Below, piece by piece: positions 1 through 64,000 of a stretch of DNA of 64,000 nt; positions within the stretch are counted from its first letter, which is position 1, and each line of letters begins with the position of its first letter. Made by a program: the position numbers and the translations under genes. The stretch is from the NCBI GenBank assembly GCA_963848295.1, contig CAWKDB010000002.1, positions 288,001-352,000 on the forward strand. Reading direction: 5' to 3'. Under the pieces are notes generated by a model that ran no database searches, had not been told where the DNA came from, and saw nothing but the letters and a program-made list of their open reading frames with translations. The stretch comes from an uncultured delta proteobacterium (lineage in GTDB: Bacteria > Myxococcota_A > Polyangia > Haliangiales > Haliangiaceae).

Positions 1-80
1 GCGCGGTCGCGGCGAACTGCGACCGGCGGCGGAAACGAGCGCGTCTCGGTGAGCACCGACTGGATCGTCGATTCGGCCAT
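1..80 (-). CDS. acs: Acetyl-CoA synthetase, N-terminal fragment running off the window edge
   Basis: AAGGAG RBS then ATG at 80. Reads MAESTIQSVLTETRSFPPP, continuing SQFAATA after a 1-nt indel, like Acs N-termini. Only about 26 codons visible. Confidence 0.55.
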   Translation of the reverse strand, partial: MAESTIQSVLTETRSFPPPVAVRRDR

Positions 81-90
81 GGCAGCTCCT

Positions 91-495
91 TCAGGGCGTG
101 GCGATCACGGCGATCGCTTCGATCTCGACCTTGGCATCGCGTGGCAGCCGCGCCGCCTGCACCGTCGAGCGCGCGGGCGGATCGTTCTGGAACTTCTCGC
201 CGTAGATCGCGTTGACCGTGGCGAAGTCATCCATGCTCGGCGAGAAAGATCGTCGTCTTGACGATGTCGGCGAAGCTCGCGCCCGACGGCGGCGAGCACC
301 GCGCCGAGGTTGGCGAGGACCTGGCGAGTCTGCGCCGCGACGTCGCCCTCGACCATGCCGCCGGTCGCCGGATCGAGCGCGATCTGGCCGCTGGTGAACA
401 CCCACCGCTTGTCGACGGCGCGTCACCATCATCGCCTGCGAATACGGCCCGATCGCGGCCGGCGCCTCGGCGGTCCGCACGACTTTGCGCTGCAT
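91..495 (-). CDS. RidA/YjgF family enamine deaminase (frameshifted in the assembly)
   Basis: Motifs [40 protein letters not shown] and [24 protein letters not shown] are spread over three frames. Confidence 0.9.
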
Positions 496-562
496 GTCTG
501 CGTCGTACCACAGGACGCCCTTGACGCCTCGGCCCCGCGCGTTGCTACACACGAAATCCACC

Positions 563-634
563 GGGCGCTTAACTCAGCGGGAGAGTGGTTCCTTCACACG
601 GAACAAGTCGCAGGTTCAATCCCTGCAGCGCCCA
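563..634 (+). tRNA. tRNA-Val (anticodon CAC)
   Basis: Cloverleaf: acceptor GGGCGCT/AGCGCCC, D stem ACTC/GAGT, anticodon stem GTTCC/GGAAC with loop TT-CAC-AC, T stem GCAGG/CCTGC with loop TTCAATC. CCA is not encoded. Confidence 0.97.
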
Positions 635-645
635 CGATTTTTCGT

Positions 646-1524
646 CTACTTACACTCCGGCGGCGGCGTCACGATCGTGTGGCCGCCGGTCGCGACGTCG
701 ACGAGGGCGACCGAGCCGTCGGCGCGCGCGATCGCGACGTGGCCGTCTCGCGTTAGCGCGGTCTCCACGGCTGAGACCGCCAGATCGCGCGATGGCGGCG
801 GACCGAACACGGCGACGAGCTTCGTGCGGTTGCCGAGCTTGTCGCGAACATCGAGGCTCTCGCCAAATGCAGTCGCGACGACGATGGTGCCGCCGGCGAG
901 CGCGAGCGGCGGCACGCGCGGTACGTCGCCGAGGTCTGCGATCTTCGCGCCCTTGGTGTCGAACACGCGCAGCTCGGCTTTGTCACCGGCGTGCATCTCG
1001 ACGTAGATCCGATCGCCGTAGAACCAGATCCCGTCGAACGACCAGCCTTCGCAATTGACGCACGCACGCCACGACGCGATCGTGCCGCGCTTGCCGCCCT
1101 TGCTGTCGAACAGCGTCACCGTTTCCCAGTTCACCGCGGCGATCAGCGAGCGGTCCGCGTTCGCGACCGCCCAGGTCTCGTCGAGCGTGTCGACCGGAGC
1201 GGGCGGAACCACGAAATCGCGGCAGTCGTTGCCGTCGGTGCCGCACACGTTGACGGTCATGCCGACGGTGACGCCGGGGATCGGCGTGCGATGAAACGCC
1301 GGGTACGACGTGCGCCTGGCAGCCGGCTTCCACGCCGGGGACTTCGCGTCGACGTCGAGCGTGAAGCAGGAAGACGGGTCCTGCCAGCACAGCCGCAGCG
1401 TGTGCGCGTCGAGTCGCTCCATGATCTCGATCGATGCGTGCCGGCCGTAGCAAGCGGGCGGCTTGGCCGACGCCGGCGCGCAGACCCACGTGACGACCGC
1501 GAGCGCGACGAGCGCGCGCCTCAT
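646..1524 (-). CDS. Secreted beta-rich hypothetical protein, paralog of 1521..2390
   Basis: Signal peptide MRRALVALAVVTWVCAPASA. Shares LCW..CF, VCGTDGNDCR and a terminal P.C-K motif with its neighbour. Confidence 0.65.
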   Translation of the reverse strand: MRRALVALAVVTWVCAPASAKPPACYGRHASIEIMERLDAHTLRLCWQDPSSCFTLDVDAKSPAWKPAARRTSYPAFHRTPIPGVTVGMTVNVCGTDGNDCRDFVVPPAPVDTLDETWAVANADRSLIAAVNWETVTLFDSKGGKRGTIASWRACVNCEGWSFDGIWFYGDRIYVEMHAGDKAELRVFDTKGAKIADLGDVPRVPPLALAGGTIVVATAFGESLDVRDKLGNRTKLVAVFGPPPSRDLAVSAVETALTRDGHVAIARADGSVALVDVATGGHTIVTPPPECK

Positions 1525-2390
1525 TTCGGACACAGCGGTGGCAGGTAGCGGCGCGGCTGCTTCGTCGCCAGGTCGTACACGACGATGCCGCTCGCCGCGT
1601 CGCCGCGTGCGGCGAGGAACAGCTGCTTGTCGGTCGTGCGGAACGCGACGGACGAGCCGCGGGTCGAGTCGGTCACGCCGGGGCCGGGCAGCGAGATCGG
1701 TGTGCGCAGCTTGCCGGTCTTCGCGCTCGCGACGATCAACACGTCGCCGTCTTCGCGCGGGAACGCCCAGTCGCCGCCGCCCAGCTCGATCGGATCGCCG
1801 ATGATCGCGGGGGCGATGATCGCGAGCTGCTTGCCGGTGGCGCCGTCGAACAAGCGGACCTCGTCCGAGACCGGCGAGCTCGCCTCGTAGATCGCGAGGT
1901 TGCCGCCGACGAACGCGCCGCCTCGGATGGTGTTCCCGTCGGGATCGTACTTGGACTTCCATGGCGGAATCGTCACGACGAGCCTGCGGGTCGCGCCGTC
2001 ATAGACGTAGACCGAGCTGCCTTGGCCCAGGATCGCGACGCGCGCGCGGTCGGGCGTCTGCAGGGTCTCGAGGTTGCCGAAGGTCCACGCCCCAGGTAGA
2101 TCGATCTCGCGGCAGTCGGTCCCGTCCGGCGCGCACACGTGGATGTTGGCGGTGGTCTTCGGCTCCGCGGCCTTCGCCGGCTGCGCGGTGTCGGCCGGCA
2201 GCGGCGCGTGAGGGCCCCACTGGCGGGCGGCGAGGTCGAAGGCCCAGCACCCACCGGCGTCGAAGCACAGCACGATCGCCTTGTCGGTGGCCTCGGTACG
2301 AGACGCCGCGTCTTCCCGAGCGAGGCAATCGGCGGAGTGCGCTACGCCGCCGGCGCAGGCGACGACGCAGACCGCGACGAGTGCCTTCAT
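1521..2390 (-). CDS. Secreted beta-rich hypothetical protein, paralog of 646..1524
   Basis: Signal peptide MKALVAVCVVACAGGVAHSA; LCF..CW, VCAPDGTDCR, C-terminal PPLCPK. 4-bp overlap with the downstream gene. Confidence 0.65.
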   Translation of the reverse strand: MKALVAVCVVACAGGVAHSADCLAREDAASRTEATDKAIVLCFDAGGCWAFDLAARQWGPHAPLPADTAQPAKAAEPKTTANIHVCAPDGTDCREIDLPGAWTFGNLETLQTPDRARVAILGQGSSVYVYDGATRRLVVTIPPWKSKYDPDGNTIRGGAFVGGNLAIYEASSPVSDEVRLFDGATGKQLAIIAPAIIGDPIELGGGDWAFPREDGDVLIVASAKTGKLRTPISLPGPGVTDSTRGSSVAFRTTDKQLFLAARGDAASGIVVYDLATKQPRRYLPPLCPK

Positions 2391-2526
2391 CGGCCTAGCA
2401 TAGTCGCGTTCCGAGTCCGCCCGCACCCCGGCGTAACGAACGAGGTCGCCCGGCGATTTCATGCGCGCTCTGCGCCGCCTCGGGGAGTCGGTCGGCAGGT
2501 CGCTCGTGCGCACCAGCGCGGTCGTA

Positions 2527-3153
2527 TCAAAGCGGTCGCTGCGCCCAGGTTGGCGCGGCTCTGGGCGCAGGCTCGAGGTTGGTGAAGTCGGCGACCTCGA
2601 CCTCGCGTCGGCGGATGCGGCGATAGAGTCGGCCGTCCCTCGCGTAGATCAGGCGATCGTCCGGATCGCGGCCCGACCATTCGGCATCAGGTACCTCGCC
2701 GCTCGAGCGCTGGGACTCGGCTTCACCTGCGACGAGGCCGAGCTTGCCCGCATCTAGCCCGCCTGGCGGATGATCAGGATGGAGCCGACTCGTACCGCGT
2801 GTCATCAGGTGGCGGTCATCGACGAATCGCCCTCCGCCGCCATAAGTCGTGCCCATCGGCCACAGCGCCAGCGCGTGCAACCACGGCGGCCGGCTGACGG
2901 CGGTCCACGACGACGTGTAACTAGTCCGCCCCCGGCTGCCTTGATGGGCCGCATAGACAAAGAGCTTCCCATCGGGCGATAGATCGCATTTCTCCTCGTA
3001 GATGCGACCGTGAAACCACGCACCGTGCGCGAAAGCGTCGCGCGTGGTCTCCCACGCGATCAGGTGACACCAGGCACTCGGTCCTCGTCGCAGCACGAGC
3101 GCGAACCGCGCCGCGCGCGCGACGATCACGAACAGGCGTGGTGCGGGGTTCAC
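2527..3153 (-). CDS. Hypothetical protein
   Basis: 208-aa ORF with globular, Trp-rich composition (VLRRGPSAW, GRIYEEKCDLSPDG, SRPPWLHAL). Confidence 0.65.
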   Translation of the reverse strand: MNPAPRLFVIVARAARFALVLRRGPSAWCHLIAWETTRDAFAHGAWFHGRIYEEKCDLSPDGKLFVYAAHQGSRGRTSYTSSWTAVSRPPWLHALALWPMGTTYGGGGRFVDDRHLMTRGTSRLHPDHPPGGLDAGKLGLVAGEAESQRSSGEVPDAEWSGRDPDDRLIYARDGRLYRRIRRREVEVADFTNLEPAPRAAPTWAQRPL

Positions 3154-3277
3154 ATTGGCGATCCTAGCAGTGATGCAATCGCCGCCGACACCGCCTGGCG
3201 TGACGTCCGGTCCTTGATGTCATCGAGGTTCACGCCGCGGAAATCAACGCACCGTGTCCTCGTCGCGGACGGGCCTT

Positions 3278-3628
3278 TCAACGACGCTTGATCCGCAGGA
3301 GCCCGCCTTTGTGGGCATCGCAGTGACGCGTTAGCCACGTTCGCAGGTCGAGCGTCGTCGATCTCGCGGTCGTGTTGTCGTCGAACGGTGAGAACCGCTC
3401 TTCCGTCCCGGCGCGGAACACCCAAGCCATGGCTCCGTAGGGCACGTCCCGGGAGCTGAACGAAGCGCGGTCGTTCGCGAAGTCGACGGAGATCTCGAAC
3501 AACGGCGCCCCCTCCTTCCAGCCGAACTGCGCTCGAAACTTGTCCGGTCCTTCCTCGACCAGCTTGCCGTTAGACCGGAAGCCCGCGACGAGCTTTCGAA
3601 ACCACGCGACCTGTTCGTCACTGGCCAT
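3278..3628 (-). CDS. Small hypothetical protein
   Basis: ATG with AGGAAG upstream; protein-like composition unlike the shadow ORFs. Confidence 0.5.
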   Translation of the reverse strand: MASDEQVAWFRKLVAGFRSNGKLVEEGPDKFRAQFGWKEGAPLFEISVDFANDRASFSSRDVPYGAMAWVFRAGTEERFSPFDDNTTARSTTLDLRTWLTRHCDAHKGGLLRIKRR

Positions 3629-3699
3629 GGTTCTTCCTACTACGTCGAAACACCGGACGGAGCGCGCGGTGCGGCGATCCGCGCGTAAGCTTGTCGGCG

Positions 3700-5445
3700 A
3701 TGTCAGGCTTGGACGACACGCTTCCCGAGGTCGATCCCCACGCCACCGAGCGCGCCAGCGTGCCCAGCTACGAGCTCGGCGCGGTGCTCGGCACCGGTGG
3801 GATGGGCGAGGTCCTCTTGGCGCACGACGTGGAGATGGGGCGCGACGTCGCGCTCAAGCGCATGCGCGGCGCGGCGCCGACGCGCGACATGACGGCGCGG
3901 TTCCTGCGCGAGGCCAGGATCCAGGCGCGCCTCGATCACCCCGCGATCGTGCCGGTGCACGCGCTCGGGCGCGACGCGGACGATCGGCCCTACTTCACGA
4001 TGAAGCGACTCGCCGGGATCACGCTCCAGCAATCACTCGAGACTCGCGCGCACCGCCCGCAGAAGTTGCTGCGCGCGTTCGTCGAGGTCTGCCATGCGAT
4101 CGAGGTCGCGCACGAGCGAGGCGTGGTCCACCGCGACCTCAAGCCGGCGAACATCATGCTCGGCGAACGCGGCGAGGTCTACGTGCTCGATTGGGGCGTC
4201 GCGCGCGTGGTCGGCGAGTCCGCTCAGATGACCGATGTGCGGCCGACGGACCCAGCCGGCGATGACGCCGCGACGGCGACCGGTACGCTCCTCGGCACGC
4301 CCGGATACATGGCGCCGGAGCAGGTACGCGGCGAGCTGGTCCAGAACGCCAGCGATGTCTATGCGCTCGGCGCGATCTTGTTCGAGATCCTCGCGGGCGC
4401 GCCGCTGCACCCGCGGGGCGGCGCCGCGCTGGCGACCACGCTCGACGCCGACCGCACGTGCTCGCCGGTGGCTCGCCTGCCCGACGGCAACACCCCTCCC
4501 GAGCTCGACGGGTTGTGCGTGTCGGCGCTCGCGTTCGATCCGGGCGCGCGGCCGTCGGCGCGCGAGCTCGCGGCCGGGGTCGAGAGCTACCTCGACGGTG
4601 ATCGCGATCTCGAGCGGCGGCGCAGGCTCGCGCTCGATCAGCTCGCCGACGCGCGCGCCGCGCTCGCGAGCGGAGACGCCAGCCGGCGCGCCGAAGCGAT
4701 CCGCGCGGCCGGTCGAGCGTTCGTGCTCGACCCCGACAGCGACGATGCGTGCGCGCTGCTCACGCGCCTGACCGTGGCGGCGCCGGAGCTGTTGCCTCCC
4801 GAGCTCGAGCGCGAGCTCGCCGACGTGCAGGTACGCGACGCGCGGCTGCGCAGCCGCCGCGGGTTCTACGCCTACCTGATGTTCCTGCTGTTCGTGCCGC
4901 TGTGGGCCGTGATGCGGGTCCAGCATCCCGGCGTGCTCGCGGTCGTGGTGGGCGCGATCGCGTTGACCCTGGTCGCGCAGCTCGTCAACTGGAAGATCCG
5001 CTACGTGCCGACCGGCGCATTTCTGGCGACCCACTTCGTGACCTGCGTGCTGGTGTCGCGGTTCGCGTCGCCGTTCCTCGTGATGCCGAGCCTGATCGCG
5101 GGCGTCATGCTCGCGATCACCAGCCTGCCGGGCGTGATGAATCGGACCTGGGTCGCGCTGTTGTGGCCCGCGGCCGCGAGCCTCGCGCCGTTCGCGCTCG
5201 AAGCGGTCGGCGTGTTTCACTCGACCTGGTCGATCGGAGATGACGGCGCGGTGATCCTGCACGGGGACGTGTTCGCCTGGCTCGGCAGCGGACCGACGAT
5301 CATCGCCACCGTCATGCTCACCGTGGTGGTCTCGTTCTACGCGCTCGGCATCAACCGCGACCGCTCCGCCGCGCAGCGCGCCGCATATATCCAGGGCTGG
5401 CAGATGCGCCAGCTGCTCCCGCCGAGCTCGGGCGGCGGTCGTTAG
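3700..5445 (+). CDS. Hanks-type Ser/Thr protein kinase with C-terminal multi-TM region
   Basis: LGTGGMGEV, VALK, HRDLKPAN, LDWG, GTPGYMAPE; about 6 hydrophobic segments at the C-terminus. Confidence 0.93.
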   Translation: MSGLDDTLPEVDPHATERASVPSYELGAVLGTGGMGEVLLAHDVEMGRDVALKRMRGAAPTRDMTARFLREARIQARLDHPAIVPVHALGRDADDRPYFTMKRLAGITLQQSLETRAHRPQKLLRAFVEVCHAIEVAHERGVVHRDLKPANIMLGERGEVYVLDWGVARVVGESAQMTDVRPTDPAGDDAATATGTLLGTPGYMAPEQVRGELVQNASDVYALGAILFEILAGAPLHPRGGAALATTLDADRTCSPVARLPDGNTPPELDGLCVSALAFDPGARPSARELAAGVESYLDGDRDLERRRRLALDQLADARAALASGDASRRAEAIRAAGRAFVLDPDSDDACALLTRLTVAAPELLPPELERELADVQVRDARLRSRRGFYAYLMFLLFVPLWAVMRVQHPGVLAVVVGAIALTLVAQLVNWKIRYVPTGAFLATHFVTCVLVSRFASPFLVMPSLIAGVMLAITSLPGVMNRTWVALLWPAAASLAPFALEAVGVFHSTWSIGDDGAVILHGDVFAWLGSGPTIIATVMLTVVVSFYALGINRDRSAAQRAAYIQGWQMRQLLPPSSGGGR

Positions 5446-6257
5446 TCTTGGTTCGCCGAGATCGACGTGACCTTGCAGCCGTCCTCGTCGGAGTCGGTCG
5501 CCACGGTGTACGCGAAGTCGCCCGACTCTTCGTCGTGGACGCCGCCGGTCCACGTGTAGCCGCTGCCGCTCGCGGTGCGCTTGCTGACGTACGGCTGGCC
5601 CGAGGACGAGCCGTCGGCGAATGCCTGGCTGCCGATCTTGTCGGCGACGATCGCCGAGCATGACTTCGGCGTGACGTCGCCCTGCGTGCACAGGAGGCCG
5701 TCGACGTTCATATCGACGTCGTAGAGAAAGTCGCCGACCTTCGAGCTCGGCACGGTGACGGTGTAATGCTCGCTGCTCGTCTTCGCGTAGACCGGCGCCG
5801 CGCTCGAGTCGATCGGCGAGATCTGCTGAACCAACGGCAGGCACTGATCGCCGGTCGGATCCTCTTGGGTGCACGTCCCTTCCCAATACGGGTTCACGTT
5901 CGCGATGTACCAGTCGACCTTGCCCGAGCCATCCTCGATCAGCGAATCGGGGATCACGAGCGTGTCGCCAGCGCCGAAGAACACCTTCTTGTTCCAGCTG
6001 CTGTATGTCTTCGACGTGTCGTCGGTCTTCGTCAGCTTGCCCTTGTTGAAGCCGGAACCCTCGATGGTCGCGGTCACCGACGTCTTCTTGATGTCGAGCC
6101 ACACGGTGTTCGAGGTGCCGAGGTTCTGGCACGAGAAGTACAACGCGGTGCCATCGGCCTTACCGTCGTCGAAATCATCGTCACCGGAGTCGGACGACGT
6201 ACAGCCATGCAGAGCGAGCGGGACGATCAACGACAATGCGAAGACCAGCTTGTTCAT
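5442..6257 (-). CDS. Lipoprotein of unknown function
   Basis: Lipobox LHGC followed by an acidic DDGKADG linker; several Cys residues. Confidence 0.7.
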   Translation of the reverse strand: MNKLVFALSLIVPLALHGCTSSDSGDDDFDDGKADGTALYFSCQNLGTSNTVWLDIKKTSVTATIEGSGFNKGKLTKTDDTSKTYSSWNKKVFFGAGDTLVIPDSLIEDGSGKVDWYIANVNPYWEGTCTQEDPTGDQCLPLVQQISPIDSSAAPVYAKTSSEHYTVTVPSSKVGDFLYDVDMNVDGLLCTQGDVTPKSCSAIVADKIGSQAFADGSSSGQPYVSKRTASGSGYTWTGGVHDEESGDFAYTVATDSDEDGCKVTSISANQD

Positions 6258-6420
6258 GACGCGCCGCATTTGCAGGTCATAGGCCACGTCGCCCCGATGG
6301 CATTTCGTGTGGTTGGATCAGGGCGGGCGGGCAAATCGAATTGCCGCGGCAACTCGACTCGACGGTAATTGCTACCTTTATGCAACACCGGACCATCGAG
6401 CCGTGCGTACATCGCGCTTG

Positions 6421-7311
6421 ATGAAAGCCGCGTTGATCTCGCTCGCCGTGATGGCCGTGCCCAGCGTCGCCCTCGCCAGCCCGGAGGACGACGTCGGCGC
6501 GATCGTGGGCGCCACCGTCCAGCACCTGGCCGACGGCCCGACGACGTTCGCGAAGGGCGCGATCGTGATCGGCATCCGCGCCAACGTCTTCAACTACGAC
6601 ACCGGCGAGCGCCTGTCCGGCGCGAACGACGGCAACTCGCTGGACCTCAAGACCCATGGCCGGCTGTGGCCGATGATCATGGACAACGCGGATCCCAGGG
6701 CGAGCAAGCGCACGCTCGGCAAGGTCACGGTGGTCGTCGATCCGGCGTCACACACCGCGTGGTTCCAGGCGCCGCTCGAGGTCGCGCCGGTCAAGGGCGA
6801 GACCCGGACGTTCCACGTGTCCGGCGTCGCCACGGCCGATGCCAAGGGCGCGTGGTCGTTGCGCGTGTTCCAGGCCGGCGTCACGCTCGCCGACCGAAAG
6901 CTCAAGGACTTCGTCGTGCTCGCGCCGTGGGGGATGATGAAATGGGCTGCGACCAAGGAGCCTCGCGACGCGGCTGCCATCGCTTGGTTCAAGCACCACT
7001 CGTTCGCGAAGAACGCCGCGAGCGGCGTCGTGCTCGCCGGTGGCAGTGCGCCGCAAGAGCTGGCGACCGGGCCGGCGGCGATCAAGCTCGCGGCCGAGTT
7101 CGACAAGCTCGACATGCGGGCGATCGACGTCGCCACGACCGGCACGAGCCTCGTCACGACCGGAACCGCGCTGTGGCTGAACACCGGCAACGAACGCGAC
7201 GGCGAGATCGAGCTCGGCTTCGCGGCGTATGCGGTCAGGGAAGCAGGCGCCTGGAAGTGGCGTTCGCTCCAGTTCTTCGAGGACCAGTTCCCGAGGATCG
7301 GCGAGCCTTAA
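6421..7311 (+). CDS. Secreted hypothetical protein
   Basis: Signal peptide MKAALISLAVMAVPSVALA; GC3-rich codon usage. Confidence 0.7.
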   Translation: MKAALISLAVMAVPSVALASPEDDVGAIVGATVQHLADGPTTFAKGAIVIGIRANVFNYDTGERLSGANDGNSLDLKTHGRLWPMIMDNADPRASKRTLGKVTVVVDPASHTAWFQAPLEVAPVKGETRTFHVSGVATADAKGAWSLRVFQAGVTLADRKLKDFVVLAPWGMMKWAATKEPRDAAAIAWFKHHSFAKNAASGVVLAGGSAPQELATGPAAIKLAAEFDKLDMRAIDVATTGTSLVTTGTALWLNTGNERDGEIELGFAAYAVREAGAWKWRSLQFFEDQFPRIGEP

Positions 7312-7378
7312 CGATCCGTGATCGCGACGTGACCGAGGCATGACGCGCGTCGCGGCGAACGCGCCGTACGATGGGATC

Positions 7379-8413
7379 ATGCGCGTCGAATACCTCTCGA
7401 GGGGATCCCTCGTGTCGCAGTCCACCTATACCCACGAGCTGCGTCCAGCGCTGCCCGCGGAGGCGTTCGAGCCGGCCACTTCACGACTCGCGTTCGTGCC
7501 GGCCCATGTCGCGGTCATCGCGATGGCCACGATCGCGATCGCCGCTCACTGGGTTCCGTGGCCGCTCGTGCCGCTGCTCTCGCTCGCGATCGGCATCAGC
7601 TTCGCGTGCTTGACCTTCGTCGGGCACGAGACCGTGCATGGCGGGATCGTCCGAGGGCATCGCATCCGGCAGCTCGTCGCCTGGGTGTGCTTCTTGCCGT
7701 TCACGCTGTCGCCTCGGCTGTGGGCGGCGTGGCACGACCGCGTCCACCACGCGAACGCGAACCTCGCCGAGGATCCCGACATGTATCCGACCCTCGCGGA
7801 GTACCGCGGCAGCGGCAAGATCCGGTTCGTGGTGAACGCGTTCTCGCTCGGCGGCAGGCGCTGGCGCGGCGGGCTCAGCTTGATCCTCGGCTTCACCGTC
7901 CAGAGCGCTCATCAGCTGATCGACGCACGGCGATTCCTGAAGCCGCGCGCGTTCAAGGTCGCGCTGGCCGAGACCCTCGCCGGCGTCGCGTTATGGGCGA
8001 CGGTCGCGGCGCTCGTCGGGTTCGTCCCGTTCTTGTTCGTGTTCGTCCTGCCGTTGGTGGTCGCGAACGTGATCGTGATGTCGTTCATCCTGACGAACCA
8101 CGGGTTGAGCCCACGGGTCGAGATCAATGATCCCCTCGCCAGCGGGCTCAGCGTGACCGCGCCGCGCTGGATCGAGTGGCTGACGTTGAACTTCGGCTAT
8201 CACGTCGAGCACCATCTGTTTCCCGCGATGAGCTCGCGCCACGCGCGTCGCGTGAGGGATGGCCTGCGGCTGCGCTGGCCACTCCGCTACAAGTCGATGC
8301 CGCTCGGGGCCGCGCTCGCCGAGTTGCATCGCACCGCGCGCGTTTACAAGGACGCGACCACGCTCGTCGATCCGCGGACCGGCCGCGAGTTCGCGACGCT
8401 GATGCCCGGCTAG
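7379..8413 (+). CDS. Membrane fatty acid desaturase (start uncertain: 7340, 7379 or 7412)
   Basis: Three His boxes HETVH, HDRVHH, HVEHH plus TM helices. Confidence 0.92.
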   Translation: MRVEYLSRGSLVSQSTYTHELRPALPAEAFEPATSRLAFVPAHVAVIAMATIAIAAHWVPWPLVPLLSLAIGISFACLTFVGHETVHGGIVRGHRIRQLVAWVCFLPFTLSPRLWAAWHDRVHHANANLAEDPDMYPTLAEYRGSGKIRFVVNAFSLGGRRWRGGLSLILGFTVQSAHQLIDARRFLKPRAFKVALAETLAGVALWATVAALVGFVPFLFVFVLPLVVANVIVMSFILTNHGLSPRVEINDPLASGLSVTAPRWIEWLTLNFGYHVEHHLFPAMSSRHARRVRDGLRLRWPLRYKSMPLGAALAELHRTARVYKDATTLVDPRTGREFATLMPG

Positions 8414-8456
8414 CCGACGGTGCGACTCCCGCGATCCTGATACCGTCCGTTGAGTC

Positions 8457-8933
8457 ATGGCCGAGCAGAATGAGCTCATCGAGCTCGAGATCGCAGCGTT
8501 CCAGGGCCCGCACATCAAGCGCGCCCGGATGGTCCTCGCGGCCACCGGCGTGCTCTACGTGATCCTCGGCTACCTCGACTACGGCGACATCGCGAAGGCG
8601 CGCGAGCGCGTGCACACCCTCACCGCCGCCGGGGTAGACCTCGGCGACGCCCCGCACCTGGTCAACATGGCGCTGGCGGTCGCGGTGGCGGCGGTCGCCG
8701 GTGGTATCGCCAATGTCGCGCTCGCCGTGCTCGGCGGCACGAAGACGATGATCGTGTTCTACGTGGCCGCGGCGATCTTCATCGGGCAGTCGGCGCTCAA
8801 CCTCTACGTCTCGGGCGGCGCGATGCTGACGAGCTTGCTGTGGTGGCTGATCGCGATCGTCCTCGGTATGGGGTTCATGGCCGCGTTCAAAGCCGAGCAG
8901 CTGCGCAAGCGCCCGGTTCCTGCCCGAGGTTAG
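8457..8933 (+). CDS. Small membrane protein (4 TM)
   Basis: Four hydrophobic stretches in 158 aa. Confidence 0.7.
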   Translation: MAEQNELIELEIAAFQGPHIKRARMVLAATGVLYVILGYLDYGDIAKARERVHTLTAAGVDLGDAPHLVNMALAVAVAAVAGGIANVALAVLGGTKTMIVFYVAAAIFIGQSALNLYVSGGAMLTSLLWWLIAIVLGMGFMAAFKAEQLRKRPVPARG

Positions 8934-9010
8934 CGTCGAGGTGAGGGTCCTTGCCTTCATTGCCGTACAAGCTCACTGACCACTCGGGCGGTTGACGCTC
9001 TTGTTCGATC

Positions 9011-10267
9011 ATGGATGATCGAACGATGGTCGAGAACGACAGCGCCTTCGCCGCAACGGTCGCGCCGAGCTCCGATTCGCCGGCGATGCTGGCCGAGACG
9101 CATGCGACGCTCGCTCAGGGGTCGACCGCGGGGTTGGCGCTGTCCATGCGGTCGACGGTGTTGCCGCGGGGGACGGTTGGCGATCTCCGCGTCGAGGCGC
9201 CACCAGCGGCGCAGCGGTTCGTGCCGGTTCGCCTGCTCGGCATCGGCGGGATCGGCGAGGTGACGTTGGTCCAGGACCACGACATCGATCGACCCGTCGC
9301 GCTCAAGCGGCTTCGTCCCGAAGCGAGCTCCCCCGAGCTCGTCCATCGGTTCGCGCAAGAGATCCGCACCGTCGGCCAGCTCGAACATCCGAACATCGCG
9401 CCGGTTCATGACGTCGGCATCGACGACGAAGGTCACCACTACTTCGTGATGCGCTACGTCGAAGGCGAAACGCTCGAGCACATCATCGCCAAGCTCGCCG
9501 CGGGCGACCCCGCGTATCACGCGCGCTTCCCGTTCGAGCACCGCACACAGGTCTTCCTGGGCGTGTTGAATGCGATCGCCTACGCGCACGGCAAGCAGAT
9601 CCTCCACCGTGACATCAAGCCATCGAACATCATGGTCGGCCCTTACGGCGAGGTCGTGGTCATGGACTGGGGCATCGCGAAGAAGAAGACCGCCGAGGAG
9701 ATGGCCGGTCCGCACGCGGACTCGCAGATCGACGGCGAGACGCGGGCGCAGTTGTTTCGCACCCGCCATGGATCACTCATCGGCACCCCGGCGTACATGT
9801 CACCGGAGCAGGCGCAGGGCGCGACCGATCGCATCGACGAGCGCAGCGATATCTACGCGCTGTGTGTCGTGCTCTACGAGCTCCTCACGCTCCAGCACTA
9901 CCTGCCGGAGCGCACGACCATGGCACACATGCTCGCCTCGATCGCAGACGACGAGCATGTGAGCGCAGCCTTTGTGCCCAACCGGCATCAGACCCCGGTG
10001 CCGGCGGAGCTCAGTTGGTTCATCGAGAAGGGACTCGAGAAGCCACCGGGTGCGCGTTACCAGACGGTGACCGAGATGATCACGAGGCTCGAGCATGCGA
10101 TGGCCGGCCTGTTCCCGGTGCAGTGCCCGGTCACATTCCTCAAGACGGTCGGCGGTCGCGGCGTGCGCTTCGTCGATCGCCATCCGATCGTCTCGATGGT
10201 CGGGACGCCGGCCGCGGCCGGTCTGATGATCTTCGGCTTGGTCGAGCTCGTGCTCAAGCTCGTCTAG
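9011..10267 (+). CDS. Ser/Thr protein kinase with C-terminal TM anchor
   Basis: LGIGGIGEV, VALK, HRDIKPSN, MDWG, GTPAYMSPE. Confidence 0.93.
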   Translation: MDDRTMVENDSAFAATVAPSSDSPAMLAETHATLAQGSTAGLALSMRSTVLPRGTVGDLRVEAPPAAQRFVPVRLLGIGGIGEVTLVQDHDIDRPVALKRLRPEASSPELVHRFAQEIRTVGQLEHPNIAPVHDVGIDDEGHHYFVMRYVEGETLEHIIAKLAAGDPAYHARFPFEHRTQVFLGVLNAIAYAHGKQILHRDIKPSNIMVGPYGEVVVMDWGIAKKKTAEEMAGPHADSQIDGETRAQLFRTRHGSLIGTPAYMSPEQAQGATDRIDERSDIYALCVVLYELLTLQHYLPERTTMAHMLASIADDEHVSAAFVPNRHQTPVPAELSWFIEKGLEKPPGARYQTVTEMITRLEHAMAGLFPVQCPVTFLKTVGGRGVRFVDRHPIVSMVGTPAAAGLMIFGLVELVLKLV

Positions 10268-10271
10268 GCGC

Positions 10272-11030
10272 TCAGCGAATCGCGACGCGGGGAAGGGTCA
10301 GGTAATGCGTGTCGCTCTTCGGGTCGCCGAGGCGTTGGCGATAGCCCTCGCGGTGGATCGAGTGCGTGTTGACATCGGGCAAGCGCAGCGCGACGTCCTC
10401 CGACGTCGGCGCGAGTGGACCGCGGCGGACCAAGCTCGCATACGCCTCTTTCGCGCCGGCGAGCTCGCCGGTCGTCCGACCTCGTGCGGTAGCCGCGGCC
10501 TCGACCTGGGGCTCGAGCGCGAACCACTTGGCCTGCGCCTTCGCGAGCTGGCCGCGATACCCGGCGGTGTCGTAGGTGTCGCTGCCGAGCAGGTGGTGAT
10601 CGATGGCCTTCGCTCGCTCGAGCTCGCGCTCGCTGCGTAAGACCTCGAGCTGAGCGGTCAGGAATTCGCCGCGCAGCTCGCGCCACGCGAGGTCGGCGCG
10701 GCGGACCGCGACAGTCGCGCTATCGATCTGCGTGATCGCCGCGGCCTTGCGGCGCTCTTGGCCCTCGATCGCGGCGGCCCAGCTGTCGCCCGGCGCGGCG
10801 GGCGTGACGTCGGGGTGGTGCACCGCGGGCAGCGCGAGCATGCGGCGGTCCTCCGCGGTCGCGAGAACGATCGCGTAGAGCTCGCCTTCGGTCTGCGCGA
10901 CCTTCGCATCGTGCGCGCGATCGAGAGACGCGCGTTCCGCGGCAGGCACGGTCTGCCAATCCGCGAGTGGAACGCTCGTAAACCCAGCACAACCCGTCAA
11001 GACAAGTGCGACGAGATGGAATCCCCTCAT
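10272..11030 (-). CDS. Coiled-coil lipoprotein
   Basis: MRGFHLVALVLTGC lipobox; helical Ala/Glu/Arg-rich body. Confidence 0.65.
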   Translation of the reverse strand: MRGFHLVALVLTGCAGFTSVPLADWQTVPAAERASLDRAHDAKVAQTEGELYAIVLATAEDRRMLALPAVHHPDVTPAAPGDSWAAAIEGQERRKAAAITQIDSATVAVRRADLAWRELRGEFLTAQLEVLRSERELERAKAIDHHLLGSDTYDTAGYRGQLAKAQAKWFALEPQVEAAATARGRTTGELAGAKEAYASLVRRGPLAPTSEDVALRLPDVNTHSIHREGYRQRLGDPKSDTHYLTLPRVAIR

Positions 11031-11160
11031 CGTCCGATCGTGCAACGGTTTGCCGCGCGCGTCAGTAGTGCAGCCTGCAAGAAATCGTGAGCCCGAAGTG
11101 AGCGCGTACTGTCGCGCATGCGCGTACAGGTGCGTGCGCGTGAGCGCCCCGATGTCGCTG

Positions 11161-11568
11161 CTAACCCTGTTCGACGGGCTTGCCGGCTTTCACCCAGCCC
11201 GCGATCCCGGCCGGCATGATGTAGACGTCGGTGTAACCCAGCTTTTCCGCCGCGACCGCGGCGGTATGGCAGGCGTGTCAACTCTCGTTGTGACAGTAGA
11301 AGATCAACGTCGCGGCCTTATCGGGGGCGAGATCGCCAGCCTTGATGTCCTCGTCGTCGACCCACTTCGCCCCCGGCACGTGCGCCTTCTGCCAGACCTC
11401 TCTTGGATTGGCGTCGTAGAGGAACGTCTTGCCGTCTTTCGCGGCGATGCGCGTCGCGACCTGATCGACGGTCAGCGGCCGGAGCTCGTGTGGACCGCCG
11501 GCCGCGGTGTCCTTCGCGCAACCGACGAGCGCCACGGTGATGAGGATCAACAGCGAGCGGCGTTGCAT
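11161..11568 (-). CDS. Rhodanese-domain lipoprotein with in-frame UGA; probable selenoprotein (135 aa)
   Basis: Lipobox LVGC; rhodanese motifs LYDAN, HVPGA, LIFYC. TGA at 11278-11280 is followed in frame by HACHTAAVAAEKLGYTDVYIMPAGIAGWVKAGKPVEQG, the rhodanese C-terminal signature, ending at TAG 11161-11163. Confidence 0.85.
11247..11264 (-). promoter_or_regulatory. Putative bacterial SECIS hairpin
   Basis: CCGCCGC-GGUC-GCGGCGG: 7-bp GC stem with a G-initiated 4-nt loop, starting 13 nt after the UGA. Confidence 0.65.
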
Positions 11569-11605
11569 GGGTGACAGGCTAGCTCGTTCTTCGCGGTAGC
11601 GCGAG

Positions 11606-12643
11606 CTACGGATCGAAGTCACCGCCGCACACCGTCATGTCGTACGCGACCGGCAACCCGGTGCTCCCGTCGTAGGCGCCGACCCAGATCCAGTACTTCG
11701 TGCTCGGTAGCACCGCGAACGTATTGAACTCGTCCTCGGTCAACGACGTGAGCGTCGCGGTCGCGGTCGCGATCGTCTGGTTCTCCTGGAACACGACGTA
11801 GTCGAGATCGGCCGTCGCGCCCGGCCAGTTGAGCCGGACCGACAGCTCGTTCGCGCGCTCGCCGGTCGTGATCTCGTAGGTGTCGCGGTCGAGGTACTTG
11901 TCGCTGCCCGCGGCGACCGAGCCGCTCGATCCCGAGAGGTGTACGCTCTTGTTGCGGTCGACGGTCAGCCCGGTCGGCTCGGCGGCGTCATCGGCCGGGG
12001 TCAGCGTGAATGGCGTCGTCTGGCTGAAGTCGACGAGCATCACGTCGTTGCCGGTATTCGTCGCGGTGTCGAGCGCCTCGACGTAGTCCGGCATCGGCAC
12101 GCCGGTCGAATCGGGGCAGCGGTTCGTCGGCTGATCGGTGACCAACCGCACTTTGTACGGGATCGGCGCCGCGACGTCGGCGGTGCCGGTCGCGGTCACG
12201 ACGACCTCGTAGTTGCCGGCGTCGAGCTCGGCGAGAAACGCACCGTGATCGCCGAGCGTCGGGTCGAGCGTGCCGGCGTTCTCCAGCACCGGGTTTGGCG
12301 AGCTGTCGAAGATCTCGACCTTGAAGCCGGTGAGGCCGGTCGGCTGTGCGTTGTTGAACTGGATCAGCAGCTCGGCCGGGCTCGCGGGAATCGCGAGTTG
12401 ATACGTATCGACGTCCACCGTCCCCGACGCTGCGCTGAAGTGTCCCGAGTCGACTTGGCCGCAGATCGTCCGCGTCACGTCGACGGTGAGCCCGGTCGCC
12501 TCGAGCATCGTCGCGTTCGTCGCGTCGGACAGCTCGGTGTAGTCGCACTCGGGCAACGCGTCGACGTAGGCATCGCTACCTGCGCCACCTCCGCACGCAG
12601 CGAGCCCGACGAACGCAACGGCCACAGGGATGCGCATCATCAT
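11606..12643 (-). CDS. Acidic lipoprotein with two PPC-like beta-sandwich domains
   Basis: Lipobox LAAC; repeated DVDTY/DRDTY motifs, DLDYVVF, YWIWVGAY. Confidence 0.65.
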   Translation of the reverse strand: MMMRIPVAVAFVGLAACGGGAGSDAYVDALPECDYTELSDATNATMLEATGLTVDVTRTICGQVDSGHFSAASGTVDVDTYQLAIPASPAELLIQFNNAQPTGLTGFKVEIFDSSPNPVLENAGTLDPTLGDHGAFLAELDAGNYEVVVTATGTADVAAPIPYKVRLVTDQPTNRCPDSTGVPMPDYVEALDTATNTGNDVMLVDFSQTTPFTLTPADDAAEPTGLTVDRNKSVHLSGSSGSVAAGSDKYLDRDTYEITTGERANELSVRLNWPGATADLDYVVFQENQTIATATATLTSLTEDEFNTFAVLPSTKYWIWVGAYDGSTGLPVAYDMTVCGGDFDP

Positions 12644-12888
12644 CCCTACTCGCGTACAAGGCGAACGCCCGCGGCGCAAGCTCTGATCGCAAACTGATCG
12701 TTAGCAGGCGATGCGCACGCGCGTCAGGGTCGACGAATTTGCCCGGTGCTGCCACGACGTCGTGATGTGACTTCAAGGCGTGCTGCACGTACATCTCGGG
12801 ACGATCGCGAAACGTTAACGCCTGTGACCAGTCCGTCTGTTACCGTTACCGCCTGGCCGTGATCCACTAGCAGTTGTCGGAGGACACG

Positions 12889-14490
12889 ATGTCGAATCGA
12901 TTGGGCTGGCTCGCGCTCGCGGTGGCTACGGGATGCACGACGCAAGACCCGACCTCGGGCGAACGCACCAAGGTGCAGTATGGATCGCAGCTCGGCGCGC
13001 CGGCGCCGCCGCAGACGTTCGTGCCGCTGACAAACCAACCGGAGTTTGCGGCGAACCTCTCGCTCGTGTTGCCCGACGGCACCGTGATGTCGCAGGACAC
13101 CGATGCAGGCGACTGGTGGCGGCTGACGCCGGACCTCACCGGCAGCTACATCAACGGCACGTGGACCGAGCTCGCGTCGCTGCCGGATGGTTACTCGCCG
13201 TTGTATTACGCCTCCGCAGTGCTGCCCGACGGCCGCGTGATCGTCGAAGGCGGCGAGTACAACGGCGGCGGCGAGGGCGTGTGGACCACGCTCGGCGCGA
13301 TCTACGACCCCGCGATGGATCAATGGACGTCGGTAGACCCGCCGACCGGCTGGGGCACGATCGGCGATGCGCAGAGCGTCGTACTCGCCGATGGCCGGTT
13401 CATGATGGCCGACTGCTGCACGACCAACGAGGCGATCCTCGACGCGACCAGCTTGACCTGGACGCCGACCGGCACCGGCAAGGAAGACATCAACGACGAA
13501 GAAGGCTGGACGCTGTTGCCCGACAACACGCTGTTGACCGTCGACGCGACGAACGGCGGCAAGCCGATGGAGTCGGAGAACTACGACCCGACGACCGGCA
13601 CGTGGTCGAGCCTCGGCGATACGCCGGTGCTGCTCGCCGATCCGGGCTCGAGCGAGCTCGGCCCCGCGGTGCTGCGCCCGAACGGCACCGTGATCGCGAC
13701 CGGCGCGACCGGGCACAACGCGGTCTACGACACCGCGACCAAGACGTGGACCGCGGCGCCTGACTTCCCGATCGTCGCCGGCGGTCAGCTCGATATCGCC
13801 GACGGCCCGGGCGCGTTGATGCCGAACGGCAACGTGCTGTTCGCCGCGAGCCCCGGCGTGTTCGGCAACGGCGTCGTGTTCTTCGAGTGGGATGGCACGG
13901 CGTTCAACATGGTCGACGGCCCCGACTTCGCGCCCGATCTCACGTCGTATCAATGCAACCTGTTGCCGCTGCCGAGCGGCGAGATCATGTTCACCTCGCA
14001 ATCCTCGGACGTCGAGATCTACGAGCCGGTGCCGCCGGCCGACACGAGCGCGTTCCAACCGGTGGTCACCGCGGTGCCGGTGCTCGAGGGCACCACCGGG
14101 CTGACCGGGCGCGAGATCGCGAACACGCGCAGCGTCGAGCACCACGCGGCGACCAGCGGGCTGTCGCCGTATCAACTGCCGCTGATGACGATCTACACCG
14201 GCCACACGTACACGGTGAGCGGCACGCGCCTCAACGGCGTATCGCAAGGGGCGGCGTACGGCGACGACGGCCAAGCCTCGACGGCGTTCCCGCTCGTCCG
14301 GTTCACGAACATGACGACCGGGCACGTCCAGTACGCGCGCACGCACGACGGCAGCAACTTCGCGATCGCTCCGACGACGACCGGCTCGACGCACGTCGAT
14401 GTCCCGGCCGGCATCGAAGGCGGACTCGCGAAGCTGGAAGTAGTCGCGAGCGGCGTCGCGTCGCCGGGATTGCTCGTCAACGTGAAGTGA
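12889..14490 (+). CDS. Kelch/galactose-oxidase-like beta-propeller lipoprotein
   Basis: Lipobox ATGC; repeated (V/L)LPDGxV...YDP...W(T/S) units; Ig-like C-terminus. Confidence 0.8.
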   Translation: MSNRLGWLALAVATGCTTQDPTSGERTKVQYGSQLGAPAPPQTFVPLTNQPEFAANLSLVLPDGTVMSQDTDAGDWWRLTPDLTGSYINGTWTELASLPDGYSPLYYASAVLPDGRVIVEGGEYNGGGEGVWTTLGAIYDPAMDQWTSVDPPTGWGTIGDAQSVVLADGRFMMADCCTTNEAILDATSLTWTPTGTGKEDINDEEGWTLLPDNTLLTVDATNGGKPMESENYDPTTGTWSSLGDTPVLLADPGSSELGPAVLRPNGTVIATGATGHNAVYDTATKTWTAAPDFPIVAGGQLDIADGPGALMPNGNVLFAASPGVFGNGVVFFEWDGTAFNMVDGPDFAPDLTSYQCNLLPLPSGEIMFTSQSSDVEIYEPVPPADTSAFQPVVTAVPVLEGTTGLTGREIANTRSVEHHAATSGLSPYQLPLMTIYTGHTYTVSGTRLNGVSQGAAYGDDGQASTAFPLVRFTNMTTGHVQYARTHDGSNFAIAPTTTGSTHVDVPAGIEGGLAKLEVVASGVASPGLLVNVK

Positions 14491-16919
14491 GAGAGCGCGC
14501 GGTCATCGCGGTCGTCGCGCTAGTCTCCCTCGGGGCGTGCCACGGCACGATCGCGGCCTCGCACGATGCGGGCGACGCGGCGATCGACGCGAGCTCGGAC
14601 GCCGCGCCCGGCATCGTGACGATCACGTCGACCCGCGACAGCGCTCGGTTCGTCACGCGCGAGCACATGCTCGCCGCGGGCGAGATGCAGATCTCCGGCG
14701 AGCCGCTCGCGCAGGCGATGGGGCGCGACCTGACGGCGTATAGCCGCGACCAGATTCCGCCGAACCTCTACAACGATCCGGCGCTCGGCATCCTGTGGAT
14801 CGATCTGACCGGGTTCTCGACCGCCGTCGAGTCGTACGAGTATTCGAAGCAGCCGATGAACAACCTCGCGTTCGAAGGCGGGGCCGGCACCTCGCTCGCG
14901 TATGCGCCGCTGGTCGATACCGATGCCGCGATCGGCGCCGGCGCGACCGCGCACCTCGCCGCGCTCGTCCAGCACTACGCGGTCGGCAGCGACGCCGCCG
15001 GCATCTTCGTGTTCCCGCCCGGCACGTTCCCCGCCGCGAACCCGATCGGCGACGTCAACCCGACCGGCGCGGGCACGGGCGCCGAGAACCCGGTCGGCTG
15101 GCCGGGGATCTGGCCCACGACTCACGTGTTCGCGAGCTTCGACCCGACGATCGATCCGACGAGCCAGATCGCGCTGTTGTGCTCGATAAGCTCGGACGAC
15201 GATCCGCACGACCTCGGCACGCTGCAGTGCGCGGACTACGAGTGCGACGCGACGACGTTGCACCTCCGCGATCGCGCGAGTCAGATCGACTCGACGATCA
15301 CGCCGGGCGCCGACGGGTTCTCGGCCTGGAAGTACGGGCTGTGGTCGCTGAACTACTTGCAGGTCATGCACGACAGCAACGAAGCGGCGGTCGCGAGCGT
15401 CGCCGATGCGGATCTCGCGACGGTCGGAACCGCCGGCAACGGGATCGTGGGGCTCGACGCGAACGGCATGCCGACCACGCCCGGGACGTTCCTCGGCTCG
15501 AGCCGGATCGAAGGCCTGCAAGCGCAGATGATGATCGTCGAGATCGACAGCCGCGCCGACGACTGGATCTCGCGGCTGACGACGAGCGATGGCACGTCGC
15601 TGTCGGGCTTCGCATCGATCGAGGATGCGCTCGCCTACAACTACAGCTCGCCGTTGCGCTGGTTCCCCGGCGCGATCGCGGTGACCGAGCAACCGGGCGG
15701 CGACTTTCCGATGCCGAGCTACGCGTTGGCGTCTCCGGACAGCACCGCGCTCGATCTGATCGGGCTCGCGATGGGCTACGCCGAGTTCTTCTCGCTGACC
15801 GACACGGCGAATCGCGATGTCGGCGGTGCGCAGGCCGCTCGCGCCTACTTCGACGGCGATCCGTTCCCGGCCGACGATCAGCTCGCCGACGGCGAACCGA
15901 CCCTGCACGACCGCGCGCTCGCGATGATCCGAGTCGCCGTCGTCGACCTCGATCGGCTGCACACCGATCCGGCGACCGGCCTGTTGGTCGATGAGGTCGC
16001 GATGACGGGCGCGACGCCGAGCCGCGGTCACACGCTGTCGACGACGACCGCGGCCTACGCGATCATCGGGTTGCGCACGATCGGGCGCGCCCTGAGCTCG
16101 CAGCTCGAGCTGTACTCGAACAACACGCCCGACGACGCGATCACGACGACGCCGCTCGACCCGCTCGCGCTCGATGATCCCGGTGCGGCGGTGACGTTCG
16201 GCGGCCGGGTCACCCAGATGCTGCGCGCGCACGCCGATTTGCTGCTCGATCACCTCACCGACGCGACCGGTCGCGCCTACGACGGCTGGGACGTCACGAC
16301 CGGCGCGCCGATCGACCATCAAGACCTGCTCGATGCCCACACGGCCGCGATCCGCGGGCTGTTCGCCGCGTACCTCGCGACCGGCGACACCCGTTACCGC
16401 GATCGCGCGCTCGCCGTGTTCGACCGCATGCAGGCGACGTTCTACGACCCGACCGCGCGGATCTATTCGGCGACGCCTTTCCCGGTCGACGACGTCACGT
16501 TCACGCCGCTGCGCTTCGCGCTGCTGCAGAGCGCGCTGCGCGATGTCTACGAGCTGATCGCGTCGCGTCCCGGCCACGAGCCGATGGAGCCGGAGGTCGA
16601 AGCGCTGATCGCTCGGCTCGACAAGCTCGTGCTCGACGGCTGGGATGACCGCAATCAGAACCGCGAGGTCGATTGGCCGAGCGAATGTACGAACGTCGAC
16701 GTGCGCGGTGTGCCGCAAGGCGGCCTGCAGATGGCGGAGCGCACGCTGACCGGCGAGATCGGCAGCTACGACGAACGGCTCGAGCCCGGTGACCCGCGGA
16801 TCCCGACGTTCGACCGCGACGAGGACTGCGTCTCGGAGATCGACGATGTCCACCTGCCGTCCGCGCTCGCCGACTCGGTGACGTTCCACATCGCGCGGAG
16901 CGCAGGCCGGGGGCCGTGA
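14487..16919 (+). CDS. Large acidic lipoprotein, possibly with an alpha/alpha-toroid C-terminal region
   Basis: GTG start overlapping the upstream stop; lipobox LGAC; AIRGLFAAYLATGDTRYRDRA resembles an (alpha/alpha)6 hairpin. Confidence 0.7.
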   Translation: MRERAVIAVVALVSLGACHGTIAASHDAGDAAIDASSDAAPGIVTITSTRDSARFVTREHMLAAGEMQISGEPLAQAMGRDLTAYSRDQIPPNLYNDPALGILWIDLTGFSTAVESYEYSKQPMNNLAFEGGAGTSLAYAPLVDTDAAIGAGATAHLAALVQHYAVGSDAAGIFVFPPGTFPAANPIGDVNPTGAGTGAENPVGWPGIWPTTHVFASFDPTIDPTSQIALLCSISSDDDPHDLGTLQCADYECDATTLHLRDRASQIDSTITPGADGFSAWKYGLWSLNYLQVMHDSNEAAVASVADADLATVGTAGNGIVGLDANGMPTTPGTFLGSSRIEGLQAQMMIVEIDSRADDWISRLTTSDGTSLSGFASIEDALAYNYSSPLRWFPGAIAVTEQPGGDFPMPSYALASPDSTALDLIGLAMGYAEFFSLTDTANRDVGGAQAARAYFDGDPFPADDQLADGEPTLHDRALAMIRVAVVDLDRLHTDPATGLLVDEVAMTGATPSRGHTLSTTTAAYAIIGLRTIGRALSSQLELYSNNTPDDAITTTPLDPLALDDPGAAVTFGGRVTQMLRAHADLLLDHLTDATGRAYDGWDVTTGAPIDHQDLLDAHTAAIRGLFAAYLATGDTRYRDRALAVFDRMQATFYDPTARIYSATPFPVDDVTFTPLRFALLQSALRDVYELIASRPGHEPMEPEVEALIARLDKLVLDGWDDRNQNREVDWPSECTNVDVRGVPQGGLQMAERTLTGEIGSYDERLEPGDPRIPTFDRDEDCVSEIDDVHLPSALADSVTFHIARSAGRGP

Positions 16920-17425
16920 TGCGCGTGCGAGCCGCCGCGGTCGCATGCATCGCCTTGGGGTGCGGCGACAACGCGCCACCACCGCCCGACGCCGCGGTGC
17001 CACCCCCGCCGGCGCCGTGCGTCGCGACGTTCGCGGGCAACTTCGCCGAGACCGTCGAGCTCGCGCCGGGATGCGCGACGGCGTCGACCGCCGGAACGAT
17101 CGCGCTGGCGCTGCCGTCGACGGTCCTCGCGACGGTCGATGCGATCGCGATCGATCTCGGGGCCGCGCCGGCGATCGGCAACTACTCGTCTGCCACCGTG
17201 CATGCGTGGAGCGCGCGGGCGACCGTCCAGCACGGCAGCGACGTGTGCATCTATCTGGCGGGCTCGTCGGCCGTGCCGGCCGGGAGCTTCATGATGGCGA
17301 TCTCGGCCGTCGACCCCGCGCGCCACACGGTGCACGGCACGCTCGCCGTCGAGCAAAACGTCTTGGCCGGTGCGGAGACCAACTGCGGCGCTGACAGCGT
17401 CGAACAGGTGACCGTCGAGTTTTGA
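16916..17425 (+). CDS. Small lipoprotein
   Basis: Lipobox ALGC-GDN, Pro-rich linker; 4-bp overlap with the upstream gene. Confidence 0.7.
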   Translation: MMRVRAAAVACIALGCGDNAPPPPDAAVPPPPAPCVATFAGNFAETVELAPGCATASTAGTIALALPSTVLATVDAIAIDLGAAPAIGNYSSATVHAWSARATVQHGSDVCIYLAGSSAVPAGSFMMAISAVDPARHTVHGTLAVEQNVLAGAETNCGADSVEQVTVEF

Positions 17426-17518
17426 TCCACGGGACCGGGTGTCAGCGCTGTCGCGCGAAAGCCCACACGAACCTCCATCGCGGGCGGCCCAGCGCTACCC
17501 TAGAATGGGCAAACGGGG

Positions 17519-19070
<1,552 letters not shown>

Positions 19071-19101
19071 TGCCGCGTCGCCCCGCCCGCGCGCGCGCGT
19101 T

Positions 19102-20304
19102 ATGGTCGGCGCGGTGCGAAGCGCAGCCGTCCTCGCAGTCGTCATCGCCGGGTGCGGCGCGTCGGTCCCGCCGGTGCCGAGTCGCGGCGGACCGCCCTGG
19201 ATCGAGCTGACGAGCGAGCACTTCAGGCTGTGGACCGACGGTACGTCCGCGCGCGGTCACCAGCTGATCCGCGAGATGGAGCACTTGCGTCAGGTCATCG
19301 TCGGCGCGGTGTTTCCCACGGTCCCGGCCGAGGGCCGGATCATCGTGATCGCGCTACGCGACGACTACGAGCTCCAGGCGTTCTCGCTCACCGACGAGCC
19401 GCGTGCGTACGCGATGCTGCCGCACTGGCCGATGTGGCAGCCGATGATCGTGCTCGCCGCCGACAGCAACCAGCCGCAAGGCGACCAGACCGTCGCGCAC
19501 GAGCTGACTCACGCGATCTCGTGGGGCGTCGTCCATCATCAACCACGGTGGTTCGCCGAGGGCATGGCGTTCTATCTGCAAACGGTCGGGCTCGATCCCG
19601 ATCGCACGGCGGTCGACATCGGCGCGGCGCCGACCTACCGCGGTGCACCACTGCGGCTCGGCCGGCTCGTCCCGCTGCCGTCGCTGTTCGCGTGGCGCGG
19701 CATGACGACCGACGAGTACCCGCAGTACAGCACCGGGTTCGCGCTGTTCGCGTACTTGTTCAACGAGCATCGCGCGGAGCTGTCGCACTACATGCAGCTG
19801 CTCGATCAGATGCCGACCGCCGACCCGGCCGTCGTCTGGCAACAAGCGTTCCCGTCGCTGCCGATCGGCGACACGATCGACACGCTGCGCGAGTGGATCG
19901 TCCACGGCCACCACACCGTGTTGCACTTCACGACCGAGCCGCGCACCTGGCCGGTGACCGAACGCACGCTCGGCGACGGCGACGTCTACGCGGTGCGCGC
20001 GCTGCTGCGCTGTCGCGATACCCGGTGCAGCGCGGCGGCGGCCGACCTCGCGGCCGCGCTCGCCGCCGACCCGACGAACGTGATCGCGCGCGTGATCGAG
20101 ACCGGCGTCACGAAGCACGTCGCACTCTCCGACGCGCGCGCGGTCGTGGCCGCGCACGACGATAGCTGGCTCGCCTGGATGTTGCTCGCGGAGGCGCTGC
20201 CGGTCGGCGACGAGCGGACGCGAGCGATTGCGAATGCCTGCGAGCGCGCCGCGCGGAATCCGGCGATCGTGCCTCCGCCCGGCGAGTGCCCGAGGACCCG
20301 CTAG
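19102..20304 (+). CDS. Lipoprotein with gluzincin-type zinc metallopeptidase motif (DUF1570-like)
   Basis: Lipobox IAGC; AHELTH...PRWFAEGMA. Confidence 0.75.
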   Translation: MVGAVRSAAVLAVVIAGCGASVPPVPSRGGPPWIELTSEHFRLWTDGTSARGHQLIREMEHLRQVIVGAVFPTVPAEGRIIVIALRDDYELQAFSLTDEPRAYAMLPHWPMWQPMIVLAADSNQPQGDQTVAHELTHAISWGVVHHQPRWFAEGMAFYLQTVGLDPDRTAVDIGAAPTYRGAPLRLGRLVPLPSLFAWRGMTTDEYPQYSTGFALFAYLFNEHRAELSHYMQLLDQMPTADPAVVWQQAFPSLPIGDTIDTLREWIVHGHHTVLHFTTEPRTWPVTERTLGDGDVYAVRALLRCRDTRCSAAAADLAAALAADPTNVIARVIETGVTKHVALSDARAVVAAHDDSWLAWMLLAEALPVGDERTRAIANACERAARNPAIVPPPGECPRTR

Positions 20305-21185
20305 CGGTCGGCGATCGCGGTGCCGGTGCGGCACGCCGTCGCGAGCGCCGCCCAGAACTGTGGTGCAACGCCTCCGTAGTAGCGCGTGAACCAATACAGC
20401 CGCGTCCCTCGCACGCGCTCGCAGCGGTCGAGCGCCGCGATCCGGTCGAGCTCGACATTCGTGTTGCTCGCGATCGCATCCGCGAGCACAGCCGGGTCGG
20501 TCACCGCTTCGAACGTCGTGATCGCCGAGAGGTCGCGCAGCCGCTGGTCGACGAACCGGCCGCGCTGGGCGAGCGCCGCGTCGGCGACCGGCCGATGCAG
20601 CCGCACGAGGATCGCGGTCAGCTGCGAGCTCGCCCACCGCGACGTATCGGCCGCGACCCGCACGCGCTCGATCGCGACCGCGTCGAGCCGGGCGAGCAGC
20701 TCGGGATGATCCACGATCCACCAGCCCGCCTCCTCTGCCATCGCCGGATCGCCGAGCGCATCGATCACGACCTGCCCGCGGTCGGCCTCGGTGGTCGCGG
20801 CCGCGTAGCGCTCGAGCGTCGGTAGCAGCTTCGCGTAGTCGCGCACGTAGCCCTCGTAGTGCCCGACCGGCCAGCCGTCGGCGCCGACGAACACGAGCGC
20901 GGTGCGACCGACCGCGAAGCCCGCCGCGCAGCTCGTATTGGTCTCCTTCGCGACCAGCTTGCCGGCCTTGCCTTTGAGCAGCTGCCTGACCGCGAGGTCG
21001 ACGTCTCCCGCCGGCCCGAGCCCGTGCGCCGCGGGCGGCATCCGGCGCACCTTCGCGACCGCGACGGTCTCGGCGAGGTCGAACAGCTCGAACACCGTCT
21101 GATGCCGCTTCGAGCAAGCATGCGCGCGCGGCGCTGACGCAGCGATCACCGATGCCACCGCGACCACGATCGCAACGCGACCCAT
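20301..21185 (-). CDS. Secreted hypothetical protein
   Basis: Signal peptide ending AHA-CS; beta N-domain followed by helical repeats. Confidence 0.65.
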   Translation of the reverse strand: MGRVAIVVAVASVIAASAPRAHACSKRHQTVFELFDLAETVAVAKVRRMPPAAHGLGPAGDVDLAVRQLLKGKAGKLVAKETNTSCAAGFAVGRTALVFVGADGWPVGHYEGYVRDYAKLLPTLERYAAATTEADRGQVVIDALGDPAMAEEAGWWIVDHPELLARLDAVAIERVRVAADTSRWASSQLTAILVRLHRPVADAALAQRGRFVDQRLRDLSAITTFEAVTDPAVLADAIASNTNVELDRIAALDRCERVRGTRLYWFTRYYGGVAPQFWAALATACRTGTAIADR

Positions 21186-21216
21186 GGGGCCTGAACGCGC
21201 GAGCCGGCTCGGCGGT

Positions 21217-22086
21217 CTAGCGCTTGCGGCCGAAGTCGTCGCCCGCGGACGTCTCTTCGGACGCGGACCAATCGACGAGCTGCGAATCGTCGACCGCGAG
21301 CTCGCGCTCGCGAAAGTCGCTGACGTCGGTCTCGACCTCGTCGTTGCCCTCGGTCTGACCGCGACGCACCACCGGCTTGGCGCCGGCGACCGGCGCGGGA
21401 GGCGCAGCTTGCGCTTGCGGGCGGCGCTGTTGCGGCGTGCCGGGACGCCCGATGCCGGTCGAGGCGTTGCGGAACCGGCCGGTCGGCGGGCGCGCGCGAA
21501 TCACGCCCGCGGGTTGCGCTCCGCCGTCGCGCTCGAGCTCGCTGACCATCTCCGCGAACGGCTCGGCGGCTGGCGCGGGAATGCTCGGTCCGGACGCGGT
21601 CGGCCGCGACGGCGAGGCACCGACCGGCCGCGACGGCGCTGCGCTGACCGAGTGCGGCACCGCTTCGGGCGGAGGCGGCGCGAGCGGCGACTTCGCCGCG
21701 AATCGACTCGGCGCCGGCGTCGGCGTCGGCCGCTCGGGCGCGGTCGGCTTGACCACGGCGGACCCGAGGGGTGGCGTCGTCGTGCTGACGATCATCGCCG
21801 GCAGCTTGCCGGTGAGCGCCCGCGCCGCGACGTCCTGGATCGAGCGCCAGATCAGCGCGGTCGGGATGTGCTCGACCAGGTTCGCGACCCCGACCGTTTC
21901 GACGACGAGCGTCGCATCGACCTTGGGCGCGCCGAGCGCGGCGGTGAGCAGGCGCGCCCACAGCGGGCGCGGCAAGTGGGCCGCGAGGACGTCGGGCGTC
22001 ACGTGCCGCAGCACGTCGTCGGGCACAGCGAGCCCGAGATCGAGCGCGCCCTGCAGCGCGTCGACGCAAAACGTCTTCACATTCAC
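21217..22086 (-). CDS. Hypothetical protein: helical TPxxLxxHLP domain plus disordered tail
   Basis: N-domain is similar to the adjacent 22083..22388 protein. Confidence 0.7.
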   Translation of the reverse strand: MNVKTFCVDALQGALDLGLAVPDDVLRHVTPDVLAAHLPRPLWARLLTAALGAPKVDATLVVETVGVANLVEHIPTALIWRSIQDVAARALTGKLPAMIVSTTTPPLGSAVVKPTAPERPTPTPAPSRFAAKSPLAPPPPEAVPHSVSAAPSRPVGASPSRPTASGPSIPAPAAEPFAEMVSELERDGGAQPAGVIRARPPTGRFRNASTGIGRPGTPQQRRPQAQAAPPAPVAGAKPVVRRGQTEGNDEVETDVSDFRERELAVDDSQLVDWSASEETSAGDDFGRKR

Positions 22087-22388
22087 GGCGTCCCCACGTT
22101 GCTAAGCCCGGCGCGCGCGGCCGCCGCCGCGATGCAGGCCCACAGCACCTCGTGCGGGAGGTGGCGGGCGAGCAGCTCCGGCGTCACGGTCTCGAGCACG
22201 CGATCGGGGGTCATCGCGCCCGCCGCGAGCGACGCGGCGAGGACCTTGCTCAGCAGCTCGGGAGGCAGGTGATTGGCGAGCACATCGGGCGTCGCATGCG
22301 CCAGCACGTCGGACGGAGCGAAGATCTTGTGCTCGAGTCCCGACTCCACCATTTTCGTGAACCACGCTTGCCGCTGATCATTCGCCAT
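22083..22388 (-). CDS. Small hypothetical protein with duplicated TPxxLAxHLP motif
   Basis: TPDVLANHLP and TPELLARHLP; 4-bp overlap with the downstream paralog. Confidence 0.7.
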   Translation of the reverse strand: MANDQRQAWFTKMVESGLEHKIFAPSDVLAHATPDVLANHLPPELLSKVLAASLAAGAMTPDRVLETVTPELLARHLPHEVLWACIAAAAARAGLSNVGTP

Positions 22389-22492
22389 CCCAAAACGATA
22401 TACCGAATCGCTCGCGAGCAACGCCCTGGAATCGTTGAAACCCACCCCCCGGTCTTGCATTGCAGTTCGGTGCGGCGCACGGTCACAAGACG

Positions 22493-23140
22493 ATGGTCGA
22501 GCAACGCGCGAAGCTCTCGTCGGGGACGGTGCTGTACCGCCGGCGTGACGGCGCCCTGGAGATCCTGCTCGTCCATCCCGCCGGTAACTACAACCGCCGC
22601 GCACCGTGGGGCATCCCGAAAGGTGCCCCCGACCCCGATGAAGCGCTCGAAGCGACCGCGCGGCGCGAGACGCTCGAGGAGACCGGCATCGACGTCGCCG
22701 GCCCGCTCGTCGACCTCGGCCACGTCGACTACACGCGCAGCAAGAAGCGCGTGCACGGCTATGCCTGCCCCGCTCCCGAAGGCGCGGCACCGCGTTGTGC
22801 GTCGTGGGAAGTCGACAAGGTCGAGTTCATCGAGATTTCACGCGCGCGCCGCATCATTCACCCCGACCAAGCGGCCCTGCTCGATCGCCTGCAGCGCCAC
22901 CTCGGAGAGCTCGCAACTAGCGAGAAGTCGTCCGCGCGTCGAGCTGTCAGCAAATCTGACAACCTGATCATCTGGGACTGGACAATCGCGCGCGATGTGG
23001 CAACCCTGTGCGCTGCATTGGGGACGGTGTGGGATGGGACGATCAGTCAAGCGACTGATTTGGTTGATCTCGACGAGATCGACCTGCCTACCCGGTCGGG
23101 TCGGTTGCTGAGGCACCGCTCGGTGCGCATTGTGCAGTGA
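22493..23140 (+). CDS. NUDIX hydrolase (true 3' end may be near 22920)
   Basis: Nudix box WGIPKG...EATARRETLEETG. Composition turns non-coding-like after about 22920. Confidence 0.85.
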   Translation: MVEQRAKLSSGTVLYRRRDGALEILLVHPAGNYNRRAPWGIPKGAPDPDEALEATARRETLEETGIDVAGPLVDLGHVDYTRSKKRVHGYACPAPEGAAPRCASWEVDKVEFIEISRARRIIHPDQAALLDRLQRHLGELATSEKSSARRAVSKSDNLIIWDWTIARDVATLCAALGTVWDGTISQATDLVDLDEIDLPTRSGRLLRHRSVRIVQ

Positions 23141-23241
23141 AACCGAGCCGTTGCCTCGCTCGTATAGGTGAGGGGGCATAACGCGGCCTCGTGCAACGGT
23201 TCGATTCGAGACGACGTCTCACGAAGTACAGGAGCACCGCC

Positions 23242-24624
23242 ATGGCCATCACCCAACCAGCTCATCGTCGGCAGCGCCTCGCGCGCCGAACCCCAGCGAG
23301 CACGGCCCATGTCCGCGCGTCGACGCGCGTCCGACCGGATCGACGGTGAGCGCGACGGCCGCAGCGTCGGTCGCAGCCACGGTCGCTCCCGCCCCGGTCA
23401 AGCGCGCGCTACGGACGGTCGATTCCGATGATCATCTCGCCGCGTACTTTCGGCACCTCTCGGAGCACGAGCTGCTCACGCCCGAGGACGAGCGCGAGCT
23501 CAGCCAAGGCATCGAGGACACCGAGATCCTGACGTGGGAGCGCGTGCTGTCACGGCCGGACGCGATCCGTCCACTGCTCGCGCTGGTCGAGCCGAACCTC
23601 GAGCAGCCTGTGAAGTTCCCGAAGCTGCAGAAGCTCGCCGACGAGATGTCCGCTTCCAAGAAGCTCGCGCAAGGAGCCGCGCGCGCAGAAGCGTCTCGCG
23701 TCGGTCGCGAAGGAAACTGCGGCGAAGCTGCGCACGCTCGACCTCGATCGCGTCCACATCGACGCCGTGGTCCGCGAGCTCTATCGCGCGCGCGAGCTCG
23801 CGCATGCGGGCGAGGAGACGTGGTGGGAAGCCGGCGCGAGCAAGGATGCCGGCGCCTACGTCGATCACGTGCGCCAAGCGTACCGCGATGCGGCGAACCT
23901 GCGCGACGAGTTCGTGCGTGCGAACCTGCGCCTCGTCGTCACGATGGCGCGGCGCTACGATCGCGGCGGCATGCCGCTCGCGGATCTGATCCAAGAGGGC
24001 AACCTCGGCCTGATGCACGCGGTCGCGCGGTTCGACTATCGCCGCGGGCTGCGATTCTCGACCTACGCGTGCTGGTGGATCCGCCATGCGATCGGCCGTG
24101 CGCTCGCCGACAAGGCGCGCGCGGTCCGCATCCCGGTCCACATGCTCGAGGCGCAGCAGCAGCTCGAGAAGGTGCGCCAGGGCCTGATCGGCGAGCTCGG
24201 TCGTCCGCCCACTCCGCAAGAGCTGGCGAAGGCCGCGAAGGTTCCGCTCGCGAAGCTGAACCAGATGCACCGCTACATCATGGGCCAGCCGATGTCGCTC
24301 GATCGGCCGGCGCACGATGACGACGACCGCACGTTCGGCGACACGATGGCCGATCCGGACACCGAGGAGCTGTCGCCGGCGGACCGGATGACGATGCAGA
24401 CGCTGAGCTCGCAGATCAAGCGACTGCTGCACCACCTCTCGCCGATCGAAGCCGACGTGCTGACCAAGCGCTTCGGCCTCGGCGACGACGAGGAGCGCAC
24501 GTTCCGCGAGATCGGCGACCAGTATCACCTGTCGCGCGAGCGCATTCGCCAGATCCAGAACTCGGCACTCGACAAGCTGAAGCGAGCGCTCGAGCGCGAG
24601 CACCGCGGGCATGTGGAGATGTGA
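23242..24624 (+). CDS. RNA polymerase sigma-70 factor, RpoD/RpoS-like (frameshifted in the assembly)
   Basis: AGGAG RBS before ATG 23242; region 1.2 [17 protein letters not shown]; region 2 [28 protein letters not shown]; region 4 SRERIRQIQ. Confidence 0.92.
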
Positions 24625-24648
24625 GAATCGACGGAGCTATCTGACGCC

Positions 24649-25484
24649 GTGCGACTCTCGATAGCCGACTTTTTTACGCTGCCGAGTCAGAGCGTGAAGC
24701 TCGCCTCGCTCGCGGACGAGGTCGGCTTTGCGCGCTACTGGGTCGGTGAACATCACACCCCGACATCAGTGCGCCAATCCGTTGCTGCTTGCCAGCGTGC
24801 TGGCCGGGATGACGGAGACGATCCGGATCGGCACCGGGGCGATGTTACTGGGGTTGCGCGGTCCGCGACGGCGCTCGCAGAGGATGCGCGGCTCGTGAGC
24901 CAGCTATATGGCGACCGGCTCGATCTCGGGGTGACGAGCGGATGGAGCCGACGCGCTTGCCCGCGACATGCCAGAGCTCGCGAGCTGCTGACGCCGGATC
25001 GCGATCCGCGCTCGCCGCGTTGCCGTACATCGAGGACGCACCGGCACTATGGCTGATGGCGATCAGACGTGCGGAAGCGGCTACGCTCGCGGCGAAGCTG
25101 GGCTCGGCCTTTGCGCATCGTTTCATCACGGCGGAACACGAGAGGGAATTCGCGACCTCGTCGCTCGTTACCGCGACGGGTTCCAGCCCGGCGCCCTCTC
25201 CGAGCCACGCGACAATCGCGATGCTGAGCGGCGTCTGCGGGGTGGACCAACCCGCGCTCGATGCCGCGCGCGGCAGCTACGCCGCGGTCGCAAGCCAGCT
25301 ATCCGGCGGCGCTCGCGCCCGAACAATCTCGTTCGACGGATCGCCACGCGCCGTCGCCGAAACCGCCGCCCGCGAAGGCGAGACCGTCGGCGCCGACGAG
25401 GTGATGCTGCTGTTCCTGCAGACCGGACCCGACGCCGCCGCTAGGCTCGAGCCGGTGCTGGCCGAGATTAACGCGTCAGGTTAG
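24649..25484 (+). CDS. Luciferase-like (LLM class) flavin-dependent oxidoreductase, frameshifted
   Basis: [45 protein letters not shown] across several frames. Confidence 0.8.
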
Positions 25485-25629
25485 GGGCCTGCGGCTCGGG
25501 CTCGTTGCCGCATCTTACCAAGGTCCACAACGCGACGCCGCCGTTGATCTTCTCCAGCTTGTCCTTCGACAACGGCTTGATGACGGTCTTGTTGAGGCGA
25601 AGCCTCTTCGGCGTCGAGGTTTTCTTCAT
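25468..25629 (-). CDS. Putative RiPP (lanthipeptide-like) precursor, 53 aa
   Basis: [53 protein letters not shown]: LxLxKx5L leader motif, double Gly, Thr/Cys core. A LanC-like gene lies on the same strand about 5.5 kb upstream. Confidence 0.75.
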   Translation of the reverse strand: MKKTSTPKRLRLNKTVIKPLSKDKLEKINGGVALWTLVRCGNEPEPQAPNLTR

Positions 25630-25732
25630 GGCGGGATAATCAGCAACTGCCGCGCCAGCAACCGACCGCAAAGGTTTCGCCGGATTAGCTATCGCTGGAA
25701 CTTCACAGTTCGTGTAGGGCACGCGGCCCGGA

Positions 25733-28700
25733 TCACTTGGAGTGCAGCGCCACGATCTCGCGTAGGTCAGGAACCGGCGCCGATGGGGTCCAGATCGTGG
25801 TCCCGTTGAAGTTTCGGAATACCACGTATCTCGAATTGGGCCCGATACCTACCAACGTCGCGTCATCTGCGATCTCCAGGGCATGGAAGGTATCCAGATC
25901 CCATACCCGAGCGGACGAATCGACCGAGGCGGTGACCAACAGCCCGCCCGCAATGAACCCCGCCGAAGACACCATGTTGGTATGACCCTCGAGCACGCTG
26001 ACTCGCCGCAAGCTCGCCGCGTCCCACACCGGCAACGACACCGCCCCGATGCCGATGAGGAAGCGGCCGTCGGGCGAAAGTATGATCCCGCCGAGATCGG
26101 CGGCGTCGGTGTTACCGATAGGCGCGCCATCTGCGGCGGACCATGCCCGGAGACGCTGATCGCTGGTGAGCGCGAACACGCGGCCGGCGTGCGCGTCGAC
26201 GGCAACGTCCATGGCGACCGCGCCTTCGCCGCTCAAGACCAGCGGCGCCGCGTCCGCGCCAAGGCCTTGCAGCACTACCGCTGCCCTTGAGTCGGTCGTC
26301 CTCGCGAACACGCGATCGGCCGTGACGAAGCCAAGCCGGACGATGCCGGCGCGCAGGCGCGGCAGCGCCCGCGGTCTCGCGCCGTTACCCGCCGAGAGAT
26401 CCGTGACCGACCAGGTGCCGTCGTCGCCGCCGATCACCACGCGTTCGCGCTCGCCGAATGCGACCGCGGCCACGCTCGCCGCGCTCGGGATCGTCGCGAT
26501 CAGCTGACAGGTCGCCGCGTTCCAGACGCGCGCCTCGCGCTCCGCGATCCCGGCGACGACGATCCGATTCCCGCCCGGCTCCCACGCGACGCGGGTCAGG
26601 ATAGCCCCGTTACCGGCCAGGCGGCATGGCGGCGACCCGGGCGCGCCCAGGTCGTGGAGCTCGAGCGAACCGTCGGCCGTTCCGAACGCGACACGATCGG
26701 TCCCCACCGCGATTACGCCCTCGCGCTCCGCGGGGATCTCCCGGTAGTGCGACGCCTTCGCGAGGTTCCACTCGACCACGCGGTGATCCCACGACGCGGT
26801 GGCGAGCGTGCGCCCATCCGGCGAGAACTTCATGTGTGCGATCCGATCCGTGTGCCCGTTGAGCTCGCCGGTACTCAGGCCAGAGGGCACCGACCACAGC
26901 CGGACACCGCCGTCGACGCTCGCGCTCGCGAGCGTGTCGTCTCGAGGCGAAAAGGCCTCTGCCCAGATCCCGGCATGGTGCGCCTGGAGTGTCGCGATCG
27001 GCTTGTTGGTGGCAACGTCCCAGAGCCAAACCGCGTTGTCGTCGCCGCCCGTCGCGAAGTGCTTGCCGTCATGGCTGAACACCACGACGTTGATCGTCTT
27101 GCCTTCGTGGGCGGGGTAGCGCGCGACCACGCGGCCCTCGCTCGAGACGAGCACGACCTCGCCGCTCTCGTCGGCGAACGCAACCCGATCGCCGCTCGGA
27201 CTCGCCGCTGCGACCTGGAGGTTCGATCCGATCTCGACGCGCGCGAGCTTGGCGAACGTGTGCGCATCCCACCACGTCACGACGCCCTCGGCTTGCCAGG
27301 TCACGATGCATTGGCCGCTGGCACAGAACGCCCCACCCGCGACGCCGTGGTCAACCAGCTTGGCCGCCAGCGCGCCGTCCCCGACGTTCCACACTCCGAC
27401 CCCCCGTCCGCTGGCGAGGAGCTGCGAGCCGTCCGCGCTGAACGCGAGGTCGTAGACGCGGGTGCCGGCGCCGGTGTCGATCGCGGCGACCGGCTGTTCG
27501 CTGGCGAGCGACCACACGTCGACGCGATGGTCGAGCTCGCCGCTCGCGAGCAGCTGGCCGTTGGGACTGTACGCTAGCGCGTACGTGGTTGACCCGGTCT
27601 TGAGCGACCGGATCGGTGCGTTGGTCGCGGTATTCCATTCGATCACCGCGCCGTCGTTCCCCGCCGTCGCTAGGCGCGCGCCGTCCGGGCTGAACGCGAC
27701 CGCGAACACCTTGTCCGAGTGCGCGGTCAGCACCGCGTCTTCGGCCGCGTGGTCCGCAGCGCCTCCTCGATCATGAACCTGCACCGCGGGCCCGGTGTCG
27801 CCCATGCTGGTACGCCATGGCGAGTGGCTCGAGCGCCTTGGACTTTTCGCCTTGAAGCATCAGCAGCCGACCGCGGTCGACGGTTGCGTCCAGCAACAGC
27901 TGCTGCGCCGCTCTGCTCGGAGCGTCGGGTCGCGCGATTGGCTACGACAGGCCGATGACGAACCGATGCAGCGAGCAGCGCGATGGCGGCGAGAGCGATT
28001 CGGATGCGTCGCCCGCGCGCGGATTCGGCGACGCTGGCCGCACCGAACTCGGCCTCCGCCGTCGTGACCGCCGACACGTTGCGCTTGTGCCAGAGCTGAT
28101 ACTCGGCGAGCGCGTCGCCGCGCCAGAAAGGCCCCGAGGCCGGTCCGCGATCGGCCCACTGCTTCGCGCCGATGCGCAGCTGGGCGTGAAACGTGAGCCT
28201 CGGCATCCTCGCGGCGCCATTCGGCGAGTCGAGGCCATGCCGACACGAGGGCCTCGTGGATGATCTCGACCGTGCCATCGCCGCGTTCGCTCTCCGCGGA
28301 GATGACGAGCCGCGACGAAATCAAGCGCTCGATCACCCTCCGACCTTCGGCCCCACCGCCGAGGAGCTGTTCTAACTCGTCACGTAGCAGTACCGCGCGC
28401 GTACCCTCGAACGTAACGAGATGGCGGAACATGGTCCGCACGACGGTTCGCTCTGACGTGGAAAGCGCCTCGACCGTCTCGTCCGCATGACGCGCCAAGG
28501 CGCCGGCAACCCCGCCGATCGCTTCATAGGCCTTGCGCGGTAACTGGCGAAAGTGCCGATCGCGTAGCTCCCACAAGCGCGAAGCCGCGAACGAGATCAG
28601 CGCCACAGCCGCGGGTGTGTCCGCGGCCTCGGCGACCATCCGCTCGGGCAGCGAGGGGTCGTCGAACTCGTAGCCAAGGCGGCGAGCCGGCTCGACGATG

Positions 28701-31046
28701 ACGCGCGAAAGTGCCTCCGCGTTCATGGGCCCGAGCAGATGCAGGCCACGAGCGAGCATCGCGTCAAAGCCCGGCAGCTGCTGGGCGCGAATCAAGAAGT
28801 CGTCCCGCAATGTGATGATCACGCGGAGCTTGCGGCCGGCGTCGCTGCCGAGCGCGAGCAACACTTGCGCGAACCGCTGGCGTTCGTCGTCGGCGCAGCC
28901 GAGTGTGAACAGCTCCTCGAACTGGTCCACGACAACGATGAGCCCGTCCTGGTCAGCCTCCTGCCGACGCGCGACGTCTCCCGCCAGGTCCGCAGGAGCA
29001 AGGTCGACGGACTCGGACAATCCGAGCTGCGCTAGCAACTGACGCAGCGGGGTGCGTCCGGGGCGTGTGGTGACCGAGTGCCATCCGGTCATCGCGGGAA
29101 CGACGCCGGCATTGACGAACGAGCTCTTGCCGACGCCCGATGGCCCGACAACGGCGACGAACGGCTCGAGGACAAGCCTGTTCACGAGGTGCTCGGTCTC
29201 GCGCTCGCGGCCGAGAAACAGCGCGGTGTCGCTCGGAATGTACGCCAACAAGCCGCGATACGGGCTCGCGTCGTCGACGACCGATGGATCCGACGGCGCG
29301 GGCGCGAACAACTGGGTGCCGAACCAATCCCACAGCTCGCTGTCGCGGTGCTCGAACCCATACTGCGGCACCACGAGCCGCGCCGCCGCTCCCTTCGGTC
29401 CGGCCAGCATGAAGAGATGCTCCGCGTGGCCGGGCACGGCGACGTGGACCTGGATCAGCGGCCATAGCGACAACAACGGCACACCCGTCGCATCGACGAT
29501 GACCGGACGGCCGTCCGGAACGCTGCGTTGCAGCGCGACGGATTCGACGCGGTCCACTGCGTGCACCCATCCAGGATTCAGCGCGGTCTCCGTGGCCGAC
29601 GGCGAGCTGGTAGTCGAGCAAGAACGCCAACGACCGAAGTAGCGCGGTGATGATGGGCAACTCGCGTGCGATCGCGATCGTCGCAGCGGCCTCCGATGTA
29701 TCGGTGAGCGCTTCCACGAGCGAGCCCTCGACCACCGCGGCAAACGCGTCGCTTTGGTGAATGAGAAGCGCGATTTCAGGAACCGGATACGCGTCCGGCA
29801 GGGTCGCGAACGGCTGCGTCAGTTGCCGCGCGAGTGAAATCCATCCCGCCGACGACAGACCATGGCGGCGCAGGTCGCGCAATAACTCTTGCGCTCGTGG
29901 CGAGTCCGCCTCGCCGCCGGAGCCCACGCGCGTTCGACAGGCGACGGCCAGGATCCCGACGAACCAGCAGGCGACGTGCGCGATCCCGCGCAGCGCCTCT
30001 CTTGCCTGGTGCGCGTTCTTCGCGGCGTCGTACGCCGTGACCGCATCCGCGAGCGGTCGCGGCGCACAAGTCAGGAACGCCTGCCGGATACCCTCCTCGA
30101 TCTGCGGCAGATCCGCGGTCTGCGTGCCGATGCCCGCGGCAACGCGAAACGCTTCCGCGAGCTCGAGCACATTGCCATAGCGGGCGTGAGCGGTCCTTGC
30201 GGTTGCCCGGCGGAGAACGATATCGAGGTCCGGGGAGAACCCATCACCGAGTGCCGGGATGGTCGATCGCGCATGGGCCCGCGCGATCTCCATCATGGTC
30301 TTGCCGGTAAACGCCAAACGACCGGTGAGCGTCTCGAACACGAGCGCCCCGATCGCGTATTGATCCGCGGCCGGTCCCGCGCTCGCCGGATCGACCCATA
30401 GCTCCGGCGCCATGTACGGCGGTGATCCGACGATCGTACCGCGCTGAGTCGTCGTGCTCGCTGGGCTATCCGGAAGCTCGTCGGAGCCTCGCTCGACCGC
30501 GGGGTGATCGTCGCCGATCGCTCGCGCGACTCCGAAATCGAGGAGTTTCGGGAGCAGACGTCCCGCGCGCGAGATCACCATCACGTTGTCGGGCTTGATG
30601 TCGCGGTGGATGATCCCTTGCTCGTGCGCCGTCTGGACGACCTCGCAGATGCGATCGAGCAACGGGATGAACCGCTCGAGGGGCATCGGCCCCTGCGCTT
30701 CCACGACGGCGCGCAGCGACGCGCCACGCACTAACTCCATCGCGATCCAGAACACGCCGTCGGGCTCGGCGCCGAAATCGTAGATGTGGGCCGCATAAGG
30801 ATGGTCGAATCGCGTCGCGAGCTTGGCCTCGCGTAGAAACCGCTGGACCCGCGTCTCGTCGAGACTGCCTTCGCGGAGAACCTTCACGATCGCTTCGCGC
30901 CCCAGCCCCGGCTGTTCGGCGAGATAGACGTCGCCGAATCCACCCGCGCCGACTTGTTCGCGCAACACGAAGCCGCCCAACGTTCGCGTCGTCAAGGCGC
31001 CCGGATGCCCGGCTCCTAGTCCCCCGGTCAACGCGCCGGTTGCCAC
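25733..31046 (-). CDS. Ser/Thr kinase - STAND NTPase (nSTAND1-like) - TM - WD40 repeat protein, about 1770 aa, split by frameshifts
   Basis: Kinase GAGGFGDV/HRDIKPDN/DFG/YMAPE; SPYRGL; Walker A GPSGVGKSS; Walker B VVDQFEELF; IIHEAL..W; multiple WD40 units (AFSPDG.LAT, GHTDRI). Confidence 0.88.
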
Positions 31047-31074
31047 GTCGTCACGATACCACTCGCTGAATCAC

Positions 31075-32199
31075 TCAGAGCCCGCCAGGGAGCAGCAACT
31101 CGTTCCATCTCGGCTCTACGGGCTCGAGGCCCGCGATCAAGGCGAGGCCGACGCCGACCGCACCATCCCAGAAATCGAGTGGATCCGCGCTGTCGAGCCG
31201 CGAGTCGAGAGCGCGCTCGAGCCAGCGTCGCGCGCAGACGGCTTGTTGTTCAAGCCCGTCGCGCTGATACACCCGGTTGGACAGATGCCCGAGCCCGGCG
31301 GCCCCGTGACACATTCCCGCGTCCTCGACGCCAGCCTCGTCGGTACCGAGCGCCATCCAGCTATCGTTGATCTCGGCGATCTGATCGGGCGGCAGGGCAG
31401 CCGTGAGGGCCGCGGCTATCCCTGGCCGTCCGTAGCACCACGCCTCTCGGACTCCGTGCCGTCGCGTTGCGTCGACCCATAGCGGAAACGACCCGTCGGA
31501 GTTGCGCCACGATAGCAACCACCGGGTCGCGGCATCGCGCAGCGGCACCGCGCCGTCGGGAACGTCAGGGCGCGCCGAGATCCGCGTCAGTAATGCGATC
31601 ACGGCGGGTACGCCGTGTGCGACGCCGCAGTTGTACATCCCCTGGGGCCACTCGGCGGCTACCGGCGCAGGTAGCAGTGCAGGAGACGTGTGCCAGGTCG
31701 CGCCTCGCTCGGTGAGGCGCGCGCGAGCCTTCAAGTGATCGACGATCCGTGAGAGTCCAGGCGCGACCGCCGCCGTGTCACCGCGAGCGAGCAAATAGCC
31801 GCCGAATCCAACGAGACCCGCGTGAAAGTCATAAGGCACAGCATCGTCCGGCGGACCGGCGAGCACGGCCAACACGGCGTCGTCGGTCGCGGTAAGCACC
31901 TCATCGACATCGTCGGCTACCTGCCCTGCAACCCAGGCGGCAAACGCTAGCCCGCGCGTGAATGACAGCGAGTCCGGGCCACGCGTGAAGACGGCTTCAA
32001 GCCATTTGGCGAAGCGTTCGTACGCTTCGGCAGCGTGGCGGTCGGTCTCGGGAAGGAGCTCGAGTGGAGCCGCGTGGCTCCAGAATAGCGCGCCGTCGGC
32101 GGGGGGGCCATCCCCGCGGGCAACGTCGGTAGCGATCTCGACCAGCCGAGCGCGAGCTCGGTCCGCGAGCTCGCCCACGAGGATCGGTTGCCAGTCCAT
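31075..32199 (-). CDS. Lanthionine synthetase C-like (LanC) cyclase
   Basis: YDFHAGLVG, NCGVAHG (catalytic His), AWCYG and GMCHG (Zn ligands Cys/Cys/His), FWDGAVGVGLAL. Confidence 0.9.
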   Translation of the reverse strand: MDWQPILVGELADRARARLVEIATDVARGDGPPADGALFWSHAAPLELLPETDRHAAEAYERFAKWLEAVFTRGPDSLSFTRGLAFAAWVAGQVADDVDEVLTATDDAVLAVLAGPPDDAVPYDFHAGLVGFGGYLLARGDTAAVAPGLSRIVDHLKARARLTERGATWHTSPALLPAPVAAEWPQGMYNCGVAHGVPAVIALLTRISARPDVPDGAVPLRDAATRWLLSWRNSDGSFPLWVDATRRHGVREAWCYGRPGIAAALTAALPPDQIAEINDSWMALGTDEAGVEDAGMCHGAAGLGHLSNRVYQRDGLEQQAVCARRWLERALDSRLDSADPLDFWDGAVGVGLALIAGLEPVEPRWNELLLPGGL

Positions 32200-32201
32200 C
32201 G

Positions 32202-32825
32202 TCAACTCAGGGCCGCGCCGGTCGCCACCGCCGCCTGCTCGCGGCTGACGCCCGGCGCCAGCTCCACGATGCGGAACCCCTCGCCGGTCGGCTCGAACAC
32301 GCCGAGGTCGGTGATGACGAGCGCGACGACGCCCGCCGCAGTCAGCGGATAGGTCGCAGCGCGCCACGAGCTTCGGCGCGCCGTTCTTCGCACGTGCTGC
32401 ATCATCGCGATGACGCGCCGGCAGCCGCTCGCGAGATCCATCGCGCCGCCGATGCCCATGACCTTGCCGCCGGGCACCGCCCAGTTCGCGAGGTCACCGT
32501 TCGCCGCGACCTGCATCGCGCCGAGGATCGCGAGGTCGACGTGACCGCCGCGGATCATCGCGAACGACGCGGCGGAGTCGAACGTCGAGCCGCCGGGCAA
32601 CACCGTCACGGTCTGCTTGCCCGCGTTGATGAGGTTCGGATCTTCGTCGCCCTCGAACGGGAACGGCCCGGTGCCGAGCAAGCCGTTCTCGGAGTGCAAG
32701 AACGCGTGGCCGGCCGGCAGGTAGTCGGCGACCTGCGTCGGCAGGCCGATGCCGAGGTTGACGATCGAGCCGGCGGCGATCTCCTTCGCCGCGCGCCGCG
32801 CCATCGCTTCGGTGTCCCAGCTCAT
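32202..32825 (-). CDS. scoB: 3-oxoacid CoA-transferase subunit B
   Basis: VNLGIGLPT, HSENG (catalytic Glu), MIRGGHVD, GIGGAMDL; short compensating frameshift near 32350-32395. Confidence 0.92.
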   Translation of the reverse strand: MSWDTEAMARRAAKEIAAGSIVNLGIGLPTQVADYLPAGHAFLHSENGLLGTGPFPFEGDEDPNLINAGKQTVTVLPGGSTFDSAASFAMIRGGHVDLAILGAMQVAANGDLANWAVPGGKVMGIGGAMDLASGCRRVIAMMQHVRRTARRSSWRAATYPLTAAGVVALVITDLGVFEPTGEGFRIVELAPGVSREQAAVATGAALS

Positions 32826-33526
32826 CGCTTCCTCACCGTACGAAACTCGAACGCGTTCTCGTGCTCGGGCACGTGGACGACCTTCGCGACATAGATCCCC
32901 GCGAGGTGGACGTCATCGGGATCGATCGCGCCCGGCTCGACGAGCTCGTCGCACTCGACCAGCGCGAGCTTCGCGGCGGTCGCCATCACCGGGTTGAAGT
33001 TGCGCGCGGTCCGCCAGAAGCGCAGGTTGCCGAACCGGTCGGCCTTCGCCGCGCGCACGAGCGCGACATCGCCGTGGAGCGCGCGCTCGAGGAGATAGCG
33101 CTTGCCGTCGAGCTCCTTGACCTCTTTGCCCTGCTCGACGACGGTACCGACGCCGGTCGGCGTGTAGAACGCCGGGATGCCCGCGCCCGCGGCGCGCATC
33201 CTCTCGACGAGCGTGCCCTGCGGTACGACCTCGACCTCGACTTCGCCCGAGGCCATCCGCGTGTGCAGATCTTCGTTGCCGCCGATGTAGCTGCAGATGA
33301 CCTTGCGGACGATGCCGGCGCGCAACCAGGTCGCGAGACCCTTGCCGAGGTTGCCGGCGTTGTTCGAGACCAGCGTCAGGTGCTTCACCCCGCGCTCGAC
33401 CATGCCCTTGATCAGCGCTTCGGGGTTGCCCGACAAGCCGAAGCCGCCGACGAGGATCGTCATGCCATCTTGCACGGGCGCGAGCGCCTCGGCGACCGAG
33501 CGCACGACCTTGTCGTGATGGTTCAC
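32822..33526 (-). CDS. scoA: 3-oxoacid CoA-transferase subunit A
   Basis: [48 protein letters not shown]. Confidence 0.93.
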
Positions 33527-34797
33527 GCCGCGGCCCCGAACGCGCGCACCGCGGCGTCGCCGAACGATCGGATGCCGCCGACGAGCTCTTGCTCGGTGAT
33601 GCACAGCGGCGGTGCGAAGATCGCGGTCCCGCGCTTGGCGTCGACATGGAGCGAGAGCTTGCGCTGCGCGAGCTCGCCGGCGAGCACGCCCCACTCGATG
33701 CTCGGCGCCTCGATCTCGAGCGCGGCGAGCAGGCCCTGACCGCGCACGAACGTCACGGCCGTGACCCGCTGCTTGACGGCATCGAGCTCGCGGCGCAGCA
33801 CGGGCCCCAGGCGCTCGGCGTTCTCGAACAGCTTGTCGTCGCGATAGACGTTGAGGGTCTCGACCGCGGCGGCGCACGCGGTCGGATGCGCGTAGTACGT
33901 CAGTCCGCACGCGAGCACGCGCTCGTCGAAGTGCTCGGCGACGCGAGCGCTGACCAGCACCGCGCCGATCGCTTGATAGCCCGAGGCGAGGCCCTTCGCG
34001 ACCGTGATCAGATCGGGCGCCACGTTCCAGTGCTGGAACCCGAACGGCTTGCCGGTCCGGCCGAAGCCGGTGAGCACCTCGTCGGCGACGAGCAGCGCGC
34101 CTTCGCGATCGCACGCGGCACGGACGAGCGGCCAGTACTCCGGCGGCGGCACGAGCACGCCGTTCGCGCCCGGCACCGGCTCGAGGAACACCGCGGCGAT
34201 CGAGTGCGGGCCCTCGAGCTGCATCTGCGCGTCGATGTTCGTCGCGCACTCGCGCGCGCAGGTCGCGAGCTGCTTGCCGAACGGGCAGCGATCGCAGTAG
34301 CAGTCGGCGACATGGACGACGCCCGGGATGCCCGGCTCCATCGCCGCGCGCCGCCAGTCGCCGGTCAGCGACAACGCCCCCATCGACGCGCCGTGATAAC
34401 TGCGATAGCGCGCGATGTTCTTGAGCCGGCCGGTGACCGCGCGCGCGATCTTGAGCGCGTTCTCGTTCGCCTCGGCGCCGCCGAGCGTGAAGAACACCTT
34501 GCCGCGCGCGAAACCGGGGCCGGCCATCGCGAGCAGGCGTTCGGCGAGCTCGACCTTCGCCGGGAACACCGCGTTCGGAGCGGCGAGGCACAGCTCGTCG
34601 GCCTGGCGCTTGATCGCTTCGACGATGCGCTTACAGCCGTGGCCGGCGTTCACCTGGTAGCTGAGCGCGCCGAGATCGAGCCAGCGCTCGCCGCCTTTCG
34701 TCGTGAAGTGCGCGCCGTGACCGCCGGTGAGCTCGAGCGGCTTCGCGCCGTGCTGCGCCGACCACGTGAAGAAGAACGGATAGTCGCGGGTCGTCAT
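33523..34797 (-). CDS. Class III (omega-amino acid) PLP aminotransferase
   Basis: [32 protein letters not shown] (PLP Lys). Confidence 0.93.
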
Positions 34798-34800
34798 GAG

Positions 34801-35922
34801 TCAGAGCTTCCAGCGCACGGGCGAGACGTTGTGGATGAACCCCTGCTGCGCCCACAGCTCGCCCGAGGTCAAGTTCATCGCGATCGCGCCGCAGGTCGCC
34901 GCGCCGTGCGGGTCCTCCGGCGTCGACATGTTCGTGTTGATGCTGCGCGGCCAGCCGTCTTCGGAGCCGAGCCGGCGCCACGCATCGGCGAGATCCGCGA
35001 TCGGCGCGCGCGCGAGGTCGACCTCGAGCCAGTGCATGCGATCGTGCGTCGTGCTCGCGGGCGGGACCTTCGAGCGTGCGGCGACCTCGCGATCGAAGCA
35101 GTGGTTCGTGTGGCAATAGACCTTGAGGTCGCCGTTGAACACCTGCTTGCGCCGCGTTCCCGACGCCTCGATCGCGAACGCCGCGTTGCGGCCGCCGACG
35201 AAGTAGTGATGGCCCGAGCCGATCGGCGCGTGGGCGATCTCGTCGCGCGCTCCGGTCACCGTACGTTCGGCGAGCGCGCGGCGCACGACCGCGGGCCACA
35301 CCACGCCGAGCGTCGCGTCGGTCGAGTACAGGTTGTTGATCGCGATCGCCACGCGCGCGGCATTCATCCCGGCCATCCCGAGGCAGCCGGTCACGGTGAG
35401 CAGGCGCATCGCCGGCGCCTTCGCGGTCTCCGGCACGCCGAGCGTCATGACGTACGGGATCGCGGTCGCGTGCATGTCCCAGGTCTGCGCGAGGATGCGT
35501 CCGCTCGGCGTCTCGGCCCAGATGACACTGCATCCGTCGCCGCCAAGGGAATCCGAGCCCGAGCCCGAGCCCGAGCCCGATGCGTCGTCGTGCGTCTTCG
35601 CCCGCTTCCACTTCTTCTGATCCGGATCCAGATCCCGCAGATCGGTGTAGTGATTCGCGACGACGATCTCTTCGGGCGTCACCGCCGCACCCTCCGCGAT
35701 CCCGCACAGCTCGGCGTGCAAGTCGCGGTCGTAGCTCTCCAGCACCGGCAGGTGCGCCTTCGCCGCCGACAGCACCGCGGCAGCGTCTCCGAACCCGCCG
35801 ACCTTCGTGCACAGGTACACGCGGATCGCGGCGAGCGCCTTGATCTCGCCGCGGAAGCTCTCGCCGTGCAGCTGGCCCCACTCGCGTGGTGACTTGCCGG
35901 CTGGAAGATCGAGCGTCCTCAA
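34801..35922 (-). CDS. C45-family Ntn hydrolase / acyltransferase (isopenicillin-N acyltransferase-like)
   Basis: G.LHGE N-terminus, autocleavage site DG-CS, AQTWD, GMN, HTNH; TTG start overlapping the upstream stop. Confidence 0.85.
35553..35580 (-). repeat. (CCGAGC)n hexamer tract encoding a GSGSGS linker just before the C45 catalytic Cys
   Basis: About 4.7 units, read directly. Confidence 0.85.
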
Positions 35923-38900
35923 CGTGCGCCGCCTGCGCCGCCGATCGCCTCCGCGGCCTCGGCGATCCGATCGAGCGCGGGAATCACGCCGAGCTTGCCC
36001 GCGGGGAACCGCCGCACCGCGATGCCGCGATCGCCGAGCGCATCCGCGACTTCGTCGGCGCGGTCGCCGGCATCGATCACGCGATACGCGCCGAGCCCGG
36101 CGAACGGCACGCCGAGCCCGGTCAACGCGCGATCGAGCGCCGCGGCGCCGCCCGCGATGTCGAGCCGCCGCGCCGCTCGCGCGTGATGATGCTGCCGGAC
36201 GAGCGACAGCTCGTCGCCATCCCACGTCGACACGAGCGTCAGCGGACCCGGGACGTACCACTTCGCCGAGGTGTGCAGGTAGCCGGTCTGCGCCCCGCCC
36301 CACCACGTCAGCACGTCGGGGACGAGGCCCACGGCGCTCGACAAGAACGGGCCCTTGCCGGAGCGATACGTGTGGGTCGTGGTCTCGACCGCGATCAGCG
36401 GCAGCTCGAGCTCGGTGCGCAGCGCGCCGAGCTCGGCGATGAAGTCGGCGGGTAGCACGTGCCCGGTGCGCTCTTGCACGAGCTCGTACACGAAGCCGAG
36501 CACCCCCGCCGGGCCGCCCGCCTTGCCGACCGCGACGCGCAGCGCTGCGATCGTCGCTTGCGTGCCTGCGATCGCCGGATGCGGCACGCGCGGCCACGCG
36601 AAGTGACCCGGACCACCGCGATGCACCGCCGGATCCGAAAGCGATCGCGTGCTGCCGACGGTGTGCCCGTAGTAGCCACCGTCGAGCCCGATCGCGACGG
36701 CCGCGGTCTTGCGCGTACTGCGGACGAGCCGGAGCGCCTTGTCGATGCTCTCGTCGCGGCTCGACGTCAGGTACATGTGCGGCAGCTCGGGCACGAGCGC
36801 CGACAGCCACTCGATCGCGCGCACCGCGGCGGGTGTCGTGTAGTTCATCAGCGTGAGCTTGTTGACCGCCGGCCCATACAGCGAGCCATCGCGCTCGAGG
36901 CTGCGCAGGCTCGCCGGTCCGTCGGCGAACGGCTTGGTCAGCCCTTGCGCGAGATCGATCGCCGCCGCCGGCTCGCTGCGAGCGACGCGCCGCTTGCGGA
37001 CGTCCTCGGCGACCGCGAGATCCGGTGCGAGTGGTCCGAGCGGAATCCGGTAGTAGATGGCCTGACCCTCCGGGTCCTCGTACTGGCCGGTCAGGATCGA
37101 AACCACGTGCGCGCCGAACACGCGGTTGAGGTGCGTCATCTCCGCGGTGCGGCCGACGCGATTGCGCCCGCTGACGTAGCCATAGCGCGGCGAGCCATCG
37201 GGCCGCTTCGCCGCGGCCGCGTCACGCAACTGGTGCTCCTTGAGCTTGCGGCCGATGCCCGATCCCTGGTGGCTCGGCGCGACCGTGATCGACACCGAGT
37301 ACATCGTGTTGTGCTTGCCGAGCATCGGATCGTCGTCGCATCCTTCGACATCGTCGCTCTGCTCGAGCGGGCCGCCGATCGCGAACGCGACGAGCTGCGG
37401 GGTGCCGGACGGCCCGGGCGCCTCCGCGATCACGAGCGAGCCATCGACCCCTTCGATCGCCGCGCGGATCTCGGCCGGCGGCGTGCGGCGCGCCGGCTCG
37501 TAGACCTGGTACTCGATGTCGAGGATCGCCGGTAAAAAGCTCATCGCCTCCGAGTGCGGGACGCGGCGATACGTGACGTTCGGCGGCGGCGCCGGCGCGG
37601 CGCCGGGCGCCGGCGGGTTCTCCCAGGACGGCGGCTTCTGACCTTCGTGCGCGTCGAGCCACGACAGCGACCGGCGGATCGTCTCGAACAACAGCTCGAT
37701 CTCGCGCGCGAGATACGAATCGCTCAGCCGATAGCGCGCGGTCCGCGAGCCGGCCGCAAACACGACCGCGCCGCGCCAGAACCTTTGGCCGATGAACGCA
37801 TCGAGTTGCGCCGGGGTGGGCAGATCGAACGCGAACGCATAGCCGGCGCCGCGCGGATGCTGGACGAGATGCGGATACGCTCGCGCGAGCTGCGCGAGCC
37901 GCGGCGCGACGAGCTTCTCGAGCCGCTCGGCGTTGTGCCCGGTCGACACCATGTCGGCGTGGATCCGGCCGCGCACCAGCGACGCGGCATGAACACTCGC
38001 CGGCTCCGGATCGGCGAACCGCGACATCACGACGCCGACCTGCGCGCGCTTCGCGAACGTCACCGCGTCGGGATAGTCTTGCTGGCCGCGCGCGGAGAGC
38101 AGCCGGAACTTCGAGTGCCACGCGAACGGCCCGCCGAGCCCGAAGCCGACCTGGACCTCGTCGAACAACAGCGAGGTCTTGTGGTAGCGCGTGAGCAGGC
38201 GCAGCGCGCGAAAGAACCGCTCGGTCGCGTAGCGATCGCCGCCTTCGGATTGCATCGGCTCGACGATCGTCGCGAAGTAGGCGCCGGTCGCGAGCGCGGC
38301 ATCGACCGCGGCGAGCGAGGCGACCTCGGCGGCGAGCAACGCGTCGTCCTTCGCGTCGCCGAATCGCTCGCGGAGATCGGCGATGTCGCCGGTGGCGGCG
38401 GCGGCGTAGTAACCGCTCGGCGCGGACGGCTCGTCGTCAGACGGCGTGTTCCACACCGGGAACGGCGCGAACGTCGCCTCGTAGCCCTCGAGCTCGAACG
38501 CGGCGCGCTTGCTCGGCGAGTGGGTCGCGTGCACCGCGAGCAGCGTGCGGCCGTGGAAGCTGCCGTCGAACGCGAGCATCTTCGTCGCATCCGGCCGTTC
38601 GCAGTTGATCCGGGCGAGCGCGAGCGCCTTCTCGTTGGCCTCGGCGCCGGACGCGACGAACGTGACGTGCGGCAAGCCCGGCACGAGCTGGCGCAGCGCG
38701 TTCGCGTAGTCGATCTCGGCCCAGGTCTCGCCCGCGGCGGTATCGGGGTTCGCGACGAGCGTGTCGCCGAACTCGCCCTCGGTGAACGCGCGCACGACCG
38801 GATCCTCGGCGAAGCCACCGACCACCGTCGCGGTCTGGCTCATCCCGTCGAGCACCGCGAGCGGCTCGCGATCGATCGACACCATCCACGGTCCGGCCGA

Positions 38901-40571
38901 GCGCAGGTGATCGAACACCGGCGGCTTCTTCTCTTTCGGCACGCGATCGCCGGCATAGAGCCGCGCGAGGTACGCCTCGGACTCCGGCAGCTTGCCGCCG
39001 GCCGGGCGATGCAGCGCCATCGGTCGCGGCAGCTCGACGAGCATGCGCGCCGCGTCGGCCGCTTCTTCGCCCGCGTGCTGCGCCTCAAGCCGATCGAGAT
39101 CGACGGGCGGCAGCAACGCGGCGAGCTGCGGGTGCGGCGTCACCGCGCCGAGCACGTTCTCGAGCACCGCGACCGGCGCGACGACGTTGCGATGGGCCCA
39201 CGCCCCTGCCGGGCGATGGTTGCCGCTCTTGCCGAGGCCGCCGAACGGCAGCCGCGGGCTCGCGAGGTTCGTCGAGCGGTTGCGATTCAAGATGCCGCTG
39301 TTCGTCCGCGCGAAGAACTGCTCGAACCGAGGCGTCGACGCGGTGAACACCGCGTTCGCGAACCCGTACGGCGACGCATCGATCACCGCGATCGCTTCGT
39401 CGTCGGTGTCGAACACCTCGACGCACAGATCCGGGCCGAACACCTCGACATCGGTGTAGCCGGCGACGTGGTGGACGCCATCGGGCATGCGATGCAACGA
39501 CGGCGAGTGGTAATAGCCGCCCGGCAACTTGCTGCCGGCGACGATCGCATCGGCGCCCGCCTTCTTCGCGATCTCGAGTGCCGCTTGCAGCTTGTGCAGC
39601 GCGCCGATCGTCGCGACCGGGCCGGCGAACACCGACGGATCCTCGGGATCGCCGAACTTCAAGCCGCGCACGACCTTCGCCAGCGCATCGATGAACCGAT
39701 CGGCGATCTTGCGATGCACGAGCACGCGATCGGTGCCGGTGCAGCGCTGGCCCGCGGACAAGTAGCCGCCGACCGCGACCTCGTGCACCGCCTGGCGCAG
39801 CGCGCAGTCGTCGAGCACGACGCACATGTTCTTGCCGCCCATCTCGAGCGCGACCAGCAGCTCGGGGCGATCGAGCGAGGCTTCGAGGATGCGGCGGCCG
39901 ACCGGCCAGCTGCCGGTGAAGCACAACCCGCGGAGCAGCGGATGAGCGACCATCGCCGCGCCGACCTCGCCCGCGCCGACGACGACGTTGAGCACGCCGG
40001 GCGGCAGCTTCGCGGCGAGCGCCGCCTCAGCGTAGCGCTGGCCGCACAGCGGCGAGATGTCCGACGGCTTCATCACGACCGTGTTCCCGGCGTAGAGCGC
40101 GGGGATCACGTGCGCGTGACACAGGTGGAGCGGGAAGTTGAACGGCCCGATCACGCCGACGACGCCGAGCGCCTGGTAGCGCAACACCTCGCCGGGCGCG
40201 ACCGGACCTGGCTTCAAGTCGCTCGCGATCGCCGCCTTGACCAGGTCGAACCGGTTGAGCAGCGTCTGGATCTCGGTCTTGGCTTCCGCGCGGATCTTGC
40301 CGGTCTCGAGCACGATCGCATCCGCGAGCTCGGTCGCGCGACTCGCGATCGCGGCTTTGAATCGCTCGAGGTGAGCGAACCGTTCGGCGCTGGACAGCGC
40401 GGCCCATGCCGGTTGCGCCGCCGCGGCCGCCGCCGCCGCATCGCTCACCGCGGAGACCGTGTAGCCGGTCTCGAACACCACCGCGCCATCGGCCGCGGGG
40501 TTCTTCGACACGAGCGCGGTTCCAGAGGGCGGGACGAACCCCCCACCGATGAAGTTGCCCTTGGCCTGCAC
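35919..40571 (-). CDS. Four-domain fusion: aldehyde dehydrogenase + class III aminotransferase + GNAT + degenerate aminotransferase
   Basis: ALDH GPFNFP/FTGS/LEMGGKN/GQRCT/EVFGP; aminotransferase [48 protein letters not shown]; single uninterrupted ORF. Confidence 0.9.
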
Positions 40572-40735
40572 GCGGCTACTAGACCACAAAAGCAAGAGAA
40601 CTCAACGATATCAGCAGCCTCGGCGCCTACTAATTCCCACGCGCACCGATTCCCGAACGAGGTTGCTGAGTTGCGTTGGGAACTGCCGGTCGGACGTCAG
40701 ATCGCCATGGTGTGATCGACGCAAGATGCTCTGCC

Positions 40736-41059
40736 ATGAACGACGACAACCTCGATGAGTTGATCGAAAACCTGCTCGCCCGTACGCCCAGTTACGAAGT
40801 CCGGATCGACAAGAAAATCGATCCTGGCGTCGCGACCGGAGACGCTCACGAGGCCGCAAGCGCGGTCGCGCAAGCGCGGCTCGAAAGCCTGAGCCGCGGC
40901 GATCGCGTCGTGCACGTGATCACGAATGGGCGCGAAACCTTCAGCGACACGGTCAATCGTTCGCAGGTCAACGCACTCATCGCCTCGGGTGCGATCCATG
41001 ACGAAGCAAGCGCGCTCGCGGCGTTCGCGGAGGCGGACGCGCCGGCCGCTCGCGGCTAG
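40736..41059 (+). CDS. Small hypothetical protein
   Basis: MNDDNLDELIENLL...; acidic, protein-like composition. Confidence 0.5.
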   Translation: MNDDNLDELIENLLARTPSYEVRIDKKIDPGVATGDAHEAASAVAQARLESLSRGDRVVHVITNGRETFSDTVNRSQVNALIASGAIHDEASALAAFAEADAPAARG

Positions 41060-41075
41060 GCCTTCACCGTTTCGT

Positions 41076-41621
41076 TCACTGGTCCGCCGGTTTCGCGTCC
41101 TCAGCCGGCCTTGGCACCGTTGGGGCTTTCACAAGGTGAATACCCCGGCCCGTGATCGTGGCGCACACGCGATCGGGACCTTTGCCCTCGGTGACGACGT
41201 GCGTAAGCAGGATCGTATCCACCGTGCTTGGAAGACCGCCGTCCGCCGCGGTGGGAAGACCGCTGAGGTCGAGTCGAGAAATCGCGTCGGTCGCGGCCGC
41301 GGCTATTGCTTGGCGCGTAAGCTCGTCCGCCGATAGTTTCGCGAGGTCAGTCATACCCACCCAGTAGGTGGTTGGTGTCAGGCGATTGACGCACGCCTTC
41401 CCGACGCCTGAGTCGAGAAGCTCGAAGTCAAGAGCGCCAACCATCGCGGGCTGATTGCCGGGCTGCATGCTGACGAGCAAACTCGACCCGTCGATCGCCG
41501 CTCGCTCAGGCGCTGCGCAGCCGACGAACGCCAGACAGACAACGGTCCCCTTCACCGTCCGAGCTTCACCCTCGTTGGCACCTAAGGCAACAGCTGGCGC
41601 ACGCAGCTTGACCGCGGTCAT
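41076..41621 (-). CDS. Putative lipoprotein (start uncertain)
   Basis: Lipobox-like LAFVGC; lower GC3 than neighbours. Confidence 0.55.
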   Translation of the reverse strand: MTAVKLRAPAVALGANEGEARTVKGTVVCLAFVGCAAPERAAIDGSSLLVSMQPGNQPAMVGALDFELLDSGVGKACVNRLTPTTYWVGMTDLAKLSADELTRQAIAAAATDAISRLDLSGLPTAADGGLPSTVDTILLTHVVTEGKGPDRVCATITGRGIHLVKAPTVPRPAEDAKPADQ

Positions 41622-41919
41622 GGCGGGCGCGACGCTTGGCGCCTACGCGCCCGACGGGTATCGCGATAGGGATGTTGACGAGTACAACATTCGAATGGCC
41701 CTTCGTGCCCTGCTCGAAGGTAACGCTGGTGCGTTCCTCCCACTGTCAGGGAGTTCCGTGGGCTCGCGGTCGAGCCTGTCAGGAACGTCCGTGGATCAAG
41801 ACGTAAGGGACGTATCAGGTCTGGACCCATGGTGTGCGAGGACGCGCCCGTTGCAGCCAATCATGAACTTACGTATATCTGCTGAATCAATTGAATCGTC
41901 GGTTGCTACGTTCCGAGGC

Positions 41920-42669
41920 GTGAGGTCGTCTTCGCGTAATCGCCAGCTCGAGCTTCCGCGGCTCGATAAGAACCAGCAGCGTCGCGGCGGGAAGCGACGA
42001 GGCGCCGGCCACAAGCCGAAGGGCTTCCGCGCCGGCGTCACGCACGCGAAGCGCGCCGAGCTCGATCCAAGCAAGCCCCTCCACATCACGCTGCGCGTGG
42101 TCGCGGCGGTCGCCGCCTTGCGGTCGGAGAAGGCCTATCGTGCGATTCGCCGCGCGCTGGTCGTCACAGCGTTCAACCAACTCGGGCTGCGGATCTGCCA
42201 CTTCAGCGTCCAGCGGAACCACGTCCACTTGATCTGCGAGGCCGACAACAACGCCGGGCTCACGCGCGGCATGCAGAGCTTCAAGATCTCTACGGCAAAG
42301 CAGCTCAATCGCGAGCTGCGGCGTCGTGGCACCGTGTTCGCCGACCGCTACCATGTCGAGATCCTCGCCACCCCGACGCAAGCGAGCCACGCGATCAGCT
42401 ACGTGCTCAACAACTGGCGCAAGCACGGCGAGCACCGCAACACCGCCGGGCTCTACCGCGGCCGCATCGATCCGTTTTCGAGCGGCGCACAGTTCTACGG
42501 CTGGTCCATGCCGCGCTGGCGCACCAGCCTCTATCCAAGAGGGTACGAACGTGCCGCGATCGCGGCGCCCCTCACATGGCTGCTTGGGGTCGGCTACTTG
42601 CGCGGCAGGCCGATCAGCGTCTTCTCGGTGCCCTCCACGCGAGCCACGCGATTGGTGTCGAAGAGTTGA
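41920..42669 (+). mobile_element. Y1 HUH transposase, IS200/REP-associated tyrosine transposase (RAYT)-like
   Basis: LHITLR, HUH motif NHVHL, FADRYH, catalytic helix SYVLNN; no TnpB downstream. Confidence 0.85.
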
Positions 42670-42843
42670 GACGAACCATGAGCGCGGAGTAGCTCCGTTT
42701 GGTCCTCGGCTCGGACGATGCCGCCCCCAAGCAGTCGGCTTGCACAGTGGTCCAGTAGCGCACGCGCTCGCAAAGCCGGTCCGAGGCATTTGGGGACGCG
42801 CCGCGGCGAGAGTGCAAAAAACTGTGGTAACAAGCGAGCCTAG

Positions 42844-44688
42844 ATGGCCTCGCTGGTGTTCCTTGCAGGTCCGATCGCCGGCCGGCGGTACAGACTCGGC
42901 GAAGGCGAGTACGTGATCGGACGGCGCTCCGACTGCCAGATCTTCGTACCGGACATGCGGGTGTCGCGCCAGCACGCGCGGCTGTGGCGCGACGGCGAGG
43001 GCTGGACGCTCGAGGACCTCGGCTCGAATAACGGCACGTTCATCAACGGCCAGAAGCTGAAGAAGGCGACCGCGATCCGCAACGACGACGAGATCACGAT
43101 CGCGAACAACAAGATCCGGGTCGAGTCGCAGGACTCGTCGGCTGAAGGCCGGTTCCCCGAGGGCAACGTCACGATCGTCGACGTCACCGGGCAATCGCTG
43201 ATCCGGTCGCGCGAGGAGTCCGGCCTGGTCAAGCTGCCGATGGTGTCCTCGGGCTTGCAGAGCCTCGCCGATCAGAAAGCGGTGCGGTTGATCGAGCGCA
43301 AGCTCGATGCGCTGACCCAGATCTTGTCGGCGACCGCGGCGTCTGGTTCCGCGGAGGAGCTGCTGACCAAGCTGGTCGACGCGCTGCTCGAGCTCTATCC
43401 GCAGGCCGACGATGTCGGCGTGCTCGTCGAGGACGAGCGCACCGGCGAGCTTCGGGTTCAAGTCCAGCGCCACCGCCGCGCCCAGACCGGGCCCGACTCC
43501 GGCGGCGACGTCTCGCCGTACGGCGGCGACTTGCGCGTACCGGGCACGATCATCCAACACGTGGTCAGCGATGGCCGCGGCGTGCTGCTCGGCGAAAACG
43601 CCGACGACGAAGAGCCGATCGGCACGCGCATGGGCGCACCGATCATCTACGGCGGCGCGCACTACGGCGTGGTCTACGTCGAGAGCATGACCCAGTCGTT
43701 CCGACAGGAAGACGTCGATCTGCTCCAGACCATCGCGAACCAAGCCGGGTTGGCGATCCATGCCACGCGCGTCGCGGTGCAGCTCGCCCGGCGAGAGCAG
43801 CTCGATCGCGATCTGCGCGTCGCTCGCCAGATCCAGCGCAGCTTGTTGCCGGCGAACGTGCCGCAGGTCGTGGGCCTCGACTTCGCGGTCCACTACGAGC
43901 CCGCGTATCAGATCGGCGGCGACTTCTACGACTTCATCTGGCACGACCCGTCGCACTTGGGTCTCGCGGTCGGCGATGTCGCCGGCAAAGCGATCAGCGC
44001 GGCGCTGTACATGGCGCGGTTGACCTCGGAGCTGCGGTCGCGCGCCGCGATCGCGCGGACGCCCGCGCGACTGCTCCGTCGCGTCAACAGCGAGATCGCG
44101 TCGCTCGGCGACGACGGCATGTTCGCGACGCTCGTCTACCTGATCTACGACCTCGAGAACCGCAGCCTCGTGTTCACGAACGCCGGCCACTGCGTGCCGC
44201 TGTTGCGCCGCGGCGACCGCGTGTTCCCGCTCCAAGCCGAGCGCGCGAGCACCCCGCCGCTCGGGGTGACCGCCGAGCTCGAAGCGGGTGAAGCGCGCGT
44301 CCAGCTCCACTCCGGCGACATGCTGATCATCGTGTCGGATGGCATCATCGAAGCGCGCGATATTCACGGCAAAGAGTACGGGCTGACGCGGCTCTCGCGG
44401 CGGATCCGGACCGCGCGCGGCGCGACCGAAGACGTCATCAAGGCGATCCTGGCGGACATCGACTCGCACTGCGGCGATCAAGCCCAAGGCGACGACATGA
44501 CGATCGTCGCGATGGCGATCGACCAGCGCCGCGCCAAGCGCAAGACCACGACCCTGCCCGGCGTCGTCCCGGCCGAGACCTCCCGACCCGCGCGGCTGTC
44601 GACCGAAGGCGGCACGCCGAACGACACCTCGCGGATGGGCCACGAAGGAATTCACGGGGTTCCACCCGGCCCCGACGAACAAGACTGA
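42844..44688 (+). CDS. FHA - GAF - SpoIIE/PP2C phosphatase signalling protein
   Basis: IGR, VSRQHA, DLGSNNGTFING (FHA); GGDFYD, GDVAGK, NAGH, SDG, GDDMT (PP2C). Confidence 0.93.
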   Translation: MASLVFLAGPIAGRRYRLGEGEYVIGRRSDCQIFVPDMRVSRQHARLWRDGEGWTLEDLGSNNGTFINGQKLKKATAIRNDDEITIANNKIRVESQDSSAEGRFPEGNVTIVDVTGQSLIRSREESGLVKLPMVSSGLQSLADQKAVRLIERKLDALTQILSATAASGSAEELLTKLVDALLELYPQADDVGVLVEDERTGELRVQVQRHRRAQTGPDSGGDVSPYGGDLRVPGTIIQHVVSDGRGVLLGENADDEEPIGTRMGAPIIYGGAHYGVVYVESMTQSFRQEDVDLLQTIANQAGLAIHATRVAVQLARREQLDRDLRVARQIQRSLLPANVPQVVGLDFAVHYEPAYQIGGDFYDFIWHDPSHLGLAVGDVAGKAISAALYMARLTSELRSRAAIARTPARLLRRVNSEIASLGDDGMFATLVYLIYDLENRSLVFTNAGHCVPLLRRGDRVFPLQAERASTPPLGVTAELEAGEARVQLHSGDMLIIVSDGIIEARDIHGKEYGLTRLSRRIRTARGATEDVIKAILADIDSHCGDQAQGDDMTIVAMAIDQRRAKRKTTTLPGVVPAETSRPARLSTEGGTPNDTSRMGHEGIHGVPPGPDEQD

Positions 44689-44784
44689 GCGCCCGTCGCG
44701 GCAAAGTCTCGGCTTTCGGAGGGAGACAACGCTTGCCAAGCCCGCGAGCGCCGTGGCATACAACGCGTCCCCGGAGCTACTGCC

Positions 44785-44958
44785 ATGGCGAAAAAAGGGA
44801 AATCGGGCCGCGAGCTCATCCGTCTGGTGTCGACCGCCGATACCGGCTTCTTCTACACCACGTCGAAGAACCGCAAGCGGACGCCCGACAAGCTCGTGCT
44901 CAAGAAGTACGACCCGGTCGTGCGTCGGCACGTCGAGTTCAAAGAGTCGAAGATCTAG
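44785..44958 (+). CDS. rpmG: 50S ribosomal protein L33 (Cys-free form; below the ORF-track length cutoff)
   Basis: [57 protein letters not shown]. Confidence 0.97.
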
Positions 44959-44967
44959 GAGCTGGCG

Positions 44968-45204
44968 ATGTCGCGCGTTTGCCAAGTCACCGGGAAGAAG
45001 CCGCTCGTCGGCAACAACGTCTCGCACTCGAACCGCCACACGAAGCGCCGGTTCGAGATCAACCTCAAGGACAAGCGGTTCTGGGTCGAAGACGAGAAGC
45101 GCTGGGTCACGATTCGGATCTCGGCGCGCGGTATGCGCCTGATCGACAAGCTCGGCTTGCCCGCGGTGATCGCCGAGATGCGGTCGCGCGGCGAGAAGTT
45201 CTAA
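44968..45204 (+). CDS. rpmB: 50S ribosomal protein L28
   Basis: [37 protein letters not shown]. Confidence 0.97.
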
Positions 45205-45215
45205 CGCCGCCCGCG

Positions 45216-46511
45216 ATGCGGTTCGCGGCGGCAGCGCTCGCGATCGCCGCGTGTCACTCCCCGGAGCATCCGCGGTCACAAGCCGTCGGGCAGACGCTCG
45301 ACGTCAGCGCCGGCGGAGCCTTGCGCGGCGTCGCAGGCGATCACGGCGGCGCGCGGCTCTTCACGGCGATCGCGGCGCCCGGTCATACGACGGTCGTCGC
45401 CCGCACGAACGGCGCGATCAGCTGGTCGGCCGACGTGCCCGGCGGCGGAGGCCCGATCGCCGCGAGTCACGGGCTCGTCATCGTCACGACCAGCGCCACC
45501 GGCGGGATCTCGATCGCCGGTGTCCCGCGGGTGCTGCGCGGCGATCCGGGCATCGTCGCGATCGCGCTCGACGCCGGCACCGGTGCGATCAAGTGGGTGC
45601 TACCCGTCGATTCTGGCGAGTGGGCGGTCGCGAGCGCGATCGCCGCGACCGGCGACGGCGTCGTGATCGGCGGATCGTTCAGCGGCACGCTGCGCGCCGG
45701 CGCGAAGGTCGTGACGAGCGCGGGCACCGCGGACGGCTTCGTCGTCAAGCTCGGTGCGGGCGGTGCGGTCGATTGGCTCGTCAGGATGGGCGGGCCCGGC
45801 GGCGATGCGATCACCGGTGTCGCGGCGCGCGGCGATCGCATCGCGATCGCAGGAACGTTCGGGATGGACGCCGACCTGTTCGGCCAGCGGCTCGTCCAGA
45901 TCGACGACCGCTCGCCGCTCGCCGACGGCTTCGTCGCCGAGCTCGATGTCGCCGGCGCCTTGAGCTGGGTCAAGACGTTCGGTGGCCACTACGACGAAGC
46001 AGTCGCCGGCGTCGCGATCGACAACAGCGGACGCGTCGCGGTCGCGTCGAGTGCACGCGGCAAGCTCGCGGTCGGCGGCACCGAGCTGTCCGCGCAAGGT
46101 GCCGGCGATGGCCTGGTCGCGTGGTTCGGCAGCGACGGCGCGGTAGGCGGCGCGACGTTGATCGGCGGCGCCGACTTCGATGGCCTGCGCGCGATCTGCG
46201 CACCCGAAGACGTGAGCGGCGTGGTCGTCGGCGGGTTCTTCTCCGGCTCGATCACGCTCGGCGGCCGCAAGCTCGACGCCGCCGGCGGCGATGACGCCTT
46301 CCTCGCCGCGCTCGACAGCGAGGGCGTGGTCACCGCGGTGTGGCCGGTGAGCGGGCCCGGGCGCGAAGAGATCGTCGCGCTCGCGCCACTCGCCGGCGGT
46401 TTCGTCGCGGGTATCGCGCACACCGCCGCCGTCACGATCGATCGCGCCGCCCTGCCCGCACCCGCCGATCCGATGACCGGCGCCGCGATCGCCGTGCGCG
46501 CCGCGCCTTAG
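45216..46511 (+). CDS. Beta-propeller repeat lipoprotein
   Basis: Lipobox IAAC; repeated GxFxG...DGFV.KL...G...W units. Confidence 0.75.
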   Translation: MRFAAAALAIAACHSPEHPRSQAVGQTLDVSAGGALRGVAGDHGGARLFTAIAAPGHTTVVARTNGAISWSADVPGGGGPIAASHGLVIVTTSATGGISIAGVPRVLRGDPGIVAIALDAGTGAIKWVLPVDSGEWAVASAIAATGDGVVIGGSFSGTLRAGAKVVTSAGTADGFVVKLGAGGAVDWLVRMGGPGGDAITGVAARGDRIAIAGTFGMDADLFGQRLVQIDDRSPLADGFVAELDVAGALSWVKTFGGHYDEAVAGVAIDNSGRVAVASSARGKLAVGGTELSAQGAGDGLVAWFGSDGAVGGATLIGGADFDGLRAICAPEDVSGVVVGGFFSGSITLGGRKLDAAGGDDAFLAALDSEGVVTAVWPVSGPGREEIVALAPLAGGFVAGIAHTAAVTIDRAALPAPADPMTGAAIAVRAAP

Positions 46512-46515
46512 CCCA

Positions 46516-47748
46516 TCACGCTTCGAGCAACATCCGGTCGGGCGCTTCGAGCCGATCCTTGACCGCGACGAGGAACGACACCGCCTCGCGACCGTCGACG
46601 ACGCGGTGGTCGTAGCTCAGCGCCACGTACATCATCGGGCGGACCTTGATCTCGTCGCCGATCACGACCGCGCGCTTGACGATGTTGTGCATGCCGAGGA
46701 TGCCGGTCTGCGGGTAGTTGAGCAGCGGCGTCGACATCATCGAACCGTAGATGCCGCCGTTCGTGATGCTGAACGTCCCGCCGGTGAGATCCGGCAGCGC
46801 CAGCTTCGCGTTGCGCGCGCGGTCCGCGAGCTCCAGGATGCCGGCTTCGATCTCGGCGAACGTGCGCTGGTCGCAATCGCGCAGCACCGGGACGACGAGG
46901 CCCTTCGGCGCCGACACCGCGATGCCGAAATCGTAATGCTTCTTGTAGACGATGCTGCCGGCGACGAGCTCGGCGTTGACGCCGGGGAACAGCTTGCACG
47001 CGGCGACGCAGGCTTTGACGAAGAACGACATGAAGCCGAGCTTGGTGCCGTGGGTCTTCTCGAAGCTGTCTTTGTACCTGGTGCGCAGCTCGATGATCTG
47101 CGTCATGTCGACTTCGTTGAACGTCGTCAGCGACGCCGACTCGTGCTGCGCCTGGACCAGGCGCTCGGCCACGCGCTTGCGCAGCGGCGACATCGGCGCG
47201 ATCTCGTCGCGCGGATCGACTTCGGCGAGGCGAGCCTCCGCGCTCGGTCCGGCCGGTGCGGCGCCGGCGTCGGTGCGCGCCGGCAACGAGCCGTGCTCGC
47301 GAGCGGCGAGACGTTGCGAGGGGGTGAGGCGTAGCAGGGCGTCGCGATCGAGCGACTCGCCGTTGCCGGTGCTCGGTGCGGCGGCGAGGCTGACTGCCGC
47401 CGGGGACGGCTTCGCGGCTGGCGCCGGGGGCGCGGGCTTCGGTACGGTCGGAGCCGCGGCCGGCTTCGGTGGGGCGGGAGCTGCGGCCGGCTTCGTCGCC
47501 GCCGCGCCGGCCTTGCCCGCGTCGACCTGGCCGATCACCTCGCCGACCTTCACGGTCGCGCCGACCGCGGCGCGCTGAGCGCCCATCGCCCCCGCGACCG
47601 GCGACGGCAGCTGCACCGTGATCTTGTCGGTCTCGAGCTCCGCGACCGGCTCGTCGACCGCCACGGCCTCGCCGCTCTGCTTGAGCCAACGTGACACGAC
47701 TGCCTCGACGATCGATTCGCCGAGCGGGGGCACGACCAGATCAGCCAT
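46516..47748 (-). CDS. sucB: 2-oxoglutarate dehydrogenase E2 (dihydrolipoamide succinyltransferase)
   Basis: Lipoyl domain ETDK, LTTFNEVDM, KLGFMSFF, SYDHRVVDG. Confidence 0.96.
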   Translation of the reverse strand: MADLVVPPLGESIVEAVVSRWLKQSGEAVAVDEPVAELETDKITVQLPSPVAGAMGAQRAAVGATVKVGEVIGQVDAGKAGAAATKPAAAPAPPKPAAAPTVPKPAPPAPAAKPSPAAVSLAAAPSTGNGESLDRDALLRLTPSQRLAAREHGSLPARTDAGAAPAGPSAEARLAEVDPRDEIAPMSPLRKRVAERLVQAQHESASLTTFNEVDMTQIIELRTRYKDSFEKTHGTKLGFMSFFVKACVAACKLFPGVNAELVAGSIVYKKHYDFGIAVSAPKGLVVPVLRDCDQRTFAEIEAGILELADRARNAKLALPDLTGGTFSITNGGIYGSMMSTPLLNYPQTGILGMHNIVKRAVVIGDEIKVRPMMYVALSYDHRVVDGREAVSFLVAVKDRLEAPDRMLLEA

Positions 47749-47757
47749 TGCGGCATG

Positions 47758-48732
47758 CTACCGCGGATCGCGAGCGCGCGACCTGATCTCGAAGACATGC
47801 AGTGCGGCGCCGAGCAGACCGTACACGATCATCCGACCGCGGCGCGCGAACGCGAAGGCCAGGCCGAGCGGCCCAGGAAACCCGAGGACCGAAAACAGGT
47901 AGACGGTCGTGCCCTCGAACACGCCGAGCCCGGCCGGAATCGCGAAGCTGATGAACCCGGCGGCGTGATGAAAGCAATAACAGAACACCACCGTGGTCGC
48001 GTCGTGGGGCAAGCCGAGGCCCCACAGCAGCGCGACGAACTCGAGCATCCCGACGAACCGCGACAGCGCGTACCACAGCAACAGGTGCGCGAGTCGACCG
48101 GCGGGCAGCGGCAACAGCTCGGCGTCGCCGGTCGCGCCGAGCCAGCGGCCGAGCGTGCGCCCGAGCTTGCCTGGCAACGGGGTCAACACGAGTACGAAGC
48201 TCGCGAGCCCGGCGGCCGCACCGATCGCGACATAGGTGACGAGCCCGGCGCGCAGCGCCGACGGCAACGCGAACCGCGACAGTCCCCACGCGAGCCCGCC
48301 GGCGGTGACGACCAAGCCGACGCCGTTCTCGATCACGCGATCGCGGATCAGCGCGGTCACGGCACGGTCGACCGGCACGCTCGCGCTCAGCTGGCGGACC
48401 TTGAACGGCTCGCCGCCCACGCCTGCGGCTGGCAACAGGGAGTTATAGCCGTCGCCGATCAGCCGGATCACGACCAGCGCTCGAAACCCGATCGCGTCGT
48501 CCAGCAGGAGCTGGAGCGCGCGCGTGTTGACGAGCGTCCAGCCGAACGCGACGACCAGCGTCAGCGCGAACGCCGGACCGACGATCGCGCAGGCGTCGGC
48601 GATGTCGCCGAGGGAATAGCGCGACACGACAAAGACCAGCAGGCCGACGCCGAAGACGAGGAGGGCGCGATCGATCCAGCGCTTCGCTCCGTGTCGCGAC
48701 CCGATCGGCTCTTTGTTAGCGGTCAAGGACAA
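47758..48732 (-). CDS. Lysylphosphatidylglycerol-synthase TM (UPF0104/flippase-like) membrane protein
   Basis: Multi-TM; NSLLPAAGVGGEPFK and IPAGLGVFEG motifs. Confidence 0.8.
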   Translation of the reverse strand: MSLTANKEPIGSRHGAKRWIDRALLVFGVGLLVFVVSRYSLGDIADACAIVGPAFALTLVVAFGWTLVNTRALQLLLDDAIGFRALVVIRLIGDGYNSLLPAAGVGGEPFKVRQLSASVPVDRAVTALIRDRVIENGVGLVVTAGGLAWGLSRFALPSALRAGLVTYVAIGAAAGLASFVLVLTPLPGKLGRTLGRWLGATGDAELLPLPAGRLAHLLLWYALSRFVGMLEFVALLWGLGLPHDATTVVFCYCFHHAAGFISFAIPAGLGVFEGTTVYLFSVLGFPGPLGLAFAFARRGRMIVYGLLGAALHVFEIRSRARDPR

Positions 48733-48770
48733 CGGTGACGGTGGAGTTCACGTTCAGGTCGACGTCAACG

Positions 48771-48777
<7 letters not shown>
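48721..48777 (-). repeat. Degenerate hexamer element, copy A (overlaps the sucA stop)
   Basis: ACGTTGACGTTGACGTCGACCTGAACGTGAAC...; 47 of 57 nt identical, ungapped, to 59616..59672. Confidence 0.8.
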
Positions 48778-51689
<2,912 letters not shown>

Positions 51690-51708
51690 GAGCGCTAGGA
51701 TACTCCGA

Positions 51709-52356
51709 TCAGCGCGGCGCGGCCTTCGCGCGCAGCGCGTCGACGACATCGGCCCCCAACTTCGGCGCGTCGATTCGGACGCTCGCGGCACGGACGAGCT
51801 TCGGGAGCTCGACGATCGTCAGCTTCGGTTGCGCGTCGATCACGAGCTCGTGATCGATGGATTCCAGCTGCGACGCGTCGATCATCTCGAGATCGTAGTT
51901 GTCGGTGACGACGAGCGATCCGGGCAGCGTGCGCAGCCCCGGCACGATCAGGGCGGTCAACGCCACGTTGTTCTCGACATCGATCCGACCCGCGCGTTCG
52001 AGCAACGGCAAGAACAGCCCGCTCAACGAGCCGTTGCCGATGACCTCGACCGCGCCGCCGACCGACCGAAGATTGTACAACGCGACCTCGTCGATGCCGA
52101 CCGTCGGGCCGACCACGAGGTCGCCGGAGATCTCGACGAGCCCGCGCAGCGGCGACGTATCGAGCGTCGCACCCGTACGGATCACGACGCTCCTCGCCGA
52201 CTTGCAGATCGCGAACGCGGTGACGTCGGCTTGGCTCGCGAGCACGACCGTGCGGTCGGCCGCACAGCGCGCCGGATCCGGGCCACGGACCCAGAAGCAC
52301 CCGGCGAGGCCGAGGACGAGGACCACGATGGCCGCGGTTGGATCGCCCCGCTTCAT
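51709..52356 (-). CDS. Receptor L-domain-like leucine-rich lipoprotein
   Basis: Lipobox LAGC; repeats L..I.G.L.V..N..L..L.LP.L. Confidence 0.75.
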
Positions 52357-53111
52357 TTCGTGACGGGCGCGTCGACCGCTTCGCCGTTGCACGCGCGGAC
52401 GTAGCGCCGGACCGCTTCGGCGAGCCCGAGATAGAGCGCATCGGCGAGCAGCGCGTGACCGATCGAGGCCTCGGCGATCTGGGGCACTTCGCGCGCGAGC
52501 AGCGGCAGGTTGCGCAAGTCGAGATCGTGGCCGGCGTTGACCGCCATGCCGCACTCGACCGCGGCCTTCGCGGTCTCCCGCACGCGGTCGAGCTCGATCT
52601 TGAGCTGCGGGGTCCGCCACGCCGCCGCGTACGGCTCGGTATAGATCTCGATGCGATCGGCGCCGGTCGCCGCCGCTGCCGGCATCATCGCCGGGTCGGG
52701 ATCGACGAAGATCGCGGTGCGAATCCCGCGCGCCTTGAGCCGCGCGACGATCGGCGCGACCACCGCGTGTTGCGCCGGCAAGTCCCAACCGTGATTGCTC
52801 GTGACCTCGCCGGGCACGACCGGCACGAGCGTGAACTGGGTGACGAGCAACTCCTCGGCGAGCGCGATCAGCTCCGGGCGTTCGTCGCCTTCGAGGTTGA
52901 GCTCGGCGCCGCGGTCCTTGCACAGCTGGCGCAGCACGCGCACATCGTCGGCCTTCGCGTGGCGATTGTCGGCGCGCCAATGCAGCGTTAACCCGGAGGC
53001 GCCCGCGTCGAGGCACGCGATGCCGGCGAGTCGCGGCGACGGATTGATCCCGCCGCGCGAGTTACGGAGCAACGCGACCTTGTTGAGATTGACCGACAGC
53101 CGGATCGGCAC
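52353..53111 (-). CDS. pdxJ: Pyridoxine 5'-phosphate synthase
   Basis: [48 protein letters not shown]. Confidence 0.95.
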
Positions 53112-53124
53112 GCGCCGATCTGTA

Positions 53125-53862
53125 TCACGCCTTGGCGTCGGAGCCGGCGGGCAGCGCGCGCAGCGCCGGCGGCGCGAGCACGCCGAGCACGAGCGCGACC
53201 GTGCTGGCGCCGAGCGTCGCATACGCGCCCCACGACAACACCGCGGTCAGCGCCGAGCCGAGATAAATGAGGATGCCGGCGAGCACGAGGCCACCGGCGA
53301 GGCCGGCGAGCTGCTTGCCTTTGGCCGAGCGGCTCGCGGCGAGGCCGACGACAGCGCCGATCGGCACGAGCCAGAGCGCGTACATCATCACGCCGAACGC
53401 CGACGCCATCTCGCGCTTGTCCGAGTCGAGCAGCGAGCGGAACATCGAATCGGAGTCCCACGGCGCGACGAACCCGGCGAGCACGACGAGCCCGCCGAGC
53501 GCGCGCAGGCTGGCGTAGCGTTGCGAGGTGCCGGCGAGCATCGCGGCGGCACCGCCCAGCACGAGCCAGGTCGCGAGATCCGCGTCGAGCATCGCGTGCG
53601 TCGACTTGAGCAGGACATCGCCGCACACGAGCAAGCCGGCGACGATCGCCGCGAGCCGCGCGTACTCGGTGCGCGCGGCGCCGAGCAAGGCGACGCCCGA
53701 CAGCGGCACGAGGAACAGCCAGTGGTTGTCGTCCCAGGCGATGCCGAGCCCGGTCGCGGAGTGGCCGAAGATACTCACCCACGGCAAGAAGAACGCGATA
53801 AGGAGAACCGCCCCTGCGCTCGATAGCGCGCCTTCGGCCCACGGCGCCATGCGTTTTTCCAT
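53125..53862 (-). CDS. Membrane protein with internal duplication
   Basis: FFLPW...WLFLVP and FVAPW...LWLVP halves; multi-TM. Confidence 0.65.
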
Positions 53863-53940
53863 GGCCTCGACGCTACCAGACCGCGGCCGGCGTGCCAGCG
53901 GCAACGCCGAACGAGCGCGACAAATGGCGCGATCTATTTG

Positions 53941-55176
53941 TTACGGCGCGATCGGCGTGATCACGATCTTGCCGGTCCCCGTCTGCACTCCCGGTGTCAT
54001 CATGATCGTGGTGAGCGTGCCGGTCCACGACGAGCCGCCACCGCCACCACCACCGCCGCAGTAGCCGAGCGACGAGCCGCCGCCGCCGAAGTAGCCACCG
54101 CCGCCGCCCGCCGTGCCGCCGTCCGTCTCGAAGCACACCGGCTCGATCGCTTCCTGCCCCGGGTCGCCCGCGCCACCTTGACCGAGCACGCCCGCGGTCG
54201 CACACGTCGACGGCGGGTGATAGGTCTCGCATGACGGCGCGCCGCCACTCGTCGCGCCGCCGCCACCGCCACCGCCCGCGTGGGGTGCGGTCGTCGCGGT
54301 ACCACCCAAGTTTCCACCCGGGAGGCCGTTCGCGCCGGCATACCCAGCGCCGCCCGCGCCGCCGCAGTAGTTGGTGCCGCACGTGCCGCCGCCACCCGCG
54401 CCGCCGATGTAGTCGCCCGGCGCGTCACCGACGCCGCCGGCGCCACCGCCACCCGCGACGATCACGCGCGTCGAGATATCAGCCGCGGTCCGCACGTCCG
54501 AAGCGTCGCCGCCGTTCGGCACCGGGGCGCTCAGCGTCACGCCGGCGCCGCCGCCGTTCCACCGCGCTTGACCGCCGACGTACGCGAGCAGCTGCTCGCC
54601 AGGAGTCACCGCCATCACGCCGGACGCATAGCCTCCGAGCCCGCCGGCGGTCGCGCCCTTGAAGTCGACGCCGGCCGCGCCCCAGGCTTCGATCTTGATC
54701 GAGTGCGTCTGGCCGGGAACCGTATAGGTCTGCGGCGCGCCGGTGTACGTGAACATCTGCGGCCCCGCGGTGAACGTCGCGGTGACCGTCGTCGGCCCGT
54801 TCATGGTCACGACGCACGTCGTCGCGCCGCTGCAGGCGCCCGACCAGCCGACAAACGTAGAGCCCGCGACCGGCTGCACGTCGAGCGTGACCATCGCGCC
54901 GTCGTCGTAGCTCGCGGTGCACGTCGCACCACATGCGATGTCGCCGTCGGTGGAGCTGATCACGCCGTCGCCCGTACCGGCCTTCACGACCGTGAGCCCG
55001 GCCTCGGTCGGCCCGGAATCCCCGCCACCACCGCCGCCGCCGCCACCACCACCGCCCCCGCCGCCCGTATCGGGGCCAATCGCACTGCCCTTCGCACACG
55101 CGGCGAAGCCGAGGCAAAGCGCGAGGCGCGCGATGTGAGATTGCAACAAGTCCATCACCCCGACCGTGACCGCCAT
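53941..55176 (-). CDS. Lipoprotein with InlB-B-like repeat and glycine-rich domain
   Basis: Lipobox FAAC; GSTFVGWSGACSG...VTATF repeat; GGDASDVR..VIVAGGGG and GGGGGYFGGG glycine-rich domain. Confidence 0.8.
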   Translation of the reverse strand: MAVTVGVMDLLQSHIARLALCLGFAACAKGSAIGPDTGGGGGGGGGGGGGGGDSGPTEAGLTVVKAGTGDGVISSTDGDIACGATCTASYDDGAMVTLDVQPVAGSTFVGWSGACSGATTCVVTMNGPTTVTATFTAGPQMFTYTGAPQTYTVPGQTHSIKIEAWGAAGVDFKGATAGGLGGYASGVMAVTPGEQLLAYVGGQARWNGGGAGVTLSAPVPNGGDASDVRTAADISTRVIVAGGGGAGGVGDAPGDYIGGAGGGGTCGTNYCGGAGGAGYAGANGLPGGNLGGTATTAPHAGGGGGGGATSGGAPSCETYHPPSTCATAGVLGQGGAGDPGQEAIEPVCFETDGGTAGGGGGYFGGGGSSLGYCGGGGGGGGSSWTGTLTTIMMTPGVQTGTGKIVITPIAP

Positions 55177-55214
55177 CCTACCGTAACCGCCCGGGCGGCC
55201 GGGAGGGGATCGAC

Positions 55215-58145
<2,931 letters not shown>

Positions 58146-58177
58146 GGCGGACCCGCGTTGCTACCGCACAAGTCGGA

Positions 58178-58834
58178 TCAATGCACGCACAGCAACGCGA
58201 TCGTCCATGACGGGTCCGGCGGTGTGCCGTCGGGCCACCACTCGGTCGTCACCGCGCAACTGTCGGCCTGCGATACGTCGGTCGCGATCCGATACATGCC
58301 GGGGGTGGTCGGCGCGGTCATCGCGAACCCGGTGACCGTGCCGGTGACGCCGTTGACGTGGTTGACCGTGCCGTCATAGCCGCAGCCTCGGCGGCCGCCG
58401 GTCATGTCGTAGCCGATCTCGATCTGATCGATGCAGTTGCCGCTGCACCGGTCTTCGTCGAGCACGTAGTGGAACCCGACCGCGAGGTCGGCCCCGGGCG
58501 TCGCGCTCACGAGCTGGCCCTGGGTCGACACGTCGATCGCGGACAGCGTGATCGTCATCGCCGTGCCGTCGTTGCCGGCGCGGGTCTCCATGATCGTCAG
58601 GCCGGGCGGCGTTGGGCTCGGGCCGCACAACCAGTCGTCGACGTCATCGCACACGCCGTCGCCATCGACGTCGACGCAGGCATCGGGCGGCACGAACGCG
58701 TCGGGCGTCGCGCTGCCGCTGTCGCTCCCCTGCGGTCGAGCGTCGAGCGTGCCTGGGCTGCTGTCGATCGCCTGCGAACCGTTGCGCGTGAATCCGCAGG
58801 CGGTGACGAAGACCATCGCGACGAGCCAGCGCAC
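58178..58834 (-). CDS. Cys-rich lipoprotein with DxDGDG Ca-binding-like motif
   Basis: Lipobox TAC; DVDGDGVCDDVD. Confidence 0.7.
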   Translation of the reverse strand: MRWLVAMVFVTACGFTRNGSQAIDSSPGTLDARPQGSDSGSATPDAFVPPDACVDVDGDGVCDDVDDWLCGPSPTPPGLTIMETRAGNDGTAMTITLSAIDVSTQGQLVSATPGADLAVGFHYVLDEDRCSGNCIDQIEIGYDMTGGRRGCGYDGTVNHVNGVTGTVTGFAMTAPTTPGMYRIATDVSQADSCAVTTEWWPDGTPPDPSWTIALLCVH

Positions 58835-58902
58835 CGATCCAGCCTACACCGGGGCGGAACGGCCCTGGGCTTTTTCCCGGGGCGGCGCTACGGTCCCCGA
58901 CG

Positions 58903-59613
58903 ATGCGGACCCTCATCGCGATCGCCCTGTTCACCGCGGCGTGCTCGAAGTCACCCAAGGAGGCTGCCCCGGCCGCCCCGACCGGGGATCCACCGCCCGC
59001 GGCCAAGACGGTCGAGGCTCGCGCTCACGCCGAGCCCGCGCTGACCGCGAACAGCTTTGACCCCGCCAGCCTGCCCCCCGCCGGCACCGCGCCGCCCCCG
59101 GTCACCGTCACCAAGGAGCTCGACTCGATGTGGACTGCCCCGATCAAGACCCTCAAGGGCGAACCGACCACGCTCGCCGCCTACAAGGGCAAAGCGCTGA
59201 TGCTCGTCAACGTCGCGTCGAAGTGCGGCAACACCCCGCAGTACGCGACGCTCGAAGCGCTGCAGAAGAAATATGAAGCGAAGGGCTTCACCGTGATCGG
59301 CTTCCCGTGCAACCAGTTCGGCGGCCAGGAGCCGGGGACCGCGGAAGAGATCCAGACGTTCTGCGCGACCAACTACGGGGTCACGTTCCCGATCATGGAG
59401 AAGATCGAGGTCAACGGCGACAAGCGTCACGAGATCTACAAGGCGCTGACGCCGATCAAGGACGCGTCGGGTCGCGACGGCGACATCCAGTGGAACTTCG
59501 AAAAGTTCGTGGTGTCGGCCGACGGCACGAAGGTCACCCGATTCTCGCCGCGCCAGAAGCCGGACGATCCGGCCGTGATCGCGGCGGTCGAAGCGGCGCT
59601 GCCGAAGTCCTAA
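58903..59613 (+). CDS. Glutathione peroxidase (Cys type) with lipoprotein signal
   Basis: NVASKCG, GFPCNQFGGQEPG, WNFEKF; lipobox AAC. Confidence 0.95.
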   Translation: MRTLIAIALFTAACSKSPKEAAPAAPTGDPPPAAKTVEARAHAEPALTANSFDPASLPPAGTAPPPVTVTKELDSMWTAPIKTLKGEPTTLAAYKGKALMLVNVASKCGNTPQYATLEALQKKYEAKGFTVIGFPCNQFGGQEPGTAEEIQTFCATNYGVTFPIMEKIEVNGDKRHEIYKALTPIKDASGRDGDIQWNFEKFVVSADGTKVTRFSPRQKPDDPAVIAAVEAALPKS

Positions 59614-59615
59614 GT

Positions 59616-59672
59616 ACGTTGACGTTGACCTGAACGTGAACCTGAACCCCACCGTCGACGCTGTCGTTGACC
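59616..59672 (+). repeat. Degenerate hexamer element, copy B (just after the peroxidase stop)
   Basis: ACGTTGACGTTGACCTGAACGTGAACCTGAAC... Confidence 0.8.
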
Positions 59673-60052
59673 GATCGCGAGTTGTCCGCGCCCGCGCGTT
59701 ACGAGCGAGCCATCAGCTCGTCGTGACGGCCTCAGAGCGCTGTCGACTAAATCGCCGATTTGATGTTCTCATTGTCGCAGAACCAACCATCCTGACCGCG
59801 ACCATCGTGGTGGGTGGTCTCGTCTACTATGGGCTCTTCGGCCGTGAGCCGATGGATCGGTCGAAGCCAAGCAACAACGACCACTCGCCGTGCGATCATG
59901 ATGAGCATCGAAACGACGAGCCGCCAGTATTCGAACCGTCTTGCTACGCGAATGGCCGTGCGGGCATGTGCATCAGCATTAGCCGTTGCGAGGGCGCCCA
60001 CGTTGCCGGGTTCTGTGAAGGGCCACCGGAGATCCAGTGCTGCGTCCGCTAA
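59636..60052 (+). CDS. Small protein with TM segment and 5-Cys C-terminal module (start uncertain)
   Basis: CYANGRAGMCISISRC...GFCEGPPEIQCC; lower GC than flanks. Confidence 0.5.
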   Translation: MNLNPTVDAVVDRSRVVRARALRASHQLVVTASERCRLNRRFDVLIVAEPTILTATIVVGGLVYYGLFGREPMDRSKPSNNDHSPCDHDEHRNDEPPVFEPSCYANGRAGMCISISRCEGAHVAGFCEGPPEIQCCVR

Positions 60053-60072
60053 ACGCCCCGAAAGCGGGCCGT

Positions 60073-60134
60073 GTCGAGGTCAAGGTCGACGTTTTTCGTT
60101 CACGTTCAAGTTCACGTCGACGTCAAGGTCAACG
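60073..60134 (-). repeat. Degenerate hexamer element, copy C (just after the queD stop, inverted relative to copy B)
   Basis: Minus strand reads CGTTGACCTTGACGTCGACGTGAACTTGAACGTGAAC. Confidence 0.75.
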
Positions 60135-60136
60135 CT

Positions 60137-60499
60137 TTACGCGCCGCGGTAGATGCAGCGCGACGTCGGCGTCTCCGACACCACGACCTCCGCGAGATCG
60201 GGCAGCGTCGCGTGCAGGCGCTGCCACCACCACGCGGCGAGCAGCTCGCTCGTCGGGTTGTCGAGGCCGGGCAGCTCGTTGAGCACGTGGTGATCGAGCT
60301 CGCGGACGAGCGGCAGCGCGCGCTCGTCGATCGCAGCGAAGTCGACCAACCAGCCGAGCTCGCGATCGACCTCGCCTTCGATCGCGACCGTGATCTCGTA
60401 GCTGTGGCCGTGCATCCGCGCGCACTTGTGGCCGGGCGGCACTTTCGCCAAAAAGTGCGCCGCTTCGAACCGATAGTTGCGCTCGAGGCGCGTCCGCAT
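60137..60499 (-). CDS. queD: 6-carboxy-5,6,7,8-tetrahydropterin synthase
   Basis: FEAAH, C..MHGHSY, VDF, LDH..LN, NPTSE, V.ET. Confidence 0.93.
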   Translation of the reverse strand: MRTRLERNYRFEAAHFLAKVPPGHKCARMHGHSYEITVAIEGEVDRELGWLVDFAAIDERALPLVRELDHHVLNELPGLDNPTSELLAAWWWQRLHATLPDLAEVVVSETPTSRCIYRGA

Positions 60500-60595
60500 C
60501 GCCGGCTTTGTAGCACGGAGGCCGAGCGCGAGGCGCGTTGCCCCTACTTGCGGGAATCTTCCCTGCTGCCGTCGGCATCGGTATAGATTCCGACC

Positions 60596-61993
60596 ATGAG
60601 GCGGATCTGGCTCGGATTCATCGCGGTCGCGGCCTGCAAGGGCGCGCCGGCCGCTCCACCCGACGCGGCGTTACCGGCCTGGGACCCAACCTTGCCCGAC
60701 GCGAGCGTGATGGGTGTGCGCCGCGGCCTGACTCCGGCGCGCGGCATCATCCACTTGCACTCGCCGTACTCGTGGGATGCGTGCGATCAGAATCCGCAGC
60801 CGATGGGCGTGGTCAACGAGCCGTGTCTCCAGGATCTGCGCGCCGCGCTGTGCACCGACAAGATCGACTTCGCCGCGCTCACCGATCACAACGACTCGAT
60901 GTCGCAACAGGACCTCCCGACCCTGTTCAACATGCGCGACGGCGACGTCGCGCTGTACGATGCGGAGCAGGAACAGAACGGCTCGCGGATCACGTGCGAC
61001 GACGGCCACCAGGTGCTGTTGACCGTCGGCACCGAGAACACGTTGATGCCGATCATGCTCGATCGCCACGTCCCGGGCACGGTCGCCGATCGTCAGGCGA
61101 TCTACACCGCGGACACCGCCGATGCGGTCGCCGCGTTTCATGCCGCCGGTGGCCTCGCGTGGATCGCCCACACCGAGCAACACGACATCAGCGAGCTGCG
61201 CGCCGTGGTTCCGGACGGCATCGAGGTCTACAACCTCCACGCGAACATCGATCCGAAGATCCGCGGCCCGTACCTCGGGCTCGATCCCGATGGGGCGATC
61301 GACGCGGCGGTGAACTTCGTCGATTCGAGCAGCGGTCATCCCGAACCCGATCTCGCGCTGCTGTCGTTCTTGACGGTCGCCCAGCCCGACATCGATCGCT
61401 GGAACCTGTTGCTCGGCGACGGCCGGCACGTCCCGGTCACCGTCGGTTCGGACGCTCACGAGAACGCGATTCCGATCATCTTCCCCGATGGCGAGCGCGG
61501 CGATTCGTACCGCCGCGTGCTGCGCTGGTTCGCGAACGACGTGCTCGTCGCCGATCCGCACGACCCGGCGCAGATCAAGGCCGCGCTGCGAGCGGGCCAG
61601 ATGTACGCCGCGTTCGAGATCATGGGCACGCCGGCGGGGTTCGATGTCTACGCGACGACCGCGGCTGGAGCGACCGTCGAGCTCGGCGGTCAGCTCGCGG
61701 TGGCCGATGCCGGGACGCTCACGGTCGACGTGCCGACCGTGTTCGATCTCGACCCGTCCTTGCCCGCGCCCGAGATCCACGCGTCGATCATCCACGTCGA
61801 CGCGAGCGGCGCGACCGTGATCGCGACCGGCGACGGCCCCACGCTCACCGCGCCGATGTCGGCGGCTGGGGCATATCGGGTCGAGATCTCGATCGTCCCG
61901 AATCACCTCGGCCCGTACCTCCACGACCTCGGCCCCATGTATGCACAGCAGGAGCTACCATGGATCTACGCGAGCCCGATCTACGTGCAATAG
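60596..61993 (+). CDS. PHP-fold metallohydrolase lipoprotein
   Basis: Lipobox AAC; HLHSPYSWD, LTDHN, IAH, GSDAH. Confidence 0.8.
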   Translation: MRRIWLGFIAVAACKGAPAAPPDAALPAWDPTLPDASVMGVRRGLTPARGIIHLHSPYSWDACDQNPQPMGVVNEPCLQDLRAALCTDKIDFAALTDHNDSMSQQDLPTLFNMRDGDVALYDAEQEQNGSRITCDDGHQVLLTVGTENTLMPIMLDRHVPGTVADRQAIYTADTADAVAAFHAAGGLAWIAHTEQHDISELRAVVPDGIEVYNLHANIDPKIRGPYLGLDPDGAIDAAVNFVDSSSGHPEPDLALLSFLTVAQPDIDRWNLLLGDGRHVPVTVGSDAHENAIPIIFPDGERGDSYRRVLRWFANDVLVADPHDPAQIKAALRAGQMYAAFEIMGTPAGFDVYATTAAGATVELGGQLAVADAGTLTVDVPTVFDLDPSLPAPEIHASIIHVDASGATVIATGDGPTLTAPMSAAGAYRVEISIVPNHLGPYLHDLGPMYAQQELPWIYASPIYVQ

Positions 61994-62019
61994 CGGAGTT
62001 CGCCCGTTCGAGGTCTGGC

Positions 62020-62529
62020 ATGAGTGTCACATTGTGGACGCTTGTTCTCACCGCGGGCGCCGCGCTCGCGGGGTGTGACCCGACTTATTCGAGCGGCGGT
62101 GGCGGTGGCGGCGGCGGGGTCGGCGGCTGGGGCAGCGGCCCCGGTGGCGGTGGCGGCAGTGACGGGTTCGGCTGCGAGCAGGACAGCGATTGCGGAGGCG
62201 GCACCACGGTGTGCGCCCGCGATGGCGAGTGCCTCGATTCGTCCCAGGTGGTCGAGGTCCACGTCAGCTGGACGATCAGCGGCGCTCCCGCGAGCTCCGC
62301 AACGTGTTCGAGCTCGCCCGACCTCCAGCTGTCGTTCCTGTCGGATGACGGCAACGAGGACGGCGAGTTCGGCTTCGCGCCGGTGCCGTGCGTCGAGGGC
62401 AAGTTCACCATCGACAAGCTGCCGAGCTGGTACACCGAGGTCCAGCTCTCGCGCGACAACGACGATGACCCCGGTGCCACGGCCAGGATCGACGGCAGCG
62501 GCAACGCGGCGATCGACCTGCCATACTGA
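62020..62529 (+). CDS. Cys-rich lipoprotein, paralog of 62534..62926
   Basis: Lipobox LAGC; C..DSDC...VCARD.EC, WTISGAP, PVPC.EGKFT.DKLP. Confidence 0.75.
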   Translation: MSVTLWTLVLTAGAALAGCDPTYSSGGGGGGGGVGGWGSGPGGGGGSDGFGCEQDSDCGGGTTVCARDGECLDSSQVVEVHVSWTISGAPASSATCSSSPDLQLSFLSDDGNEDGEFGFAPVPCVEGKFTIDKLPSWYTEVQLSRDNDDDPGATARIDGSGNAAIDLPY

Positions 62530-62533
62530 CCGC

Positions 62534-62926
62534 ATGCGCACGGCCTGGTTGATCGCGCTCGTCGGGTGTGGCGGTGGTGCGCCGACCTGCTCGACCGACA
62601 GCGACTGCTCCGGCCAAGTCTGCGCGCGCGACGAGCAGTGCTATCCGGCAGCGCAGATTCGATCGGTCGTGATCAACTGGACGGTATCGGGCGCACCGCC
62701 GACCGCGTCGAGCTGCGCGGCGATCCCGAACCTCGTGCTCGAGCTCGACACCAGCGATCTGTCCACCGGGTTCGAGTTCGAGCCCGTGCCGTGCATCGAG
62801 GGCAAGTTCACGCTCGACAAGCTGCCGACGATCTACACCGAGGTCGATCTCGGCGTCGAAGGCGACTTCTCGCAGAGCGAGCGGATCGGCAGCGACAACA
62901 CGGTCAGCTTCGATCTCACCCCGTAG
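62534..62926 (+). CDS. Cys-rich lipoprotein, paralog of 62020..62529
   Basis: Lipobox LVGC; same CSTDSDC..VCARD.QC, WTVSGAP, PVPCIEGKFTLDKLP motifs. Confidence 0.75.
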   Translation: MRTAWLIALVGCGGGAPTCSTDSDCSGQVCARDEQCYPAAQIRSVVINWTVSGAPPTASSCAAIPNLVLELDTSDLSTGFEFEPVPCIEGKFTLDKLPTIYTEVDLGVEGDFSQSERIGSDNTVSFDLTP

Positions 62927-63016
62927 GTTTGGCCATAAGTTTGGCCAGAGTTTGGTCGCAGGGGATTTGCCGCTCGCGGCGCAGCCGGTATGGTCGGGCC
63001 CGTGGCCACCGCGTCC

Positions 63017-64000
63017 ATGACGACTCCCGACTCCGTCCGCGTCGAAGACGACGATCCGTCGATCACGACGACCGCCGAAGAGCTCGCGCCGCTGTACCGC
63101 CAGATGCTCGCGATCCGGCGCATGGAAGAAGCGTCGGCCAAGGCGTACTCGCAAGGCAAGATCGGCGGATTCCTGCACCTGATCATCGGCCAGGAGGCGG
63201 TGTGCGTCGGCGCGATCGCGGCGCTCGAACAGAAAGATTACGTCGTCGCGACGTACCGCGAGCACGGCCACGCGTACGCGAAGGGCGTCGCGTCGCGCGC
63301 GATCCTCGCCGAGCTCTACGGCAAGAAGACCGGCCTGGTGAAGGGCCTCGGCGGCTCGATGCACCTGTTCTCGAAGGACCACAACTTCCTCGGCGGCTAC
63401 GGCATCGTCGGCGGTCACGTGCCGATCGCGGCGGGCGCGGCGTTCGCTTCGAAGTATCGCGGCGATGGCCGGGTCACGCTGTGCTTCTTCGGCGAGGGCG
63501 CGTCGACGATCGGCGGGTTCGCGGAGGGCCTCGCGCTCGCGGCGCTGTGGAAGCTGCCGGTCGTGCTGATCTGCGAGAACAACCAGTATTCGATGGGCAC
63601 GCCGACCTATCGCTCGCTCGCCGTCGAGGATGTCTCGCTGCGCGCGATCGCGCACGGCATGGCGCGCGATCGGTTCGACGGCGACGATGTGATCAAGGTC
63701 AAGCGCCGAGTCGCCGAGGCGGTCGAGCGGGCGCGCACGACCGGCGAGCCGACGCTGGTCGAGGTCGTGACCTATCGATTCCGCGGTCACTCGATGAGCG
63801 ATCCGGGTCTGTATCGCACGAAGGACGAAGTCGAAGAGTGGAAGCGCCGCGATCCGCTCAACCGCTGCCGCGCGCGCCTCGTCGAGCTCGGTGTTGGCGA
63901 ACCAGAGCTCGGCAAGCTCGAGGACGACGTCAAAGCCGAGATCGAGGACGCGGTGAAGTTCGCCGAAGACTCGCCGGCCGCCGACGAGTATCTCCCGTAC
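63017..64000 (+). CDS. pdhA: Pyruvate dehydrogenase E1 alpha subunit (runs off the window; absent from the ORF track)
   Basis: YSQGKIGGFLHL.IGQEAV, YREHGH, GGSMH, FFGEGA...ENNQYSMGT, YRFRGHSMSDP. Confidence 0.96.
   Translation, partial: MTTPDSVRVEDDDPSITTTAEELAPLYRQMLAIRRMEEASAKAYSQGKIGGFLHLIIGQEAVCVGAIAALEQKDYVVATYREHGHAYAKGVASRAILAELYGKKTGLVKGLGGSMHLFSKDHNFLGGYGIVGGHVPIAAGAAFASKYRGDGRVTLCFFGEGASTIGGFAEGLALAALWKLPVVLICENNQYSMGTPTYRSLAVEDVSLRAIAHGMARDRFDGDDVIKVKRRVAEAVERARTTGEPTLVEVVTYRFRGHSMSDPGLYRTKDEVEEWKRRDPLNRCRARLVELGVGEPELGKLEDDVKAEIEDAVKFAEDSPAADEYLPY

Follow-up and report, generated by a model that had tools for sequence, protein, structure and literature searches.

A gene coding for a transmembrane Ser/Thr kinase-nSTAND1-WD40 protein is conserved as a pair with a small gene coding for a Gly-Gly (GG)-leader peptide, and this pair is the stronger finding of our analysis of a 64-kb window (C2:288001-352000) from the genome of a soil myxobacterium. 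No description of such a kinase and GG-leader peptide pairing was found in the literature searched. The protein is likely a receptor or regulator for the neighbouring peptide. We lean, with slightly better than even confidence, towards a split class I lanthipeptide system in which the adjacent receptor kinase probably has the peptide as its ligand, a binding that we infer. A preliminary description of the same DNA was partly confirmed in its observations and is partly supported in its interpretation.

Organization of the locus

The block comprises, on the minus strand, a LanC-type lanthionine cyclase gene (31075..32199; 374 aa; PF05147, 80.6 bits), the kinase gene (25733..31046) and a gene for a 53-aa LanA-type precursor peptide (25468..25629), followed on the plus strand by a heavily garbled luciferase-like (LLM) oxidoreductase gene (24649..25484). 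The LanC gene, whose ATG lies 2 nt past the scoB stop, is intact and is separated by 28 nt from the kinase ORF start at 31046, exactly as first described. The peptide gene begins 103 nt after the WD40 stop. The third codon positions are richer in A/T than those of the flanking genes, as had been noticed by eye: GC3 ranges from 0.755 (LanC) to 0.849 (WD40) across the block versus 0.892 for the sigma gene and 0.933 for scoB, and the 39 other window ORFs of at least 150 aa average 0.877 (sd 0.05). The sigma-gene-side junction differs in the related genome G125, where an IS3 transposase is found.

On the plus strand the LLM frame stops at 25484, which gives a 17-nt overlap with the peptide 3' end, so that the convergent, overlapping arrangement reported previously stands. 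An intact frame does not: the gene contains many indels in this assembly and its PF00296 match is limited to the first 40 aa, below the cutoff (20.6 versus 27.9 bits). The LLM protein shares 41.5% identity over 53 aa with that of relative G019 and 39% over 38 aa, in a different frame, with that of G106. These are the only two relatives with an LLM gene near the kinase/peptide pair, and their LLM proteins are 28% identical to each other; the enzyme, proposed earlier as part of the cassette, is present in the window but its recurrence in the synteny comparison is limited to these two genomes.

A conserved kinase/peptide gene pair

The kinase gene product reads as a Ser/Thr kinase domain and helical linker (29545..31046; PF00069, 126.6 bits), an nSTAND1 NTPase domain (28196..29542; PF20703, 320.5 bits over profile positions 1-356 of 379), one predicted transmembrane segment (27940..27999; IALAAIALLAASV... 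in a three-frame reading, with RGRRIRI just before it) and a 690-aa two-propeller WD40 region in a single frame (25733..27805; PF00400, 170 bits, 6 repeats called). The HRDIKPDN and DFG motifs as well as Walker A (GPSGVGKSS) and Walker B (VVVDQFEE) are legible in its ORFs. A hydrophobic 19-mer (Kyte-Doolittle 1.9-2.6) following RGRR(I/L)RR occupies the transmembrane position in all 10 homologues checked. This segment is predicted to leave the kinase and nSTAND1 domains in the cytoplasm and to place the WD40 region outside it, as a periplasmic sensor.

The genome (7.8 Mb) contains 11 nSTAND1 genes, and a GG-leader small ORF adjoins 6 of the 7 long kinase-nSTAND1-WD40 paralogs, 5 of these ORFs lying 82-170 nt downstream of the kinase gene. 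An adjacent GG-leader peptide gene also occurs at 10 of 17 relatives' loci; ORF scans found none at the other 7 nor at one own paralog. These counts come from a crude ORF caller and from loci of related, hence non-independent, genomes. The same scan gave no credible match at 79 of 80 nSTAND1 loci, the exception (L061) being a contig from the same genus.

A sigma-54-type -24/-12 element (TGGCGCGGCAGTTGC; 25643..25657, minus strand), a putative promoter, has its GC 14 nt upstream of the peptide ATG. Among 17 peptide genes adjoining such a kinase gene, 12 have the corresponding GG-N9-TGC motif 23-41 nt ahead of their ATG and 5 lack it; in 20,000 random 60-mers it occurs in 3.8%. FHA-sigma-54 EBP genes adjoin the pair in 6 loci. 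None was found near the window pair, the nearest tblastn match lying outside the window. Together, the conserved pair, the transmembrane segment, the sigma-54-type promoters and the FHA-sigma-54 activators favour the peptide-signal/NLR-like receptor module that was the third option of the preliminary description.

The enzymes accompanying the pair vary, from LanBC to the TIGR03975 radical SAM family, or are missing altogether. At L061/L148 the kinase gene is accompanied by two peptide genes, GAF-HlyD, PCAT and HlyD, i.e., by an exporter only. The WD40 regions are 20-46% identical (22-34% between that of the window and its paralogs) versus 59-65% for the kinase and nSTAND parts, and the two most similar WD40 pairs go with related peptide cores. 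Biosynthetic clusters commonly encode pathway-specific regulators, and the kinase protein could instead regulate the lanthipeptide genes in response to another outside cue, the peptide being an antibiotic or bacteriocin whose gene is adjacent for co-regulation only. Such a one-way regulator fits the adjacency, the sigma-54-type promoter and the FHA-EBP data equally well. The survival of the pair without a modifying enzyme, its association with different RiPP enzyme classes (LanBC and radical SAM) and a WD40 region that diverges far faster than the kinase/STAND part and, in both cases that allow the comparison, tracks the peptide cores all speak against it, none decisively, and we regard it as possible though rather unlikely.

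The nSTAND1 domain was defined in predicted counter-invader systems whose N-terminal effectors include S/T/Y kinases, according to Kaur et al. 2021 (PMC8195603), and the window protein is likewise built around an nSTAND1 domain (320 bits), with an S/T kinase on its N-terminal side and repeats on its C-terminal side. An NLR-like conflict system, with the STAND protein as immune or allorecognition sensor, the kinase as effector and the GG peptides as toxins or bacteriocins, would be in line with these published contexts, with the several diversified paralogs per genome, with the reduced GC3 of the block and with its variable, IS3-associated junction. However, the sensor repeats are predicted to be extracytoplasmic, unlike those of cytosolic NLR-type sensors, the neighbouring genes code for export, RiPP maturation and FHA-sigma-54 activators rather than for the described effector sets, and GG peptides were not found at 79 of 80 nSTAND1 loci scanned. 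We consider a conflict system improbable. For nSTAND1 proteins, a transmembrane segment with an outside WD40 region and a partner GG-leader gene was found neither in the passages of PMC8195603 consulted nor in the literature searched.

Frame breaks in the kinase and LLM genes

While the domains and their order reported earlier for the kinase-STAND-WD40 gene are correct, the gene is not a single open frame in this assembly: as given, it is one gene of ~1,770 codons broken by five single-base indels in 5.3 kb. Frame changes were mapped using homologues P0001, P0002, P0003 and P0006. The alignment with the closest one, P0001 (79% identity over the kinase, 73% over nSTAND), runs through frames -3, -1, -2 and -3 and the WD40 part is in frame -1; these switches imply five indels, near 29543, near 28200 (two), near 27925 and near 27812.

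Contigs of a public run (X1), which covered the first break and the part of the LLM gene beyond its 5' third, are exactly identical to the window in 6 of 8 pieces among the matches listed. X1 is one base shorter at 29543, the first kinase break, and differs over 24903-25174 by 11 substitutions and 12 indels; once the listed differences are applied, two LLM frames fuse into one ORF running to the stop at 25484. X1 thereby contradicts one of the kinase indels and most of those in the LLM gene. The G125 homologue (contig C1102), whose kinase is 81% identical to that of the window, is continuous across the first break, and a single frame change is seen in each of 3 long paralogs among the 6 that this assembly contains besides the window gene. 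The breaks in both genes are likely consensus or assembly errors because of the X1 differences, the single breaks in three paralogs and the continuity in G125. If real, the four kinase breaks lying outside the read comparison would make the kinase a pseudogene.

Real breaks would leave the kinase and LLM genes as pseudogenes in a decayed fragment of a cluster that once contained LanB, a reading to which five breaks in 5.3 kb, the many breaks of the LLM gene, the long LanC branch (see below), the lowered GC3 and the LanB genes in place at related loci lend some weight. We judge such a decaying remnant quite unlikely, since all breaks are single-base indels and the true frames contain neither in-frame stops nor deletions, X1 does not have the extra base of the first break and mends the LLM frames that it covers, similar single breaks affect three other paralogs, and no damage is seen in the LanC gene, the peptide gene or the 690-aa WD40 frame.

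A class I precursor and cyclase with a distant LanB

The 53-aa double-Gly peptide noticed at the outset is confirmed and passes a class I leader model (NF038153 lant_leader_L1a, residues 1-31, 25.8 bits, cutoff 22). Its leader, MKKTSTPKRLRLNKTVIKPLSKDKLEKINGG, ends in GG at residues 30-31, leaving a core of 22 residues, and the peptide aligns with LanAs from LanB/LanC clusters, the leader being common to at least 10 LanAs adjoining LanB/LanC in relatives. Leaders of the LxLxKx5L and GG type are known for class I LanAs (PMC7268733). Alignment with solved LanC-like proteins (8byk_A, 3t33_A and NisC, 2g02_A) reveals that the window LanC keeps the GVAHG, AWCYG and MCHG motifs, together with the acid/base His and a complete Cys-Cys-His set of zinc ligands. 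In the LanC tree it falls, on a long branch (1.28), in a 100/99-supported clade intermixed with LanB-adjacent LanCs. The G125 LanC is 51% identical to it over the last 110 aa, versus 81% for the kinases.

As previously claimed, LanB, LanM and HopA1 lyase domains are absent from the 64-kb window, and so is C39. The genome-wide search that had been suggested revealed a sole full-length LanB (C2:786242-788206) and a sole C39 (C2:792339-792719), gathered with OEP and GAF-HlyD in a second locus ~465 kb from the window cassette; DUF4135 and HopA1 were not found in the whole-genome family searches. No precursor was found beside this locus and none of the 3 LanC matches of the genome lies there. Another LanA/LanC pair is located on contig C1, which the single LanB may serve instead. 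The genome is 85% complete, and its unassembled part could therefore hold another LanB or C39 gene.

LanC directly adjoins a kinase-nSTAND1-WD40 gene in 6 of 25 LanC-anchored loci, despite the scarcity of nSTAND1 genes in the window's genome (11 in 7.8 Mb), and 14 of the 25 have no LanB in the fetched DNA. In 5 relatives the LanC/kinase locus lacks LanB, and 4 of them encode one elsewhere in the genome. Complete contiguous versions also occur in relatives. The order in G019 is LanB, LanC, HlyD, PCAT, HlyD, OEP, FHA-sigma-54 EBP, kinase-nSTAND-WD40, LanA, aat and LLM. G106 has LanC divergent from the kinase gene, followed by LanB and then LLM, G007 has the kinase gene divergent from LanB and LanC, and G105 has contiguous PCAT, OEP, kinase, LanA and LanC genes. 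Since the loci of G019, G106 and G007 hold a LanB, which the preliminary description had named as counting against its proposal, the earlier label "LanB-less" is true of the locus but not of the pathway. The single LanB and C39, the class I leader and the LanC clade support the first option formerly put forward, a satellite cluster for which a LanB encoded far away acts in trans.

The second option, in which the kinase phosphorylates the core Thr ahead of elimination and LanC cyclization, a LanB-independent path resembling class V or a class III/IV route in split form, might be suggested by the 28-nt spacing of the kinase and LanC genes and by the 14 LanC loci without LanB, but it is very improbable given Ser/Thr-free cores paired with the same kinase family (AEGVKHVIIC, IAEQRICHPC and IPKQPDPGNNK of the IPKQ family), no HopA1 lyase in the genome or lyase domain in the kinase protein, a kinase unfused to LanC, LanB adjoining LanC in complete clusters and class I-like zinc ligands.

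Relation to known systems and proposed function

LanKC, LanL and the class V three-component systems also associate a protein kinase with a LanC-type cyclase. Unlike these, the window proteins are not fused, no lyase domain or HopA1 lyase is present, the zinc ligands of the LanC are retained, the kinase is of membrane receptor type and the full-length models NF038150 and NF038151 score far below cutoff on the LanC (39.5 versus 650 and 18.2 versus 575 bits).

Lantibiotic autoinduction operates through two-component sensors, NisRK for nisin and SpaRK for subtilin. In our proposed reading, a lanthipeptide would likewise act as the outside signal for its own precursor gene via a cluster-encoded membrane sensor kinase, although this would be a Ser/Thr kinase with a STAND NTPase and predicted periplasmic WD40 propellers instead of a histidine kinase, and the output likely FHA-sigma-54 activators instead of a response regulator. 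In the streptococcal GG-leader pheromone systems ComC/ComD/ComAB and BlpC/BlpH/BlpAB, a membrane kinase encoded by a neighbouring gene senses the peptide, which a C39 ABC transporter (PCAT) has cleaved and exported; the PCAT role is stated in 10.1101/783472. The window system resembles them in its short GG-leader peptide, C39 ABC transporter, adjacent membrane kinase gene and several pairs per genome; it differs in its Gram-negative host with HlyD and OEP, in its receptor class and in that some peptides come with RiPP enzymes (LanBC, radical SAM C-methyltransferase).

Class I clusters with LxLxKx5L/GG leaders and C39 exporters are known from Bacteroidetes, pinensin being a member of this cluster group (Walker et al. 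2020, PMC7268733). The window system shares with these a GG-ending leader, a separate LanB, a LanC of the zinc type, an exporter of the C39 peptidase-ABC kind and a Cys- and Thr-bearing core. Unlike them, it belongs to a myxobacterium, of the Kofleriaceae kind to judge by the names attached to homologues, and is split between two loci ~465 kb apart; its precursor gene follows a STAND receptor kinase gene instead of adjoining LanB/LanC.

Under the split class I system that we favour, the only LanB of the genome would dehydrate the core Thr and LanC would close one methyllanthionine ring, e.g., from Thr5 to Cys9, with possible tailoring, by reduction or oxidation, by the LLM enzyme. The C39 transporter would cleave after GG and the peptide would be exported via HlyD and OEP. 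In the periplasm the mature peptide would then meet the WD40 propellers of the receptor protein, whose cytoplasmic kinase domain would be switched on by STAND oligomerization. An FHA-domain sigma-54 activator responding to this phospho-signal would drive the sigma-54-type promoter ahead of the peptide gene, and the outcome would be a positive feedback on the peptide gene.

Gene content and composition of the locus

The window corresponds to C2:288001-352000 of a genome that, by the source names of close homologues, probably belongs to an uncultured Kofleriaceae myxobacterium. On its minus strand, scoA and scoB are followed by LanC, a kinase gene and a 53-aa ORF. The LanC gene (32199 to 31075; PF05147, 80.6 bits) starts 2 nt past the scoB stop, the kinase-nSTAND1-WD40 gene (31046 to 25733; Pkinase 126.6 bits, nSTAND1 PF20703 320.5 bits, WD40 170 bits) begins 28 nt after LanC, and the peptide ORF (25629 to 25468) comes 103 nt later. 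On the plus strand, an LLM oxidoreductase gene (24649 to 25484) located just past a sigma-70 gene overlaps the 3' end of the peptide ORF by 17 nt. Gene order, strands, the 28-nt spacing and this overlap are as given in the preliminary description. In the kinase gene product, the nSTAND1 domain (Walker A GPSGVGKSS, Walker B VVVDQFEE) has the kinase on its N-terminal side and the WD40 repeats on its C-terminal side.

The lower third-position GC content previously judged by eye is borne out by computation, GC3 being 0.755-0.849 in the block versus 0.89-0.93 in its immediate flanks, while 39 other ORFs of the window average 0.877 (sd 0.05). In the relative G125, the DNA following the sigma gene codes for other proteins and an IS3-type transposase. 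Both the lower GC3 and this different DNA fit a variable block; the G125 assembly is fragmented and consequently does not display the flanks of the island. Elsewhere in the window, ~10 kb from the block, lies an ORF (41455-42669) whose product has an IS200-like Y1 transposase domain; a FHA-GAF-SpoIIE (PP2C-type) phosphatase gene (42844-44688) comes next. Aldehyde dehydrogenase and class III aminotransferase domains are combined in a 1,558-aa ORF (35919-40595), which either represents a fusion or results from the merging of two genes by the crude ORF caller.

Frame changes in the kinase and LLM genes

The kinase and LLM genes occupy the positions first proposed, but neither is a single open frame in the assembly (7.78 Mb, 11 contigs, 85% complete). 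GC3 periodicity and three-frame reading revealed frame changes in the kinase gene, to which its closest homologue, P0001 (79% identity over the kinase, 73% over nSTAND), aligns in frames -3, -1, -2 and -3, the WD40 part lying in frame -1. Reading of the junctions points to five indels of a single base each. There is an extra base near 29543, near 27925 and near 27812, and around 28200 a GGG run and a TTTT run have each lost a base, at positions 12 nt apart. The LLM gene contains at least three frame changes.

Six of the eight pieces listed for X1, a public soil-metagenome run of small size, are exact matches to the window. X1 is possibly the source sample, and is then not independent of the organism, yet it is independent of the consensus. 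In piece 29299-29562 it has one base fewer, at 29543, and deleting this base shifts the minus-strand frame exactly as required. Piece 24903-25174 shows 11 substitutions and 12 indels relative to the window; once the listed differences in the LLM gene are applied, two frames join into one ORF ending at the stop at 25484. Two further runs, X2 and X3, are uninformative on this organism, their only match being to a short piece of conserved kinase sequence (30577-30631). In G125, whose flanking DNA is 88-90% identical to that of the window and whose sigma protein is 97.5% identical, LanC is followed after a 29-nt gap by kinase (81%) and nSTAND (74%) regions in one frame, continuous across the first junction. 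Among the six other long paralogs of the assembly, three are intact (1,728 to about 1,814 aa) and three have one frame change each (L161 about 10947, L162 about 8010, L163 about 8520), which suggests that errors of this kind, single-base indels, are scattered over the whole assembly, compatible with its 85% completeness. Given the X1 differences, the read-through in G125 and the similar single breaks in paralogs, the most likely origin of the frame breaks is an erroneous consensus where the assembly is locally poor, the reads covering the first break and part of the LLM gene.

Half of a putative class I lanthipeptide system

Residues 1-31 of the peptide match NF038153, the NCBI class I lanthipeptide leader model (25.8 bits, cutoff 22), and contain an LxLxKx5L motif followed by GG. 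This motif is described by Walker et al. (PMC7268733) for class I precursors accompanied by C39 exporters. The same leader type is found on obvious LanA genes, often multicopy, adjoining LanB and LanC in relatives (L049, L050, L053, L055, L056, L036, L032, L030 and L035). The 22-residue core contains one Cys and three Thr, in which a Thr5-Cys9 ring is possible. Alignment of the window LanC with the solved LanC-like proteins 8byk_A and 3t33_A and with NisC brings the AHG, WCYG and CHG motifs into register, and the catalytic His and Cys-Cys-His zinc ligands are kept. In a maximum-likelihood tree of 31 LanCs, the window protein sits on a long branch within a clade of 21 (support 100/99). LanCs next to LanB and LanCs next to the kinase are mixed in this clade, each label requiring 7 changes, which does not improve on shuffled labels. 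No close LanC orthologue was found among 138 family genomes (best identity 44%), and strict synteny is traceable in G125 only.

Neither a LanB nor a C39 exporter was detected within the 64-kb window, nor was a LanM or a HopA1 lyase, in agreement with the preliminary description. The whole genome contains one LanB match (516 bits, C2:786242-788206), corresponding to a full-length gene (C2:785177-788341) with Lant_dehydr_N and Lant_dehydr_C domains (514 and 208 bits), and one C39 match (C2:792339-792719), within a C39-ABC gene (C2:792231-794480). By Pfam, LanB, OEP, GAF-HlyD and C39-ABC transporter genes stand there in a row, OEP being the upstream neighbour of LanB; none of the genome's three LanC matches lies in this neighbourhood, and no precursor was found in it. 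The LanB/exporter locus, which shares its contig with the window locus at a distance of about 465 kb, is the exact complement of the latter. The earlier suggestion of a LanB acting in trans gains from this arrangement, the only LanB and C39 genes of the genome being together and probably completing the window locus, which has the appearance of one half of a functional class I lanthipeptide system.

A second LanA/LanC pair, on contig C1, likewise lacks LanB, and both pairs would thus depend on the one LanB and the one exporter. The second LanA (55 aa; NF038153, 31.4 bits; core LAPAMTKASICAEQCCTTGTSVYGC) lies directly upstream of the second LanC (G000:C1:20760-22012; L039 9752-11013), and AcrB, OEP, kinase-TPR and ECF-type sigma genes are found nearby.

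In relatives these components lie side by side. G019 has LanB, LanC, HlyD, PCAT, HlyD, OEP, FHA-sigma-54 activator, kinase-nSTAND-WD40, LanA, aat and LLM genes. The kinase gene is divergent from LanC in G106, where LanB, LLM and OEP follow, and divergent from LanB and LanC in G007, while G105 has PCAT, OEP, kinase gene, LanA and LanC. Five relatives have LanC/kinase loci devoid of LanB, and in four of them LanB is on another contig. None of the conclusions depends on G010, which is an unpublished genome. The G125 LanB (L174/L151, G125:C152), 92% identical to that of the genome under study, divergently adjoins a kinase-nSTAND1 gene.

Some lanthipeptides are tailored by enzymes of the LLM family, through reduction of dehydro residues or oxidation of thioethers. 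The garbled window copy scores 20.6 bits against PF00296 over 40 aa, below cutoff; LLM genes occur near the kinase and peptide genes in G019 (PF00296, 127 bits) and immediately behind LanB in G106, and these two are only 28% identical. Such tailoring of the window peptide is possible, with weak support.

Kinase and peptide genes as a recurrent pair

The peptide accompanies the kinase gene rather than LanC, and this is the more general pattern. Eleven nSTAND1 genes were detected in the genome, seven of which are long forms with WD40. A strict leader regular expression run over the whole genome matched the window peptide alone; a looser one yielded many chance matches, hence candidates were picked by eye on leader shape. 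A peptide gene adjoining a membrane sensor kinase gene, a feature of pheromone-receptor systems, was found at six of the seven long paralogs, in the form of a small ORF whose product has a GG leader rich in Lys and a short core containing at least one Cys (five at 82-170 nt downstream, one divergent upstream). The same was observed at 10 of the 17 loci of relatives with enough flank (L141, L143, L144, L146, L154, L155, L148, L149, L052 and L059); scans found no paired peptide at L150, L153, L156, L157, L051 (two genes) and L055. Applied to 80 nSTAND1 loci, most from other phyla, the same scan gave no credible match at 79, the single exception, L061, being identical in contig to L148.

The neighbours of the pair vary: LanB and LanC, weak LanC-like genes (44-49 bits), radical SAM genes, or exporter genes only. 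Genes for TIGR03975 RiPP maturation radical SAM C-methyltransferases lie directly beside two pairs of the genome under study (G000:C10:1940773-1942947, L158 4773-6947, 625 bits; G000:C10:355669-357612, L162 12670-14613, 599 bits), the cores at these pairs being IAVHNAGCAFT and AEGVKHVIIC. At L061 (G013:C414, the L148 contig), two Cys-less GG peptides are followed by GAF-HlyD, C39-ABC (PCAT) and HlyD genes (10539-15891), and no modifying enzyme was seen beside the pair. An IPKQ core is common to the peptides of L061/L148 and L149 (about 7970), namely GRPDIPKQPDPGRT, IPKQPDPGNNK and SPFIPKQSNTGG..., which sit behind a kinase subfamily of 52% identity.

Two further loci deserve mention. At L160, the apparent radical SAM neighbour proved to be HemN, to which ORF calling had added a spurious stretch at the N-terminus, and a FHA-sigma-54 EBP gene lies on the opposite strand. 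At L161 (14304-16860; G000:C2:730303-732859), a weak LanC-like ORF (45.6 bits), not picked up when the family was searched for across the genome, overlaps a same-strand 501-aa kinase ORF by 8 nt and converges on another GG peptide; the two ORFs may represent a fused or split kinase-LanC-like protein.

The cores also bear on an alternative in which the kinase activates the core Thr and thereby acts in dehydration. The paired cores AEGVKHVIIC, IAEQRICHPC and IPKQPDPGNNK contain neither Ser nor Thr, which argues against this kinase family as a general dehydration enzyme, and no HopA1 lyase (PF17914) was matched in the genome. The alternative was rejected on these grounds and because LanB lies next to LanC in the complete clusters of relatives. 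Other lanthipeptide classes fit the window poorly. In class III/IV (LanKC/LanL), lyase, kinase and LanC-like domains form one polypeptide, whereas here kinase and LanC are separate genes; Pfam found no lyase domain in the window kinase ORF, and the window LanC remains far below the cutoffs of the full-length class III/IV models (NF038150, 39.5 against 650; NF038151, 18.2 against 575). Class V combines a HopA1-type lyase, an APH-type kinase and a cyclase without zinc ligands, unlike the window LanC, and the window kinase is of the Pkinase type (APH only 18.8 bits, below cutoff). A LanM dehydratase domain was not matched in the genome search, which is weak evidence as the control genomes were silent too.

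Predicted receptor topology and regulation

A single strongly hydrophobic 19-mer (Kyte-Doolittle 1.9-2.6), preceded by RGRR(I/L)RR, separates nSTAND1 from WD40 in all 10 homologues checked. The topology predicted from this conserved segment places the kinase and STAND switch in the cytoplasm and the WD40 propellers in the periplasm. Paralogs share 20-46% identity in their WD40 regions versus 59-65% in the kinase and nSTAND parts. A visible relationship between peptide cores accompanies the highest WD40 similarity, in two cases only (the pairs G019-G105 and G005-G003).

A GG-N9-TGC element, mostly GGCAC...TTGC, starts 23-41 nt before the ATG in 12 of 17 paired peptide genes, including that of the window (TGGCGCGGCAGTTGC at 25657-25643). 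It occurs in 3.8% of 20,000 random 60-mers. The corresponding binomial p, about 5e-14, overstates the significance since the loci are related; LanA genes away from such a kinase have it in 2 of 11 cases. Genes for FHA-domain sigma-54 activators adjoin the pair in L059, L051, L057, L146, G019 and the genome's own C11 locus; none lies in the 64-kb window.

Topology, promoter motif and FHA-sigma-54 neighbours together fit a feedback loop, each functional step of which we infer. The exported peptide would be sensed by the WD40 domain, peptide binding being our proposal; sensing would act through the STAND-gated kinase on the FHA-sigma-54 activator, which in turn would act on the sigma-54-type promoter of the peptide gene and close the loop. 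The peptide-signal receptor module put forward in the preliminary description is in line with the recurrent pair, the predicted transmembrane segment, the sigma-54-type elements and these activator genes.

Relation to known systems

Judging from its genes, the system would have the chemistry of class I lanthipeptides with LxLxKx5L/GG leaders, and what is unusual is the split into two loci. Cluster finders that demand a LanB only a few genes away from LanC would discard the window locus, and split clusters may hide products. Such clusters were set aside as unclassified by Walker et al. (PMC7268733) in their methods.

Signalling would resemble lantibiotic autoinduction and Gly-Gly pheromone systems, but the receptor here differs from both in being a STAND Ser/Thr kinase with WD40 propellers predicted on the outside. 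The nSTAND1 domain has been described in predicted counter-invader systems (PMC8195603). Within the open-access full-text literature searched, we found no description of the kinase/peptide pairing.

Tentatively, and at somewhat less than even probability, we propose that Kofleriaceae-type myxobacteria possess an undescribed class of peptide-signal receptors, each a single-pass Ser/Thr kinase with cytoplasmic nSTAND1 and periplasmic WD40, with its own Gly-Gly-leader ligand, a shared C39 exporter and FHA-sigma-54 feedback. The ligands of such a class could be plain, lanthipeptide or radical-SAM-methylated. STAND receptor kinase, exported peptide and sigma-54-type promoter make a directly testable model, and peptide, receptor and promoter parts are small enough to be tested one pair at a time. 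If true, the six orthogonal pairs of one genome would constitute private communication or kin-recognition channels, and NLR-like STAND machinery would be linked to extracellular peptide sensing in bacteria. Such a finding would show the use of peptide signals by myxobacteria, which have many orphan Ser/Thr kinases, and would show a bacterial NLR-like protein reading an extracellular ligand.
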